DNA of 63,595 nt, filler included, from Cladosporium halotolerans (taxonomy: Eukaryota): NCBI RefSeq assembly GCF_011745625.1. It is 14 parts of 14 records of this genome, joined end to end, with 100 filler letters (N's around TTAATTAATTAA, not from the genome) between each part and the next. Parts side by side here need not be neighbours in the genome. Positions count along the whole stretch, not along the records: positions 4,732 to 9,320 come from NW_027191685.1; 13 more parts are not named here. One strand, given 5' to 3'. This document shows positions 1 to 63,595 of the stretch, one piece after another (the first letter of the stretch is position 1; every line of letters starts with the position of its first letter). Both the position numbers and the translations under genes were made by a program. Under the pieces are notes generated by a model. The model had not been told where the DNA came from and made no database searches. It saw nothing but the letters and a program-made list of their open reading frames with translations.

Positions 1-2633
1 AGGAGGTCTTGGGCGGTGGGTAAGCAGGACTCAGCCCGAAGGAAGGCTCGAGGGGTTGATCTCAACAGCCCTGTGATGGCCCTTGCCTGGCTGTTCAGCA
101 ATAGCTGTACTTTCTCCAACCGGTCTTTTTGGCCCCTCCACCAGATCTCCGACCCGTACATCGCCACAGAGCTGACTGAGGCCACAACCACTCTCCGCAT
201 CAAGCTGACAGACAAGCCGCCATTGCTCCTGCTGAGACAAGATACCCGCTGTAGAGCTCCTTTGGCGCTGGCTAGCCTGTTTTCGAAGTGGGTTTTGAAC
301 GACAGCTTCGAATCCAGCCAGAAGCCGAGCCATTTGGTCGCCTCCTGCTTGAGGGTGAAGGTCTGCTCTCCGATACGGACGACTGCATCTTTTGCTGCAT
401 GTAGAATCTTACGACACCTGCTGAAGACGACTACTTCAGTCTTGCTGACTTCGAAACCGACTTTGTTATCGGATCCCCATTGTATTGCATCCCCGGCAAT
501 GTGCTCGAGCTTCCTTGTGCCTTCTTCCAAGGCTTCGCATTCTGTCACTAGCCCGATGTCGTCCACGAATGAGATGGCTTGAAGCATGGGGTGTCTGTCT
601 TCTAGCCACTGGAACATTGCGCTCACAGATAGGATGAACAGCACCGGCGATATCGGTGATCCTTGCGGCAGGCCAGCTTGAATGTTGCGGGTCTCGCCCG
701 TCCTTCCGTCGATCACCAACATGGCTCGACGGTCTGACAAGAACGATTCCACCCAGCGCACGATGTTGCCGGCTATGCCGACTTGTATCATCCGCCGGAG
801 TAGTCTCTGCTTGTCGACCCGGTCAAACGCACCTTTGACATCTAGGAGTAATGCGAGTGTGATTCGCTTCTGACTCCATGCGTTCTCAACTTTTGCGACC
901 AGCTGAGCTACCGCATCTGATGTTCCCCGTCCTCGACGGCAGCCGAACTGCCCCCGGTGGAAGATCTCGTTTGCTTCACAGTGGGACGCGATCCAAGTTG
1001 CGACCGCCCTCTCCACCACTTTGCCGAGGCAGCTGAGCAGGCTGATCACTCGATATGCTTTCGCAGCGGTGTATGTAGGTTTCCCTTGCTTCCGCAGTAG
1101 GATGCCCTTTGCGGTCTTCCATGTGCACGGGTGAAATCCTGTCCTTATGCACCCTTGCACGAGGGCTGTCACGCGGTCTTCTGCCCACCGCCACAACAGT
1201 CTTAATATTTTGAAGCCAATCCCGTCAACGCCGGGGGCTTTGCTGACCGACTGTGTGAACAGAGCTTCGCGGACTTGTTTCGCGCTTACACCAGTGCTCG
1301 TGTCTGGAACTTGGATGTCTTCGTTGTCCACGGCTTGGGGTGGAAATGCCTGCGCCATGAAAATGTCTTCCTTCTCCTCGGCTGTCGCCGCGATCTTGCC
1401 CGGCTGGCCGTCAGTGCTTGCTACCTTGATTGCCGGTGTGTGTGACGGCACCTGAGGTTTGGTATATCTGAGCGCTCGCCAGCATCTTGCGGGATCAGAC
1501 GCCAATTTCGAGCTTTCGTCGGTCGGGAAGACGCCCTCAAGAAAGCGCTCCCAAGCCAGTCTCTTGGCTCTCCGGATGTATGTGTAATAGTCGTTTCTCA
1601 CCCGGCGGTACTCGTCGAAGCTGGTGCGGCCGTCATTGTGAGCACGTCGAGCGCTCCCGAACAGCCTTCTCTGCTGTCTGATCTCGTCCGTCCACCAGCG
1701 CTTCGATCGTGGTCTCGGCGCTTTACCGGCGGCATGTCTGTCCAGTACAGCTCGTAGGCTGTCTTGGATCCATAGTGCTTCGGCTTCGAGTTCCGTCGGT
1801 GATGTTGCCCACGCATTGATCAGCGACCTTCCTTCACTCAGCTCGAGCCAATGTTCACTCGCGGCCTCGAGGGCTTGTTCATCTGAGCAAAGTCGATCGA
1901 TGTCCCAGATGTGCGCGACGCTCATCTTCCCCTCTAGAAAGACTGCGTTTAGTGACATCCACTCAAAGACGATTACCTCATGGTCGGACGTTGTGGCCAG
2001 TGACTCGTCGATCTCCCACGTGACCAGTGCTCCGACCCTGCGGGTACTCAGGGTCAAGTCGATTATTGATCTACAGTTCTTCCCACACCTCGTGGGCTGG
2101 TGGTCGTTATTGTTGATGATGAGCTCGCGCTTCTCGATCAATCTCTCCACCGTCCCTGCGTTCTGCCTGCCTGCCACCCACGGGTCCCACAAGGGACTGC
2201 GAGCATTGAAGTCGCCTGCGAGTATGGTTCGGCCCTCGGTGAGTCGCGACACATCTACGTGGTCTATCGTGTATCCTCCGCCTTGCACCCTGGCTTTGTT
2301 GTATACGTTTATCAGCCTCGTCCTTCGAGCTTTCCGGCGGTCCACTGTTTCCCAGACGTCCAGGCACTGAATATGTGGACTATCCACCAGATCAGTTCGC
2401 TCTTCAAATACAAAGCGGTCTAGTGCGTCGTTTCGGATGGCTAGCGCTACTCTTGTCTCTCGCTTTGCACATTCCGGCCACCGTATCTGAAATCCCGGAT
2501 GGCCAATCACGTGTTTCTTTCCCACGTACGGCTCTTGTAGGCACGCCACTTCGGCTCCTCGCTCCACGGCCGCCTCCAGTGCGGCTATCGTCGCCACAGC
2601 CGTGCCGTTGCAGTTATGTTGTATCACTATCAT
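1..2633 (-). CDS. pol: LINE ORF2 (APE endonuclease + reverse transcriptase), 3'-partial
   Basis: Hand translation from ATG 2633: MIVIQHNCNG...CLQEPYV...ILAGDFNARS...IIDLTLS...TSDHEVI (APE motifs), AYRVISLLSCLGKVVE, and SFVDDIG near 569 in the same frame. Absent from the ORF track, consistent with no stop before the window edge. Confidence 0.92.
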   Translation of the reverse strand, partial: MIVIQHNCNGTAVATIAALEAAVERGAEVACLQEPYVGKKHVIGHPGFQIRWPECAKRETRVALAIRNDALDRFVFEERTDLVDSPHIQCLDVWETVDRRKARRTRLINVYNKARVQGGGYTIDHVDVSRLTEGRTILAGDFNARSPLWDPWVAGRQNAGTVERLIEKRELIINNNDHQPTRCGKNCRSIIDLTLSTRRVGALVTWEIDESLATTSDHEVIVFEWMSLNAVFLEGKMSVAHIWDIDRLCSDEQALEAASEHWLELSEGRSLINAWATSPTELEAEALWIQDSLRAVLDRHAAGKAPRPRSKRWWTDEIRQQRRLFGSARRAHNDGRTSFDEYRRVRNDYYTYIRRAKRLAWERFLEGVFPTDESSKLASDPARCWRALRYTKPQVPSHTPAIKVASTDGQPGKIAATAEEKEDIFMAQAFPPQAVDNEDIQVPDTSTGVSAKQVREALFTQSVSKAPGVDGIGFKILRLLWRWAEDRVTALVQGCIRTGFHPCTWKTAKGILLRKQGKPTYTAAKAYRVISLLSCLGKVVERAVATWIASHCEANEIFHRGQFGCRRGRGTSDAVAQLVAKVENAWSQKRITLALLLDVKGAFDRVDKQRLLRRMIQVGIAGNIVRWVESFLSDRRAMLVIDGRTGETRNIQAGLPQGSPISPVLFILSVSAMFQWLEDRHPMLQAISFVDDIGLVTECEALEEGTRKLEHIAGDAIQWGSDNKVGFEVSKTEVVVFSRCRKILHAAKDAVVRIGEQTFTLKQEATKWLGFWLDSKLSFKTHFENRLASAKGALQRVSCLSRSNGGLSVSLMRRVVVASVSSVAMYGSEIWWRGQKDRLEKVQLLLNSQARAITGLLRSTPRAFLRAESCLPTAQDL

Positions 2634-4338
2634 CGTCAACGGACATGTGCGTCGGGTCGCTGGAGCTGAGGATCTGGGTCGCCCTCACGAACTGTTTAGT
2701 CCTTGGCCGGAGTTCCCTTGTTGGTCGCGGCGACGATTGATCCCTGGGCAGTGGCTCTGGTGTGCCAGTGTCCGAAGGCATCGGGATCATATGTATGGGG
2801 GTGGCTCGGTCTGGGTCAGGCGTCGTCACCTCCATTTCTGCCTCATCTCCCTGGATCGCAGGCTCGTCTTGTTCTGGTGCCGTCTCCCTCACCGGCGGGC
2901 TGCTGCGCATTTCGGTCTCCTTCTGCTGGCGTGTCTGTCGGCTCGATCTCCGTTCGGGGCAACGTCGCGATGTTGCCGGGTGTGGTCCTCCACAGTTCGC
3001 GCATTTTGCCACGTGGTGCTCACATGGCCCTGATCTGATGCTGCAGCTCTCGGCAGTACATTCGTGCTTACTCCCTTCATGCTCGCCTGCACACACAAAA
3101 CACTTGGCCTCTTCAGTGCATTTGCCGAAGTGGTCTCGGCCGCAGCAGCGCATGCACATCCCACCTTCTCCTCGTTCCCAGAATCTTTCTACTTCATGGC
3201 GTCTGCCCCCAAAGGACAGTCCCTTTGCTAGGATCACATCCGCCGCCTTCTTGCTTTTTACGGTCAAGACTAGTGTCGACCTCTTGATGCTTCCATTGTC
3301 GAAACGTTCGGCCAGCGTGTCGCCTTTGATCCAACGCGGCGCGTAAGGCAACCTTTCATCTGTCATCAGTTCGATCTCCTCTCGAGCTACTTCTAGCCCT
3401 CTCTCTGTCATATAGCGATCTAGCGCGACGCCGTGCACCCGCAGCTTCAGCCACTTTTCCGTCTTTTCCATGTAGGCAACTTCAGGGTCTAGCTCCTTTA
3501 CAGCAGCCATCACGGCGGATGCATAGCTGAGCAGCTCGTCTGCGCATGCGTTCTCGCTCATCACTCCTGTCAAGTTGCCCTTGCCCGTGTATGCCATTTG
3601 CGTCAATCTCACCGTCACATGCGCCCTCGAATGAGCAAGGGCTTTGTTCACTTCGAACATAATGTCCCTAGGGTCGCAATCATGCGACTGTACATTTCTG
3701 ACGAAGAGTACTCGGCGCTGGCCACGAGGGTGTTTTTTCAACTTTTTCTTACCGTTCGTGACCGTAGTCCATCCAGTGCCTGCTCCAGATTCTGTAATGT
3801 TGGCCCAGCTGGGCTGCGTCGCTTGCGCCGATAGTGGACGCGCTTTTCTGTTGGATGTCTCCGCTGTGCCTCTCGGGAAGGCACTGTTTCCTGACAGGGG
3901 CGGACTCGCTCCTGTCTCTTGCTTTGGTGCCCGTAAAACTGTCATCACTGTGTTCATGAGCTGCGTGAGTTGCGTCTGCCCCTTCCTGATCTCTTCCACC
4001 TCTGCTCGGAGAGATCGCACGTCTTCCGTACAGCCAGTGGTGGCGTTAGGCCCCAGGGGTACACGTAGAGCTTTCGCGATGGCATCTTCGATCGCTTGTA
4101 GGAGCTCATCGCCGTGCACGCCAAAGGCTGAACATATGTCCGTCTTCCGCTTCTTTGGGTTCACTGGTTTTGTGGCGTATGCCTGCTGTTCCTCCCAACT
4201 CTGCAATCTGCCTCCTCGGATTTGAGGGGGAGAGAACTGAAACTGGCTTCCAATTGGTTCGGAGGCTTCCCCGCACGTTTCAGACCCTTGAACGTCACTC
4301 GAGGCTGGCCCTCCGCCACCTTTACTGCGGGCTGACAT
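2614..4338 (-). CDS. gag: LINE ORF1 gag-like nucleic-acid-binding protein
   Basis: ORF 2614-4350 (first ATG 4338) with CMRCCGRDHFGKC, CFVCAGEHEGSKHEC and CANCGGPHPATSRRC knuckles; overlaps the ORF2 start by 20 bp. Confidence 0.9.
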   Translation of the reverse strand: MSARSKGGGGPASSDVQGSETCGEASEPIGSQFQFSPPQIRGGRLQSWEEQQAYATKPVNPKKRKTDICSAFGVHGDELLQAIEDAIAKALRVPLGPNATTGCTEDVRSLRAEVEEIRKGQTQLTQLMNTVMTVLRAPKQETGASPPLSGNSAFPRGTAETSNRKARPLSAQATQPSWANITESGAGTGWTTVTNGKKKLKKHPRGQRRVLFVRNVQSHDCDPRDIMFEVNKALAHSRAHVTVRLTQMAYTGKGNLTGVMSENACADELLSYASAVMAAVKELDPEVAYMEKTEKWLKLRVHGVALDRYMTERGLEVAREEIELMTDERLPYAPRWIKGDTLAERFDNGSIKRSTLVLTVKSKKAADVILAKGLSFGGRRHEVERFWERGEGGMCMRCCGRDHFGKCTEEAKCFVCAGEHEGSKHECTAESCSIRSGPCEHHVAKCANCGGPHPATSRRCPERRSSRQTRQQKETEMRSSPPVRETAPEQDEPAIQGDEAEMEVTTPDPDRATPIHMIPMPSDTGTPEPLPRDQSSPRPTRELRPRTKQFVRATQILSSSDPTHMSVDDDSDTT

Positions 4339-4631
4339 GCCCGCCAGCAAGGCGCCTGGGATCTTGGTAGTATGCGCTTGATCAGCTCACTTTGCGCTTC
4401 CTAATGATGTAAAAATTGACCCTGTCTGTGAGAAAGTCGAAAAGAAGTCGCGCATCTTGTTTGACGCAGTGCCCTGGAAATGATACTCGACTAGATAGAA
4501 GCTACTGCGCACACCCGCTTTTGGCTTGTGGCTAGACGTCTTCCCTGGCTCGTGCACATCCCTGACTCGTGCACACTTTGGAAGCTCGACAACAACGCGC
4601 TTCAACACGCGATATCTTCCTAACCATGGCT

Positions 4632-4731
4632 NNNNNNNNNNNNNNNNNNNNNNNNNNNNNNNNNNNNNNNNNNNNTTAATTAATTAANNNNNNNNNNNNN
4701 NNNNNNNNNNNNNNNNNNNNNNNNNNNNNNN
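4632..4731. other. Artificial 100-bp contig spacer N44-TTAATTAATTAA-N44 (first of 13; others start at 9321, 14006, 18682, 23324, 27936, 32485, 37030, 41562, 46029, 50484, 54898, 59274)
   Basis: Identical spacer carrying stop codons in all six frames; flanking contig lengths fall monotonically from 4631 to 4222 bp. Confidence 0.98.
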
Positions 4732-4890
4732 TCGACCTCGGTGCGTGAGACGCGTTGTCGGCTTGGACGCGTCAACGCGGGCGACGCGCCCTAGTCCGGC
4801 TGCGACGGCGGGCGCACAGCGGCAGCCATTGACAAGTGCGCCTAGAAGGCACAATATCTACGTGATGAATAGCTTTTTCTTCAATGAATT
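4732..4890 (-). mobile_element. 5' end fragment of a family B LINE (5' UTR + degenerate gag start)
   Basis: ATG 4829 reads MAAAVRPPSQPD*GASPALTRPSRQRVSRTEV versus MAAAARPLPQPDNSASPGVARLGRPRASRTEID at 11826; upstream DNA is also similar. Confidence 0.8.
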
Positions 4891-4922
4891 CAACAATCCG
4901 AATTTTCTGACCCATTTGTTCT

Positions 4923-5610
4923 TCTCCCACGTCTGGTACCTCGCTGGGCCTTAGTGGAGTCATCCCCACGCTGCAGTAAGCACTGCGCAAGGTCCCCACT
5001 AAAACCATGCGACCTGGTCAACATTTTGACACCACTGTGAAGAAATGTCGTTGCTACGGTAAACTTCGACTGTCGCCTCGACCTTAAGACCATCGCATTG
5101 CACGCCCGTAATGCAGAATACAATCCCAAGGTAAGGGCATTCTCATGGTAGGGTAAGCTCTTTCTGACTGTTCTCCAAGCGTTTCGCAGCCGCGGTTGTG
5201 CGCATACGTGAGCCCAAGACGACTGCCCTATCTTCGCATCTGGCAAGATAGTCGTCACGGGTGCGAAGTCTGAAGATGACGTTAAGCTTGCGAGTCGCAA
5301 GTACACGCGTGTGCTTCAAAAGCTGAGCTTCAATACGGAGTTTACAGAGTTCAAGATACAACACATCATTGCTTCTTGCGACATCAAATCCCCGGTCCGG
5401 CTCGAGGGCCTGGCCAACCGGCATCACATGTTCAGCTCCTACGAACCTGAGCTCTTCCCGGGTCTGATATATCGCATGATGAAGCCAAAAGTCGTTTTGC
5501 TGATCTTCGTTTCTGGAAAACTTGTCTTGACCGGCGCCAAGGTACGGGAAGGACTGTACCAGGCCTTCGAGCTCATATACCCGGTGCTGTCTGACTTTCG
5601 CAAGACTTGA
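4923..5610 (+). pseudogene. TBP: TATA-box binding protein paralog, 5'-truncated and frameshifted
   Basis: Exons ~4923-4975, 5043-5130 and 5180-5610 give [53 protein letters not shown]...IFASGK...[31 protein letters not shown] introns 4976-5042 and 5131-5179. One base missing near 5228 (GCC CT ATC TTC). In-frame TGA at 4908-4910 upstream. Confidence 0.93.
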
Positions 5611-6445
5611 GCTGTCTTGTCTTGTCGGATCCCACCCGTGAACGATGTTTCACCCTTCTTGCTGGGCATGCAGTCTTTCGAAGAACATGACGTGGACGAT
5701 CCTTGTGATGTGAACGGGTTTCTGTCTTTATTCATCTCAGAAGCAAGTCGCAGTCTCTTTTCGACATCCGAATGCTGATTACTGCAATCTGTCACAAGCA
5801 ACTGATTTCGGGTCTCATCTGTGCCATCCCGTGCACAAAGCTTTTTACGTTAGGGACGATTTGCTTCTCATCATACAGATTGTCACTCTGTTCAGAGTTG
5901 GAGACGGTCACACCGCCGCTATTGCGATCTTACAGCATGAGGCGCGAGACCAGCCTTGGACAGAATGCCGAGGGCCCTACGCGCACCATGGCTACCGATG
6001 AACACCTCCACGGGAAAGTGAGGATCCTTGACAGCTCGTCGACTTTCATGGTCTGCCCCAATCCGGTGAGAAGAGATTGCGGAGGACGACGTGCACGTGG
6101 TACAGATAGTTGGAAACTGGCCTTAAGCATGACTAAATGGTTAAGTGTTTGTGCAGGCGCGGTCTTCACAAAGGTATTGTACGATAACCCTTTGCTTTTT
6201 CATCATTCAGTTTCCCCGCGCTTCTTTCCTTATTAACTTGCAGACCTTTCTGCCGTATACGGAAATTGCCAGGGAAGCTACGCGCATCGTGCAAGCGTTG
6301 GCGAAACCAGGCAATAGGCCTATGTTAACGATGAGTAACAACATCCGGACGGAAATCTGGCATTTCCTCTGCTAGATGGCCATCCAAAGACAGCAAAGCT
6401 AATCCACAGGAGAACTTTCTGTAATCGTGGGTAACCTTTTCGTCT

Positions 6446-8689
6446 TCAGACGCCCAAACGCGGTCGTCTGACATGGGCGCTGCCAACCGTGCTGCCCTTT
6501 CGTTTGAGCATTGTGGTCTGCTTGTTGATCAACTCGGATTTGTGAAAGTCAATGATAAGGACGCGCTTCAACTCCGTATTCCACAAAATGTTTTCGCGCC
6601 TCAAATCACCATGACGGACCCCCAGCCGGTATATTTTGTGAGCTGACTTCATGGCGGCTTTTCTGGTACTAGATGCCTCTTGCCACTGTGACTGTGTGAG
6701 GGGCTCTCCGCCCCAGCCCATCAAAAGCATATGTCGAATGTCGCTGGCCCCATGGAGATGATATGTCTGTGCCATGTCAATGGATCCAAGGAAAACAGGG
6801 ACAGCAGAACCTTGCACGCCGCGGAGGATCTGGTAGAAACCCGCTTCGCGAGAAACCCTACTCCATAGCTCTGCGGTGGTCCCTTTCCCGACAACGGTAT
6901 ACCCGTACAAGGAACAACGAAGTTTAAAAGGGGCACCTGCCCGTCCGCACACTCCAAAAGGCTCACAGGAGTCCACGTCTTCATCAAGCTGCCTCTGGAG
7001 GGCGCGAACCATTTCCGCGAGAGTTATTTCGTGCCTCTCCGTCTCTTCGCCCCTGCGGTGGTCTGAGACATTCGGACATCCGAGATCCAGTGCGCCCCCA
7101 TCTCGAAGGCCGAGCAAGCATTGTTGAGTGCAGTAACTTGATGACATGCGTCGCGTATGGCCGCCTCCGCCCGGCTGTGATGTCGTAGGACGTTGCGCTG
7201 AAGGCTGTGGAGGCGACGAAGCGACTTGGCTGTGGTTACGCTTCCGGTGATGTGCGGTGGCGTTTGAGTCCGATTCTGATGAGGCCGACGCGTCGTCTGG
7301 GGCCGTTGAATCACCCGGTGAAGGCGTACATACGGGGTGTGACCGCGTGCTGCGTCGCCGTATTCCCCCATCAGGTGATCCAATGGGTGATGAAGGCACG
7401 TATTCCGAGCCTGGTGGAGTCTGATTTAGTTGCTCTTCCGGTATTTGCGACCGTGCATGCTCAAAGTCTGTCGCCCAGACGCGTAGTATCTTCTTTGCCT
7501 CGTTCCTCCACGCGTTGCTTCGAAGTGATGTCGCGCAGCACATAAGAGTGAAGCACAACAGCCGAGCAACAGCGGTGAGAGGGTAGTGATGGCTTTCATC
7601 GCCAACAGACGGCACGTCTTTGTTCGGCACGCAGAGATGGTAGTAAAGCCTACTTGGCTCATCCTCCGGCACGTAAAGGAATACCAGCGCTATTCCTGTC
7701 GATATGTAGGAGTACGCTAGACCTTCTTGTATCATGACATGGTATTCTTGGACCAGTGCCGCGCCAGTCAGCCGCATTGCGTTGTACGTCAGCTTTTCTG
7801 CTGTTTCTGTGGGAACAGTCTCTGAATTGACGACTTCATCCCAGACATCCATCGGTCGCAGGCCCGCGCAGAGGTTTTCTACAGATAATTTGTGTGGCGG
7901 CTTGTACTCGACTGTCATCAAGAGAGTGCTCGTGGAATCGTTCAAGCGATTGACGCAAAATTGGTCGGGTTGCATCCTGCCTGACTTTACGTCGGTCTCG
8001 CGAACTTCGGCCGCCTCATCATCAAGCGCGTTCGCATGGTTGTCGAAACGCAGGCCATGGCCAAGTCGAAGCTCTTTGCATGCTGCCGGGATCGAGCAAA
8101 GGGCAGACGCAACATCCTGGACATGGCGATCCTTACCAGATTGTTCGATGAACTCGAGATCTTTTTCGCTGCTGATGGGATTCCTGCGAAGCGACCGTCC
8201 GAGATCTTCCAACGCAATGACAGGCGAGAACAAGCGTGGCGCGTCCGCTCCAGCAGGTTTATCAAGCTTCCATCCAGGGTTCTCCGACTTCCCGGACATG
8301 TTTGGGACCTCGTCTGGTGGACCCGCAAGCTCTGACGGATGCAAAGATGATCTTCCGCCTTTGCGTAGTCGTCGATATAGCTCGAAGTCGGAGTTATGCT
8401 CGGTGATGCTGGGGCTGACATCTGCTAAAGCGTCCAGAATGTGCTCACCAAGGTAATATTCGTCCGCGTCGGAGAAGATCAAATAGTCAGAAAAGCACCG
8501 TATGCTCGTCGTCAAGTGGACAGGGAGTGTGTCCTCCAGTCCAGTCGAACCAGTCCGAATGATGACGACAGTTCTGTCCGCACCCGGCAAGCTTCCACAT
8601 GTCCCTAACGTCCGTCCACCTGTGCCGGGAATCCACCTGTGCCGGGACACTTCTTCTGATCTTCGCTCTATATCCATTATCCACACCAT
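6446..8689 (-). CDS. Chimeric ORF: GT31-like glycosyltransferase N-terminal fragment (~8258-8689) fused to a Spok-like PD-(D/E)XK nuclease / Cys-cluster / kinase protein (6446-8257)
   Basis: 747-aa open frame. N-part TVVIIRTGST...LPVHL...YLIFSD...GWKLDK resembles fungal GT31. Then QPDQFCV...TVEYKPPHKL, C-x3-C-x13-C-x5-H-x8-H (YCTQQCLLGL...CPNVSDH...H), and kinase motifs YTVVGKG, HGDLRRENIL, IIDF. Start codon uncertain. Confidence 0.78.
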   Translation of the reverse strand: MVWIMDIERRSEEVSRHRWIPGTGGRTLGTCGSLPGADRTVVIIRTGSTGLEDTLPVHLTTSIRCFSDYLIFSDADEYYLGEHILDALADVSPSITEHNSDFELYRRLRKGGRSSLHPSELAGPPDEVPNMSGKSENPGWKLDKPAGADAPRLFSPVIALEDLGRSLRRNPISSEKDLEFIEQSGKDRHVQDVASALCSIPAACKELRLGHGLRFDNHANALDDEAAEVRETDVKSGRMQPDQFCVNRLNDSTSTLLMTVEYKPPHKLSVENLCAGLRPMDVWDEVVNSETVPTETAEKLTYNAMRLTGAALVQEYHVMIQEGLAYSYISTGIALVFLYVPEDEPSRLYYHLCVPNKDVPSVGDESHHYPLTAVARLLCFTLMCCATSLRSNAWRNEAKKILRVWATDFEHARSQIPEEQLNQTPPGSEYVPSSPIGSPDGGIRRRSTRSHPVCTPSPGDSTAPDDASASSESDSNATAHHRKRNHSQVASSPPQPSAQRPTTSQPGGGGHTRRMSSSYCTQQCLLGLRDGGALDLGCPNVSDHRRGEETERHEITLAEMVRALQRQLDEDVDSCEPFGVCGRAGAPFKLRCSLYGYTVVGKGTTAELWSRVSREAGFYQILRGVQGSAVPVFLGSIDMAQTYHLHGASDIRHMLLMGWGGEPLTQSQWQEASSTRKAAMKSAHKIYRLGVRHGDLRRENILWNTELKRVLIIDFHKSELINKQTTMLKRKGSTVGSAHVRRPRLGV

Positions 8690-9420
8690 AGCTCATTGAT
8701 CACTCATCTTCTGCTATTCTCCGGTCTTTTGCCTACTGGCCCGACCATTTTTCGGAACATCGATTGCGTAAGTAGCTTTGGCATCGTCCAAAGCGTCGAC
8801 GTCGCTGACCAACGCTTCTCCTTTCTAGCTCGCTCAGAAGCGACACGTAGTTCCGAAAAGGTTGAAATTAGATGCGCTAGTTGCGCTGAGGTCAGGAGGA
8901 TGCTGTGAATCTAAGGATTTGCCGCTATGGACCGGACCGTTAACGAAGGTTGCGGCATGCAGATATGCGCCAGGCTGGTCTTTCAGGAGGATCAGTATCC
9001 AGGCCCGCTGACTAGGGCACAACGCAGAGACGCTCCGATGTCGCGATGCATGTAGCTTGTGATTCGCTCGGACAGCGCTTCATGGCAAAGCGGTCTTGCC
9101 GCCCGCCCCGCCCGCGATGTAGCAAAGTCTCAGCGGTTTTGAGATCAACGCGAGCGGTCAGTGTCCCGCAGCAGGCGAAGCAGCTCCATGGGGAAATTCA
9201 TAGAAATCATGAAAGTCCACTACCTCCGCTTTTCCGAAAGTTTTCGAATTTCCCAGAATGGCTTGGCTCTCATGGATTTTGAGAAATAATTGGGAGGCAG
9301 AAAGGCCCACGCAGGTGTCANNNNNNNNNNNNNNNNNNNNNNNNNNNNNNNNNNNNNNNNNNNNTTAATTAATTAANNNNNNNNNNNNNNNNNNNNNNNN
9401 NNNNNNNNNNNNNNNNNNNN

Positions 9421-10372
9421 GGAGCTTCGTGAGGTCCCTGGTCCACCAGCGTTTCTCGTACGGAGACGGCTTGGCTTTGGGAGTCAGCGAGTTGACCGCG
9501 TCCAGGACCGCCTGCATCAAACGGTCTGCTTGTCTCTGGACGTCGCCACAAGATGGTCGATCGTCTAATGCTCGGGAAATGGATTCTCGAATCGCGTTCC
9601 AGGGAGCATTCTTGAACAACAACCGAGGCTGGGTAGCGCGATCTGGGACTTCGACGTCAAAAGACGTCTCGATCGCGCGATGATCTGACCCGTGATCCGT
9701 GTCGTGGATCTTGCACTTGAGGACGTCCGACGCCAACTCCTGCGACGCTAACATGAGGTCGATCGTGGTGGCGTGCATTGCATTCTGCCATGTCTTGGTC
9801 CCGCGGGGCAAGAGGCTCTCGAGGCTCCATCTGTTCATGAAGTCGATGATGGGGTCTGCTTCGCCCTGTCGCGTCGGCAGCACCGCGTCTCCTCCCCACA
9901 GCTGGTCATGCCGATTGAAGTCGCCGGCGACCACAACATCGAGGCGTGGGCCACCGCGGCGCTGCGCCGAGCTTATTGCCATGTCGAGCAGCATCACCGC
10001 CTCGCTCAGCGCTGCACCATTTATTCCTTCCACATACACCGACGCGAGCAACACTGCCCTGTCCGGCAGCCGCAGCAGAGTCACTGTGAGATCTGCCGAC
10101 GGCACCCTCACCTGCTCACACTCGATGTCTTTGCGCACCCACAGCATGCTTCGCATCGCCCACCGGCCATCGTGTCTCTCACTCGGCAGGATGGCCGTCC
10201 AGCCCTGATGCCCCATCGGGCTCGTCCTCACCTTCCCATCCATCTCGACCACGTACGGTTCGCTGATGGCAAGGGCCGTATACTCCTTCAGACTTGCGTC
10301 GTTCATCACGCTGTGCTGCACCTCTCGCCGTTTCTGCATGTTCAGTTGTAGGATTTGCATCGGCTTAGACAT
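9421..10372 (-). CDS. pol: LINE ORF2 APE endonuclease domain, 3'-partial
   Basis: MSKPMQILQLNMQK...AISEPY...VAGDFNRH...TTIDLML...GSDHRAI...KRWWTRDL. Confidence 0.9.
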
Positions 10373-11826
10373 CAGTTGCCGGATAGAGGATACGACACTG
10401 GCGGCTGGGCGATTCGGTGGGGCCCGTCGCATATGGCACATTTGGGCTGTTCTGCCTGACAGTCATTGTGGCGGTGGCCTGGCTGAGCACACCTGCTACA
10501 AACCTGCTCCTTGGTGCACGAAAAGGCTTTGTGTCCGAGGCTTAGACATCTGAAGCACTGCATCGGTCCACGCCTGGGCTCGAACACCCGGGTGAAGGCC
10601 GATTCTCCGTCCACAATGAAGTATTGGCCCTCCAGAAGCCTCGCGGCGTCTGCGCGCTTGGTCACGTACACGACCATGGATCCGTACGCCTTTTGTACGT
10701 CCTTCCGGCTGAGCCACGATATCTTCGCAATCCTCACCTCGTTTTCCTTCTCTAGCATCTCCACGGTGCCCGTTCGAAGCTCGCCGTGCTCGTCCAACAC
10801 TGCCGTCCGGCACGCATTGTCCACCTTGACCGGGTACCACTGATCTCGCAGCACGCGCGACCCCACCGCTTTAGTTTTCTCAACCACCTCCTTCACCCGT
10901 GCAAGCTCACTCTCGTCTCGACAAGTGACGCGGATACGGGCAGCATGACGAGGGTCCCTCGTGACTGCCACGCACCGCCAGCCGCTTCCTTCCTCTCCTT
11001 CACGCATCTCTTTCTCGATATTCTGTCTGATCTTGCTCGCACTTGCATTGCCCCTCTCCGCCTCTTCCACGTCGGTCACGTCCACGGTGCAGTACAGCGT
11101 ATCCGTGAAAGTCGATGGGGTCGTCTGATTGGAGATTGTCCTGAGGTTGCTAGGGCGGCTGCCGGGCGGCGTGCGCGCGACATCGGCATACGATGGGTTC
11201 GGGCTCGAGTGTTGGACGCTGGATAACTGCTTTTCGACAATGGCCGTTACCTGCTCCTGTACAATGCTAGTGACCTGTTGCTGTACGATACTAGTGACCT
11301 GTTGCTGAACGATACCAGTGACTGTTTCGGTGACAATCTTCATGACTTCTCGCTGCACGATACTCTTGACCTCTTGCTGTACGACCTGCGTGACTTCCCG
11401 GCGCACTACCTCACTCACCTGTTGTTGCACCGCTCTCTTAACTTCTTCCCCGATGGCATGTACGATTTCGTGCTGCACGGTGACCTTCAACTGCTCTTGC
11501 ACCACCTCTCTGACCTCATCTGCCACAGCCTCCTTTACTTGCCCGACGTCCGGTACCTGGTCGATGGCCTCCTGGACCAGCGCGAAGCGCTCGTCGACAG
11601 AATCGTGCACGCCGGCGATGGCCTTCAGTATCGTCTCCAGCCGAGACTTTTGGACATCGCTGCTTTTGTCGGCGCCTTGACTCGGGATCCTCTCCCTTGC
11701 CAGCGTGCCTCGGTGCAATTTTCTGTAGTCAATCTCGGTGCGCGAAGCTCGCGGCCGGCCCAGACGTGCCACTCCCGGCGACGCGCTGTTGTCAGGTTGC
11801 GGCAACGGGCGCGCAGCGGCGGCCAT
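10366..11826 (-). CDS. gag: LINE ORF1 gag-like protein with a +1 frameshift in the third zinc knuckle
   Basis: Q/V-rich coiled-coil repeats, CFRCLSLGHKAFSC, CSRCAQPGHRHNDC. Removing one C near 10416 restores CAICDGPHESPSRQCRILYPATDV*. Confidence 0.85.
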
Positions 11827-12009
11827 TGATGGATATGCCAACTAGGCACAATATTTACTTAAAAAGCGTCCTTTTTCTCAATAATAAAAACAAGCCTGCG
11901 AAGCCATAATGCCATCTAATGATCCACCACCAAAAGCACCCCGCCTTACCTTTTTAAGCTAAGCCCAAACGCGCTAAAACCAAGATCCAACACGATTATT
12001 GGCCTTATA

Positions 12010-12150
12010 TTGGTTAGGACGCGTCATCCCCGTCGACGCGTTGTCGTCCGGTCGCGACGACGGGCGCGCAACGGCGGCCATTGATAGGTATGCCAACTAA
12101 GCACATCATATACTAGAATAACACCCTCTACTCCAATAATAAGATAAAAA
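12010..12150 (-). mobile_element. Second, diverged copy of the family B LINE 5' end
   Basis: ATG 12081 reads MAAVARPSSRPDDNASTGMTRP; DNA repeats 11780-11890 (ggcggccattgat..tatgccaacta). Confidence 0.8.
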
Positions 12151-12642
12151 CTCTTCTCGTGTCTTCCTGGTTGGAGGCAGAAATCTCAGGTTTGCAGGCG
12201 ATGTGCACACTCCAGTATGCGTGCTGCAACCAGTATGCGAGGTACGCGGTCAGTTTGCTCGACTTTCCATCTAGCTAGTGATCGCTACGCCAATCAATAA
12301 AAACATTCCCCGCCACGCGCACAGCCAACATCGACTTTCACCAGGACCTTTGATCGTTCATAACTCAATACAAATTTAAACTTTGGCGCGTTGAAAGCGC
12401 CAAGAATGCTTTATGGATGGTGTGCCTTAGTAATCACTGTAGCGAGCTGGCAGTCTCGATTCACGACCTCTTGTCACGGGCTGTTTCGTGCGCTCTTCGA
12501 CTACTGGCTCTATAGGAATGTCGCCTTCGGACTCATTGCAGCCGTTTGCTTTTCGGTGTTCGTCGCGGCCTTCGAGTTGACACACTTGACTAAGCTTCGC
12601 GCTGTTTAAGTGCCATTGTGCCCGCTTCTCCTTCGCTCTAGC

Positions 12643-13547
12643 ACCACCTTCTCCTCGTTCCCAGAATCTTTCTACTTCATAGCGTCTGCCTCCAAAGGAC
12701 AGTCCCTTTGCTAGGATCGCATCCGCCGCCTTCTTGCTTTTTATGGTCAAGACTAGTGTCGACCTCTTGATGCTTCCATTTTTGAAACGTTCGGCCAGTG
12801 TGTCGCCTTGATCCAACGCGGCGCGTAAGGAAACCTTTTACCTGTCATCAGTTCGAGCTCCTCTCGAGCTACTTCTAGCCCTCTCTCTGTCATATAGCGA
12901 TCTAGCGCGACGCCGTGCACCCGCAGCTTCAGCCTCTCTTCCGTCTTTTCCATGTCGGCAATTTCAGGGTCTAGCTTCTTTACAGCAGCCATCACGGCGG
13001 GTGCATAGCTGAGCAGCTCGTCTGCGCATGCGTTCTCGCTCATCACTCCTGTCAAGTTGCCCTTGCCCGTGTATGCCATTTGGGTCAACCTCACCGTCAC
13101 ATGCGCCCGCGATTGAGCAAGGGCTTTGTTCACTCCAAATATAATGTCTCTAGGGTCGCGATCATGCGACTGTACATCTCTGACGAAGAGTACTCGGCGC
13201 TGGCCACGAGAGTGTTTTTTCAACTTTTTTTTACCGTTCGTGACCGTATTCCATCCAGTGCCTGCTCCAAATTCTGTGATATTGGCCCAGCTGGGCTGCG
13301 TCACTTGCGCCGATAGTGGACGTGCTTTTCTGTTGGATGTCTCAGCTGTGCCTCTCGGGAAGGCACTGTTTCCTGACAGGGGCGGACTCGCGCCTATGTC
13401 GTGCCTCGGCGCTCGTAACACTGTCGTCACCGTGTTCATGAGCTGCGTGAGTTGCGTTTGCCCCTTCCTGATCCCTTCCACCCCTGCTCGGAGAGATCGC
13501 ACGTCTTCCGTACAGCCAGTGGTGGCGTTAGGCCCCAGAGGCACACG
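12643..13547 (-). pseudogene. gag: Internal gag fragment of the family A LINE
   Basis: Near-identical to ~3162-4066; truncated at both ends; 1-bp deletion near 12810. Confidence 0.92.
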
Positions 13548-14414
13548 TGAAACTGCATTATTCTGCCTGAAATGCGACGCGTTTCCGGCAGAATAGTAGA
13601 GTAGGTATCTTGAACAAGGCTTGGGGTACCTAGGGGACAAAGTTACCTCACAATCTGCAGAGATCACCTTACAATGAGAGTGGAACAAGAAGCTGACAGC
13701 AGCTCAAAGTGGAATGCGTCATGCAACAGATAACCACTCAATCAGCACATGTACATTTCACCACTACTATCAACGTTCCGCCGGCGCCGCAGGCATTATG
13801 AATATCATCATGGTGATTACAGGGCGGCACTGACGAAGACGAAGCCCTCGGCAATGCTGGGGAGTGTTACTATGTTGTTGTGACATTTTTTTTTTCTTCC
13901 TTTGTCAACGTGTTTCATCAGCACCCCGCGCATACCAGTACCCCGCGCACTCTCTCAGCATACCAGCACTTCCATTACCAAAAACACGACCACAAACGAT
14001 CAGATNNNNNNNNNNNNNNNNNNNNNNNNNNNNNNNNNNNNNNNNNNNNTTAATTAATTAANNNNNNNNNNNNNNNNNNNNNNNNNNNNNNNNNNNNNNN
14101 NNNNNTGGTCTTCTATCTGTGCTCTCGCGTTGATCCATTACCGTACAATCCTGCTCGCTATCCCGCCTTCATCAAGGCGCCACGGCTTTTGGGTCCAGTG
14201 CCCTTCTACTGGTCTGTGGTGATATTCGCAACGACTGACCCTCGTCCCTTGCTACCTACCCCTCTCCTCTGTTCTCCACGCATCACACGCTGGAATCCTT
14301 CGGCATTGGAGGTGTACGCCGTCTTGTTCGTATTTATTACCCCCTAAGAATGAGCTGCCGAAACTGAGGCATGTCACCGAGCCGGGCTGCTTGGTGTGCG
14401 CCTCTTGCCCACTC

Positions 14415-14870
14415 GCGTGCGAGCTTGTACGGGCATGTTCTCACTTTGGACTGACGCGTAGCGTCTGCTGTGCTTGTCGCGTTTTTCTCAGCTAGTCGAG
14501 CACGTCAGGCGCTCATGCTTGGTGTCTTGTCGGATAGGTCTCATCTCATCGCACCTGCTGACCCTCGCCTCCTTCTTTCTGCTCCGCTCCGCTATTCTCC
14601 ACATGTCACTGGCTGGACACCTCCAATGCCGGAGGGTCACGCTGTCTTGTCCATATTGCCAGCCTCATGGGAACGCCTGCTGGGCCGAGGCACCTCCCTG
14701 GGCTCAGTTCCTTACTATGCGCCTCTTTCCTTCTCACCTGCGAGCTGGAAGAGGCTCGCGTTCACATCTTGCTGACGCGTAGCGTCTGCTATGCTTGTCG
14801 TGTTGTCCGGAGCTGGTCGAACCCGTCAGACGCTCGTGCCGGGCATTTTGTCCGATGTGACTCATCTCAT
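14415..14870 (+). repeat. Diverged direct repeat, ~135-bp unit, ~321-bp period
   Basis: ctgacgcgtagcgtctgct.tgcttgtcg...tcatctcat occurs at ~14451-14548 and ~14772-14870. Confidence 0.75.
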
Positions 14871-15184
14871 ATTATGAGCCAGTGTATTGGTATACCTGCG
14901 AGAGCCGGTGGGCTCATCGCGCACTTGTGCATTTTGTGCGTGTTCTTCGGACTCTTGCTCATCTCCGATGTCGAGTCGGCGTTGTCGATGTTGGCGGCGG
15001 TCAGGGCGTGTAGCCTGTGGTTGCGCAGTGCGCGCAGGCTTTGTCGTATCGTGTCAGTGGGGTTTCAACGGCAGGACGGCGAGGTGGGCGGCCACATCGG
15101 CCATGTCGGACGTTGTCGATGGGTAGGGGTCGTCAGGTGATGACTTTGTGCGAGACTGCCGTATGCGCTCATCGCTTTTCTGGT

Positions 15185-15330
15185 TCTGAGTCCAGACCTT
15201 GCTCCCTGTATGGAGCTGTTTCGTGCGAACGTCCCCTCCGCGTTTTTGATGGTTCACCCATCCATGTTTCTGCTTGCAGTATTTCCGCATCAAACGTAAA
15301 TTACGACACACGTACGAGCAGGTCTGCGCC
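15185..15330 (-). pseudogene. Relic of a DUF3505/OrsD-type zinc-finger region typical of telomere-linked RecQ helicase genes
   Basis: CSYVCRNLRLMRKYCKQKHGWVNHQKRGGDVR resembles the C-x3-C...H-C-x3-H-G-W...RG motif I recall for this family; flanks are not recognisable. Confidence 0.55.
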
Positions 15331-16059
15331 TGTCCACCGATGTAGAATAAATAGTGCGTCCGAAAGCCTGTCCAGCGGTTCGAGAGCGATACGACCAAGT
15401 CCAACTACGGCTCCCAGACGTCGACGGTTGCTTCGTGCCTTATCATCGCTGTAGTGGTTGAGATATCTAACCCTGACTTTCCCAACACTAACCCTACGTG
15501 AAGGCTGTCTTCCCCTAACTTAGTGGTTCCGCAGATCATTGAACCACATACACATTTTCCGGGGAAATTACCTCAAAATCTAAACTATATATCAGCGACA
15601 ATAAATCTGAAGTGGATCCGATCGCGGGAAGAAGGTACAAAAGCTCATAGGACACAGGTTATGGGATACAGCTCAATAATGTGGGATACGCGTGTACGCG
15701 TAGCTCTCGTCACTAACAGGAATATTGGAACCCTGGGCAAACACTGGGCAGTGAGTTCCGTTGGCCGTGGTAGCGAGAGCAGCGCTTCTTGCGATAATTT
15801 GCGATTTGCGCTCCATGTCTGACCGCTTACCGCTTTTGGTAATGCACGGGCTTGCAGGGGCGACCCTCATTCGTAATGCCAAGCCTGGGGCTCACCGCAA
15901 TCCCACACTGTGTTATGATTAGGGTCTCGCTTGGATTGAATTTGTTAGTCTCTCACGCTACGCACTTGCAACTTTCAAAGCCTGTCAGCATCTGAGTAGT
16001 AACTGCAGTTGTTTCGACCCGCAAACACATGCATAGGATGGGAGTCAAGCCCCAAACCC

Positions 16060-16580
16060 TCGGAAGCCTACTGGGAGAAGTACGACGAGCCAGAGAAAAC
16101 GAGAGCAACGGGCGCGAGCGATAGCAGAACAAGCACGAGAAGCAGAGCCACTTGCACCAATGAAAGAGCCTCATGTGCGCGACGAAGTGGAGCAAGCGTG
16201 CGAAGAAGTGCGTAAAGGACGAGAGCGTACTTCTGAAGTTGCTGCATCAGCGCCTCGTATGAATGGTCGACACTCTGGAGGTCGCCATGGCCTGTACCAA
16301 CAGTAGCAGTGACTGACATCTATTACTACAAGAGGAAACAAACCTTCGCCGTCCGCTGTCTATCCACCTGGAGTATTGCAGCGGAAACGATCATATCTGC
16401 CCACAAGATGGGCCTGGAAACAACTGGAGAGGAAGAGCGCATACCCAAACGGTGAACATGACCGCGGCGTGCAGAGATGAGCTGTCCCAGCAGAGCAATT
16501 GACACGGTTTGGACCTGGAAACGCCGTTCGCGGTCTGGTGCGGCCGATGCTGGATATCACGATCGAGGAAGTATCTAAGG
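16060..16580 (+). pseudogene. Possible heavily degraded Ser/Thr protein kinase relic
   Basis: Scattered kinase-like words in correct order but different frames: EKYDEPEK..ATGA, MVDTLEV, HLEYCSGND, LVRPMLDITIEEV. No HRD or DFG motif seen. Confidence 0.25.
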
Positions 16581-18531
16581 AGATTGGCTGTTAAGCAGTT
16601 ACAAGAGGATCTGAGTGTCGGGTCCAGGTTTTCCCTTGCAAATCAAGTCATCCTTTGGGGTGCGAGATGGACGAGATACCCTTGGACGATGGGGCAAGCT
16701 CAATATAAGTGCCAGCTTGGTTTTTCTGAAAGCAAGAGCCAAGCACGTGTTCTGCGTAGCTCAGGTACAATTACACGAGCCGGAAGTTGCGGCCACATAT
16801 TAAGGCGCTCACGGATTCTTTACTGAATAAGAGTCCAACGAGTTCAAAATAGCATTTAGCTCCAGCAGGAGGCGATCGGCTTCAACAAGGGCGGCTTTAA
16901 AAAATGGTAGATTTAGTAATACATTTTCTCTTTATGATAGAAAGGAGCAACACGCTTCATCTACAGAAGCAAATTCTCCGTCGTTGGACATGTTCCTGAC
17001 GATCCATGGGTCTCTGCAAGAGAAAATCTTGCAAGCCCTCGATTAAACAGCTCAAGTCCCCATGGCAAGACTAATGTTAGCTCTGCCGCTCATTGAGCTG
17101 CGCGGCCGGAGTTTGTACGTAGTTGTGTTGGCGTCACGTCATGAACTTTCAATGCACTAACTCCTGGCCACATGCTCTCGCGCTGAAGCAAAGAGGGATC
17201 TGCGTATTTGGGTGCTCATTCATTTGCGTTGTGGCTGTTCATGTCGTTTGCGTCCTTACAATCGAGATCGTCGTGTTGCCCTGATAAAGCCGTGCCTGTT
17301 CGCATATCGCCCTTGTTTAACAATCATGAGCCCCTCTGGCACTAATAAGGAAATATCTGGCGTACAAAACGCATGAGTCAATCTTTTCCCTTTCCTCTCC
17401 CGCCTCTGTCCTCCGTGCTGAAGTCATTTCTGTTCAATTGTCCTCGCACATGATATTTCCCCAAGTATGTTCAGGATGGAAAACAGCGGAGCAACTTTGC
17501 CCGCCCAACACCGAAGAGGAGTCGGTACACATGAATCAAAGGCCTACTGCCGGGAAAGGATGCCTTGTAGATGTACGGATCACTGTGTCATGAGAATGCT
17601 GGTAGGTTGGCATGGCTAAGGATAAGGTGTACACAACAGTTCAACAGACCCTCTGACCTCACATAAGATGCTGTTGAAACGGCTTCACATACGCCAGAAA
17701 AATCGCCAGTGACTGTTCCACACTCCCCGACAAAAATTGCGGGATCAGACTCGACCTGTCGTACTACGGCTAAATCATGACCACGACCACCATATGTCCT
17801 GGTATCGAATAGATGTTACGGTCCCGTTGAAACCCAACTGTGAACCGCACGGGTGTGGTTACGTCCACCGCGCTAGTTGTCCGCCGGTCAGATGCAGACA
17901 GAAAAGAAACCGCTCTTTAAACTATATACATTTCGCCGCATGCAGATCTCGGCAAACAACATGCACCGCACTATCCGAATGTACCTTCGCCTGCTCTACC
18001 GCCCTTCCTTTGCGCGGCTTCCATGAATGCCTACGTGCTGGCATTTCTTGACCACCTTCCTTGCTGACGCACTTCCGGACCGCATGCAACTGCCATCACG
18101 TGTGAGCGTCCGCCCTCACTATACATCCCGTTGTTGGCATATCTAATGAACGAAGCCCCTCGCTTCGCCGATGTCACGTCGTCTTGAAACCTCTCGAGCG
18201 TAATCTCGATTCGCTCTCTCTTCTTTTGCCCACATCAGATCTCTCCACGGCCTATCTCCTACCTCTTCCAACACGCCTATTGGACCGAGTTCCTAAGCCG
18301 AGCTACCGCAAGCAGTCTGCCCTTTTGCGACATAATCGTCCAACCCTCGAAGCGAGACATCGAACCGGCGTTGCTGTGACTGAGTTATGCTCTTGCCGTA
18401 CGCTAGCATCCTGAGACTCTTACTCATCACACGCATGTGCCCTCGCCTATATCCTCATTTACTGTTCGCCGGAGCCGCTTATCGTGCCCGTCGCTCTCCC
18501 CTCTTTTTCCTCTGACCAAGGAATGACCCCG

Positions 18532-18681
18532 TCATCTGCTCCCAGTCCAGCTTTTTCCTGAGCTCCCTGGGTCTGCAGGCGACTTCCTCCTATCCTTGGT
18601 CTTCCCCTCTCTGAGGTAATCCTCGCTTTGCTCCAGCTCCAACGGCGTCACGGGTCCTGGGCTGCTGAGAGGCACCAGACG
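18532..18681 (-). CDS. 3' end of a conserved fungal hypothetical protein (5'-partial)
   Basis: RLVPLSSPGPVTPLELEQSEDYL...SR*; SPGPVTPLELE is a motif I recall from ascomycete hypothetical proteins. Confidence 0.45.
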   Translation of the reverse strand, partial: RLVPLSSPGPVTPLELEQSEDYLREGKTKDRRKSPADPGSSGKSWTGSR

Positions 18682-18781
18682 NNNNNNNNNNNNNNNNNNN
18701 NNNNNNNNNNNNNNNNNNNNNNNNNTTAATTAATTAANNNNNNNNNNNNNNNNNNNNNNNNNNNNNNNNNNNNNNNNNNNN

Positions 18782-18882
18782 GAGGTAAGGACTGTATATA
18801 TGTAGCCAACCTGAAACACTAGCGTATGATAAGCTGATAACAGCTGCAGTGTTTAGGGGCAGGAACCCAGTTTCACAACAAC
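18782..18882 (+). mobile_element. Probable LINE 3' terminus (stem-loop plus short CAA tail) abutting a gag relic
   Basis: aaacact...agctgataacagct gc agtgttt hairpin followed by cacaacaaca; gag homology starts right after. Confidence 0.45.
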
Positions 18883-18884
18883 AG

Positions 18885-21800
18885 GAGTTCGAGGAAGAGA
18901 TGAGGAAGGGAGAAGGGGGAAGTGGCTACGCGGTGCATGGCAGTGACGATGGACCCTCGCAACACCGGCCGCATCCGCATCATCTGTTGGGACGAAGAGG
19001 AGCTGGCTCGCGTCAAGACGGCGGCCGAGAGGACGAAAGCGATTGGTTCGGGAGTCTTGCGCGATCAGTGGTATCCGGTCAAGGTGGACAACGCATGTAG
19101 GACGGCGGTGCTGGACGAGAATGGTGAATTACTTGCAGGTGCGACGGAGATGCTGGAGAGGGAGAACGAAGTGAAGATTGCCAAGATTGCGTGGCTCAGC
19201 AGGAAGGAATCGCCAAAGGCGTGCGGGTCTATGGTCGTGTATGTGACGAAGGGCGCCGACGCAGCGAGGCTCCTGGAAGGGAGTTACTTCGACGTGGACG
19301 TAGAGTCAGCTTTCACCTGAATGTTCGAGCCTAGACGTGGACCAAAGCGGTGTTTGAAGTGTCTAGGGCTCGGTCATATGGCATGTTCGTGTACGAAGCC
19401 ACAGGTTTGTGGCAGGTATGCTCAGACAGGACACCGTTACATTGAACGCCAAGCAAACAGCCCAAAGTGTGCGGTGTGCAGCGGACCGCTCTATCGCGAC
19501 TAATGCCTAAGCAAATGAGGATTTTGCAACTGAATGTGCAGAAGCAGCGAAATGAGCAGCATGGTATGATTAGCGACGTGACATTGAAGGGCTACGCGGC
19601 TCTGGTGAATGGAGCCTTGAGCGCCTACTGCCTCGCAGGACCAAGACATGGCACAACAGAAGACACGCGTCCACGATCGACCTGGTGCTGGTGTCGCAGG
19701 AGCTGGCATCGAGTGTCTTGACGTGCAAGGTCCACGGCACAGAGCATGGGTCGGACCGTCGGGCAATCGAGACGATATTTGGCTTTGTCCTCCCAGAGCA
19801 CAATGCTCAACCTCGGTTGCTCTTCAAAAATGCTTCCTAGAACGCGATTCGAGCGCGTGTCGCCCAGAAGCTGCGGTGTCGGCCACTAAGGGGTAACGTC
19901 CAAATGCAGACCGACCGTTTGATGCAAGTGGTCCTGGAAGCGGTCAACACGCTGACACCAGAGGCGAAGTCGTCCCCGTACGCGAAGCGATGGTGGACCC
20001 AGGATCTCACGATGCTCCGCTGAGTCTACACGTACTGGAGGAGCAGCGCTCGAGCGTAGCGACGAGGCGGGGAAATTTTTCCTGCTCTAGAGCAGCAAGC
20101 TCAGGCAGCAGCCAAGGAGTATTACGACGCCATAGGCAAGCAACAGAGACTGCATTGGGATGATTTCTTGGCCGAAGATACGAACATCTGGAAGGCGACC
20201 CGCTACCTCAAGCCTGACGAGGGTTCTCGGTGGTCAAGGATCCCGCCATTGCAAAAGGCAGACGGGTCATTGACGCAGAGCAGCGCGAAGCAGTCCGAGC
20301 AGCTGCTTGCGACCTTCTTCCTGGCGCTGCATGAGAACGTAGAAAATAAGGCACAGACGCGACAAAGGCAACCTGTTGACATGCCGATGCTGCGGAGACG
20401 CATGGATTGCTGCCAACTAACCACTTCGTCGCACGGAAGTAGTGATCTGCCGAACAGGCTCTGCTGCTGCTTCAAGAGCACATCTACACAGCGCGGCGGA
20501 GAAGAAAGGTGGTGAGCCTCCTCAGTTTCGATGTCAAAGGGGCGTACAACGGAGTGTGCAAAGAGAGACTGCTGCAACGGCTGGCGGCGCGAGGCATCCT
20601 GCCAAGTTTGGTGAATTGGGTCGAGCCTTTTGCTTCTAACGCACAGCTACGATCGTGGTGAGCGGTCGGACATCCGCGCTGCCGAACTCGAGCAGGCGGA
20701 GCTGCCACAAGGCTCTCCCTTTTCTCCAATCCTGTTTCTTTTCTGCAGCACAGATCTTGTGCAACACCGAATCGACCAGACCGGTGGGGCGATCGCTTTT
20801 GTCGACTGAGGAAATTACAACTTCTATTGAACGGTCAAGCAAGAGCAATCACGGGATTGTTGGAGTCACCGCCACTGATCTTCCTCCAACAAGAAGCGTG
20901 CTTACCTTGCGCTAAGGACGTCTCGACCATCGCCAGACCAGATACTTCGTGCGAGCGCTCGGTGGGGCCGCAGACCGTCCCACGCACCAGATCTTGCCTG
21001 CAAACTTCCGTTTCGGCGAGTTATATCGACACGAAGGAGCGACAGGCCAACCCTCTAGCACCGGCTGGTCTAGACCCGACAAGACCCATCGATCTTTCGG
21101 AAGCAGACTGGCGCAACAACTCGTCAGACACGTCAGCTACGACACTGAACATGGATTTGAGCTGCCGTGCAAGGCTGGCCCACTGGTAATAAACCCGGTG
21201 ATACGGACACTTACCTACACACATATGCCGGAAAGAATGCAACCTGACCATTCGCGTCAAGTAACACTGTGTCTGGGAGCGACTAAAGACGTCAGCTTCC
21301 GTGTGGGTTTCGCATGGAGAGAGCGACGTGTTTGGAAGACACAAACGGCAACGCTAGGCAAGTTCGTCGCTGCAGCCGAGGCCGCATTCTTTGCAATCGA
21401 TCCGGTCATGAAAGACCTGGTCACAATTCTCTCGAGGGCAGATCGCTGCTCAGCTGAGCTCGTCACGGCTGGCACTGACCGCCATCAAAACACCGGAGAA
21501 TGGGTTCTACCAATCATCACAGACATTAGGAATAAAACATCTAAAGTAGATGATGAGGAAGGCCAGGTAGCTTGGCATGGCTGGCAAATTGCAACAATTA
21601 CGAAGGATACAAGTTCGCCGATGCGGCCGCGCAACGAGCAGCGAAACAACAGCCCAAAGGAATGCGATCGGCGTCACTGCCATATGTCAAGCAAGCCGTG
21701 AAAGATAAATGGAACCGATGACAAGAATCAACAAAAACATCAAAGATGCGACGAAGTCGGTCGTTGCACGATACCTGCAGTTGAAGACGCGCGTTGCTGG

Positions 21801-22315
21801 TGGTCTAGCTGCAGCAGACAAACCGTCGTGCACCCATTGCTTGAATGCCGGAAGTGGCGCAGAGAACGAGAAACTATGCTAAGGAACCTGAAAGCCAGGA
21901 ACATTACGGTCAATGAAAATCCAGATCAGGCGAGTTTGAGGAGGCTCCTCGAAGATGACGCCGTCATAGACGCTTCATAAAAGATACAGAAGTGGGCAGA
22001 AGGCCAGCAGCCAAAATCATTAAGAACGACTGTGTGGGATATCGAGCGATTAGTCCGGAGCGGAGACGAGGAGACGAGTACGACGGAGAACGGAGGGGCC
22101 TGAGGTGAGAGGCGAGGAGTAAAGGTGACACAACAGTAGGAGTGCCCAGAGCCAAAAGGCTATGGCGGCCCAGTCGAAGTCGGGACAGCGAGCAGGATTG
22201 TAGGACATAAGATAAAGCGAAAGCGCAGGTGAAAGCCATAGAAGTCATCTAGAAGATAGCTGACGTGTCATAAGCTGAACAGCTTCGATACAGTATGGTT
22301 TGAAATAAGAAAACA
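18885..22315 (+). mobile_element. Degenerate composite LINE: family B gag/EN/RT relic (to ~20807) followed by a family A-like 3' half, RNase H-like region and 3' UTR
   Basis: VLRDQWYPVKVDNACRTAVLDE matches the 10372-11826 gag. MRILQLNVQKQR, FDVKGAYNGV, LPQGSPFSPILF, GAIAFVD*. Then LLLNGQARAITGLLESPP..EACLP matches positions ~1-110. Many stops, frameshifts and deletions. Confidence 0.88.
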
Positions 22316-23226
22316 TCAAGTACGTAGAACAGATTATCGGCATCGAGCGGTATTGGCATGAAGCGGTAATCGTTTAATATGCTTGAAGGTCTTGAGTCTA
22401 GTGGCCACGCGTGAGTGACAATGTCAGATCCTCAACAGAGCCCGCGGCGATGCCCGCGGCGATACCCGTAGATCATATCATTCCTTCGACTCACCTGCTA
22501 AGAACGTCACAATAGGCTGCAATGCAAGCAACCGACATGATCTACAACAGGGTGTCTAAGACAGAGGTCCACTCGCCACTGAATCCAACTCGCTGGCCGA
22601 AATACCTTCATTGGCAATCTCTGACGCATGCACTCGCCCATCTGCCAGATCCCCGTCTCCAGCCCTATAGCCGTCGCCGGCCTGCGTCATCCAGTCTGAC
22701 GGGCGTGTAATTCAACTGATCGAGACAACTTCAATGTATTTGATCAAGCCTGGATGAACAAACTCTTCCCGCATCAAGATGGTCACGGATTCTCTGACAG
22801 AGAACCACTACAGAAGCGTTATCGATCTGTTTTTGAATGTAGTCGTTGCCTGATAAGAAGAAAGTTCGGTGTCCAAAAGTAGACTCTCGCTCGATACACG
22901 CATGCGACGGCAAAACAGCCGTCTATTGAGCGGTTGAGAAGCACGAACAGCATCAGCGCTCAATGTGAGACTCGAATTCGAAACCTATGGGATGCTGTCA
23001 GTGCCAGCAGGCGGCCTCGGCGGCCACTCAGTGGAGGTCAGAGCCAAACACCTTTGACGGCAGCACCTTGATGGTCAGCCGACCCGCGCCACAGAGCTTC
23101 AACCGACTCCACCCTTCTCTATCTCGCGGCTGCTGCATTCACGTGTACGTATTCAATACATTATGCTCCACGCCGAGTTTGACGTGTCCTGGACGCAAAC
23201 AATACGCCTCCGCAATTTTGTGGTGG

Positions 23227-23323
23227 CAGTGGTGTCCACAAGCAAGCAAGCGCCGTGCTTGAGGTCCGTCCGCTTGCTTGCTTGATATGCGGTATTGTGC
23301 TTGCTTGCTTGCTTGAATAGACC
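23227..23323 (+). mobile_element. Possible DNA-transposon terminus with CAAG/CTTG subterminal repeats
   Basis: CAGTGG start, 14-bp inverted repeat caagcaagcaagcg (23239-23252) / cgcttgcttgcttg (23271-23284), further (gctt)n up to the contig break. Confidence 0.35.
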
Positions 23324-23423
23324 NNNNNNNNNNNNNNNNNNNNNNNNNNNNNNNNNNNNNNNNNNNNTTAATTAATTAANNNNNNNNNNNNNNNNNNNNN
23401 NNNNNNNNNNNNNNNNNNNNNNN

Positions 23424-23455
23424 ATAGAAAGGCCCGGTCTACCAGGCCGCGCGCC
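23424..23455 (+). repeat. 32-bp sequence identical to the last 32 bp of another contig (54866-54897)
   Basis: atagaaaggcccggtctaccaggccgcgcgcc at both contig ends. Confidence 0.95.
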
Positions 23456-24580
23456 TAAACAAGAATAACAATCTATCGACCCAAAAATTTATATCAACGA
23501 GAGGTCACCCTCTCGTGCAACACTCCCCGTTCCAACCGTATCGTTCTGCGATGCTCCGTTTGAGCTCCTTACTCCATGCACGTCCGGTGAAATTTTCCCT
23601 CTCCTCCCTGCACGGGAAAGGTGTTTGTGCCGGAAAAACTTTGATTGCTGATCCTACTGTACGCTATTGCGAGCATTTCTCTCGTTCTTCACGATCGACT
23701 GGTAAGGCTTCATTGTAGGTCCGCAGGTAGTCTCTGCAATGTTTTGTTGCCATGTTTTGTCTGGGAAGATAAGTCGAATGCTGCTACACGAGAATATCTT
23801 TACACGCCAACTCCGAAGCACACGTGATCTTGCAAACTGAGCGCAACGTCGCTTCATGCCGGGCGGCCGACGATGCATAAATTTTGTAGACAACGGCATT
23901 CGTGTCTCCAATAAGCGCCGTGCAGGAACTCCTGCGGCAGCCTGATCTCAGCCTCCTCAACCGGGCGGCTGCCGAACGACTGCCGACCGCGCGACGTGAA
24001 CAAGATCCGATTTTCGGACGCTCGGCCTGGCGCCTGAAATTACCTTCAACTCTCTCGACCAGGCAAGACCCCGCACGCTTCTAACGTCGGGACAGGGAGC
24101 GACCTTGAAGCAGGCCGGGCTCCGCATTGCACGATCCGTGGGTGACATTTACACTGCCGCGACCCGAGAACGTTTGATGTTGGCTGACTTCGTCCGCCAT
24201 CGTTCGTCCAAATCTTATTCAAAAGCATTTCACGCGGCGCAAAACCAACGGACCTATTTTCGACCTCATTCCTATCTTGACAAACTTCCAGGCGGGTTTC
24301 CGATTGTTGACACGGGACAGCCATGGCCTGGCTCGTGAGCAAGGGGCGGACGAGAAGCGCGCATGCGGACGGGCTCGCGCAAAGAGAAAGCACAACACAA
24401 CAGTAATTTATGCGAACGACTGGCGAAGTCGCACGGCCGTCTATGTGTTGTCCGCATCGCCGCGCTCTGGGGCTGGACTGAAACATTGAACAACGTTAAA
24501 AAGAATTCCCAAAGAGACGGATTATTCTGAAGGGGCCGGCAAGAGTACAAGTGGAGGCGGATATGGCGCGGAGAAAGTGA

Positions 24581-24648
24581 AGAGGACAAAGTCGACAGAG
24601 GACGAAGTCGACAGAGGACGAAGTCGACAGAGGACGAAGTCGACAGAG
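24581..24648 (+). repeat. Minisatellite, 16-bp unit agaggacgaagtcgac x4
   Basis: Direct reading; one substitution in the first unit. Confidence 0.95.
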
Positions 24649-24932
24649 AACAGCGGTCGGAGAAAAGCAGGAAGTCTCACACGGCTACAATACTCAGGTC
24701 GTCTCAGCAAAGCTTGCGGCACGCACTGGGCTTTGGCTGCCTTGCGGTAAATTACTTCTGTGCCATGGATTCACTCGGTAAAAGAGCAATGGCCGGATTT
24801 TTGTGACAGTAAATTGGCAAATGGCATGTTCACGGCATACGGATCCATCCTGCACTACGTTACGCGCCCAGTCTGTCAAAGATGACTGCTGCAAATGATT
24901 TCCCAAAATTCACGAAAAGACCCGACCACATG

Positions 24933-26252
24933 CTATCCCTCCGGAACATGTAGCATAGCCATGATCTCGGCTCCCACCTGCGTCCGCGCGCGCGCTTCGG
25001 CGCGCTTGATGCATGTTGAATACGTTTCGATCGCCCTTTGAAGCTCGCCTACGATCCTCTGGCACGGCACCATGACGAGGTCGGCCACCTCTTCCGCAGT
25101 CGGCGCATTGCCCCTTGAACGAAACACCGCTACGTTCTCTTGCAGGCAAGCCACGGCCTCCCAGGCTTGGGACAGTTGGAACGGCGGCAGACTTTGGATG
25201 GAAGAGCAGTCCGAGTCCGACGCCGATGATACGCAGCTGCTTTGCACGCTTGCAGTTGTCGTCGTCGCCGTCGTCGTCCACGACGTCGTTGTTGTCGCCG
25301 TTGTCGCTGCCACCGCTGCCGCTGCTGAAGCTGTGCCGTCACACGCGCTGCTCGTGGCAGAAGGTGACGTCTGGCATCTAGCTTCCCAAGGGAACGGCGT
25401 GGGCAGCCGGGGTAATGCTCGACTTTTGGCTCTAAGACGCTTGACGGCTCGATCGGTGTCGATGTTTTGGAGCTGCCGATGTCCTTTTGTAAGGTCAACA
25501 AACGTAACTTCAGATACCATATCGCGGGCGCTGTACACCTACTCTTCCGGAGAAGTCTGCTTTCCTCACGAGATTCCTCCGCAGCCCGAGGCTCAGGGCA
25601 AGCTTGTCCGGGGCGCCCTTCTTCGCAGTCGGCCGATTGGAAGAGCGCAGGTTGCGTCATTCTTCTTGGTGGTGGTTCCATGCTGGTATTGGACCAGTTC
25701 TAAAGAGATGCCTTTGAAGATCCTCCCGCTAATTCGATGGCTATCCCTTACCTTGGTTGAAGAGGAGGTAGCTTTCTTGAGGATGTGCAAATCTATTTAT
25801 TCGGCCAACATCGTTTGAGCGGTCTCTGGCTGTTTCAGTGAAGTGTGGTGAAGACGGCCCTCAGCAAGAGCATCGGCCCCCTCCCCCGTGAACGCGTCGA
25901 AGACGAAACGTGTGCAGCTTTCGGTTGAGTGATCCCCCTGCTCTTGCGGAAGGGGGTCAGGCACTTCTGTGACCAGCACGGTGGCCATCTTCTGGACGCA
26001 CGATACAGTGCTACGGTATTCTGATACAGTCGTTTGCGAAACCGGTGTCCAGAATTGCGATGTTATTTTGGTGAGCTCCGCGCGCGGCAGCTTCCGTACC
26101 TCCGCCCCTAGCCGCATATGGATTAGCTCAGACTGGATCCGGCCTAGGACTTGGGGAGCGGTAGCTGCCGTGTGGAGAAGCAACCAGAAAGAAGTTACGA
26201 TTGTGGACACCGGTTTCGCAATCGACTGTACGGAGCAGAACTGTTTCACCAA
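24933..26252 (-). pseudogene. Unknown-family gene interrupted by in-frame stops
   Basis: ORFs 25797-26252, 25593-25790 and 24933-25538 share one frame. The segment IQSELIHMRLGAEVRKLPRAELTKITSQFWTPV has a paralog at ~38110-38240. Confidence 0.5.
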
Positions 26253-26620
26253 ACATCTTCGTCACCGGCACATGGTGCCCCGGCGGCTGAGGAAGGGGCC
26301 GCAAAACCCATGGCAGCAGGTTCAGAAGGCTGATGGGAAGTGAGCGAAGCCGGCCGGACGTCCTGCTGCGATACTGCTTTTGCTAAATGGTGGCCTCGGG
26401 TTGGATTTCTCATGCAACCTGGATACCCTATATCTGCCCGCCCCAAGCGCTGTGTCGCTTGCGCTCTGAACGTGCTTCATCTCTCTGCTCGCCCATGCCT
26501 TCTTTGATTGCCTGCTCGATTGCTTGCTTGCTTGCTTCCATCACCGATCTTCTCGTGGCACACTTTCTCCACGACCATTCTTCCGTGCCATAGGCGAGCC
26601 CGTTGACCACCCGCAACGCA

Positions 26621-27935
26621 ATGAACTCGTCTTTTGCTCGAGCGCTCGATGCTCCCTCTGCAGACGAGGTTTTTAGAACGAATTCCGGCACCGCCCTGCA
26701 GAGCGAGGGCCTTACCTGGAAAGCTTTGCTTGCCGGTGTGGTGTATGCTTTGATCCTGCACCTTACGCAGACTCTAATCTTCCTCACCATCCGTCCGCGA
26801 ATCGCTAGAATCTAGTAGGTCAGTGTAAATTGGTTTTGAGTATTATTCATCGCTGAGCTTCTCTCGGCACGGTAGTCAACCGCGAACGTATTTGTTGCCG
26901 GAAGAGCAGTGCGCTTCCCGGTCACCGGAAGGGGTGATTGCTTGGGTCTTGCCTGTGTGGTCGACACCCGACGACACGATCCTCCAGAAATGCGGCTTTG
27001 ACGCCCTTTTCTTCGTTCGCTACCTTCGCATGATGCTCTGGATCTTCCTTCCCATCACATTAGTCGTCACTCCAGCGTTGGCGCCGGTCAACCGTCTCTC
27101 GGGGAAAAATACACGGACCTCCGTTCTAGACGTCTTCGCCATCTCGAACATCGCGCCGGGGCAGGTCGCCAGCAAGCTCTGGACGCATTGGGCTCTGGGT
27201 GTCCTTGTCGTGGTATGGGTGTGCTATGTAGTGCATTGCGAAGCACTCGCGTTCGTCGAAGCGAAACAAGAGTACGCGAGGAGTCGGCACTATCGATCGC
27301 AATCGCGAGCCACCACCATACTGGTTGGCAATATTCCTGAGGCTTTCCTTGCGGAGGAAAAGCTGAGAGATGCGTTTGACGTGTTCCCTGGTGGCGTTAG
27401 GGACGTCTACATCAACAGGAACGACAGTAACTTGACTGCAAAATTGGCGGCGCGCGAAAAGCTCGTCACTGCGTTGGAAACGGCGCAGACGAAACTGATC
27501 GCCGCACGCGTTTCCGATGTCGCAGCTACGCGAGGCAGCCAAGGGTCTGGCAACTTGTCTCGATGCAGTGGACACGCGCTCAGCACTGTCTGTGGGAAAG
27601 AGCAGGATCGCAAATCATGTGCCGGGCCGCGGACTGTGCCAAAGACGAACCGCGAGACCGCTCGTCTGCCTCTTGTCATCCGGCCGTGGCTTCCCCCGGT
27701 GCCTTTCTTCGGCAGGAAGGTCGACCTGATTCATCAGCTGCAAGAGACACTACACGCGCTGAATCAGGAGATCGCGTCGGCTCGCGCGCGTTCGGGAAGT
27801 TGCAAGCCTCTGAACAATGCATTCGTCCAATTCAATCGTCAAGTGGCAGCTCACATGGCCTGCCAATCCGTTCTGCATGGCAAGCCGCATCGTATGACGC
27901 CTCGTATCCTGGAGGTGGACCCGACGGACGTGATC
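26621..27935 (+). CDS. CSC1/OSCA (DUF221, RSN1-like) calcium-permeable stress-gated channel, 3'-partial
   Basis: Exon 26621-26814, intron 26815-26875; IYQPRTYL, CGFDALFFVRYLRMMLWIF, TILVGNIP, AFVQFNRQVAAHMACQS, EVDPTDVI. Confidence 0.92.
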
Positions 27936-28035
27936 NNNNNNNNNNNNNNNNNNNNNNNNNNNNNNNNNNNNNNNNNNNNTTAATTAATTAANNNNNNNNN
28001 NNNNNNNNNNNNNNNNNNNNNNNNNNNNNNNNNNN

Positions 28036-28308
28036 CTCGAATTCAAAACACTGCAAGCTGAGCTCGAGGTGGACAGATCAAAGTATCACGATCTGTGTGC
28101 ACAATTGACACAGCTGCGTAGTCAGGTAGTAGAGGTGGAAGGACAGGTGGCAGCGGTTCTCAGTCGAGCCAACGAGCGGAAACACGCAGTGGGACTCGAA
28201 CGCGCAGAGCTCCAAGAGCATGCGGCATCGATGAAGAAAATGGAGGCAGAGTTCTCCGACACTGGCAAAGAGCTGAACGGCCTGGTGGAGGCCTTGGGTA
28301 TTTTTTGA
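28036..28308 (+). CDS. 3' end of a coiled-coil hypothetical protein (5'-partial)
   Basis: Open frame from the contig edge with heptad-like LQAELEVD...LCAQLTQLRSQVVEVE. Confidence 0.4.
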   Translation, partial: LEFKTLQAELEVDRSKYHDLCAQLTQLRSQVVEVEGQVAAVLSRANERKHAVGLERAELQEHAASMKKMEAEFSDTGKELNGLVEALGIF

Positions 28309-28699
28309 GGTGTCTGCGGCGGACAGGACTTGTGATATGTCACTGTTCAGTGGAGACACAGCCGTCATATGAAATGAAGTTTTATGTTTTGGAATATCAG
28401 GAACGATCTGACGTATCGCCCCTTCGATACTAAACAACAAAAAGTCACGGACAATAACACCACAAACGTAAAGTTACTCATTTAAGGCAACAAACTTTGA
28501 GTGAAAACTCGGCGTCGTCAGAGTCGAAGTTCGTTGTCATATCATCTTGGTCGGGATTCTACTGGCAGGCATCCCAGCCAGCAGCAAAGGTGGCAGCAGG
28601 GCACACACACACACAATTACACGTATTGAGACGTTCCACGCTCAGGGGTGTGCGGGGAAGTCCCCGCGCCAATCGGATGCTCCGCCGAACAGCAGATCC

Positions 28700-29000
28700 T
28701 ACAACAAGCCATGAAAGACCACAGGTTTGGGAGGAACAGCAGCTCCGTGGCGAGTGTCCGGCAATTGCAAAGGAACCAAGAACAGGTTTGAAATCAGGTC
28801 TTAGCATCGAGAAAGAAGCTCTTCGGCAAATAGTCGGCGGTGCTTTGGCGAAGGCCTGCCTAGGCTTCGTTGCAGCAGCCACCGGCGGCAGCTCGTCGAA
28901 CGACGTACAGTCCTCGCGAGGTGAGCTCATGGAAGAGATAGCCAGCGTGCAGGCTCAGCTGACAGAGTTCATGACTTCTGCAGTAGCAAAACAGCAGCAG
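28700..29000 (+). pseudogene. Distant relic of a family A LINE gag N-terminal region
   Basis: PQVWEEQQ...EALRQIVGGALAKA...DVQSSRGE...QAQLTEFM aligns by eye with LQSWEEQQ...ELLQAIEDAIAKA...DVRSLRAE...QTQLTQLM of ORF 2614-4338. Confidence 0.6.
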
Positions 29001-29429
29001 GATTTTGACAGGCGGACAACCGCAATACTCGAACGTCTGATGCAAAATATCCGCGATGCATCCAAGCGGTTGGTCGCGAGAACTTCCTGTTGGTCAGGTC
29101 AACATACGGAGGAGCCTTTTGGCCGGATCAAAGTCTCTTCCGCATTCGTCCACAGTGTAGGAGCGACCTGTCCAACAAGAATGCGGACGATGCTTTGCAT
29201 CCCTGTCACTCAAGTTGGTCTGTCGGGGCGACAACCGCATTCAGAGCTATCATCCGGCTCAACGTGTCGCATGTGATCACGCTGTCGTAACCGCACTCGG
29301 CGGTACGACCTGCTCCTTGCCTGATATGCCGCCTATATAGTTCCTGTCTGAACTGAACTTGCAGAGCACTCTTGGTAAATCGACCCCCTCATCTTACAAT
29401 CGAACAAAATTGCAGCGTGAGAAAGCACT

Positions 29430-31271
29430 ATGACGATTCAGACCCAACAAGAGAAGGAGGTTGGCCAGCCAAGTGCTGTGGACTCGCAACAGACAGAGCT
29501 TTCCTTGGAACCGAACGCGGAACACGAGCCTTGGAAGCCAGACACAAGAGTCAAAAAAGCATTATGTGCACAGGCATTCTGCGTTGTGAGTGCAAAGAGA
29601 TGATTAGTGTTGGACCACGAGGCTGATCTTATCAAACAGTTCATCATCTCCCTGGACATGACCATACTCACGGCTACCCTACCGGTATGCGCATGTATAA
29701 CGCCCGCGACAAAAAGCCGCTGACCCAATGTCTAGACCGTTGCTCACGCTCTCGGAGCCAATGCCACAGAGTCGTTCTGGATAGCTGCCAGCTATCTTTT
29801 GGCCAATGCGGTATGTCAACCCACCATGGCCGCCCTCGCGGAAGCTTTTGGTCGACAGGCGATGTTTCTGGGCTCTGTCGGCGTCTTCACCGTAGGGAGC
29901 ATCGCTTGCGCAACGGCTCCCTCAGTTGTCACGATGCTCGCTGGTCGCACCATTCAGGGCATCGGTGGAGGGGGAGTTATCAGCGTGAATTTGATCATAC
30001 TATCGGATTTTGTACCGCTCCGCCAGCGCTCCAAATACCAAGGCCTCATCCAACTAGTATTCGCCCTTGGGACAAATATCGCCCCCATCATCGGCGGCGC
30101 TATGGTCGATTCCAGCTGGCGATGGTACGATCACCCGAAGAGGAGTTTGCTCTCACTTGCCAGTGCTAATGCTTGTGAAGGATATTCTACATCAACCTTC
30201 CGTTCTGTGCAGTCGGCCTGGTGATAGTTCCTCTGTTCTTGCGGTACGAGGAAGAAGTCACGCCGATGCGCGAGAAGCTGCGTTCCTTCGACTGGATAGG
30301 GTCGGCGTCGATGGTCGTCAGCTCCACCTTGTTCCTCGTCGGAATGAGCTGGGGTGGCAACAGATACAGCTGGCGAAGTTCAGCCGTTCTGGTGCCCATC
30401 GTCGCCGGCCTGGAAGGCATGTTGCTCACGTTTTTCTTCGAGCGACATGTCGCTAAAAACCCCTTCTTGCGTCTTTCAATATTCCAACATTGGTCGGGAA
30501 GTGTGGTGACCCTCTGCACCGTCATACAGGGCTATCTCGTGAGTTGATCGAAAAGGAAAAGCTTTCCTCGTTCGCACTGACACTGCGCGCCAGCTGTTCG
30601 CCATGACGTACTACCTGGTCATTTACCTGATGGCTTGTCAGCTTTACTCGCCCATCCTGGCTGGCACTGGACTTCTCCCTTTCGCCATGACCGTGGTGCC
30701 AGTTAGCGGAGTGACGGGATCGCTGATTACTCGGATTGGACGGTACCGATGGTCTATATGGTTGGGCTGGTCGCTCAGCGTCCTGGGCCTGGGACTGCTC
30801 GTCCTTCTCGGCCCAGGCACGCATCCGGCTGCGTGGGTCGTCGTCTTCATGTGCGCTGGAGCGGGACAGGGTCTGCTTCTCATCGGCCACTCAGTTGCCA
30901 TCCAGGCATCGTGTAAGACGAAAGATGCGGCCTACGCTGTAAGCATGTACTCCTTCGCAAGAAGCTTTGGTCTATGCCTAGGTGTCATCCTCGGCGGCAC
31001 GATCTTCCAGAACTTCCTTCGCGTGCGCCTTGGAAATGATGGTTTGCCGAGGATCATTGCCAACGATTTTGAGGCATACATCCCGATACTGCAAGCACTA
31101 TCAAGTGAGAATTCGCCGAAGATGCAGCTCCGGGAAGCCTATGCTTGGGCGCTCAAGATGCTTTTCGCTACATCCACTGGCGTTGGCTTCTTTGCATTAT
31201 TGCTCAGCCTGACGATCGGTGATTACACTTTGGACACTGCCTTCATTCCCGAGCACTCGTTGAGGAAGTGA
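29430..31271 (+). CDS. MFS drug:H+ antiporter (DHA2, 14-TMS type), multi-exon
   Basis: Spliced reading FIISLDMTILTATLP/TVAHALG...WIAASYLL...FGR...GRTIQGIGGGG...APIIGG...WRW/IFYINLP...FARSFG; four GT-AG introns inferred. Confidence 0.92.
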
Positions 31272-31945
31272 CGCAGAGTGCCGCAAAGCCAGTCGCACAC
31301 AGTCAAGGACTCTGCACATGGTACGAAAGCGACAGCAAGAATTCTCGAGCAGAACGAGTGTGGTAATGGCATTTGAACTAAGGTAGCGTTCTAGACAAAT
31401 AGCTCTGACCGGAAGTGCACCTTTGCAGCGAGGCGCTATTTCACATGATATTCATCCACCAGCCCTAGCTGGTCTATCGGTACACTAGAACAGTACCTCA
31501 GCGATTGGTACAGTACTGTAGCAGGTGCGACCTAATACTGCATGATCGCCTTTCAGACAAAGTTGGTAAAGCGTCGGGGACTGGTAACGTGACCGTATCG
31601 ATCGGAAATACAGTCTTTGTTGAACCCGCTAGCTTCGCATACATCCTTAGCAAACTCGTGCGTCGAGTGATCTCCACTGACATGTGAACCTGTCGCCCAT
31701 CAGGCGTGGAAGGCGACGTGTTTGGCGGCGAGGCTCCGCTCGATAGGCTCACCAAGTTATCGCCTTCTGAGCGACCGCGACCGCTGCGTGTCCTCGGCCG
31801 ATATATCACATGGTCTGCAAGAGCTGTGGTGTCCCAAACTATTTCCCTGTTTGCTTTGATACAGCACCATCTTTCGACGCCTTTACCTCGCGCTCCTTTT
31901 CATTCGAACATTCTGAAGGAGCAGCTTGGTGCAAGAGACGCAGCA

Positions 31946-32484
31946 ATGACGGCAACGTCTAGCGATGACACCGAGAGAGATGTCGAAGGGGTTTGCGAGG
32001 ATGGACGATGCATCGATAGCCGCATTCAAGCGACTGAGTTGTCGTACTGTGTTCGTTGCGACAGCACATACTGCAGGTACGGGATGAGGAAACGCCGCGA
32101 GGAAGTCGAACGCTGATATGCTTCACCAGTCACTGCTGGGCTCTTCAAGGTCCGCATAGACCCAAGAAGAGAGGACCCGAAGGTTTACCACACGAGAAGG
32201 TAGATCTGGGCGTCATCCGGCGATTGAAAGGTATACTAAACCCATCAACGGATCCTTTGGTTATCCAGAAATCTCACCAAGAGGACGAATGGACCAAATG
32301 GTTCGGCGTGACTCGGGACAAAGAAGATCAAGTGCTGCTCGACGATTACGGACGCTATCTCACACTCGTCTCCGATATTGCGCGATCGACTAGCATGAAG
32401 ACTCGTTATCCACAGCTTGTCTCTTTCGTCGGCGTCACCAACGCCGGGAAGTCCACTTTGATCAAGATGTTGGTTCACCGCGGA
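31946..32484 (+). CDS. 5' part of a Cys-rich + P-loop NTPase protein of the type usually ending in a patatin-like phospholipase domain (3'-partial)
   Basis: Intron 32077-32129; CVRCDSTYCSHCW..QGPH...GLPHEK...TKWFGV...DYGRY...RYPQLVSFVGVTNAGKSTLIKML (Walker A). The patatin domain itself is not in the window. Confidence 0.65.
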
Positions 32485-35084
32485 NNNNNNNNNNNNNNNN
32501 NNNNNNNNNNNNNNNNNNNNNNNNNNNNTTAATTAATTAANNNNNNNNNNNNNNNNNNNNNNNNNNNNNNNNNNNNNNNNNNNNCCCCCCCACCCACCTC
32601 TGATGTTTCCAGGTAGCAAGTGACGTCGCGTCCTCGATCATTTTGTCTCCGCTCCACGCGCGGTACCTCATGGGCCGCTTTGGAGTATGGGGCCTCGTCG
32701 TATCGTCGTGTCTCCGCTGCCTTGCGCTCGCGAGGTCTGTCGGGTCCCGCGCAGCGGTGGGGCCTGTCGCGATCATCGGCGGCGGTGTTGGAGCTCTGAG
32801 GGCCATCGGCGTCAATGCTGGAGCTGTGAGGACCTTGGGCGTCAACGTCAGACCTATGAGGATCGTCAGCGTCAGTGTTGGAGCTGATGAAGGGCGTCGG
32901 TGTCGTTTGACCTGTCTGGATCACCAAGCTAGTCAAACCTCTGAGCATCGTCAGCGCCACTGGGGATCCTCATGATCGCCCACCGCGTGCATGGCTCCCC
33001 TGCAATCTGCCTGAGGCTGCCCAAGATCCAAGCGCACGTGGAGGGCTCGAGTAAGATCCGCAGCGGCCAGCGCCAAAAAGCGAACTCCGGAGCACAGCTC
33101 CGAGCCTCCAGCAGCCCACGCACCCACGCACCCACGCACCCACGAACTCACGCACCATCGCACCACAGGGTTCCGGGGCGGAGACAGCCGAGGCGGCGGT
33201 CGAAGCAGGCGTTGACCCTCGGGGAGCAGACACACTCCGGCAGTCGGAAGGCTCGGGTGAGCTGCCATTGAGCCCCACGGCAGGTCCCCGCAGTCTCGAT
33301 CGAGACGGCAGTACTCAGTACGTACGCAAAGCTGCTGTTGCGATTGTTGTCATCGACGCCCGTGGCGCCTGGGTAACGTCAATGGCATCGAGAAGGGCAA
33401 AGGTGGCAGAATGTCTTCCAGACAAATGGGCGGACGATCGACGAATTTCCTGCGCAGGGCCTTGCTGCAACGTCTCACTCGCCGTGGCCGTGCCTGCGGC
33501 CGCGACGCCAGCCGCAAAGGTCGCGCAAGACCCGGGATGGAAGTGGCAGCTTGGCGTGGCCGTGGAGTGGACTCCGATTGAGGTTCCCCGTAGGTAAAGT
33601 GCCTACCTGCTTTACCTTACGTGTACCTAGTGCCTCATCATTGATATGTAATGAAGTAGCAGCGCCATTGGGCGCTAGCAGGTTGTTAGGCACCCCGCCG
33701 GGTGGTACCCACGATAAGCTTCCGGGCTTGCCTGAGGTACACACCTACGCCTGCGCCTACACGCTTGCCATCTGAAGTCTACGCCCGGTGCCCGCGCGGC
33801 TGCCTACTGTAAGAAACGGCGTGCGCTTGCCTACTGCAATATGCAAGATACAAGCCGTGCTCGCCTACTGCAAGATGCAAGATATCTGACGGTACGCGCT
33901 TGCCTACCTGTAAGGTACGCGAGTGCCCGCACGCTTGCTTGCACGATTGCATGCATGATTGCATGCAAGATTGCGCGCATGTCCCAAAGGGCGAAGCGCA
34001 CGTAATCCGCCCAAGCCATTGGGCCAACGTACCTAGGTAGGTACGTTCCCTGCACCTGCCTGATGCGCTCTGTCTTCGGCTCTGCCTGATGCGCTCTGTC
34101 TTCGCTCTGCCGACACGCAGCAATTGCCGCAAGCGGCCAAATCATCCGCCGATCGGGCTTGTAATGTATGTAGGGTCTGCCTACCTACGCGTACCTCGGG
34201 TGGACTGCACGCCTACAAGCGACTTGTCAGATGGATATGAGGTGTAACGCCGAACGAGTGGAGGAGTCGTGGCCGGCAACCCATCCTGCTCCCTGCTATG
34301 AGGACGCGACTCCGAGGCTACCGACGATGGGGGGGGCATGGCATTCCGTTGTGAGCGTCGGGAGCGCAAGAGTTGCGCCGGGCAGTCTCTCCTGCTCCGC
34401 GCCTTCGAGCGCCCCGCGGTGACGTGCACATGATCGCAAGCCTCGCGCCTATATTGTCCCGCGACAGCCTGCGACCGTGACATTGCCGCGACCGCCTACG
34501 TAAGGGAGCTAGATACGGACGACGAGGATGGCCAGCCGGGTTGGTGAGGCTGGCGAGGCTGGCGAGGCTGGCCGCGGTGCTAATGGGCTGTCCAGATGGG
34601 CTGTCGAGGTCTTCCCTATACATTAGCCTACCAGCCCAGCAGGGTAAGGCAAGGTATGCTGCCTTAAGGTTAGGCGCGTAGCCGTAGCACCAGCTACCGC
34701 GCTCTCCTCGCTTGCGCGGGACTCGCCCGGCCGCCGGGCTGGCCGTGAATCGGCGCCTCGTCTATCTGCTCTGTGCCGTCCATCTGCGCTGCGCCGTCCA
34801 CACTGCGCGCCGCCGTCCACACTGCGCGCCGCCGTCTATCTGCGCGCCGCGGTCAGCCTTCCCGCTCCGCCTTCGCAATACTGTACCGGGGGCTCCACAG
34901 CGCGGGTCGAAGGCGTGAAGCCCGGGCCCTGGCGAGCAGCTCCACAGCGCGGGCTAACGTCTGGAGTGGTGTAATCGCGCTGGTAGGCTGATTGATTGGT
35001 CTGCCGACCTCGACGATTCGAAACGCGACCCCTCTCTCTCGGAAAGAAATAGCTGTTCTTGGCAACAGCCGCTCATGACATTGG

Positions 35085-35229
35085 ATGACAATGCCTGCAA
35101 GCCTGCCGATCACTTGCAATGACAACGCCTGCAAGCTTGCCGATCACTTGCAACGACAACGCCTGCAAGCTTGCCGATCACTTGCAATGACAACGCCTGC
35201 ATGCCTGCCCGTGACTTGCAATGACAATG
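35085..35229 (+). repeat. Tandem repeat, 34-bp unit atgacaacgcctgcaagcttgccgatcacttgca x~4.3
   Basis: Units start at 35085, 35119, 35153, 35187 and 35221. Confidence 0.92.
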
Positions 35230-35818
35230 TTTGCTCACCTTGTGAATCAGAAGCCCAACGCCTGACGAGCAGATGATGAAGTCCTGAAAGCGGGACCCAC
35301 ATCCCACCAGCTCTCCGTCGACGGCCATCCACCGTGCTGCGCTCCATCGAGCGTGTCTTGCCGCTTGACGTTCGAGCTTTAGCCGCAAGCGCGCCCGGAG
35401 TTCCCTCCGATCTTCCTCCCCATTGGACGCTGGCCCTGCGGCCGGCTGAAACCCGCATGCCGCGTTCGGCAGATCACTTGGCCGTGCGAGCTCCGCGTTC
35501 GCTGGCTCTGACGGACGCGACGAAGGTCCCCGCATGATGATCGGTGGGTCCTCCGCGTCCTGCGTCCCGCTCCCGCGCGGCCAGCGCGCCCATCGAACGT
35601 GTCGGGGGACCGGCACGTGACTTGACGAGGCTGCGTGCAAATTCCATCCGACGTCGCTAGCTGGACCGGACTGCGAGCGGATGTGACTGGCATGAACCCC
35701 GGCCGGACTGGACCCCGACTGGATTCGAGGAGCGCCGACTGGATTCGAGAAGCGCCGACTGGCCTGATGAAGCGCCGACTGGACCGGAGCAGTTCCCGTG
35801 CGAACGAAACCATGGAAA

Positions 35819-35972
35819 GCGACGACAGGCGGGGCGGCGACGACGAACCGGAAGCCATGAAGAAGCGAGGACAGGCGGGGCGGCGACGACGAAGCTCTGT
35901 GAAACAGCGAGGATAGGCGGGGCGGCCGACGAAGGAGCTCTATGCAAAAGCGAGGACAGGCGGGGCGGCGAA
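35819..35972 (+). repeat. Four spaced copies of gcgaggacaggcggggcggc
   Basis: Direct reading; period about 42-47 bp. Confidence 0.85.
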
Positions 35973-36046
35973 GCAACACACGAGTGGCGAGGTGAGCAGG
36001 TCAGGTACATGGGTAGGGCACAACGCTGATCGTGTTCAAATGGAAT

Positions 36047-36745
36047 TCAGATGGAGCAGCTGCTGGGACTAGAACTGGAACTGCCCACGCTCTGGAAGTA
36101 GCGCTCCGCTCGCTTCTTGTTGAAGGCGTGCAGTGACGTGCAGCGACAGCGCGACGAGTCGTGCTGCAGCGCGTAGTCCCTCAGGGACACCACCAACCCG
36201 CGCAGCTCCAGCGCCTGCTGCCTCAGGCGCGCGTTGCGCGCGGAGCCCTCGTCGAACTCCTTCTGCAGCGCCTTGGCCTGCAGCTTCTGCTTCGCGCGAC
36301 ACTTGCTGGCCGCCGTGCGGTTCCTCGCCCGGCGGAACGCCACGCCTGGCGTCCCGGCGCCCTCGGGCTCCTCTGCGCCCTCGCCCTCGCCCTCGCCCTC
36401 GCGTGCCCCGGCTTGGCCCTGGCGCGCGCTGTCGCTGGCGGGCAAGGCTGCGGCCGCCTTCAGCTCCTGCGTCGCCGCCGGCATGGCGGAGTCGACGGGA
36501 CACAGCGTCTGCAGGCCCTCCGTACCGCCAGCACCAACGCCACTTGCGCTGATCAGACGCTCCGCCTCGCCAATGCCGCCTGCGCCCGCGCCCATCGCAA
36601 AGGATTGCTGCAACGCCTGCTCGCCCTCGTCGCTGCGCTGGCTGACGGTCGTGCTTTGCGATGAGTGGCGTGGCGTCGCCGCCAGCTCCTCCCAGCTTGG
36701 GAAGCTGTCCCAATGCTGCTGCTGCTGCTGCTGCTGCTCGCTCAT
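36047..36745 (-). CDS. bZIP transcription factor (ATF/CREB-like)
   Basis: Basic region FRRARNRTAASKCRAKQK, zipper L..N..L..L..L, C-terminal H...CRC..LH.FN; poly-Q N-terminus; intronless. Confidence 0.88.
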   Translation of the reverse strand: MSEQQQQQQQHWDSFPSWEELAATPRHSSQSTTVSQRSDEGEQALQQSFAMGAGAGGIGEAERLISASGVGAGGTEGLQTLCPVDSAMPAATQELKAAAALPASDSARQGQAGAREGEGEGEGAEEPEGAGTPGVAFRRARNRTAASKCRAKQKLQAKALQKEFDEGSARNARLRQQALELRGLVVSLRDYALQHDSSRCRCTSLHAFNKKRAERYFQSVGSSSSSPSSCSI

Positions 36746-36949
36746 CCACACTGCCTTTCGTCAGTCACGTCGTTCCCACGCGAGAGTTGGGCGCCTCGAA
36801 GGCTGCTGTTTGCTCACCCTGCTCAGGATTGCAGTACCAGTCGTTGGCTTGCTGGACGCCAAATGGAGCCGGCTCCGCGTGGAGGTAGTCGAAGGCTTGG
36901 TTGAACTCGAATGCCTGAGACATTTTCGTTCAGACTTCTGCACAACCAA

Positions 36950-37029
36950 GCACTGCTTGATGCTTGATCAAGCGCTTGATCAAGCAGTCAATCAATCAAA
37001 AGTTGCGCAGCCAATCAAGCAATCAAGCG
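36950..37029. repeat. 26-bp perfect palindrome and ATCAAGC/TCAA repeats at the contig end
   Basis: tgcttgatcaagcgcttgatcaagca at 36961-36986, followed by tcaatcaatcaa and caatcaagcaatcaagc. Confidence 0.85.
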
Positions 37030-37129
37030 NNNNNNNNNNNNNNNNNNNNNNNNNNNNNNNNNNNNNNNNNNNNTTAATTAATTAANNNNNNNNNNNNNNN
37101 NNNNNNNNNNNNNNNNNNNNNNNNNNNNN

Positions 37130-37828
37130 TCCAGACGACCGCGAGGCGTTGTTGGCAATCTGCAACATTTTACATGGACACCACGAAAGGGTGCCTCATG
37201 CTTTGACCCTAAACGTACTGAAAGAGATTGCTCAGTCCTGCAACAGACATCAGTTGACAGGAGTCCTCTCCACGTGGATTGAGAAGTGGCTGGATCGTGC
37301 GCTTTGCGATGCACGTGGAGATGAGTCGTACACCGTAGCAGCCATTGCCCTCGATCTTGGTGTCTCGTCGGCTCTCGACCGACATGCCTGTTGGCCTCCC
37401 GGAGGAACCGCTGGGAGAACGGAAGAGACTGTAGGTGGGTGTGAACAATCATCGAATGGTCTCTACATCACATACTCGTTGTCTAAGACTGACGTTCCCA
37501 TGCAGGTAGCTTCCAGTTGCAGAAAACACAAGTCATGCTCAAAGCTGTTGCAGCCCTCCGGAATTATTCCCTGGATGGGTATTATATTTCCCCCGAGTGT
37601 AGTGAAGGCCACCTTGGGCTTTGGAAGGCGGAATTTGAGCGTCGTGGGTTGTGGCCAATGGAATGGGCAGTTCAAAATTACACCTTGAGCGGCCTTCTGG
37701 AGGTCCTGGAGAATCTCAGCACACCTTCATCGATACACGGGTGTGGCTGCAGAGGTTTGAACCCCGAGCTTCCTCAGAATCTCCGTGATGCCGTTTGCAA
37801 GACGCTCGACCAATTTCATGCCGCTTGA
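37130..37828 (+). CDS. 3' part of a fungal BTB/POZ-type protein (5'-partial)
   Basis: PDDREALLAICNILHGHHERVP..LTL..LKEIA..C..HQL..VLSTW..KW; intron 37435-37505 joins to the 37517-37828 frame. Confidence 0.7.
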
Positions 37829-38104
37829 ACACCGAAAGGCATGTTGCTAGGCCCTCAGACAGCAACAAATGGATTCGGTGTCTCGGCGGGGCATACTTCG
37901 TCCGCATGTTTCGTCCGCATAGCGTAGGAACATCGTTTACCGACAGGTCTTGGTCGCAAGTTTAGAGCACACCACGGACGTGGGGTCAAGTATGCTGGGG
38001 CTGAGGCGAGCCCACGCTGGAACGGGACTACAGTCACATTATGTGACTCACACTCACTGTGCAGCAATGTATGAAAACCGAGACCTTTGTGCTGTAAATT
38101 TTTA

Positions 38105-38290
38105 GTCGATTGCGGAACCGGTGTCCAGAATTGCGATGTTATTGTTATAAGCTCTCCGCGCGGCAGCTTCCGCACATTGGCTCTAAGCCGCATGCAGATA
38201 AGCTCAAACTCGATCTGGCTTAGGGCTCGGCGAGCGGCATCTGCCGCGTGAGGATCAGCCAGAAAGAGAGCCGCTTTCACCAATATGCTC
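38105..38290 (-). pseudogene. Paralogous segment of the unknown gene at 24933-26252
   Basis: IEFELICMRLRANVRKLPRGELITITSQFWTPVPQ; the DNA aaccggtgtccagaattgcgatgttatt is shared with ~26040. Confidence 0.7.
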
Positions 38291-39551
38291 CTCGCGCTTC
38301 GAGCGCATGCGGTACGCATGTTACGCTCACGGCAACCGCCACATGCACTTGATTGAGCAAGTGGTGCAAGCACGGTGCTTGGCGGCCATGTGCGCATGAC
38401 CTGCGGAGCGCAGGCGAGTCGCAGGGATATTACAATAGCAACTGGTCTTGACATGCGCTAGCGATACATCTGGCTAATGCTGCGAAGTCGGCACCCTCTC
38501 GCACGCCAACTGTAGCTCTCGTGATACCAGATAACGTTACTGTACGGGCTTCAAGCTCTTCTACTGCTGCTGTCCAGCTCTGTCCCCATGGACAAGACTT
38601 TTTCTCTGTCCCAAATGCCAGATATCTGCGCTGTGCCCAAGGACAAATCTTTGCGTTGTCCACTGATCTGCCAGCGAGCCAGCTATCTTCTGCAGCGCCG
38701 AAAGTCCCTTTGAATGTCCGCGTTTCAAGGTCAAGATGTCGCCGTCGTCTCGGGACTCGGCCGCGGCGGACTTGCAAAGCAAGATGCTGACCGTGGGGTC
38801 TTGTTGACTGGCAAGAACGTCCTTCCTGCTCCCGGTACTGTAGGCCCCGCGGAAGATCTTCTCTGACCCAGGCACATCCGACAGATCGATTGAATCAGAG
38901 CGATCAGATGGCGATCTAGGGTGGTAGCGTCGACGGGCGCTGCGGGCAACAAGCCGAGCAACTCCCCCGCTCGTCGAAGGCGGCGCAAAATTCCCTCCGC
39001 ACAGCTTGGTCAGACAATTTGCCCAGATGAAAGTGAACGGCGGCTGGCGCACCACCAGTGCAAGAAGAGGGTGAGTGCTGGACTTTTAGATGCTGCTAGA
39101 GAGTGTAGGCGTGATGGGTGAGCAGACCCGTCGGTCCATTGTCCATCAGGGAGAGTCTGGTGCCGACGACTGGCCCAAACTTGACGAAGCAATGATCCAC
39201 GGTGAGAAAGCTTCCTCAACACCACCTTGGTAGGGAGGCCGGATTACGGTGAATCGGACTCGGAAGCTCAAGGGTGGCGAATCCATGCGAGCGGGCAAAG
39301 TGGAAGGAACCGTTGAATGCGAGGCTTCGGCATGCCCTGAGGCAAAACCATGCTCTGGAGTATGATGGCCTTGCAAAAGTGACGGTCATATGATGAAGAT
39401 GTGGAAAGGACCGTCGAAGGCTCCTGTTTGCCCTTGAGGCAACAGCATGCCCTGGGGCATGAATCACCAATGGCATGCTGAAGCCTCAGGGCATGCCGCC
39501 AGCCCTAAGAGCCTGTCACGCCATTCGTTCCTCCCTATCGACGGCATCTCC

Positions 39552-40089
39552 CCGTCGACAGGGAGGAACCGTCGACGAGAAGATGCCGTCGACCGGAAGG
39601 AACCGTCGACGGGGAGGAACCGTCGACGAGAAGATGCCGTCGACAGGAAGGAACCGTCGACGGGGAGATGCCGTCGACAGGAAGGAACCGTCGACAGGGA
39701 GGAACCGTCGACGGGGAGATGCCGTCGACAGGAAGGAACCGTCGACAGGGAGATGCCGTCGACAGGAAGGAACCGTCGACAGGGAGGAACCGTCGACGAG
39801 AAGATGCCGTCGACCGGAAGGAAACGTCGACAGGGAGGAACCGTCGACGAGAAGATGCCGTCGACCGGAAGGAACCGTCGACAGGGAGGAGCCGTCGACG
39901 GGGAGATGCCGTCGACAGGAAGGAACCGTCGACAGGAAGAAACCGTCGACAGGGAGGAACCGTCGACGGGGAGATGCCGTCGACAGGAAGGAACCGTCGA
40001 CAGGGAGGAACCGTCGACGAGAAGATGCCGTCGACCGGAAGGAACCGTCGACAGGAAGGAACCATCGACGGGGGAAAGATGCCGTCGAC
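39552..40089 (+). repeat. 17-bp minisatellite, 32 units: near-invariant CCGTCGAC core plus a 9-nt purine-rich variant
   Basis: Variants agggaggaa, gagaagatg, cggaaggaa, aggaaggaa and ggggagatg recur. Confidence 0.95.
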
Positions 40090-40215
40090 AGGAAGCAACG
40101 AATGGTGCGAAGAGCGTGACAGGCTCTCAGGCTGGCGGCATGCCCTGAGACCTCTGTGCTCTGAGGCAACAGCATGCCCTGGAGCATGAAGCACCAATTG
40201 CGGTACAGGGCATCT

Positions 40216-40373
40216 GAAGCCTCAGGGCATGCCGAGGCCTCAGGGCATGCCGAAGCCTCAGGGCATGCCGAAGCCTCAGGGCATGCTGAAGCCTCAGGGC
40301 ATGCTGAAGCCTCAGGGCATGCTGAAGCCTCAGGGCATGCTGAAGCCTCAGGGCATGCTGAAGCCTCAGGGCA
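40216..40373 (+). repeat. 18-bp tandem repeat gaagcctcagggcatgc(c/t) x~8.8
   Basis: Direct reading. Confidence 0.95.
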
Positions 40374-41295
40374 ACAAGGAGCCTTTAACGGTCCCTTCCA
40401 CATCTTGATCACAAGACCGTCACTTTTGCAAGGCCATCAATTGTCCACATGGGTGGACGAGCAGGCTGCAATCAGGAGAACCTACACACGGCGTCAAGAT
40501 GCGTATGGGCGTCTGGCGGTGGAAATTCAACAGATCCTGTAAGTAGAGCAGTGCACACCACCCTGCATATGATGGTTGTCATTTTGGTCATGTCCATCAC
40601 ACGTTGAGGTCCTCACCAAAAGCTGATAGGCCACATCTCGCAAAGTGCTACTGCACAGTACATACGATGCGATCTCCTTTTCGTCTCTTGCCATGAAGTT
40701 CGAATGCGTCATTTTCGCAAACTCCGCGTAGGTACAGTACTGTACACCAGCCGGGAACAGCTCTTTCATTGTTCCACAAATCGCGGGTGTCCGCAGTAAT
40801 CGTTTTGTCCTAGCCAAGAGACCAATCATTTCCTACGCCGGCTCTGGCTGGACTCCGGCCAGCCGCCAGGGAGGGAAATCCAACTCGGAGCGCTCCTCGC
40901 CGCATACCCTCTGCGGCATACTTCCCGTGACAAGCTCCTCTGGCATTCTGCTCACAGCAGCAAGCCCGACCCAACTGTTGTGCCAAGTCTTGGGTGATCA
41001 CGGTTTCTTGCCGCTTGCTTGCATTACCTTCGCAAAACTCGTCGAAGTCGGTCTCTAAGTCTGATGTCAAATATGCCGAGTATGCAAGATTCAACCGGAA
41101 TATTGTCGAAAGAGAACACCATCGCTTGGCGCTGTGACTCTCGGTCTCCCCATGTGTACGTGACGCCAGAGAATCTGCCAAGCGATTCAGGCTGACGGTC
41201 AGCATGAAACGCTTGGCATTGCGGCCTTCGATCCATCTGTCCGCACGTGACGACTTGAAAGACAAGGAACGCTCTTTGCCACCGCCAAATGTGTG

Positions 41296-41561
41296 AACTT
41301 ACACAGACGGCAGTTGCATCGGTGGCCATGTTGGCACAGCGGCAGTATACCCTGAGAAGGGAAGAATAAGAGATGCATACATGGGGACAAACGCAACGTT
41401 AACAGTCTACGCTGCGGAGCTGCGGGGCATTAACCTCGCATTAACGATGGCGAAAGAAGAAAGTCGACGCAGGTGCGGTACAGCGGTGTATCAATGTCTT
41501 CGCCGACAATCAGGCCGCGATTCGTTCCCTGACCAGGCCAGAAGGGAGGTCTGGGTCGTAC
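41296..41561 (+). mobile_element. LINE RNase H domain relic
   Basis: [17 protein letters not shown]...[14 protein letters not shown]...(frameshift) [21 protein letters not shown]. Confidence 0.85.
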
Positions 41562-41661
41562 NNNNNNNNNNNNNNNNNNNNNNNNNNNNNNNNNNNNNNN
41601 NNNNNTTAATTAATTAANNNNNNNNNNNNNNNNNNNNNNNNNNNNNNNNNNNNNNNNNNNN

Positions 41662-41928
41662 CCAGTACCACCCAAGTAGTGAGCCGTGCACAAGCCACGT
41701 CACCACGCCGAGATCTGCGACAGTAGAGAGATATGCCTTCATAAGGTAAGATTGGGCTTCATGCAATTTGCTGGGTGGTAGCGACTGTCTACTGAATCGC
41801 AGGTCGTACTGGGCTGGGGGAGTGGACGCGTAAAAAGAACCTCGAAAGGTGCTGTGTGCGCGCGTATCGATCGCAGCGGAAGAGCCCAACGTAGCCCAAA
41901 GCATTACTGAAATCGTGAGGCAGCGCAT
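41662..41928 (-). CDS. LicD/MNN4-family phosphoryl-ligand transferase, 3'-partial
   Basis: Signal peptide, then YDLRF...YLST..DLGVVTWLVHGSLLGWYW. Confidence 0.85.
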
Positions 41929-42964
41929 GCTGTGGTAAGTGAATTGCTGGGGCTCAGATGGGCTTTCGTGTGTCGGTCACCAAGAAATAAAGTGGAGGCC
42001 CGAATCACATGGAGTGAGATTCATCAAGATCCGCAGACTCAGCGCCCGATCTTCAGATGCAATTTGCTGTGCGCTGCGCACTACAGTATAATTCTGACGG
42101 AAGAAGCGGAGGCAAAAATTGCCCCCCGGAAAGGCTGAGAGAAAGAAGGGGGCTTTCCCCCGATCTAGATGCGTCCACCTCGACCAAGCAAGTGTGCCTT
42201 GCCGGAGCGCCAGCTCAAGACAACATGATTTTTCTCCGAAAGGTACATACAGCGCAGTACAGCACTGTTCCACCATATACGGCGGTCGAACTTTCGCATA
42301 CCTTACTTCTCAGCCGTCGGCCCGCACGGACCTCCATGCACTCATGATGTTGTATGTTTACATATCTCTCCGCCAACCGCCAGTACTTGCGTGCCTGGAC
42401 TTGCCTGTCACGGCCAAACAGCGTTCCTCTCTTTGGGCCCGTCGCACGAGAAGGGAGTTGAGGGAGCTCGCCCAACAAATGCTTTGCCAAAAGCTGATGC
42501 TGCCACAAAAAGCCGGCATCCCAAGCACCATTCAGCAACCTGCTCAGGAGGTTGGCATTCTGAGCTTGGGGCAAGGTGAAGGGAATCACAATTGTAAGCA
42601 ATGACTAGAGCAAGCACAGCAGCCGAATGGCTCGACTGATACTCACCAATGAGCCACGATCCATGCGCATTCGAAATGCCACCAACGTACGCACAAGTTC
42701 CGTCGGAAACGACAATGCGAGCGCCGGCATGACACTCATTGAACCTTTCCTCGCCTTCTCCATGATTCGATCTTGGGATCTTGCCACAAAGAAATTTTTT
42801 TCAAGACTCATCTCATTGCCTAGCTGTTGTATGTAAAGTCGACCCCATTTCCAACGACCATTGTCGATCTATTTTCTGTTTTCGGCAGCTATTGTGGCCC
42901 GCGTCTCAGCTCGATCTTCGGAAATGACTTTGTTCTGAAGCCTCACCAGCAAGTCAACAATCAA

Positions 42965-43747
42965 TCACGGACATCTAGCTCCGAGGCCAGGAGGCATCCA
43001 CTCTTGCCTGACCACGTCGAATCGATGACCCGCAAAGACGGCCGTCTCTAGTGCTGAAACGCCGTACTCCTGCGCCAGAACCGTCGCAAATGCGGAGGGA
43101 ACTTTCGCCGCAACACCTTCAAATGTGGTGTCTGCGAGGGGGAATATGTCGCTCGTCGAATATCGATGCCCGTCCTTGCACATCACCACTGCCTTTACGC
43201 CCTTCTCTCTTTCAGCATGGTCATCGTAGCGAAGCGTGGTGGTGTCAATGTAGAGCCCCGACGACATATCCAACCAACGAGCATCGATCTTGTTATCAAC
43301 ATCGTCAAAGCTGGTATTGGTCCAGTTTGGGTTGATCTCGAGCAGATAGTCGCGAGCAACACCAGATCCGGGGAGTTCGAAACGGTGCAATGTCATGTTG
43401 TAATAGCTGGAGATGTGCTGCATGCTTTTCTCCGTAATTTGAACGTCCAGATCCAGGTCCCAAGGTAAGATCTTGCGGTTCCAGTACCACCCGAGCAAAG
43501 AGCCGTGCATGAGCCATGTTTCGGCGCCGATATCGTTCATTGTGTACAGAAAGAAGGTAATCAGACAAGAGAGACGCGAGCGCCGTTCACCATTGGACAG
43601 TGGGCCTCTGTCGAAACGATCGTCGGAATGACTGCGGGCGGGCGACTCGTGGAAGTACTTCTGAGGTACGCCGTCACCGCTTGCATCAGACACGGCTGCA
43701 AGCCTTGCGGCGAACCAGAACAGAACCGACACCCTTAGACACCACAT
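42965..43747 (-). CDS. LicD/MNN4-family phosphoryl-ligand transferase
   Basis: Signal peptide, KYFHE, ETWLMHGSLLGWYWNRKILPWDLDLDVQ, YLLEINP, NKIDARWLD..GLYID, CKDGH, IFPL..T.FEG, EYG. Confidence 0.92.
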   Translation of the reverse strand: MWCLRVSVLFWFAARLAAVSDASGDGVPQKYFHESPARSHSDDRFDRGPLSNGERRSRLSCLITFFLYTMNDIGAETWLMHGSLLGWYWNRKILPWDLDLDVQITEKSMQHISSYYNMTLHRFELPGSGVARDYLLEINPNWTNTSFDDVDNKIDARWLDMSSGLYIDTTTLRYDDHAEREKGVKAVVMCKDGHRYSTSDIFPLADTTFEGVAAKVPSAFATVLAQEYGVSALETAVFAGHRFDVVRQEWMPPGLGARCP

Positions 43748-44058
43748 TGTGCGATGAACGAGTGGGCGCATTCAGCTCGGCTCGACGTGGTGAGGTTATA
43801 GTGTCGGCTGTGGAAAAGTAGAATCAAATGCAACACTACAGTAAGCGGTCTAGCCACCATTTGCAACAAGAGATCTTGGGGTTCGGTATGACTGGGGCTG
43901 CCGAGATATATAAATGCATGATGGGATACAGTAGGGAATTGGGCAGGACTGGCCATCCCTTGAACAGACAGAGCAGGTAAGAGAATCCCTGCCAGCAGGC
44001 GCTCGGTAGACATGTGGATCAATCATTCGCATGCTTACGTGGGGGGATGGTGTGCAGC

Positions 44059-45442
44059 TCATGGCAGACCGTGACCTTCTTGTCGCGGAGCGGCGTGCAA
44101 GTGTGCTTTTCGTGACTTGGCGCAATCTTCACACTTTGTGCTCCTACTGCAATCCCATGTCTGAGAGTGGGAGACCCCTTGCTGCGCAACACCATCTCGC
44201 CAAATTTGTGGGATCTCCACGGAAGAATATGCACGTTGAGTCCGGTGATCAAAGTCTTCAATTTCTGCAATCGAGCCGAAATAACGACAGACAACCGTGT
44301 TCTGGTGGTCGCGTAGGATGGAAAGTGCAAGAGCCAAGGCCGCCTCCTAGACGGTCGAGCGCATCACGCGCTGGTACAGTACTGGCGTGTATTGATGGTG
44401 ATCCACCTTCTCTCGCGACCATGTGCATCGTTTCTATTGCCTGACTCCTGCTCATCCTCGATGTCGATTTGGATGCGCGAGCCTGCCGGTGCAGTTTGCC
44501 TGCTACCATGCAGTGGCGCAAGATTTTCGTGCCGTGCATTCAAGAGATGGGACGTCGCAGAGTGCGTTTTGGAGAGAAGGCGGTGAACCTCTGGCGTCCG
44601 GGGCGCCCGGATGCTGGAAGAAGACGCTGCGTCGATAAGCAGCGGATCGCAGCCCGCTCGGCAGGTTACGTGTCTTTCGACAACCCGTCTGCGCTATGAA
44701 CTGGTATTGGAGATACGTTCGAGCGTGCTGGTGCTCGGACACAATGTGAGATAACGCGACAACATGCAGACGACATTGGGGGAGAATGTCAGGCATATGA
44801 AGTAGACTGCAAGAGGGTCAATGTAGGCCGCCCAAGCGCGAGCTCCGACGCCAGAGCGCAAGATGGCGATGCACGCAATCTTCAAGAAGGCCAATAATGT
44901 GAACAAGCTTTGTGCACCATGTCAGCAGTGGTTGGTACTGCGATCAAAGGTTTCTCCACGAGCATACACTCACCATCTGATCGCTGCGAGTTCCTTCTGT
45001 TCGCCGAGACTCCGCCAGAGCAAAACCACAGAGCAGCATGCAGCCGTCAACTGCACCAGCAGCCATATAATATGCAGGCACACTCGAGCATTCTTCCCAA
45101 AATAGTGAGAGTCTAGAAGTATTGGGAGACCCGCAAGAAGTGAAGCGTAAAACGCCGTTCTTGTGCTGCGAAACTGTCGTAAGCTTTCCTGACAGGACGA
45201 ACGAGATGTTGCGGCCAGTGCACAGTGCCAACTCACAATCCGTTGTGTTCAGATCCTCGCAGCCGGCACGTGTACCACACGAGCAGCGCGACGCAAGAAT
45301 AGATTGTTACAGCTAGGCCGTGCAAGCTGGCGAGAATGGTCTCGACGATGAAAGACGTTGCCCCAGGCTGAGATGACGAGGAGTTGATCAGTGGCTTTAT
45401 AAAGCTCGTCGTGTCAAGGAGGTGGAACGAAAATGGGGCCAT
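44059..45442 (-). pseudogene. Multi-exon multi-pass membrane protein, probably degraded
   Basis: Successive hydrophobic segments in ORFs 45233-45442, 44970-45236 and 44694-44906, separated by GTGAGT donors; internal TAG near 44350 (RSTV*EAALALALSIL). Confidence 0.4.
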
Positions 45443-47658
45443 TGACGCGTCTCTTTCTCATGTGTAGAACAAATCTTGAGCCGATGTGTTTCGGAAGGGG
45501 CCAAAACAGAGGACTTGCTTCCGTACGCGTATAGACCATTCGGACGAGGGTGACAAGTAGATCTGTCAGCATCCAGCGAAATACGTGCCATCAGCCAAGC
45601 CTTGAAGACTGGCCGAGTTGCCATCTTATCGGCAGCACCAGGTGCTGCAGCGACACCGTGCTCGTTGCAAGCACTGTGACATGGTCGAGAAGCAGAAGAA
45701 AGGTCTCTACTGTAGGGTCCAGGCTGCTCGCCTGGGATCCTACGGCCTGCCAGGGCACGCCAGGGCACGCGGTGACCACCGCGCGCCAGTCGGACGTTCG
45801 TTCCCCGGCGGCTGGGGAAGCCGCCGTCCGCTCGTCTGACTCGAGCTCACCTTGGCGGAGATCTAAGGTGCTTAAGCGGAATGATGCAATATAGGCCACA
45901 ACGTGCGCGGGCCAGTTGCCCACCTTCCCCGCAACGGCCCCGACATCAATGGCATGTCCTCGATCGATTTCTGTCACGCCACGATCGAATCTGGAGCACT
46001 TGTCGCTCCGTGCACGCACGTTGCCAAANNNNNNNNNNNNNNNNNNNNNNNNNNNNNNNNNNNNNNNNNNNNTTAATTAATTAANNNNNNNNNNNNNNNN
46101 NNNNNNNNNNNNNNNNNNNNNNNNNNNNGACGACCTACGAGAAGATCCCCGTGGCATGGTTGATTTGGCTCTGCAGGTGGGCGCTCGTTCTGCAACATCC
46201 AGACGAGCTCGATGCAATCGGAAGCCAAGGCGGCCGTGATGGTGGGTGGCATCAAGCCATAGCGGCCGTGATGGATGGTGGCATCGAGCCATGGAACGCG
46301 TGGCATCTGTCGCCTTTGCCAAAGTTCCGGCGGGTGGCCAAAATGGCCGGGATCAGAAGTCAGGTCAAGCCGCAGATCGCGTTGCACCCCATATATTTGG
46401 TAAGTGCCGCCTCAGGACCAGCCCTGCCATTGCGGAAGGTAACGTTATCACCAAAACTTGGACACCTTAATATTGTTGTTTGGAGCCAGGGACCAGCGCC
46501 ATGCGGTGCCTGCTAAGATTAAACAGGACTCCGCTGGTGGGCGAAGCCTGGCACTGCCTGTTGGCTGGCGATCCAGGGAAAGGCTTCAGCGCCACGCGAC
46601 TGCTGCCAGCCCTCCCATCAAAGGGCCGTCCTCGCCGTCTTGACGAGCTTGGACCTGCCTCCTTGTCAATGGTGGAATACTGCACCGTGGAGGTTTGATG
46701 GGGCAAGACGAGGGTGCCAAGGCTCCAGATCGCCGTCTTTTGGTGGCTGCTCTGATCATGCCGACTAGGGCCAACGATCAAATGCAGGTGCCGCGCGTCC
46801 ACGCTCCATTGCTCTACCGGGGTTTCTCCACCATCACAAGTCTTTCAGGTACTGTACTGTAGACGGGCCTGACTTCCCTAAATTGCACTCCGGCGTCGAG
46901 CTGTGTCGGGGCAGACGGCCCTGAAGCTTCAGGGCGGGCAACTCCGCCTTTGTCTGGCGGATTTGCTGCACTTTGGCGAGACTGATCCATTTCACGTGAT
47001 TCGTGTTGCAAATTTACCTTCGCCTCTCTATTGGTGACCGTGGTCGAGTACACACCGCGCACACAAAGGCATTTGTCGGCGTGGGCGCTTCCACGTCTTG
47101 CTGCGCCTGCAAGCTGGACGATGACCACCTAACGCGATGCAGGATATTCAGGAGCATTCACCCGCTGAAATCCTGTACAGTGCTGTACTTTGGCTCTCCA
47201 CGTACCGATTGCGAAACCTCGGTCCAGCGACAGCAACGGATATTGAGAGGATACCATGAGCAACCAAGTGATACAGTAAGTATGGTCCGAAAAGAGAATC
47301 AACTCATTTAGCAGCCTTGTCCGGTGACCTAAACTTTGAAATTGGTGTTCCAACCTCGAGACGTCTCAATCGTTCAACGAGCATAGCGGTATGTTTACGA
47401 CCATGGGTAACGCACGAATTCTCTGTTGTCTCCACCAATTGATATTGAGACGACTATCCTGCCACCGGCACGACATTTTTCAAGCGGACAGACTTGTCGT
47501 GCTGTATCCGTAACGGTTCATGGAACGCAGGCATTGCGGAGATCTCAGGCTCTTGACTTGTTTGTAGGCTTCAGGTTGAGACAAAGAGATAGATCGAGTT
47601 GGAGCAATGGTCCGTCAAGCCGGAGGATTCAATGACCAAGCAACTCTTCGCAGGAGGC

Positions 47659-48037
47659 TTAGGCAAACTTCTCTGTCTTCAGTGGCCTACGCAAGGATGA
47701 TATTCAGCGCGGAGTCCTGTATCATGCGGAGTTACAACGTGACTTACGGATCGCGTACGCATTGAGTACACCTTTTGTGCTCGCATTCGGGGCATACTTC
47801 GTTTTGCACAAGACTCGCCCTGCACCGTTCGCACGCCCACCGCACTCTTTGGCGAGTCTGTTTCTCGACTCTCCGCAAGGTTGGGCACTCCGGGAGGCTT
47901 TGTTCGTTTCTGTGATCAACCAAGGATAACAGCAGGTGCGTTCTTTCGTTAGGAATTGTTGCACTGCCAGTATGATCGCTTCGTTCCATTCGGGCCGGGG
48001 CGGATTCCCGACGTGGAGGGTTCGTAATCATGGCCAT
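47659..48037 (-). CDS. Small Cys-rich zinc-finger-like protein or fragment
   Basis: RQRVRWACERC...CPECEHKRCTQCVRDP/PLKTEKFA* using intron 47687-47747. Confidence 0.5.
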
Positions 48038-48624
48038 AGCATTAAAAGTTGACGATGTCGATGCCTTGCCGTTACAGAAGGAGCAGGAAGAGACTGATAA
48101 ATATATCCTCCGTAGGACAGAACATGGTAGGGCAGTTCGGAAGTTGATCGATATCCGCCTTTGGAGGTCGAAGCACGAGAGCTCCACTGTCCACGGATTT
48201 GGACCTGTTTGAACCTGAGTCTAATGTGAACTGGGAACCACGCACCTATCATGCACTGCAACGTACTCGAATCATGACACGATGCTGATCCTTCCGCACT
48301 CAGGAAAGTCACATCTTCGTCTTGTAACTTAAATTACAGCAAGATCATTCGGAGCAAACGATTGCCGCGAATCAAGCAGTGCGGCGACGGGGAAGCGAGC
48401 GCTAACGTTACTATTGTTGCAAAATGCCGTCGTCGCTGAAGGCAGAAAAGTGGAGTTCCTCCGGCAACACCTTACTACAAATCTGCGACAAGGTGAGACT
48501 GAGACATTCATCGTCAAGTTGTTCAGGTCAGGACATTTGCTCGATGTTCGGAACCTTTGTCGCTTCCGCCGTGATGAAATACGTTCGTATCACATGCTAG
48601 CCAACGATTTCGATTGCCCAACAA

Positions 48625-49991
48625 CTAGGGTTGTAGTTCCGCATTGTCTAAAGGCCAGTCTTGTCGAATTTGGGAAACCGCCACTTCCTCAAACGCAATA
48701 CCTCTCAACCTCTTCTTCACTTGTGAGTTGCCAGTCAGATTCACTTTGACGTACTCATACAGGCGAGGACTGACCGCCAGCTCGCTCCAGCTTCTCATCA
48801 GTCGACGCCAATAGCACGCCTCGGCTGCAAGGGTCAGGTATCGATCACGAAAAGTTGCGACCGCATTGTCCGCGATGCGCTGGGCCGCCTCCCTGTCTCC
48901 AAACAAGTACCGTATCTTTGTTTCGATGTCGGAGAAGTCTCGTCTCACAGATCAAAGTTCTGGTCGGGCCCATCAGGATTCAAGAGGTGATAGTAATGCG
49001 TCGTCCACTCGAGCTCATGGACAAAGGTCACGCTCCTGCAATTCAGCAGGTACTTCAGGCGTCCAGACCACGAGCGGCCTTCAGTATGTACAAGAAAAGA
49101 GTAGGAGCAAAAGTCTTCTGTGGATATAAAACCCGAACGTGTCGACCAATCAAATTCAGCCACATCGGCCCAGGATTTGTCTCGCGTCGCTTCCACAAGA
49201 TTACCTCTCACTTCACGATTTGTCCAAGTGGCGCCTCGCCACACCAATTTCGGGATCTTTTCTTGGATGATTTCGTTCGCTTCTTTGCCGTGCAAGCGCA
49301 TATCGGCGAAAGAACCCGCAACACCCTTCCAAGACCAGTAGTTGAAGTCAGGTACCAGAAATATGCCGTCGTGAGCAGGGTCGCCGGACTTCCGAGAGAA
49401 AGCCCATAGCACGGACTTATCTCCATTCTGGCCACCGACGATGTCCGGTCGATCTTCAACGCTGAGTGGGAACTCGATGTCTGGGAGATTTTCTCCCGAC
49501 GCAGTGGCCCCGAGAAGGGCGCGGTGGATTTGCTGCCATACGGCCAAGGCTCGCTCGGGCAATTGCGAACCTTCAACGCCGAAGATGCCTTTGGTTTGTA
49601 GGATACGAAGTCGGTTGTTGTGAATCAAACACCGAGAGACACCACCTCCCCAGCGATCGAGTGAGGTGTCATTGATGGTTATCTGGCGCGGGAGTTGACT
49701 GGTCCAGAACGCATGCGCCCGATCGATCTCGCGCCATAAGTTTGGAAAAGCCGCGTCGCATTGTTTTGAATCGAATGCAATGTTTTCGGAGTGCTTGTCT
49801 GCATCATAGCGCCATTCTGTCGTATTGCCAGCTTCTGTGAATGTCTTTGACGTCGCATGAGGACGTGGCGGCGACGTTCCGGTATTGCTTAACAAAACAC
49901 ACGTGTGCGAAACAATACCGCTTTGAACAATGTAGACGATGATGAGCACAGCGAGAAGTGCTCTGATCATGGGGTACGCGAGGAATTTCAT
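48625..49991 (-). pseudogene. Glycosyltransferase family 90 (CAP10/KDELC-like) with a 1-bp frameshift
   Basis: Signal anchor MKFLAYPMIRALL..., QCDAAFPNL, PDIEF, LVPDFNYWSW, KLVWRG, HTEGRSWSGRLKYL. One base missing near 48952 separates GPDQNF from VRRDFSD...FRDRYLT.AAEACYWRRL. Confidence 0.88.
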
Positions 49992-50583
49992 TGAATGAAA
50001 ATACGTGGTCGGGTGGCAAAGAATCTGGCCAAGTTGTCTGGGTGCCGTTGGTGTCGTGAGGCCACGAAGACATGAGTGGGATGGAAAGATGGATCGGCCA
50101 GGTTGTGGAATGTGGTTCTTTTGAGTTGTCAAGATGCCCAGCTCTTGGCTGCTGCAATAGTAACTTACCCCTTGTTCGCTGGAGACGTCTTCCGGCAGAT
50201 CCGCGGTTTCGCGAGAAGGGATAATGTGGCGCGGGGCACCAGTTCACGAGCTCCTCTTCGATTGGCGGTGCCAACCGCTTCGCTACAGGAGCGACAAGGA
50301 TATTAGACTTTCAGAGGCTTGAATAGAGTAAGTTCAGTCTGTAGCCCTCCGTAGAATCTTTTGCCGCGACCCATCACTACTGGTTTCAAACAGCACGCAG
50401 AGGCGCACGTTAAGACTGCCATATATACCGGCGTCACCAATCTTTAGTATGCACAGCGACTGGAACAGGCGCTGTTTTACCAGNNNNNNNNNNNNNNNNN
50501 NNNNNNNNNNNNNNNNNNNNNNNNNNNTTAATTAATTAANNNNNNNNNNNNNNNNNNNNNNNNNNNNNNNNNNNNNNNNNNNN

Positions 50584-50711
50584 GATTCGACATGTGCAGC
50601 TCCCACTCAATCATGCACATCCTGGTGGTCTGCGCCGCTGTTATTCAGATGTTGGGGTATCTGGAAGCCTTCGACTATGCTTACTCAAAGATTAGTTGCT
50701 CGGCCTCTTGA
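50584..50711 (+). CDS. 3' end of a PAQR/HlyIII (Izh-like) membrane receptor (5'-partial)
   Basis: FDMCSSHSIMHILVVCAAVIQMLGYLEAFDY...C; SH..xH motif of the last PAQR helix. Confidence 0.75.
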
Positions 50712-50941
50712 GTTGGTATCTGTCGTAGAGCCTCTCATCACCGCGACGAGCGGCAACCTCCCAAGCTAGGTGGCGAGGCTCCCGTGAGAGACATGTCCTG
50801 GGATGGCAATACGCTTGCCAGATTTTTCGGCAGATGTTGGTAGCCTGGTAGGTCCTCCATAGACTAGGTCGTTAGAAGACCATCGATATGCCCGAATTCA
50901 ATACCAGATTTATTGTCTGTCGGCGGTCAAGATCCTTGTAC

Positions 50942-51067
50942 GTATCTCTTGGCACTTCGCTCTAATAACGGATGTCGCACGTGATGCCAAGAGATACAGT
51001 AATCACGAAGGCTCTTCCTGATTACTGTATCTCTTGGCACTTTCGAAAGTAGCACGTGATACCAAGA
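50942..51067. repeat. Compound inverted repeat
   Basis: Perfect 21-bp arms at 50985-51005 and 51019-51039; extra copies of gtatctcttggca (50942) and gcacgtgat.ccaaga (50977, 51052). Confidence 0.9.
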
Positions 51068-52119
51068 AGTCCAGCTATTGCGAAGCTCACAGATGATTCA
51101 AGCTTCTTCCATCACTGGGTCTTGGCCAGTGACGAGGTCTACCTGTGCATGGTGCTGCTTATGAATCCGGCATTGGCAACAGAACCGAAAGACCTCAACA
51201 ACTTGGATAAGGCGCACACAGCGAGAAAAGTAGGGGAGAACCAAACGGTACTTCGCGTCCAGCAGTGGAGGTGACATCATGTGCAGGTGCTCTCGTCATG
51301 CCTCTCACGGCGAGCAGCTTCAACTGTGAAAGCTCATCAGGCCTCATGGGATCCTTCAGGTACTGATCTGCCGAACGCTTGCGGTAATTTATGCCGTTCC
51401 TGCTTTGTCGTCGATTTCGTGGAGAAGCTATATGCACCCTTGTGGCTTACAGGCGTCACCGACTGTCCGTCTGGTGCAGCATGGCGACGTATCGGAATTG
51501 TAGCCAGATCAAAGGGGCTACGACCGGTGAAGCGGCCAGCCAACCAGTCGAGAGCTTTGAAGTTGTACTGACTCGTGGCGTCGGACCCAAATTCCAGCCG
51601 CTTAGCCGCGCGATACATGACTGTGGTCCTGCAACAACGTTAATGTGATCGTTGATGGTGCAATCTGCTGTGTTGACTGTGTTTCGCACCATGCGCATCA
51701 CTCAATCACACAAGCATCTCAAATATGTCTTACACGAGGAAGCGCGGACGGAACTTGCCGATCAAGCTGCAGTCCTTGGGTGAGGCTGATCGGAAAGCTC
51801 GAACGTCAGCTCGTCCGCTCGCTTAGGCATGATGTAGGGGTTAGCCCACCCTGGGCAGAAGATCGGCTTCTGCGCGTCAGGTTTCCAGGAGGTAATCTAA
51901 GACTCATCCCTTCCACGGTGATCCCGCTTCACTCATGATAATACCTAGCCACGGTAGGAGTATAGATTTGGAGCTCTTCTACCAGGATTCATGCAGAATC
52001 TGGTGGCAGCGTTGAAGCCTCGCAAGGCTCCTTCATCCTTCAAGCTCCAACTCCATTCTGAGAGCACCAAGTGTGCCATCAAGCCCTCCCACTCGTTCAA
52101 GTCCAACAGCACAAGTGCC

Positions 52120-53268
52120 ATGGCAGAGGCTGGATCCGCTCAACCCCATTTGGACCTGACTTCCGAAAGATCCTATGGCGGTGATCTTGACAAGTTGTCC
52201 GCCTTCATTGAGGAAGCACAAGCATTGTCTGAACGTGGCTACGACACACTGCAGAAGATCACCACCCAAATCCAAGACGAGAAGGGGAATCTGACGAGTA
52301 CAAGATTGCGGAACATTGCCAAGGTCTCCCGAGTCCTTCAAAACCAAGTGTGCGGATTATTACTCTTCGAATAGATTGATCACCGCTTCGACATCCCCCA
52401 AGACGCTGGCAATGAATTGTTGACTATATGGAGCAAGATAAAGAATATCTACTTTGACCAGATTCCTTCCCTCTGCAATTCCGAGAGTTGTAGAGCGATC
52501 GAGCCTCTCAAAGTAAGCTTTGGCATGGTCGAAGCGCGGTTCTTGGAGCTCGAGGCCGACTACATCGAATATGGGACACTCCCAAGTGGAGACTTCCACG
52601 ACGAGATAATATCGACCCTCAAAGAGACGCACTCCCAGCATGCCAATGCACAAGATTTGTTGCGGTTGTCAAAAAGGCTCGATCCTGGCGATTATGACAC
52701 GCTCGACATCCATACTGTAGCAAAGTATGCTGAAAGAATTTGTAGCCTATCTGGCATCGAATATCGGGACTACAGCATTTCCATCGATGAGGATTCCAAT
52801 GAAAATGTTCATGCGTGGCATGGTCTTGGACGAATATTCACAGGTGCATCCAGAATTGTTGCTGAAAGCCTTGTAGTAAAATCAGAGCGGCTGCATGCCA
52901 ACCCTTTCTACAGGACATCGCACCCGGAATTCCTTCTCAAGCGAGCAGTCTGCTGCTTTAGCTACGGCCGTGGCTTGAAGTTGTCAATGTACTACATCGG
53001 GTACGGCAACCGAATCAACAGTCGCACAACCGATCTCGACAAGCTTTGCGTTCAGGTTGGGGAGGAACTTCAGCGTGAGGCTGAGGGAAGTCTGGCTGGA
53101 CGATGTTCTTTCCAAACTCAGGAAATTCACATGTGGTCCGAAATACTTTCACCCCGCGCGATGCTGCAACGAGCTCGGGAAATAGAAGGAATCTCACTAT
53201 CCCTGCTTGACATTTTCATATGGGCACTAGCACTGATCGCGGTCATTGCTCTGATGCCAAGTGTATAA
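52120..53268 (+). pseudogene. Hypothetical protein with C-terminal transmembrane tail, interrupted by one in-frame TAG
   Basis: ORFs 51991-52374 and 52417-53268 are in the same frame; TAG at 52372-52374; no convincing frame-preserving intron; ends IFIWALALIAVIALMPSV. Confidence 0.5.
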
Positions 53269-53849
53269 CTTGAGGCACTTCACCAAATTTACATCCAAAG
53301 TCGCACGAGCGAGCAAATGGCACAGATAAAAGGTCTACCGTCTTCTCTGCTGGCAGTCTCGCGCTGTAAGAGCACCTTCATCGATATCTCACTCTTGCAG
53401 ATATCTCGAAGAATGGAGTGGCACGCGGGAGAGTCCGCTGAATCTGATGTGTGGCGCTAAGGCAACGCAATCTGGGATCGACTCCAACCACTGGGACCTG
53501 CATTCAACGGCGCCAGGCGACACGGTTATCCCAGGTGTACGACGTGTAAGACCCGGGTTCCCGTCGGTTCGATCGGCAGCCGACACCACCCTATTCCAAC
53601 AACGTTCGCCCTCCTTGAGCGTGTCGAAGCCTTGCTTCCGGGGGCAGTGTACGCCTCGTGATGACAGGTCAAATGCAAGCAGCACGCGTGCCGATTCTCC
53701 CACCTTACATAAAGATTGGCGCAATCGTTTGAGGCATGGAGGGGACCGGAGACTTCTCCGTACTTCATTCATCTGAAGTAGGCCTCACGAGGCAATTGTT
53801 CCATAGATAGAAATGTTAAATAAGTACAGTACAAAGAACAGCATGAATC

Positions 53850-54527
53850 GTGGCGGAATGTGTCAATCAACGATATCTTCCGTGCGTCCTGACCCCACCG
53901 CCGGATTTTAAGGATATTGGCTACACCTTCGCGTCAGGGATCTCAGAGTCATGGCACGCAGGTTGCGATCAACTAGAGTGTGATTGCCATGCTAATTGGC
54001 TAGAAGATGCAGAAACGGCTTGTGACGAAGTGGCGCTATTTTTTGCCAAGAGTATCAGAGACGAGGGCGGCGCGGCGCCTACACGACTCCCCTTCATAAG
54101 CCGTGCGGTTCTTCAAATGCATGGTGTGTCCGTCAAGCATGAGCAAAGTGAATTTCGAGTGTTAAACATGGACGCAGATTTACGTACATGGAAAAAGCTC
54201 TTCAACATATGTGATGCAGCTCACATCGCTTTGCGAAACATCTTGACGAATCACGGCCACCTCTTGAATCAACCACACTATGGCTTGCCCGACGATCGAT
54301 CCGAGCGAGAGGGAGCGTTTGATAGTCCAGAGGGCATTCTGAATGAGGAGTTGTCTGTTATCGCGACACTGGGCGCAGACTTTCATCCGCATCCGTCAGC
54401 TATTGAGACTGTACAACTGAGCACTGTAAGTCCATTGGACGCGCCGAGCTCGATCACAGCGACCCAAGCTGTGGCTTTGGTGGTCGTGGGAAGTCTTTCT
54501 GGAAGCGCGGCCTGTTGGGGTGTCTGA
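53850..54527 (+). CDS. Hypothetical protein or fragment
   Basis: 225-aa ORF with globular-looking composition; no family recognised. Confidence 0.3.
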   Translation: MAECVNQRYLPCVLTPPPDFKDIGYTFASGISESWHAGCDQLECDCHANWLEDAETACDEVALFFAKSIRDEGGAAPTRLPFISRAVLQMHGVSVKHEQSEFRVLNMDADLRTWKKLFNICDAAHIALRNILTNHGHLLNQPHYGLPDDRSEREGAFDSPEGILNEELSVIATLGADFHPHPSAIETVQLSTVSPLDAPSSITATQAVALVVVGSLSGSAACWGV

Positions 54528-54997
54528 CTGTCGTGTTGTGCGTTGGGCGCGGCGAGCTTGGTGGCTGCGGTACGGGCAGCAGTCCGGGCAGCAGTCCGGG
54601 CAGCAGGTTTAGGTGTCGGCCCTGGTATGTATTTCGTGCACACCATGAGCCGTGTCCAGATCTCGGCGCGTTGGTCAAAGCAGCGCACTATTCTGCTCCG
54701 TTGAAGGGTTTGCTTTCCGGACGCGACGCGTGGGAGTTCCTCGGCTCGTGGAGAAGCGCGACGTGGGGTGGAGAGTTGACTTGCCAGAATGAGTTGCATG
54801 TCGCAGGCCGAGGCACTTTGGGAATCCAAGTCGCAGATCGCAGGACAAGCTTGCCAAGACACTAGATAGAAAGGCCCGGTCTACCAGGCCGCGCGCCNNN
54901 NNNNNNNNNNNNNNNNNNNNNNNNNNNNNNNNNNNNNNNNNTTAATTAATTAANNNNNNNNNNNNNNNNNNNNNNNNNNNNNNNNNNNNNNNNNNNN

Positions 54998-55188
54998 TGC
55001 TCTTCTGCCTGACGCTGTTGCTCTTCTGCCTGACGCTGTTGCTCTTCTGCCTGACGCTGTTGCTCTTCTGCCTGACGCTGTTGCTCTTCTGCCTGATGCT
55101 GTTGCTCTTCTGCACGTCTTTGTCCCTCCAGGGCCTTTGCAAGTTGTTCGCGCAAGTCGCCGTAGTCCGATACATTATTGTTGGCCAT
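54998..55188 (-). CDS. N-terminal coiled coil with 21-bp heptad repeats (AEEQQRQ)n, like the start of Spok-family proteins; 3'-partial
   Basis: MANNNVSDYGDLREQLAKALEGQRRAEEQQHQ(AEEQQRQ)n; ~5.5 copies of ctcttctgcctgacgctgttg at 54998-55113. Confidence 0.55.
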
Positions 55189-56937
55189 TATGTTCGATTC
55201 TTTAGGAGAACCGGCGGTGGGTCGGTCGAGTCAAACCACTGGCCGAAGTGGCACAGAAAATAATTTGGTTGTCAATCACCGTTTGATGGGTGAGAACAGG
55301 CCAAAAGAGCGGTACCTTCCATATTGATTGCTGTTTGCTTGATACCAAGTCTCTAGGCTGCAGCCTCAACTTACGAACGCGTCGTGTTGGGCCCTCTTTC
55401 AGCCGGGCCGGGCCGTTTCCCCGCACGCAGATGGCACGTGTGGACATGCATCAAGCATCCTGACTTCTTTTATTTTAGGGTAGTGAGGATCATATCGCAC
55501 TCTCGAGGTTCGCACTTCCCAGCCACCAGACCACGCGTTGCTTGCACAAAGTAGCTCAGAGGCAGGTCTAGCGATACGCTGCGGCCTTCCGCTCCATCTC
55601 ATAGCTTCTGCATCTGCTCCTTGTTCTCTCATCCTTGCAGCACTGGGAAATGCAGTCGTCGCTTGTTGGCCCTCTTAGGTGATGCAATGGCCCCTGAAAC
55701 AGGCTTCATCGACCCGCGAGTCGCCTTTGATCGGGAAGCGCGCCAGAGCCGACATTGCTCCACCCAAGGCGCGACCTTGACACAACATCTTGCTTCCTCC
55801 GATGCACCACGACAGTGCACCCATGAAGTCAACCGCACTGTAGCAATGTTCGCTCAGCGCACATTTACGATGCACGCGTGCCTGTTACCCAAAACCTATA
55901 TTCCGAAGCCTGATCGTTCAGCCCACCGCTCCATGGGCTCTTTTCCCGCCCAACCTACAGCGGTCCCTTTCTCTGAAAAGGGGCATACATCTAGGCTTCG
56001 AACCAGCCACGGCAAGACTCTCGAGCAACAACGCACTGCCACCACAGCTCCTTCGCCGATGGTACGCCTTGCTATTCGTCACGGAAAGGCTCACGTCAAG
56101 GTCGACCGGGTTGCACACAAAGCTTGGAAGAGAAGGCTCATCGCGAGATACGGCGTCGGCGGTTACAATAACAATGTGGCTTGAGGGACGGCTTGCCCCC
56201 CTCGCAGCCTCTATGGTTGCTAGGGTAAGTCGACAGATTATGAGAGCGCCGATAAAAGCGCGGCTTGCAAATTCTCCACCAGACTTCCTGGTTCACGTCT
56301 TGTCATGTCGCGGTCGCAGATGGGACTGCTAGGTATTACATCTAAAATTGTTCCGTGGTGTTTCTCCCACTCAGGACCGCTAATCCCGAATGAGGTGGCA
56401 AAATAAGTGTGCCGACGTAGCCAAGCAAATCACAACAGAGACGGGGGGTGATGATGCCTTCGCGGGCCGGATTTTTTGATGAGACGTGAACACCAGCAAT
56501 GTGACTGCACATCAGCATGACTTTGGAACACTTCGTTTTTCGACAGATGGAGAACAAGAGGTTTTACCCCTGTAGCCCGTGGCCCCGCCATTGGAAGGCT
56601 GTGCCTGGAGAAGAATCGGTTCATTCGAACAACACCACCCTTGCAACGTGTTACCGGACATGACGCATAGCTCCGCTTTTTGCATCTTCCCTCGATGCCA
56701 TAAATGGGTGAGGTCTCACTCAGGCGGGCCTGATTTCAAGTCTGTCGTTCCTCATGCCTGCTCGTCCTGCTTTGGTCTACTAGCAGTCTCGGCGAAAGGC
56801 TCATAGCGCCATCGACTCGGACCGACATTCGCTCAAAAACTCTGGCGCTTCTTCACAAGAGCCTACTGCGAGACTTCACCTTACTACTTCCATCAGGCTA
56901 CGTCGACACGAAGATCCCTCTCCGCGCGGTTGCAGCA

Positions 56938-58719
56938 ATGCTACTTTTTTGGGAGGCGGCTCTTTTCCTGACCCTTGCAAATTGCTGCTCTGCTCAGTCA
57001 GCACACGTATCCCTACCCGACCAGATTCCCTCCACCCGGAACCAAAGTTTTGTTCCAATAGCCGGATCCGCTAGCGATGGCGTCGGCTATCGAAGAGAAG
57101 GCCATGCGTTGCGAGAAAATGAAGATTAATGGAACATATATCTTCTCGGTCTCGCCCGGTTCAAAGAGGCGGACGGGAGCGATCCCATGTCATACTACCA
57201 GATTGCTGCCATCCACGGCCAGCCGTATGTTGCTTGGGACAACAACGAGCCGTGCGATGGCTGCGCCTCCTCAGGGTACTGCACCCATCAGTCGACCCTG
57301 TTTCCGACCTGGCATCGCGCTTATATGGCGCTCTTCGAGCAGGCGCTGTCGCTGAATGCGATGTCTGTAGCCAAGCAGTTCACCGGCGATGAACGTGGCC
57401 GTTATGTACGAGCTGCCAAACGTCTCAGACTGCCATTCTGGGACTGGGCCAAGCTTCCTTTGGAAACTGCAGACTCTTTCCCTCGAGTGTTCACCGACGA
57501 AGAAGTGCTCGTCACTACTCCCTCAGGTCGTGCGAACATCACCAATCCCCTAAAGAGCTATGTGTTCGGACCAAATGAAGACTACAGTTTCATGAACGCC
57601 AACGAAACATACAGACGGCCAACTTTTGCCGTCAGTGACATCCTTCAGCTGCGTGCTGATCTTTGGGCTGCGCTGTCATCTGGTCAGCCCTATCCGGACT
57701 TCAGCACCGAAGCCAGGCTCGATGGTGCCAACAAGGGGACAAAAAGTCTGAACCCCAGCAATTTGGAGGCGATACACGACCACGTGCATGTTCTTGTCGG
57801 AGGTCACATGAGTGTCGTCTCACAAGCGGCTTTTGATCCTATTTTCTGGCTGCATCACACAAATGTGGACCGGATACTCGCCATCTATCAAACCGCCTAC
57901 CCTGACGAGTGGGTTTCTCAATCTGTGGAAGCCGCTTCTTCCATGTGGTATACTTCCGGCACGGTCACGGATGGGAACACCAGCCTTCAGCCCTTCCGAT
58001 CGAGTTCGAAGAACGGATTCTGGACTTCCAACGCATTGCGTTCCACACGTGCGCTGAACTACACGTACGAAGGTCTCGGCGAGGAGAATGTGACATCCGT
58101 GATCAACGGCCTCCATACTGGGAAGATTTCGGTCGCTGGGCCAGATCAAGAGGTCCACGGCGGCCTGGCCAAGAAAAGTGATGAAGTTCACGGTGTTATG
58201 TCATGGCTCGACGACGGCCAGGCGGCCGGTCCCCCAATCAAGCTGACGAAGCATTTCGCCAGCATTCAACTTGACTCCGGAGCTCTGAACGGATCCTTTA
58301 CCATCTTTCTTTTTGACGGGGACTTCAACAAGACCAACCCCACGGAGTGGCGGAAGAGTAGAAGCTTGATGGGGTTCCACGGCTTTTTCCTCTCGGGCTC
58401 GCTCTTCAATCCTGGCTTTCAACTGCGTGCAGGTGTCTCCATTCCCGACAGGTCTTTCCCGCCCGACCTTCCAGAGAGGTCAGGAATAGCCCAGAGACGT
58501 GATTTTGGCACCATCAGCGACCTTGCCAGACAAAGATTCGACTGGCGCATAGTTGATGCAGACGGTTGCATCAAGGATGCCAGGAATTTGCCTGGCGTGG
58601 ATGTCAGCATCATCCGTTCCGAAGTTCACTTGCCTTGCGATGAAGCCAGTCTGCCTGTTTGGGAGGACTTCACCGTGGTGGAAATGCTCACTGACCGAAA
58701 CAAAGCCGAGTGTCACTGA
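56938..58719 (+). pseudogene. Secreted tyrosinase with a single premature stop
   Basis: Signal peptide from 56938 is in frame with 57187-58719; TAA at 57127-57129 in NED*WNIYLLGL. CuA IHGQP..YCTHQSTLFPTWHR, CuB EAIHDHVH..GGHM..AAFDPIFWLHHTNVDR, YTY motif and C-terminal domain all present. Confidence 0.9.
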
Positions 58720-58882
58720 GCTCGTGGCCGAATCAGCGGCCGGAGGTCTGACTTCGTTGTGTTACGTTGACACGTGATCCTAATCCACATGTACACCAAT
58801 AGTCTCGCTCACAAAGAAAATCAATTTATACAGCTAAGCTTGCAATCCCTACAGCATGTACGATGCCGCACACTTCGTTCGA

Positions 58883-59273
58883 TCATGGCGCCCAATTCGC
58901 TCCCTCGCAAGTCGTCATACCCTGCGCAAAGTCAACCACACGATCCCAGATCCATCCTGATGTAACTCCAGGCTTAGCCCTTCCCAGCCTTAGATGGACG
59001 TGTGTCTTGCATGATCCATCTTTGTCATAGGAAAATTGCATGCATTCTGGATCCGCCATGCACTTGTGTCTACCTTCATCAATTGAAGAGGCGATCATCG
59101 ATCGGTCCTCGCTCAAATTATCCCAATTTCCCTTGACGGACTTCATCCGAGGCATGGCAAATTTGGTAAAGATCTCTATGTGACGCAAGACTTTTTTCCC
59201 CTGCGAAGCGTTAGGTCAGTATCCGCATTCCAAGGGATCTAGGACAAACTAGCACCCACCGGGTTTTGGTTGA
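58883..59273 (-). CDS. 3' end of a GT31-like fungal glycosyltransferase (5'-partial)
   Basis: Intron with acceptor at ~59201, then GKKVLRHIEIF..F.MPR...NWDNLS...C.ADPECMQFSY..GSC...RLG...SGW..DRV..F...C...W. Confidence 0.7.
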
Positions 59274-59373
59274 NNNNNNNNNNNNNNNNNNNNNNNNNNN
59301 NNNNNNNNNNNNNNNNNTTAATTAATTAANNNNNNNNNNNNNNNNNNNNNNNNNNNNNNNNNNNNNNNNNNNN

Positions 59374-59725
59374 TTTTATTCATGTTGCATTCAAGCTAAA
59401 TAGCTTATGTCACGTCGGCTATCTTCTCAACGACTTCTATGGCATCCTGGTGTGCTCTCGCGTTGACCTTTTGCAGTACAGTTATGCTGGCCGTCCCGAA
59501 CTCCACCAAGCCACCACAGCTTTTGGGCTTCTTGCCCTCCTACTTTCTTGTCTTTGTCATTCCTCATCTTTCCCCTCATCCACGCCCGCTCTCCTCCGCC
59601 ATCTCTCCCTCTTCAGCCCCGATCTAATCGTTCGATATCCCACGAATCATCTTGGGCCCCTTCTCCAGGGATTTTCTTGCCCATCTCTGTATCTTCGAGG
59701 AACTGAAGCACTCCTGCCGCGGCTT
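59374..59725 (-). mobile_element. 5'-truncated 3' end of a family A-like LINE
   Basis: VLQFLEDTEMGK...WDIERL and the 3' UTR gccatagaagtc...agaagatagc.gacgtg.cataagct match ~21975-22290. Confidence 0.8.
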
Positions 59726-60315
59726 TTGCCGAGGCTGTGATTGGATTGCGGGTCTTTACTCCCTCGCTTGTCATCCTTGCGCATTTGCATACAAGGCGCT
59801 GGAGCTCGTCGATGTCTTCTTCGCACCAAGAGACAATGCTGTAACGTTATGCAAGTTACGCGCCTCCGTCAATTCGGTAGAATCAACGACGTGAAAAACG
59901 CTCGTCGAGTATCGAAGATAGCTAGGTAACGCAACTACCCGTTTTCGATGGCGATTTGGGCTTCGCGGGTTGTGAAGGTCTCGGTTCGTGAACATATTTC
60001 GTTCGCGCCATTGGGCTAATCTTTATGGCGAAGCAGAAAGTGTGCGCAAAATGATTGCGGTCGATAATTATGCGCGTGTGGCATGTGCCGACGGCGCGTG
60101 AACCACGCGACGTGTGGAGAACTCGCAAGTTGCCCTGGAAACCTGGAACATTTGAGAGTCCTGTTGTTATATAGGGTAGCGTACATGCTGTAGTACACAT
60201 ACCCGCTGTCCGCCAGCACAGATCATCTCAAGCAGAACAAACAAGACCTATCTGGGCCGCTCACTTGTTTCCTCTGCCTCGATTTAGTATCTAATAAAAT
60301 ACCGTCCATCCGATA

Positions 60316-62291
60316 GTGCAGTATCAACCAATGTTAGAGCTTGATGCAAGATTCTCATCGCCCTCCTTACATACTGAGCAGATCTCGGCGACGTTAAATA
60401 CCACGACCATCGCACGCTTTCTCTCACACCTCCATTCTCACGATCCTGACCTGCGAACCTCATTTTACAATCGTTTTCGCGAGTCCAGAGAATGTTTTGG
60501 CCTGAGTCGGGAGCGGCAAGTGCTGAGCTTACTCGAAGGCGAGAATGAATGGAAACGTTTGGACAAACCGTGGTTCAAGAGGGATAGTCTGACGGGAGTC
60601 ATCTATCAAAGATCACATCCGACCCGTCTCTCCCCTGATGGGCGTGTCACAGTGTGCATTCCTCATAGGCTTGCTTTCGTCGTTGCCGTAAGACACGGTG
60701 GCTTCAACGATCTATGTCTACTGACGTGGCAAACGGCTGACGTAAACTGCAGGCTCGGGAACATATACAATCGCACGTGATCTACGACAAGGAGCAAAAG
60801 CATCACGCCGTCGACTCAAAGATCGCTTTGAGGTATACGAGAATCGATAAAGATCATCTGAAGTTCATCAGAGAACAACGCGACCATTGTAACCCCGGAG
60901 CCGAAGTCTCTACCATGACACATCTGGACAATTTGCCCGCCATTTATGGATACCTGATGGCGTCTTATGCTCTCAAAGTAGGAGCTTACTTGTACGCCGG
61001 TGTCATATCCAGACCAACGACCGACTGCCACAGCGGTTCCACCGATCTCGAGATCATAGCCTTCCCGCCTAGCCTGCAGACTCGTTGTGACTCCGTTATC
61101 TGGATTGGCTGTAAGGGTACTTCAGCGGAACCGATACCGACACAGATTCTTCGGCCCAGCCATGTTTCAGCAGCTAACAGCACTCTCGTACCTAGCTAAT
61201 TCTTGCACGGGGAAGCCGAACAGCTGCAGACGATTGTCGGATGATCTTTTTTGCATATGTATCGGGGGCATGTCGACGCTCACCAATCTATCATCATAGC
61301 CTCTTTCTCGGCGGACCACCGAGGTATCGAGCTCGAGGTGAGGACGGGTACATGGTTGCAGCAGCAGTTTCGACACGACTGCCCTCTGCTGGGTTCGAAC
61401 ACCCTGCTTCTGTTGGCATGGCATCGATATGATCCCAAGGATCGCACTGTGCAAGAAACATGCGCACATATGGCGAACAAGCGGCCAGGCGATGTGCGCA
61501 TGTTTTCTGCTGCAGAAGAACTCGAATATTCACAGCAAAAAGTCGGCGACATACGAGTGTTGGACCAGATTGCGACATGTGCTCCTGGTCGATGGTCTTT
61601 TCGACCCGTCACTTGCGACAGCACATCTGGCTGTCATCTTTATGCCAATAGTGTTCTAAAAAGAACGCATAGTTGCGGCAGTGAACACGTCATACTCCAT
61701 CCGACTGCAACCGATCTCTCCAAATATCCACCATGCCAGTCTCGTAAGCGCAGAATGAGTAAACGGCAAGCATATCAAAGCGCTGGCCGATGCTTCCATC
61801 AAGACTTCGTGCCCGTTTCGAGATCAGAAGGCGAATACCGAGTCTTCATAGTAACGAGAAGCGATGTCTCAGCGCTGCGCCAACTTAGAGGGGTTGTCAT
61901 GAAGATGGAACACATGCTCGAACTCCCTGACAAAGAACTAGTAGTGACAGTGTTACGCCTCGATTCGATCTTGCGGGACGGACCTCGCGTTTTCAACAAC
62001 AAAGATCTGGAGGAGCTCGAAGAGCTTGCTATGTATGTCTTCAACGCTTTACGTAACAGGTCAGACTGGTGGACAAAATACGAATCGTTGGAGTTTGGCG
62101 TTCGACTAGACATTGGCATGTCCTTTATCGGTGGTCATCGTCAGTACTTTGTCAACGAAATCACAAGAATCTACGAGGCCGATATCTTCGCCGAATAGTT
62201 GGCTCAGCCCGGAACGCACATCTGCAAAGCAGTGTCAAGAGCCATCGAGGACGTCTTTATGATGCCGTCGGACCGGCTTGAAATCTACTAA
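60316..62291 (+). pseudogene. Degraded gene with a C-terminal ATP-grasp-like domain
   Basis: 60777-61199 and 61251-62198 share a frame broken by stops. Motifs VLKRTHSCGSEHV, FHQDFVP, GEYRVFIV, VRLDIG, YFVNEITR. The frame continues past TAG 62196 to TAA 62289-62291. Confidence 0.55.
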
Positions 62292-62450
62292 TCTAGATAA
62301 CAGTCTTGTATGGCAAGCTGACTACTGTCTAAGCACAAACGGGCACTCTGATGATACTTTATTATGTCTGGAAAATACATATGACACAGTGAATACCAGG
62401 ATGGCGTGCCACCTTCCACGAACTGGATAGATTGGTTGAACGAAACTAGT

Positions 62451-62930
62451 CTACGACATGCTTGTTGTCTGGCTCTTGCATCGCGCGTTCCGACAGCCCT
62501 CGCAAAATGCGGTCAAAGAGGTCCATTTCATTCGCCTGAGAAGAAAGGCGCTTCGGCGTCGATCCCGGACCACTTTTTAAGCCGGTACACAACTCTCTCC
62601 GCGTAAGAGCCGTCCAGTCGCGGCCGGCTCAACTTTCCACACTCTTGACACCGCTGGTTATAGACCCTGACAGTGTATCGCAAATCGGGATGCAATCGTA
62701 TAGTCACTGGAATCATTTTGCTCGACCATCCATTGGAAAGACACCGAGTATTCCAGCAAGAGAATCGGCCCATAACATTGGCGTCGTATTCTCGGGTACG
62801 ACAGAAAAGGTCATCGATGTCGCAAAAGTCGAAAGAGAGGCCGCTGTCTTGCAATAAACGCAGCACATCTCTATGGGCGAGAAGGGTGAAGCGACCAGGG
62901 TTTTCGTGGCTTGTACTTCTTTGTCGACAT
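62451..62930 (-). pseudogene. zf-3CxxC zinc-binding domain protein with frameshifts and stops
   Basis: MSTKK..KPWSLHPS / H.DV..LL...NVMGRFSC.N..C...GWSSK.I...IR...Y..RVYNQRCQEC...SYAERV.YRLKKW.G / FCEGC...C. Confidence 0.85.
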
Positions 62931-63595
62931 CTTGGATAGTGATATGAAAGCACACGACGGCAGGCTCTGCTGCAAATGAGACTTGATATATGGCCGGTAC
63001 AGATAATCGGTATATATGATCAATGGGTGTCAATTGAAGCATAGTGTTCCAAGAGTGCCATCTCCGATCGATCACGGGCATGTTTTAGTGGCACAGGGAT
63101 GAGTCTCATGCACATCTGCACTCACTATGCGACTTTACCGAGAATACCTGCCATTGCGGTTGGTCCGATCTCGTATGCTTCCAATTACCACTATGAAACG
63201 CCCGTAATATTCTTCCCATCACACCTATCGATACACCATTCTAGTATCATTGCCCTACGAGCGCACTGTAGATATATTGAGACGAATAGGAGTTGATATC
63301 GCATGGCATGTTCGAGTCTCAACAACAGACTCATGCCGCAATTGTTGCGTCTCAGACTAATGATAAACGATCGGACGAGCGACGAGGTGGTCCAACACCA
63401 AATGCTCAAAAAGTATCAAATGAGGCGACCAAGATTCGGGCGGCTGCGAAATTGCAGCCTTCATGTATTCCTTTCTGCCGTTGCCGCCGTTGTTGGCCTT
63501 GGGTCCACTGGCGCTCCCGGTCTGGCTCACGCGACCCGAATTGGCATTGTTTGCAGCAGCAGACTGAGCACGTGAGGCGAAACCAGAGTTCCCCC

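What the first reader, a model, noticed from the sequence alone, without database searches (positions are those of the whole stretch)
6446..8689. Spok-like (meiotic-drive toxin/antidote) protein with its N-terminus swapped for a glycosyltransferase fragment
Seen: an uninterrupted 747-aa frame with a PD...EYK nuclease-like motif (~7969-7901), a C-x3-C-x13-C-x5-H-x8-H cluster (~7132-7030) and an atypical kinase (HGDLRRENIL ~6613, IDF). Known: coiled coil + PD-(D/E)XK nuclease + Cys cluster + kinase is the architecture of Podospora Spok spore killers, where killing maps to the nuclease and resistance to the kinase. Seen: no coiled coil here. The first ~144 aa look like GT31 and stop at GWKLDK (8258), where GT31 normally continues WKF. 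Inference: a young chimera that puts a catalytically intact-looking Spok core under a glycosyltransferase promoter. It could be a resistance-only or rewired driver allele.
Basis: partly seen in the sequence, partly recalled or inferred. Interest (0 to 1): 0.82.

Follow-up and report, generated by a model that had tools for sequence, protein, structure and literature searches.

The report
Truncated Spok gene fused to glycosyltransferase fragment
A fungal spore-killer-type (Spok) toxin/antidote gene has lost its front end in a local rearrangement and now reads in frame from a short piece of a nearby glycosyltransferase gene; it is most likely a recent broken copy, not a new kind of driver.

Summary
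ORF 6446-8689(-) is an open 747-aa frame.

- Residues 145-747 are 97% identical to intact 735-756-aa Spok-family proteins. They keep every family-conserved residue of the nuclease motif, the Cys/His cluster and the kinase.
- Residues 33-144 are 93% identical to residues 64-175 of a 458-aa GT31 protein and stop at ...GWKLDK, where GT31 continues WKF.
- Residues 1-32 match nothing.

The GT31 piece is internal. It has no start codon, signal anchor, catalytic core or promoter, so the Spok core is not under a GT31 promoter. The coiled coil and about two-thirds of Spok domain 1 are lost.

Close relatives appear to carry GT31, a tyrosinase and an intact Spok gene as neighbours. The window holds the complementary leftovers of that block (GT31 tail, tyrosinase, Spok start) 46.7 kb away. 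The fusion therefore looks like the loss of about 5 kb between two same-strand neighbours, joined at a 2-nt microhomology, beside a truncated LINE.

No contig shown from three other runs spans the junction, and there is no evidence of expression. My best reading is a recent, probably non-driving relic. An antidote-only allele remains possible. Interest is low to moderate.

The parts
6446..8689 (-). Chimeric ORF, 747 aa plus stop. The public collection holds aa 131-747 of it as a 617-aa protein starting at M131.
   Evidence: P0287 equals P0001 aa 131-747 exactly
8595..8689 (-). Codons 1-32. No similarity to GT31 or to Spok. Read from non-coding-looking DNA. A 16-nt direct duplication (8615-8630 / 8632-8647) lies in this junction zone.
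8258..8594 (-). Internal GT31 fragment, equal to aa 64-175 of the 458-aa P0334. It lacks the start codon, the signal anchor and the Fringe-like catalytic core.
   Evidence: The Fringe-like match in GT31 relatives lies behind the break: P0122 aa 180-271, P0135 aa 203-295. GT31 contigs leave the window above 8594 and below 8258.
8258..8259 (-). Fusion junction. Two bases (AA) are shared by both parents, and the reading frame is kept.
   Evidence: loose ends at 8258 and 8259, read by hand. The GT31 parent continues WKFLPMINRT. The Spok parent is preceded by MYEIVLRYLQ.
8111..8257 (-). Last third or so of Spok domain 1 (aa 145 to about 193). The extent is inferred from the SPOK3 coordinates by motif offset.
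7421..7993 (-). Predicted PD-(D/E)XK nuclease ('killing') domain. D242 and E261-Y-K263 lie at 7966-7901. The domain limits are inferred by an offset of +23 from SPOK3.
7031..7132 (-). Cys/His cluster C-x3-C-x13-C-x5-H-x8-H.
6530..6997 (-). Atypical kinase ('resistance') domain. Catalytic loop HGDLRRENIL at 6613-6584. IDFH at 6553-6542.
   Evidence: Pfam Kdo 23.2 bits against a cut-off of 21.3. The family profile matches the Cdc7 catalytic loop and DFG region, E 3e-6.
8625..9221 (-). Low-copy spacer directly upstream. It has no coding signal. It is 100% identical to one contig of run X1.
9222..11841 (-). LINE-like element on the same strand, with a gag-like ORF and an endonuclease domain. It has no reverse transcriptase, so it is 3'-truncated. 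Repeat depth begins at 9222.
55012..55450 (-). Orphan Spok 5' end: upstream region, start codon and coiled-coil repeats (21 nt, at least 5.5 copies). It runs into the N mask at 54997. It may be the missing front of the same gene.
   Evidence: E 1.8e-7; 97% to P0292 aa 77-114
58892..59200 (-). GT31 C-terminal remnant (aa 354-456 of P0334, 89% identity). It lies next to the tyrosinase gene at 57187-58716(+).

Best explanation
This is a real, recent, 5'-truncated copy of a Spok-family toxin/antidote gene.

**Origin (inferred).** In close relatives a GT31 gene, a tyrosinase gene and an intact Spok gene appear to lie side by side, with GT31 and Spok on the same strand. Here about 5 kb between GT31 codon 175 and Spok codon 132 is gone from this place. 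The ends are joined in frame at a 2-nt microhomology. A second break replaced the front of GT31 (promoter, start codon, signal anchor) with low-copy DNA and a 3'-truncated LINE.

**What is kept and lost (shown).** The ORF keeps the nuclease motif, the Cys/His cluster and the kinase of Spok. It has lost the Spok promoter and 5'UTR, the dimerising coiled coil and about two-thirds of domain 1. The GT31 piece cannot act as a glycosyltransferase.

**Function (inferred).** The frame is open because the event is young and happened to be in frame (about 1 chance in 3). Selection need not be involved. I expect it not to act as a driver. It is either silent and decaying or, if transcribed, at most an antidote-type protein.
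For: 1. Both halves are identified with very strong statistics and a sharp break.
2. Contigs of runs X1, X2 and X4 carry both intact parents. Spok-side contigs run on past 8259 into a normal Spok N-terminus. GT31-side contigs run on past 8258 into WKFLPMINRT. Only 2 nt overlap, which suits end-joining or template switching and does not suit a repeat-driven misassembly.
3. X2 and X4 contigs join the Spok 3' end to the same downstream flank as in the window. An intact gene therefore sits at this place in relatives.
4. Neighbourhood:
   - GT31 P0334 and tyrosinase P0365 carry consecutive locus tags on one 13,083-nt contig.
   - Intact Spok P0292 and tyrosinase P0364 both come from a Logan/ENA contig of 38,659 nt.
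   - The window itself holds a GT31 tail, a tyrosinase and a Spok start together at 55.0-59.2 kb. These are complementary to the pieces in the chimera.
5. The lost part of domain 1 is nowhere in the window.
6. P0001 keeps 124 of 135 family-conserved columns. Ten of the 11 lost lie in the replaced N-terminus, and the eleventh is shared with P0002.
7. No GT31 N-terminal signal lies upstream.
8. 5'-truncated Spok relics are known (Spok-psi-1 and the P. comata fragment; PMC6660238, passages). Another truncated copy with a different foreign N-terminus exists in the same 90% cluster (P0294).
9. The region is rich in LINE pieces and gene fragments.
Against: - No contig shown from X1, X2 or X4 bridges 8258/8259, and 356 records were not shown. 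The junction therefore rests on the window's own assembly alone. The annotated 617-aa protein P0287 comes from that same assembly.
- The 603-aa Spok part has no stop, no frameshift and no lost conserved residue. That also fits a gene still under selection.
- The exact path of the rearrangement is unresolved. It could be a deletion in a second block copy, excision and re-insertion of a 4-kb piece, or template switching.
- That P0292 and P0364 share one contig rests only on equal contig length and equal sources.
- The GT31 piece is more diverged from the intact GT31 contigs (5.9-7.9% nt) than the Spok piece is from intact Spok contigs (2.2-3.1% nt). A single young event does not explain that.
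- Whether domain 1 or the coiled coil is needed for killing or for resistance is not stated in the passages I read.
Confidence: 0.6

Rival explanations
1. It is an expressed antidote-only (resistance) allele. The chimeric or M131-initiated protein is made from a new promoter, either LINE read-through or the spacer. It keeps kinase and Cys-cluster protection against intact paralogs or alleles. It no longer kills, because the coiled coil and most of domain 1 are gone.
For: - The kinase catalytic loop, the DF motif and the Cys/His cluster are intact.
- In SPOK3 these regions carry resistance, and the nuclease-dead K240A allele keeps resistance (PMC6660238, passages).
- Natural Spok remnants that keep only the resistance part were suggested to have served as resistance genes (same paper).
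- A same-strand LINE with open gag and endonuclease ORFs lies upstream.
Against: - There is no expression evidence. Run X22 gave 0 reads on the ORF. Its 9 reads lay only on TBP and only at 90-95% likeness, so it is probably another organism.
- The nuclease motif is also intact, so 'antidote only' is not written in the sequence.
- The native promoter and 5'UTR are lost.
Confidence: 0.2
2. It is a still complete toxin-plus-antidote element whose specificity or regulation was rewired by the new N-terminus.
For: - All conserved residues of the nuclease and kinase are kept.
- SPOK3(1-490) shows that toxicity needs no kinase.
- Domain 1 was proposed to set specificity.
Against: - Invariant residues of domain 1 (an H and a W among 10 conserved columns) and the coiled coil are gone.
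- The new N-terminus is a fragment of a GT-A fold plus 32 random residues. It is not a domain.
- The native promoter is gone.
- The mBio 2022 figure legend says killing requires the nuclease 'and possibly first domains' (PMC9972908, passage).
Confidence: 0.06
3. It is an assembly artefact. The GT31 and Spok pieces were joined wrongly, and the organism carries only intact genes.
For: - No contig shown from three runs bridges the junction, and all three carry both intact parents.
- The window shows at least one single-base indel against all three runs, in the TBP gene at 5229. The assembly may therefore hold errors.
Against: - The overlap at the join is 2 nt, not a repeat.
- The GT31 piece is only about 337 nt with a second junction at its other end. 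Two independent misjoins would be needed.
- The pieces differ by 2-8% from the intact copies in the runs.
- The complementary leftovers of both genes lie 46.7 kb away in the same window.
- Run X1 has the upstream spacer at 100% identity, reaching about 30 nt across the repeat edge at 9222.
Confidence: 0.08

Closest known systems
Podospora Spok1-4 spore-killer genes (single-protein toxin/antidote meiotic drivers; Pfam PF27653 SPOK2_N family)
   Same: - The D...E-x-K nuclease motif has the same 21-residue span as SPOK3 219-240.
- It has the C-x3-C-x13-C-x5-H Cys/His cluster.
- It has an ELK-like kinase with HxDxxxxN and DF motifs.
- The CDS is intron-less.
- Relatives share the whole architecture, including the N-terminal repeat-encoded coiled coil.
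   Different: - It lacks the coiled coil and about two-thirds of domain 1.
- It lacks the native 5' region.
- It carries a foreign 144-aa N-terminus.
- The second His spacing is x8, not x7, and this is family-wide here.
- No drive, killing or resistance phenotype is known for this clade.
- I made no direct alignment to a Podospora sequence, because none was obtainable with the tools.
[quoted passage not shown]
   Same: The 5' end of the gene is lost while the 3' (resistance) part is kept. They sit among transposable elements. They are read as stages of driver decay (PMC6660238, passages).
   Different: Those relics also lack the killing domain and carry stop codons. This copy keeps the nuclease domain, is fully open, and is extended in frame by a piece of another gene.
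Antidote-only wtf genes of Schizosaccharomyces pombe
   Same: The idea is the same: members of a killer family lose the poison and persist as suppressors. The comparison is made in PMC12693581 (passage).
   Different: The proteins and the mechanism are unrelated. Antidote-only status is not shown here.
Fungal GT31 / Fringe-like glycosyltransferases with a C-terminal PAN/Apple domain (such as the protein that UniRef names N-acetylgalactosaminide beta-1,3-galactosyltransferase, P0334)
   Same: Residues 33-144 are 93% identical to aa 64-175 of P0334.
   Different: It has no signal anchor, no Fringe-like core (which lies behind the break) and no PAN domain. It is a fragment, not a member.

Membership tests
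Spok family (SPOK2_N, PF27653; Podospora Spok1-4 and homologs) | Sequence membership in the family | tested here: met
   - aa 145-747 are 97% identical to P0002, which carries PF27653.
- 118 of the 120 listed hits carry PF27653, and the Atlas names it SPOK2_N.
- 2638 cluster representatives match at E<=1e-3.
- The local Pfam copy lacks PF27653: P0002 itself gives no hit. P0001 was therefore not scored against that model directly.
Spok family | N-terminal coiled coil encoded by a variable repeat | tested here: not met
   It is absent from the chimera and present in all 11 aligned homologs. An orphan copy lies at 55188-55012.
Spok family | Domain 1 (SPOK3 aa 40-170 approximately) | tested here: not met
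   Ten family-conserved columns of this region, including an invariant H and W, are replaced. Only about the last 50 residues remain. The lost part is nowhere in the window.
Spok family | PD-(D/E)XK catalytic motif with the catalytic Lys (SPOK3 K240) | tested here: met
   D242 and E261-Y-K263 are present, with the same 21-residue span as SPOK3 219-240. D, E, Y and K are nearly invariant in 70 sequences. The equivalence rests on motif and spacing, not on an alignment to SPOK3.
Spok family | Nuclease fold of domain 2 (HsdR-like) | tested here: inconclusive
   hhalign of the family profile against the first 400 residues of EcoKI HsdR gave probability 0.4%. The template was a single sequence, so the test is insensitive. 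Structure prediction was not accepted.
Spok family | Cys/His cluster C-x3-C-x13-C-x5-H-x7-H before the kinase | tested here: met
   C520, C524, C538, H544 and H553 are present. The last spacing is x8, in all 70 aligned relatives as well.
Spok family | Kinase with a catalytic Asp (SPOK3 D667) and a DFG-like motif | tested here: met
   H693-G-D695-LRREN700 and D714-F-H are present. Pfam Kdo scores 23.2 bits against a cut-off of 21.3. The profile matches Cdc7 at E 3e-6.
Spok family | Killing and resistance (drive) phenotype | not testable with these tools
   This needs crosses or heterologous expression.
GT31 / Fringe-like glycosyltransferase | N-terminal signal anchor | tested here: not met
   aa 1-32 are unlike GT31 aa 1-63. 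A GT31 N-terminal profile finds nothing upstream.
GT31 / Fringe-like glycosyltransferase | Fringe-like catalytic core | tested here: not met
   In relatives the Fringe match lies at aa 180-271 (P0122) and aa 203-295 (P0135), behind the break at aa 165/175.

The most novel reading that the evidence does not exclude
The chimera is transcribed, for example by read-through from the upstream same-strand LINE. It makes a cytosolic protein that has lost killing but keeps the kinase antidote. It would then be a natural snapshot of a Spok driver turning into a suppressor of its intact paralogs or alleles, through a local deletion that captured a neighbour's coding fragment.
Probability: 0.15. Interest if true: 0.6.

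Novelty: new variant of a known kind. Interest (0 to 1): 0.3.

Why it matters
Spok genes are the best-understood single-gene toxin/antidote drivers in fungi. How such drivers decay or turn into resistance alleles is an open question.

This copy is a dated, well-delimited example of the first step. The killer and antidote modules are intact, while the promoter, the coiled coil and most of domain 1 are gone. Intact sister copies are available for comparison. If it is expressed, it gives a natural construct to test whether domain 1 and the coiled coil are needed for killing or for protection. If it is silent, it is simply one more broken Spok copy in a transposon-rich region.

Tried and rejected
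- **Retro-chimera made by LINE template switching: rejected.** There is no A-tract behind the stop codon. The 3' flank is the same as that of the intact copies in X2 and X4.
- **GT31 promoter and native 5' end upstream: rejected.** A MAFFT alignment seemed to pair aa 1-12 with GT31 stem residues. A GT31 N-terminal profile and a shuffle test against the closest GT31 were not significant.
- **The GT31 tail at 59 kb comes from a different paralog: corrected.** I first thought so because it is 45% identical to P0122, whereas orthologs are 73-77% identical there. It is in fact 89% identical to the close GT31 P0334.
- **Conserved GT31-Spok adjacency in more distant relatives: not seen.** In 13 metagenome loci with 47-71% identical homologs, the flanks held neither GT31 nor TBP. 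These relatives are too distant to bear on the block seen in close ones.
- **RIP-like mutation bias: none.** A>G, C>T, G>A and T>C number 32, 33, 30 and 26 in X1.
- **Fold evidence for the nuclease: no result.** hhalign against EcoKI HsdR gave no support. The PDB sequence and profile searches found only kinases. Structure prediction was not accepted.
- **Own genome:** not held.
- **Earlier findings of the scan:** none.
- **RNA run X22:** 9 reads, all on TBP at 90-95% likeness. It is uninformative about expression.
- **Habitat or organism hints from small-share runs:** not used.
- **dN/dS of the Spok part:** not computable, because no DNA of the 97% relatives could be fetched.
- **A Spok-glycosyltransferase chimera in print: none found.** Among the 12 papers listed of the 49 holding at least 3 of the terms spok, chimeric, meiotic drive and glycosyltransferase, none describes one. 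Two further Spok term searches were run.
Full report
**1. What is there**

The minus strand carries an open frame of 747 codons, 8689 to 6446. A stop codon lies two codons before its ATG.
- P241-D242 ... E261-Y-K263 at 7969-7901.
- C520-x3-C524-x13-C538-x5-H544-x8-H553 at 7132-7031.
- H693-GDLRRENIL at 6613-6584.
- IDFH at 6553-6542.

Pfam sees only the kinase catalytic region (Kdo, 23.2 bits against a cut-off of 21.3).

**2. Two parents and a sharp break**

*The Spok part.* A word-indexed search gave 485 relatives at E<=1e-3 among 8000 scored candidates.
- None of the 120 listed covers more than 83% of the query, and none of the 11 that I aligned matches its first 144 residues.
- The best hit, P0002 (735 aa), is 96.9% identical over its residues 132-735, which equal window 8260-6449.
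- An exhaustive HMMER search found 2638 cluster representatives at E<=1e-3.
- Among the best 150, no match starts before query residue 114.
- Of the 120 listed relatives, 118 carry PF27653, which the Atlas names SPOK2_N.

*The N-terminus.* In an alignment with 11 relatives, all have an N-terminal repeat-encoded coiled coil and a conserved block. The window protein lacks both. Homology starts at ...PAGADAPRLFSP.

*The GT31 part.* Residues 31-144 match GT31 proteins: 82/114 identical to P0122, E 1e-51. The closest is a 458-aa protein labelled Cladosporium halotolerans (P0334). Residues 33-144 equal its residues 64-175, with 104/112 identical, after which it reads WKFLPMINRT.

*The first 32 residues.* They are not GT31-like. 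320 of 2000 shuffles score as well, and a profile of the GT31 N-terminus finds nothing upstream.

*Consequence for GT31 activity.* In GT31 relatives the Fringe-like core lies behind the break, at aa 180-271 in P0122 and aa 203-295 in P0135. The GT31 piece is therefore an internal fragment without signal anchor, catalytic core or PAN domain.

**3. What the Spok part keeps and lacks**

According to passages of Vogan et al. 2019 (PMC6660238), SPOK3 has these parts:
- A coiled coil (first 40 aa).
- Domain 1 (about aa 40-170). Its function is unknown, and the authors propose that it sets specificity.
- A PD-(D/E)XK nuclease domain (motif at 219-240). K240A abolishes killing and keeps resistance.
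- A Cys/His cluster.
- A kinase. D667 is needed for resistance.

By motif spacing the break here corresponds to about SPOK3 residue 122, inside domain 1.

I took 135 columns conserved in at least 85% of 53 family rows. The chimera keeps 124 of them. Ten of the 11 lost lie in the replaced N-terminus, and the eleventh is shared with P0002. It differs from P0002 at 18 of 603 positions. Roughly half of those changes fall on either lineage.

The family profile aligns to the catalytic loop and DFG region of Cdc7-type kinases (E 3e-6).

The nuclease assignment rests on the motif and on the literature. My own hhalign test against EcoKI HsdR gave nothing (probability 0.4%). Structure prediction was not accepted.

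**4. Independent reads**

I laid Logan contigs of three runs and raw RNA reads of a fourth on 4732-9320.

*Both parents are intact in X1, X2 and X4.*
- Contigs on the Spok side stop matching at 8259. They run on for 213-255 nt into sequence that I translated by hand as ...MYEIVLRYLQ, the normal Spok N-terminus.
- Contigs on the GT31 side stop matching at 8258. They run on into WKFLPMINRT.
- The two parents overlap by only 2 nt (AA) at the join.

*The GT31 piece is short.* The GT31 contigs also leave the window above 8594, so the piece is about 337 nt.

*The downstream flank is shared.* X2 and X4 contigs link the Spok 3' end to the same downstream flank as in the window.

*Limits.* No record shown bridges the junction, and 356 records were not shown, so these runs neither confirm nor exclude it. 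Nucleotide divergence from the runs is 2.2-3.1% for the Spok part, 5.9-7.9% for the GT31 part and 1-4% for the flank. The RNA run gave 9 reads, all on the TBP gene at 90-95% likeness. It says nothing about expression.

**5. Where the pieces come from**

*The cluster of intact copies.* The 90% cluster of P0002 holds intact 735-756-aa proteins labelled Hortaea werneckii. It also holds an 837-aa Logan/ENA protein (P0292), whose N-terminal extension is the translated upstream region.

*The orphan Spok start.* That upstream region, the start codon and the coiled-coil repeats occur in the window at 55450-55012(-). The match to P0292 aa 77-114 is 97%, the profile E-value is 1.8e-7, and the 21-nt repeat has at least 5.5 copies. 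The repeats run into an N mask.

*The tyrosinase and the GT31 tail.*
- Two kb further lies a tyrosinase gene (57187-58716, +).
- Beyond it lies a GT31 C-terminal remnant (59200-58892, -), 89% identical to P0334 aa 354-456.
- The tyrosinase is 91% identical to a protein whose locus tag is consecutive to that of P0334, on the same 13,083-nt contig.
- It is 90% identical to P0364, from a Logan/ENA contig of 38,659 nt. P0292's contig has the same length and the same sources.

*The inferred block.* Close relatives therefore most likely carry the block GT31(-) - tyrosinase(+) - Spok(-) - flank. The window holds two complementary sets of pieces, 46.7 kb apart and in the same orientation:
- GT31 tail + tyrosinase + Spok start.
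- GT31 aa 64-175 + Spok aa 132-735 + flank.

The lost part of domain 1 is nowhere in the window.

*How the fusion arose (inferred).* The fusion is what is left when about 5 kb between two same-strand neighbours is removed. I cannot tell which of three routes applies:
- A deletion in a second copy of the block.
- Excision and re-insertion of the 4-kb middle piece.
- Replication template switching.

The junction zone upstream of the GT31 piece carries a 16-nt direct duplication. Further upstream come about 530 nt of low-copy DNA, which is 100% identical to one X1 contig. Then comes a same-strand LINE that has gag and endonuclease but no reverse transcriptase.

**6. Is the fusion known elsewhere?**

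- The exact 747-aa protein is not in the 15-billion-protein collection.
- A 617-aa protein identical to its residues 131-747 is in the collection, with names withheld as for the window's own products. That is the same assembly, so it is not independent support.
- No GT31 relative of 30-1308 aa carries a Spok part.
- Another member of the same cluster (P0294, 602 aa, Logan) is a different 5'-truncated copy. It has 63 unrelated residues joined at about residue 209.
- Of 12 unusually long family members, 3 carry foreign Pfam domains: Pkinase_fungal, ABC_tran and DUF7104.
- 5'-truncated Spok remnants are described for Podospora. A Fusarium study excluded 56 homologs for any of three reasons, one being loss of the coiled coil (PMC12693581, passage).
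- I found no paper on a Spok-glycosyltransferase chimera (listings only).

**7. Reading**

*Shown:*
- The ORF, its two parents and the break.
- The intact catalytic motifs.
- The loss of the coiled coil, of most of domain 1 and of all GT31 functional parts.
- Intact parents in related samples.

*Inferred:*
- The origin by a local rearrangement of a GT31-tyrosinase-Spok block.
- The youth of the event. The Spok part is 3% diverged at protein level, and 47 of 50 GT31-conserved columns are kept.
- The likely lack of drive.

An in-frame join has about one chance in three, and a young break has had little time to collect stop codons. The open frame is therefore weak evidence of function.

I put 0.6 on a real, recent, non-driving relic. 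I put 0.2 on an expressed antidote-type allele, 0.06 on a still complete rewired driver and 0.08 on an assembly artefact.

**8. Verdict**

It is a new variant (a unique in-frame fusion) of a known kind (a truncated Spok copy). Interest is 0.3.

Noticed in passing
window 55012-55450 (-): An orphan Spok 5' end: upstream region, ATG at 55188 and at least 5.5 copies of a 21-nt repeat encoding QAEEQQR. It runs into the N mask at 54997, and no Spok sequence follows the mask. It may be the missing front of the chimera's gene.
   Followed up: partly
window 57187-59200: A tyrosinase gene (+) lies next to a GT31 C-terminal remnant (59200-58892, -; 89% identical to P0334 aa 354-456). This is the same adjacency as two consecutive locus tags in a Cladosporium halotolerans contig. 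The rest of that GT31 gene is missing. A repeat (59402-59643, about 70% identical to 22034-22276) lies upstream.
   Followed up: partly
window 6449-8260 compared with cluster members P0285 and P0286: The Spok part is 97% identical to proteins labelled Hortaea werneckii. Its neighbours (GT31, tyrosinase) find their 89-93% relatives only under the label Cladosporium halotolerans, and GT31 proteins labelled H. werneckii are only 62-64% identical. This is a lead for horizontal transfer of the Spok gene between genera, or for mislabelled or contaminated assemblies.
   Followed up: partly
protein P0294 (Logan), matching window 8065-6449: A second, independent 5'-truncated copy of the same Spok clade. 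It has 63 unrelated N-terminal residues joined just before the nuclease domain (about residue 209 of the chimera).
   Followed up: partly
window 5041-5607 (+): A TATA-binding-protein gene convergent with the chimera. The window lacks one C behind 5229 that all contigs of X1, X2 and X4 have, which shifts the frame inside the conserved core. It is either a pseudogene copy or an assembly indel.
   Followed up: partly
window 3-4386 (-), 9222-11841 (-), 12430-13703 (-), 18881-21698 (+): Several LINE-like elements. One has an open 894-aa endonuclease and reverse-transcriptase ORF that runs off the window's start. The gag parts at 3161-4066 and 12644-13548 are 94% identical. The element just upstream of the chimera lacks its reverse transcriptase.
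   Followed up: partly
window 4732-9320, run X1: Contig k-mer depths fall into two classes, about 150-175 and about 31-36. The low class includes the pieces most like the window (8625-9251 with 0 differences). This could mean a multi-copy TBP-Spok block or a mixed or heterozygous sample. It is unresolved.
   Followed up: no
window 39363-40439: A dense array of tandem and inverted repeats (units of tens of bases, 80-92% alike) with open frames on both strands that encode short peptide repeats.
   Followed up: no
window 8615-8647: A 16-nt direct duplication (spacing 17) inside the junction zone between the upstream spacer and the GT31 fragment. The contigs of X1 and X2 that carry the spacer end at 8625 and 8615.
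   Followed up: no
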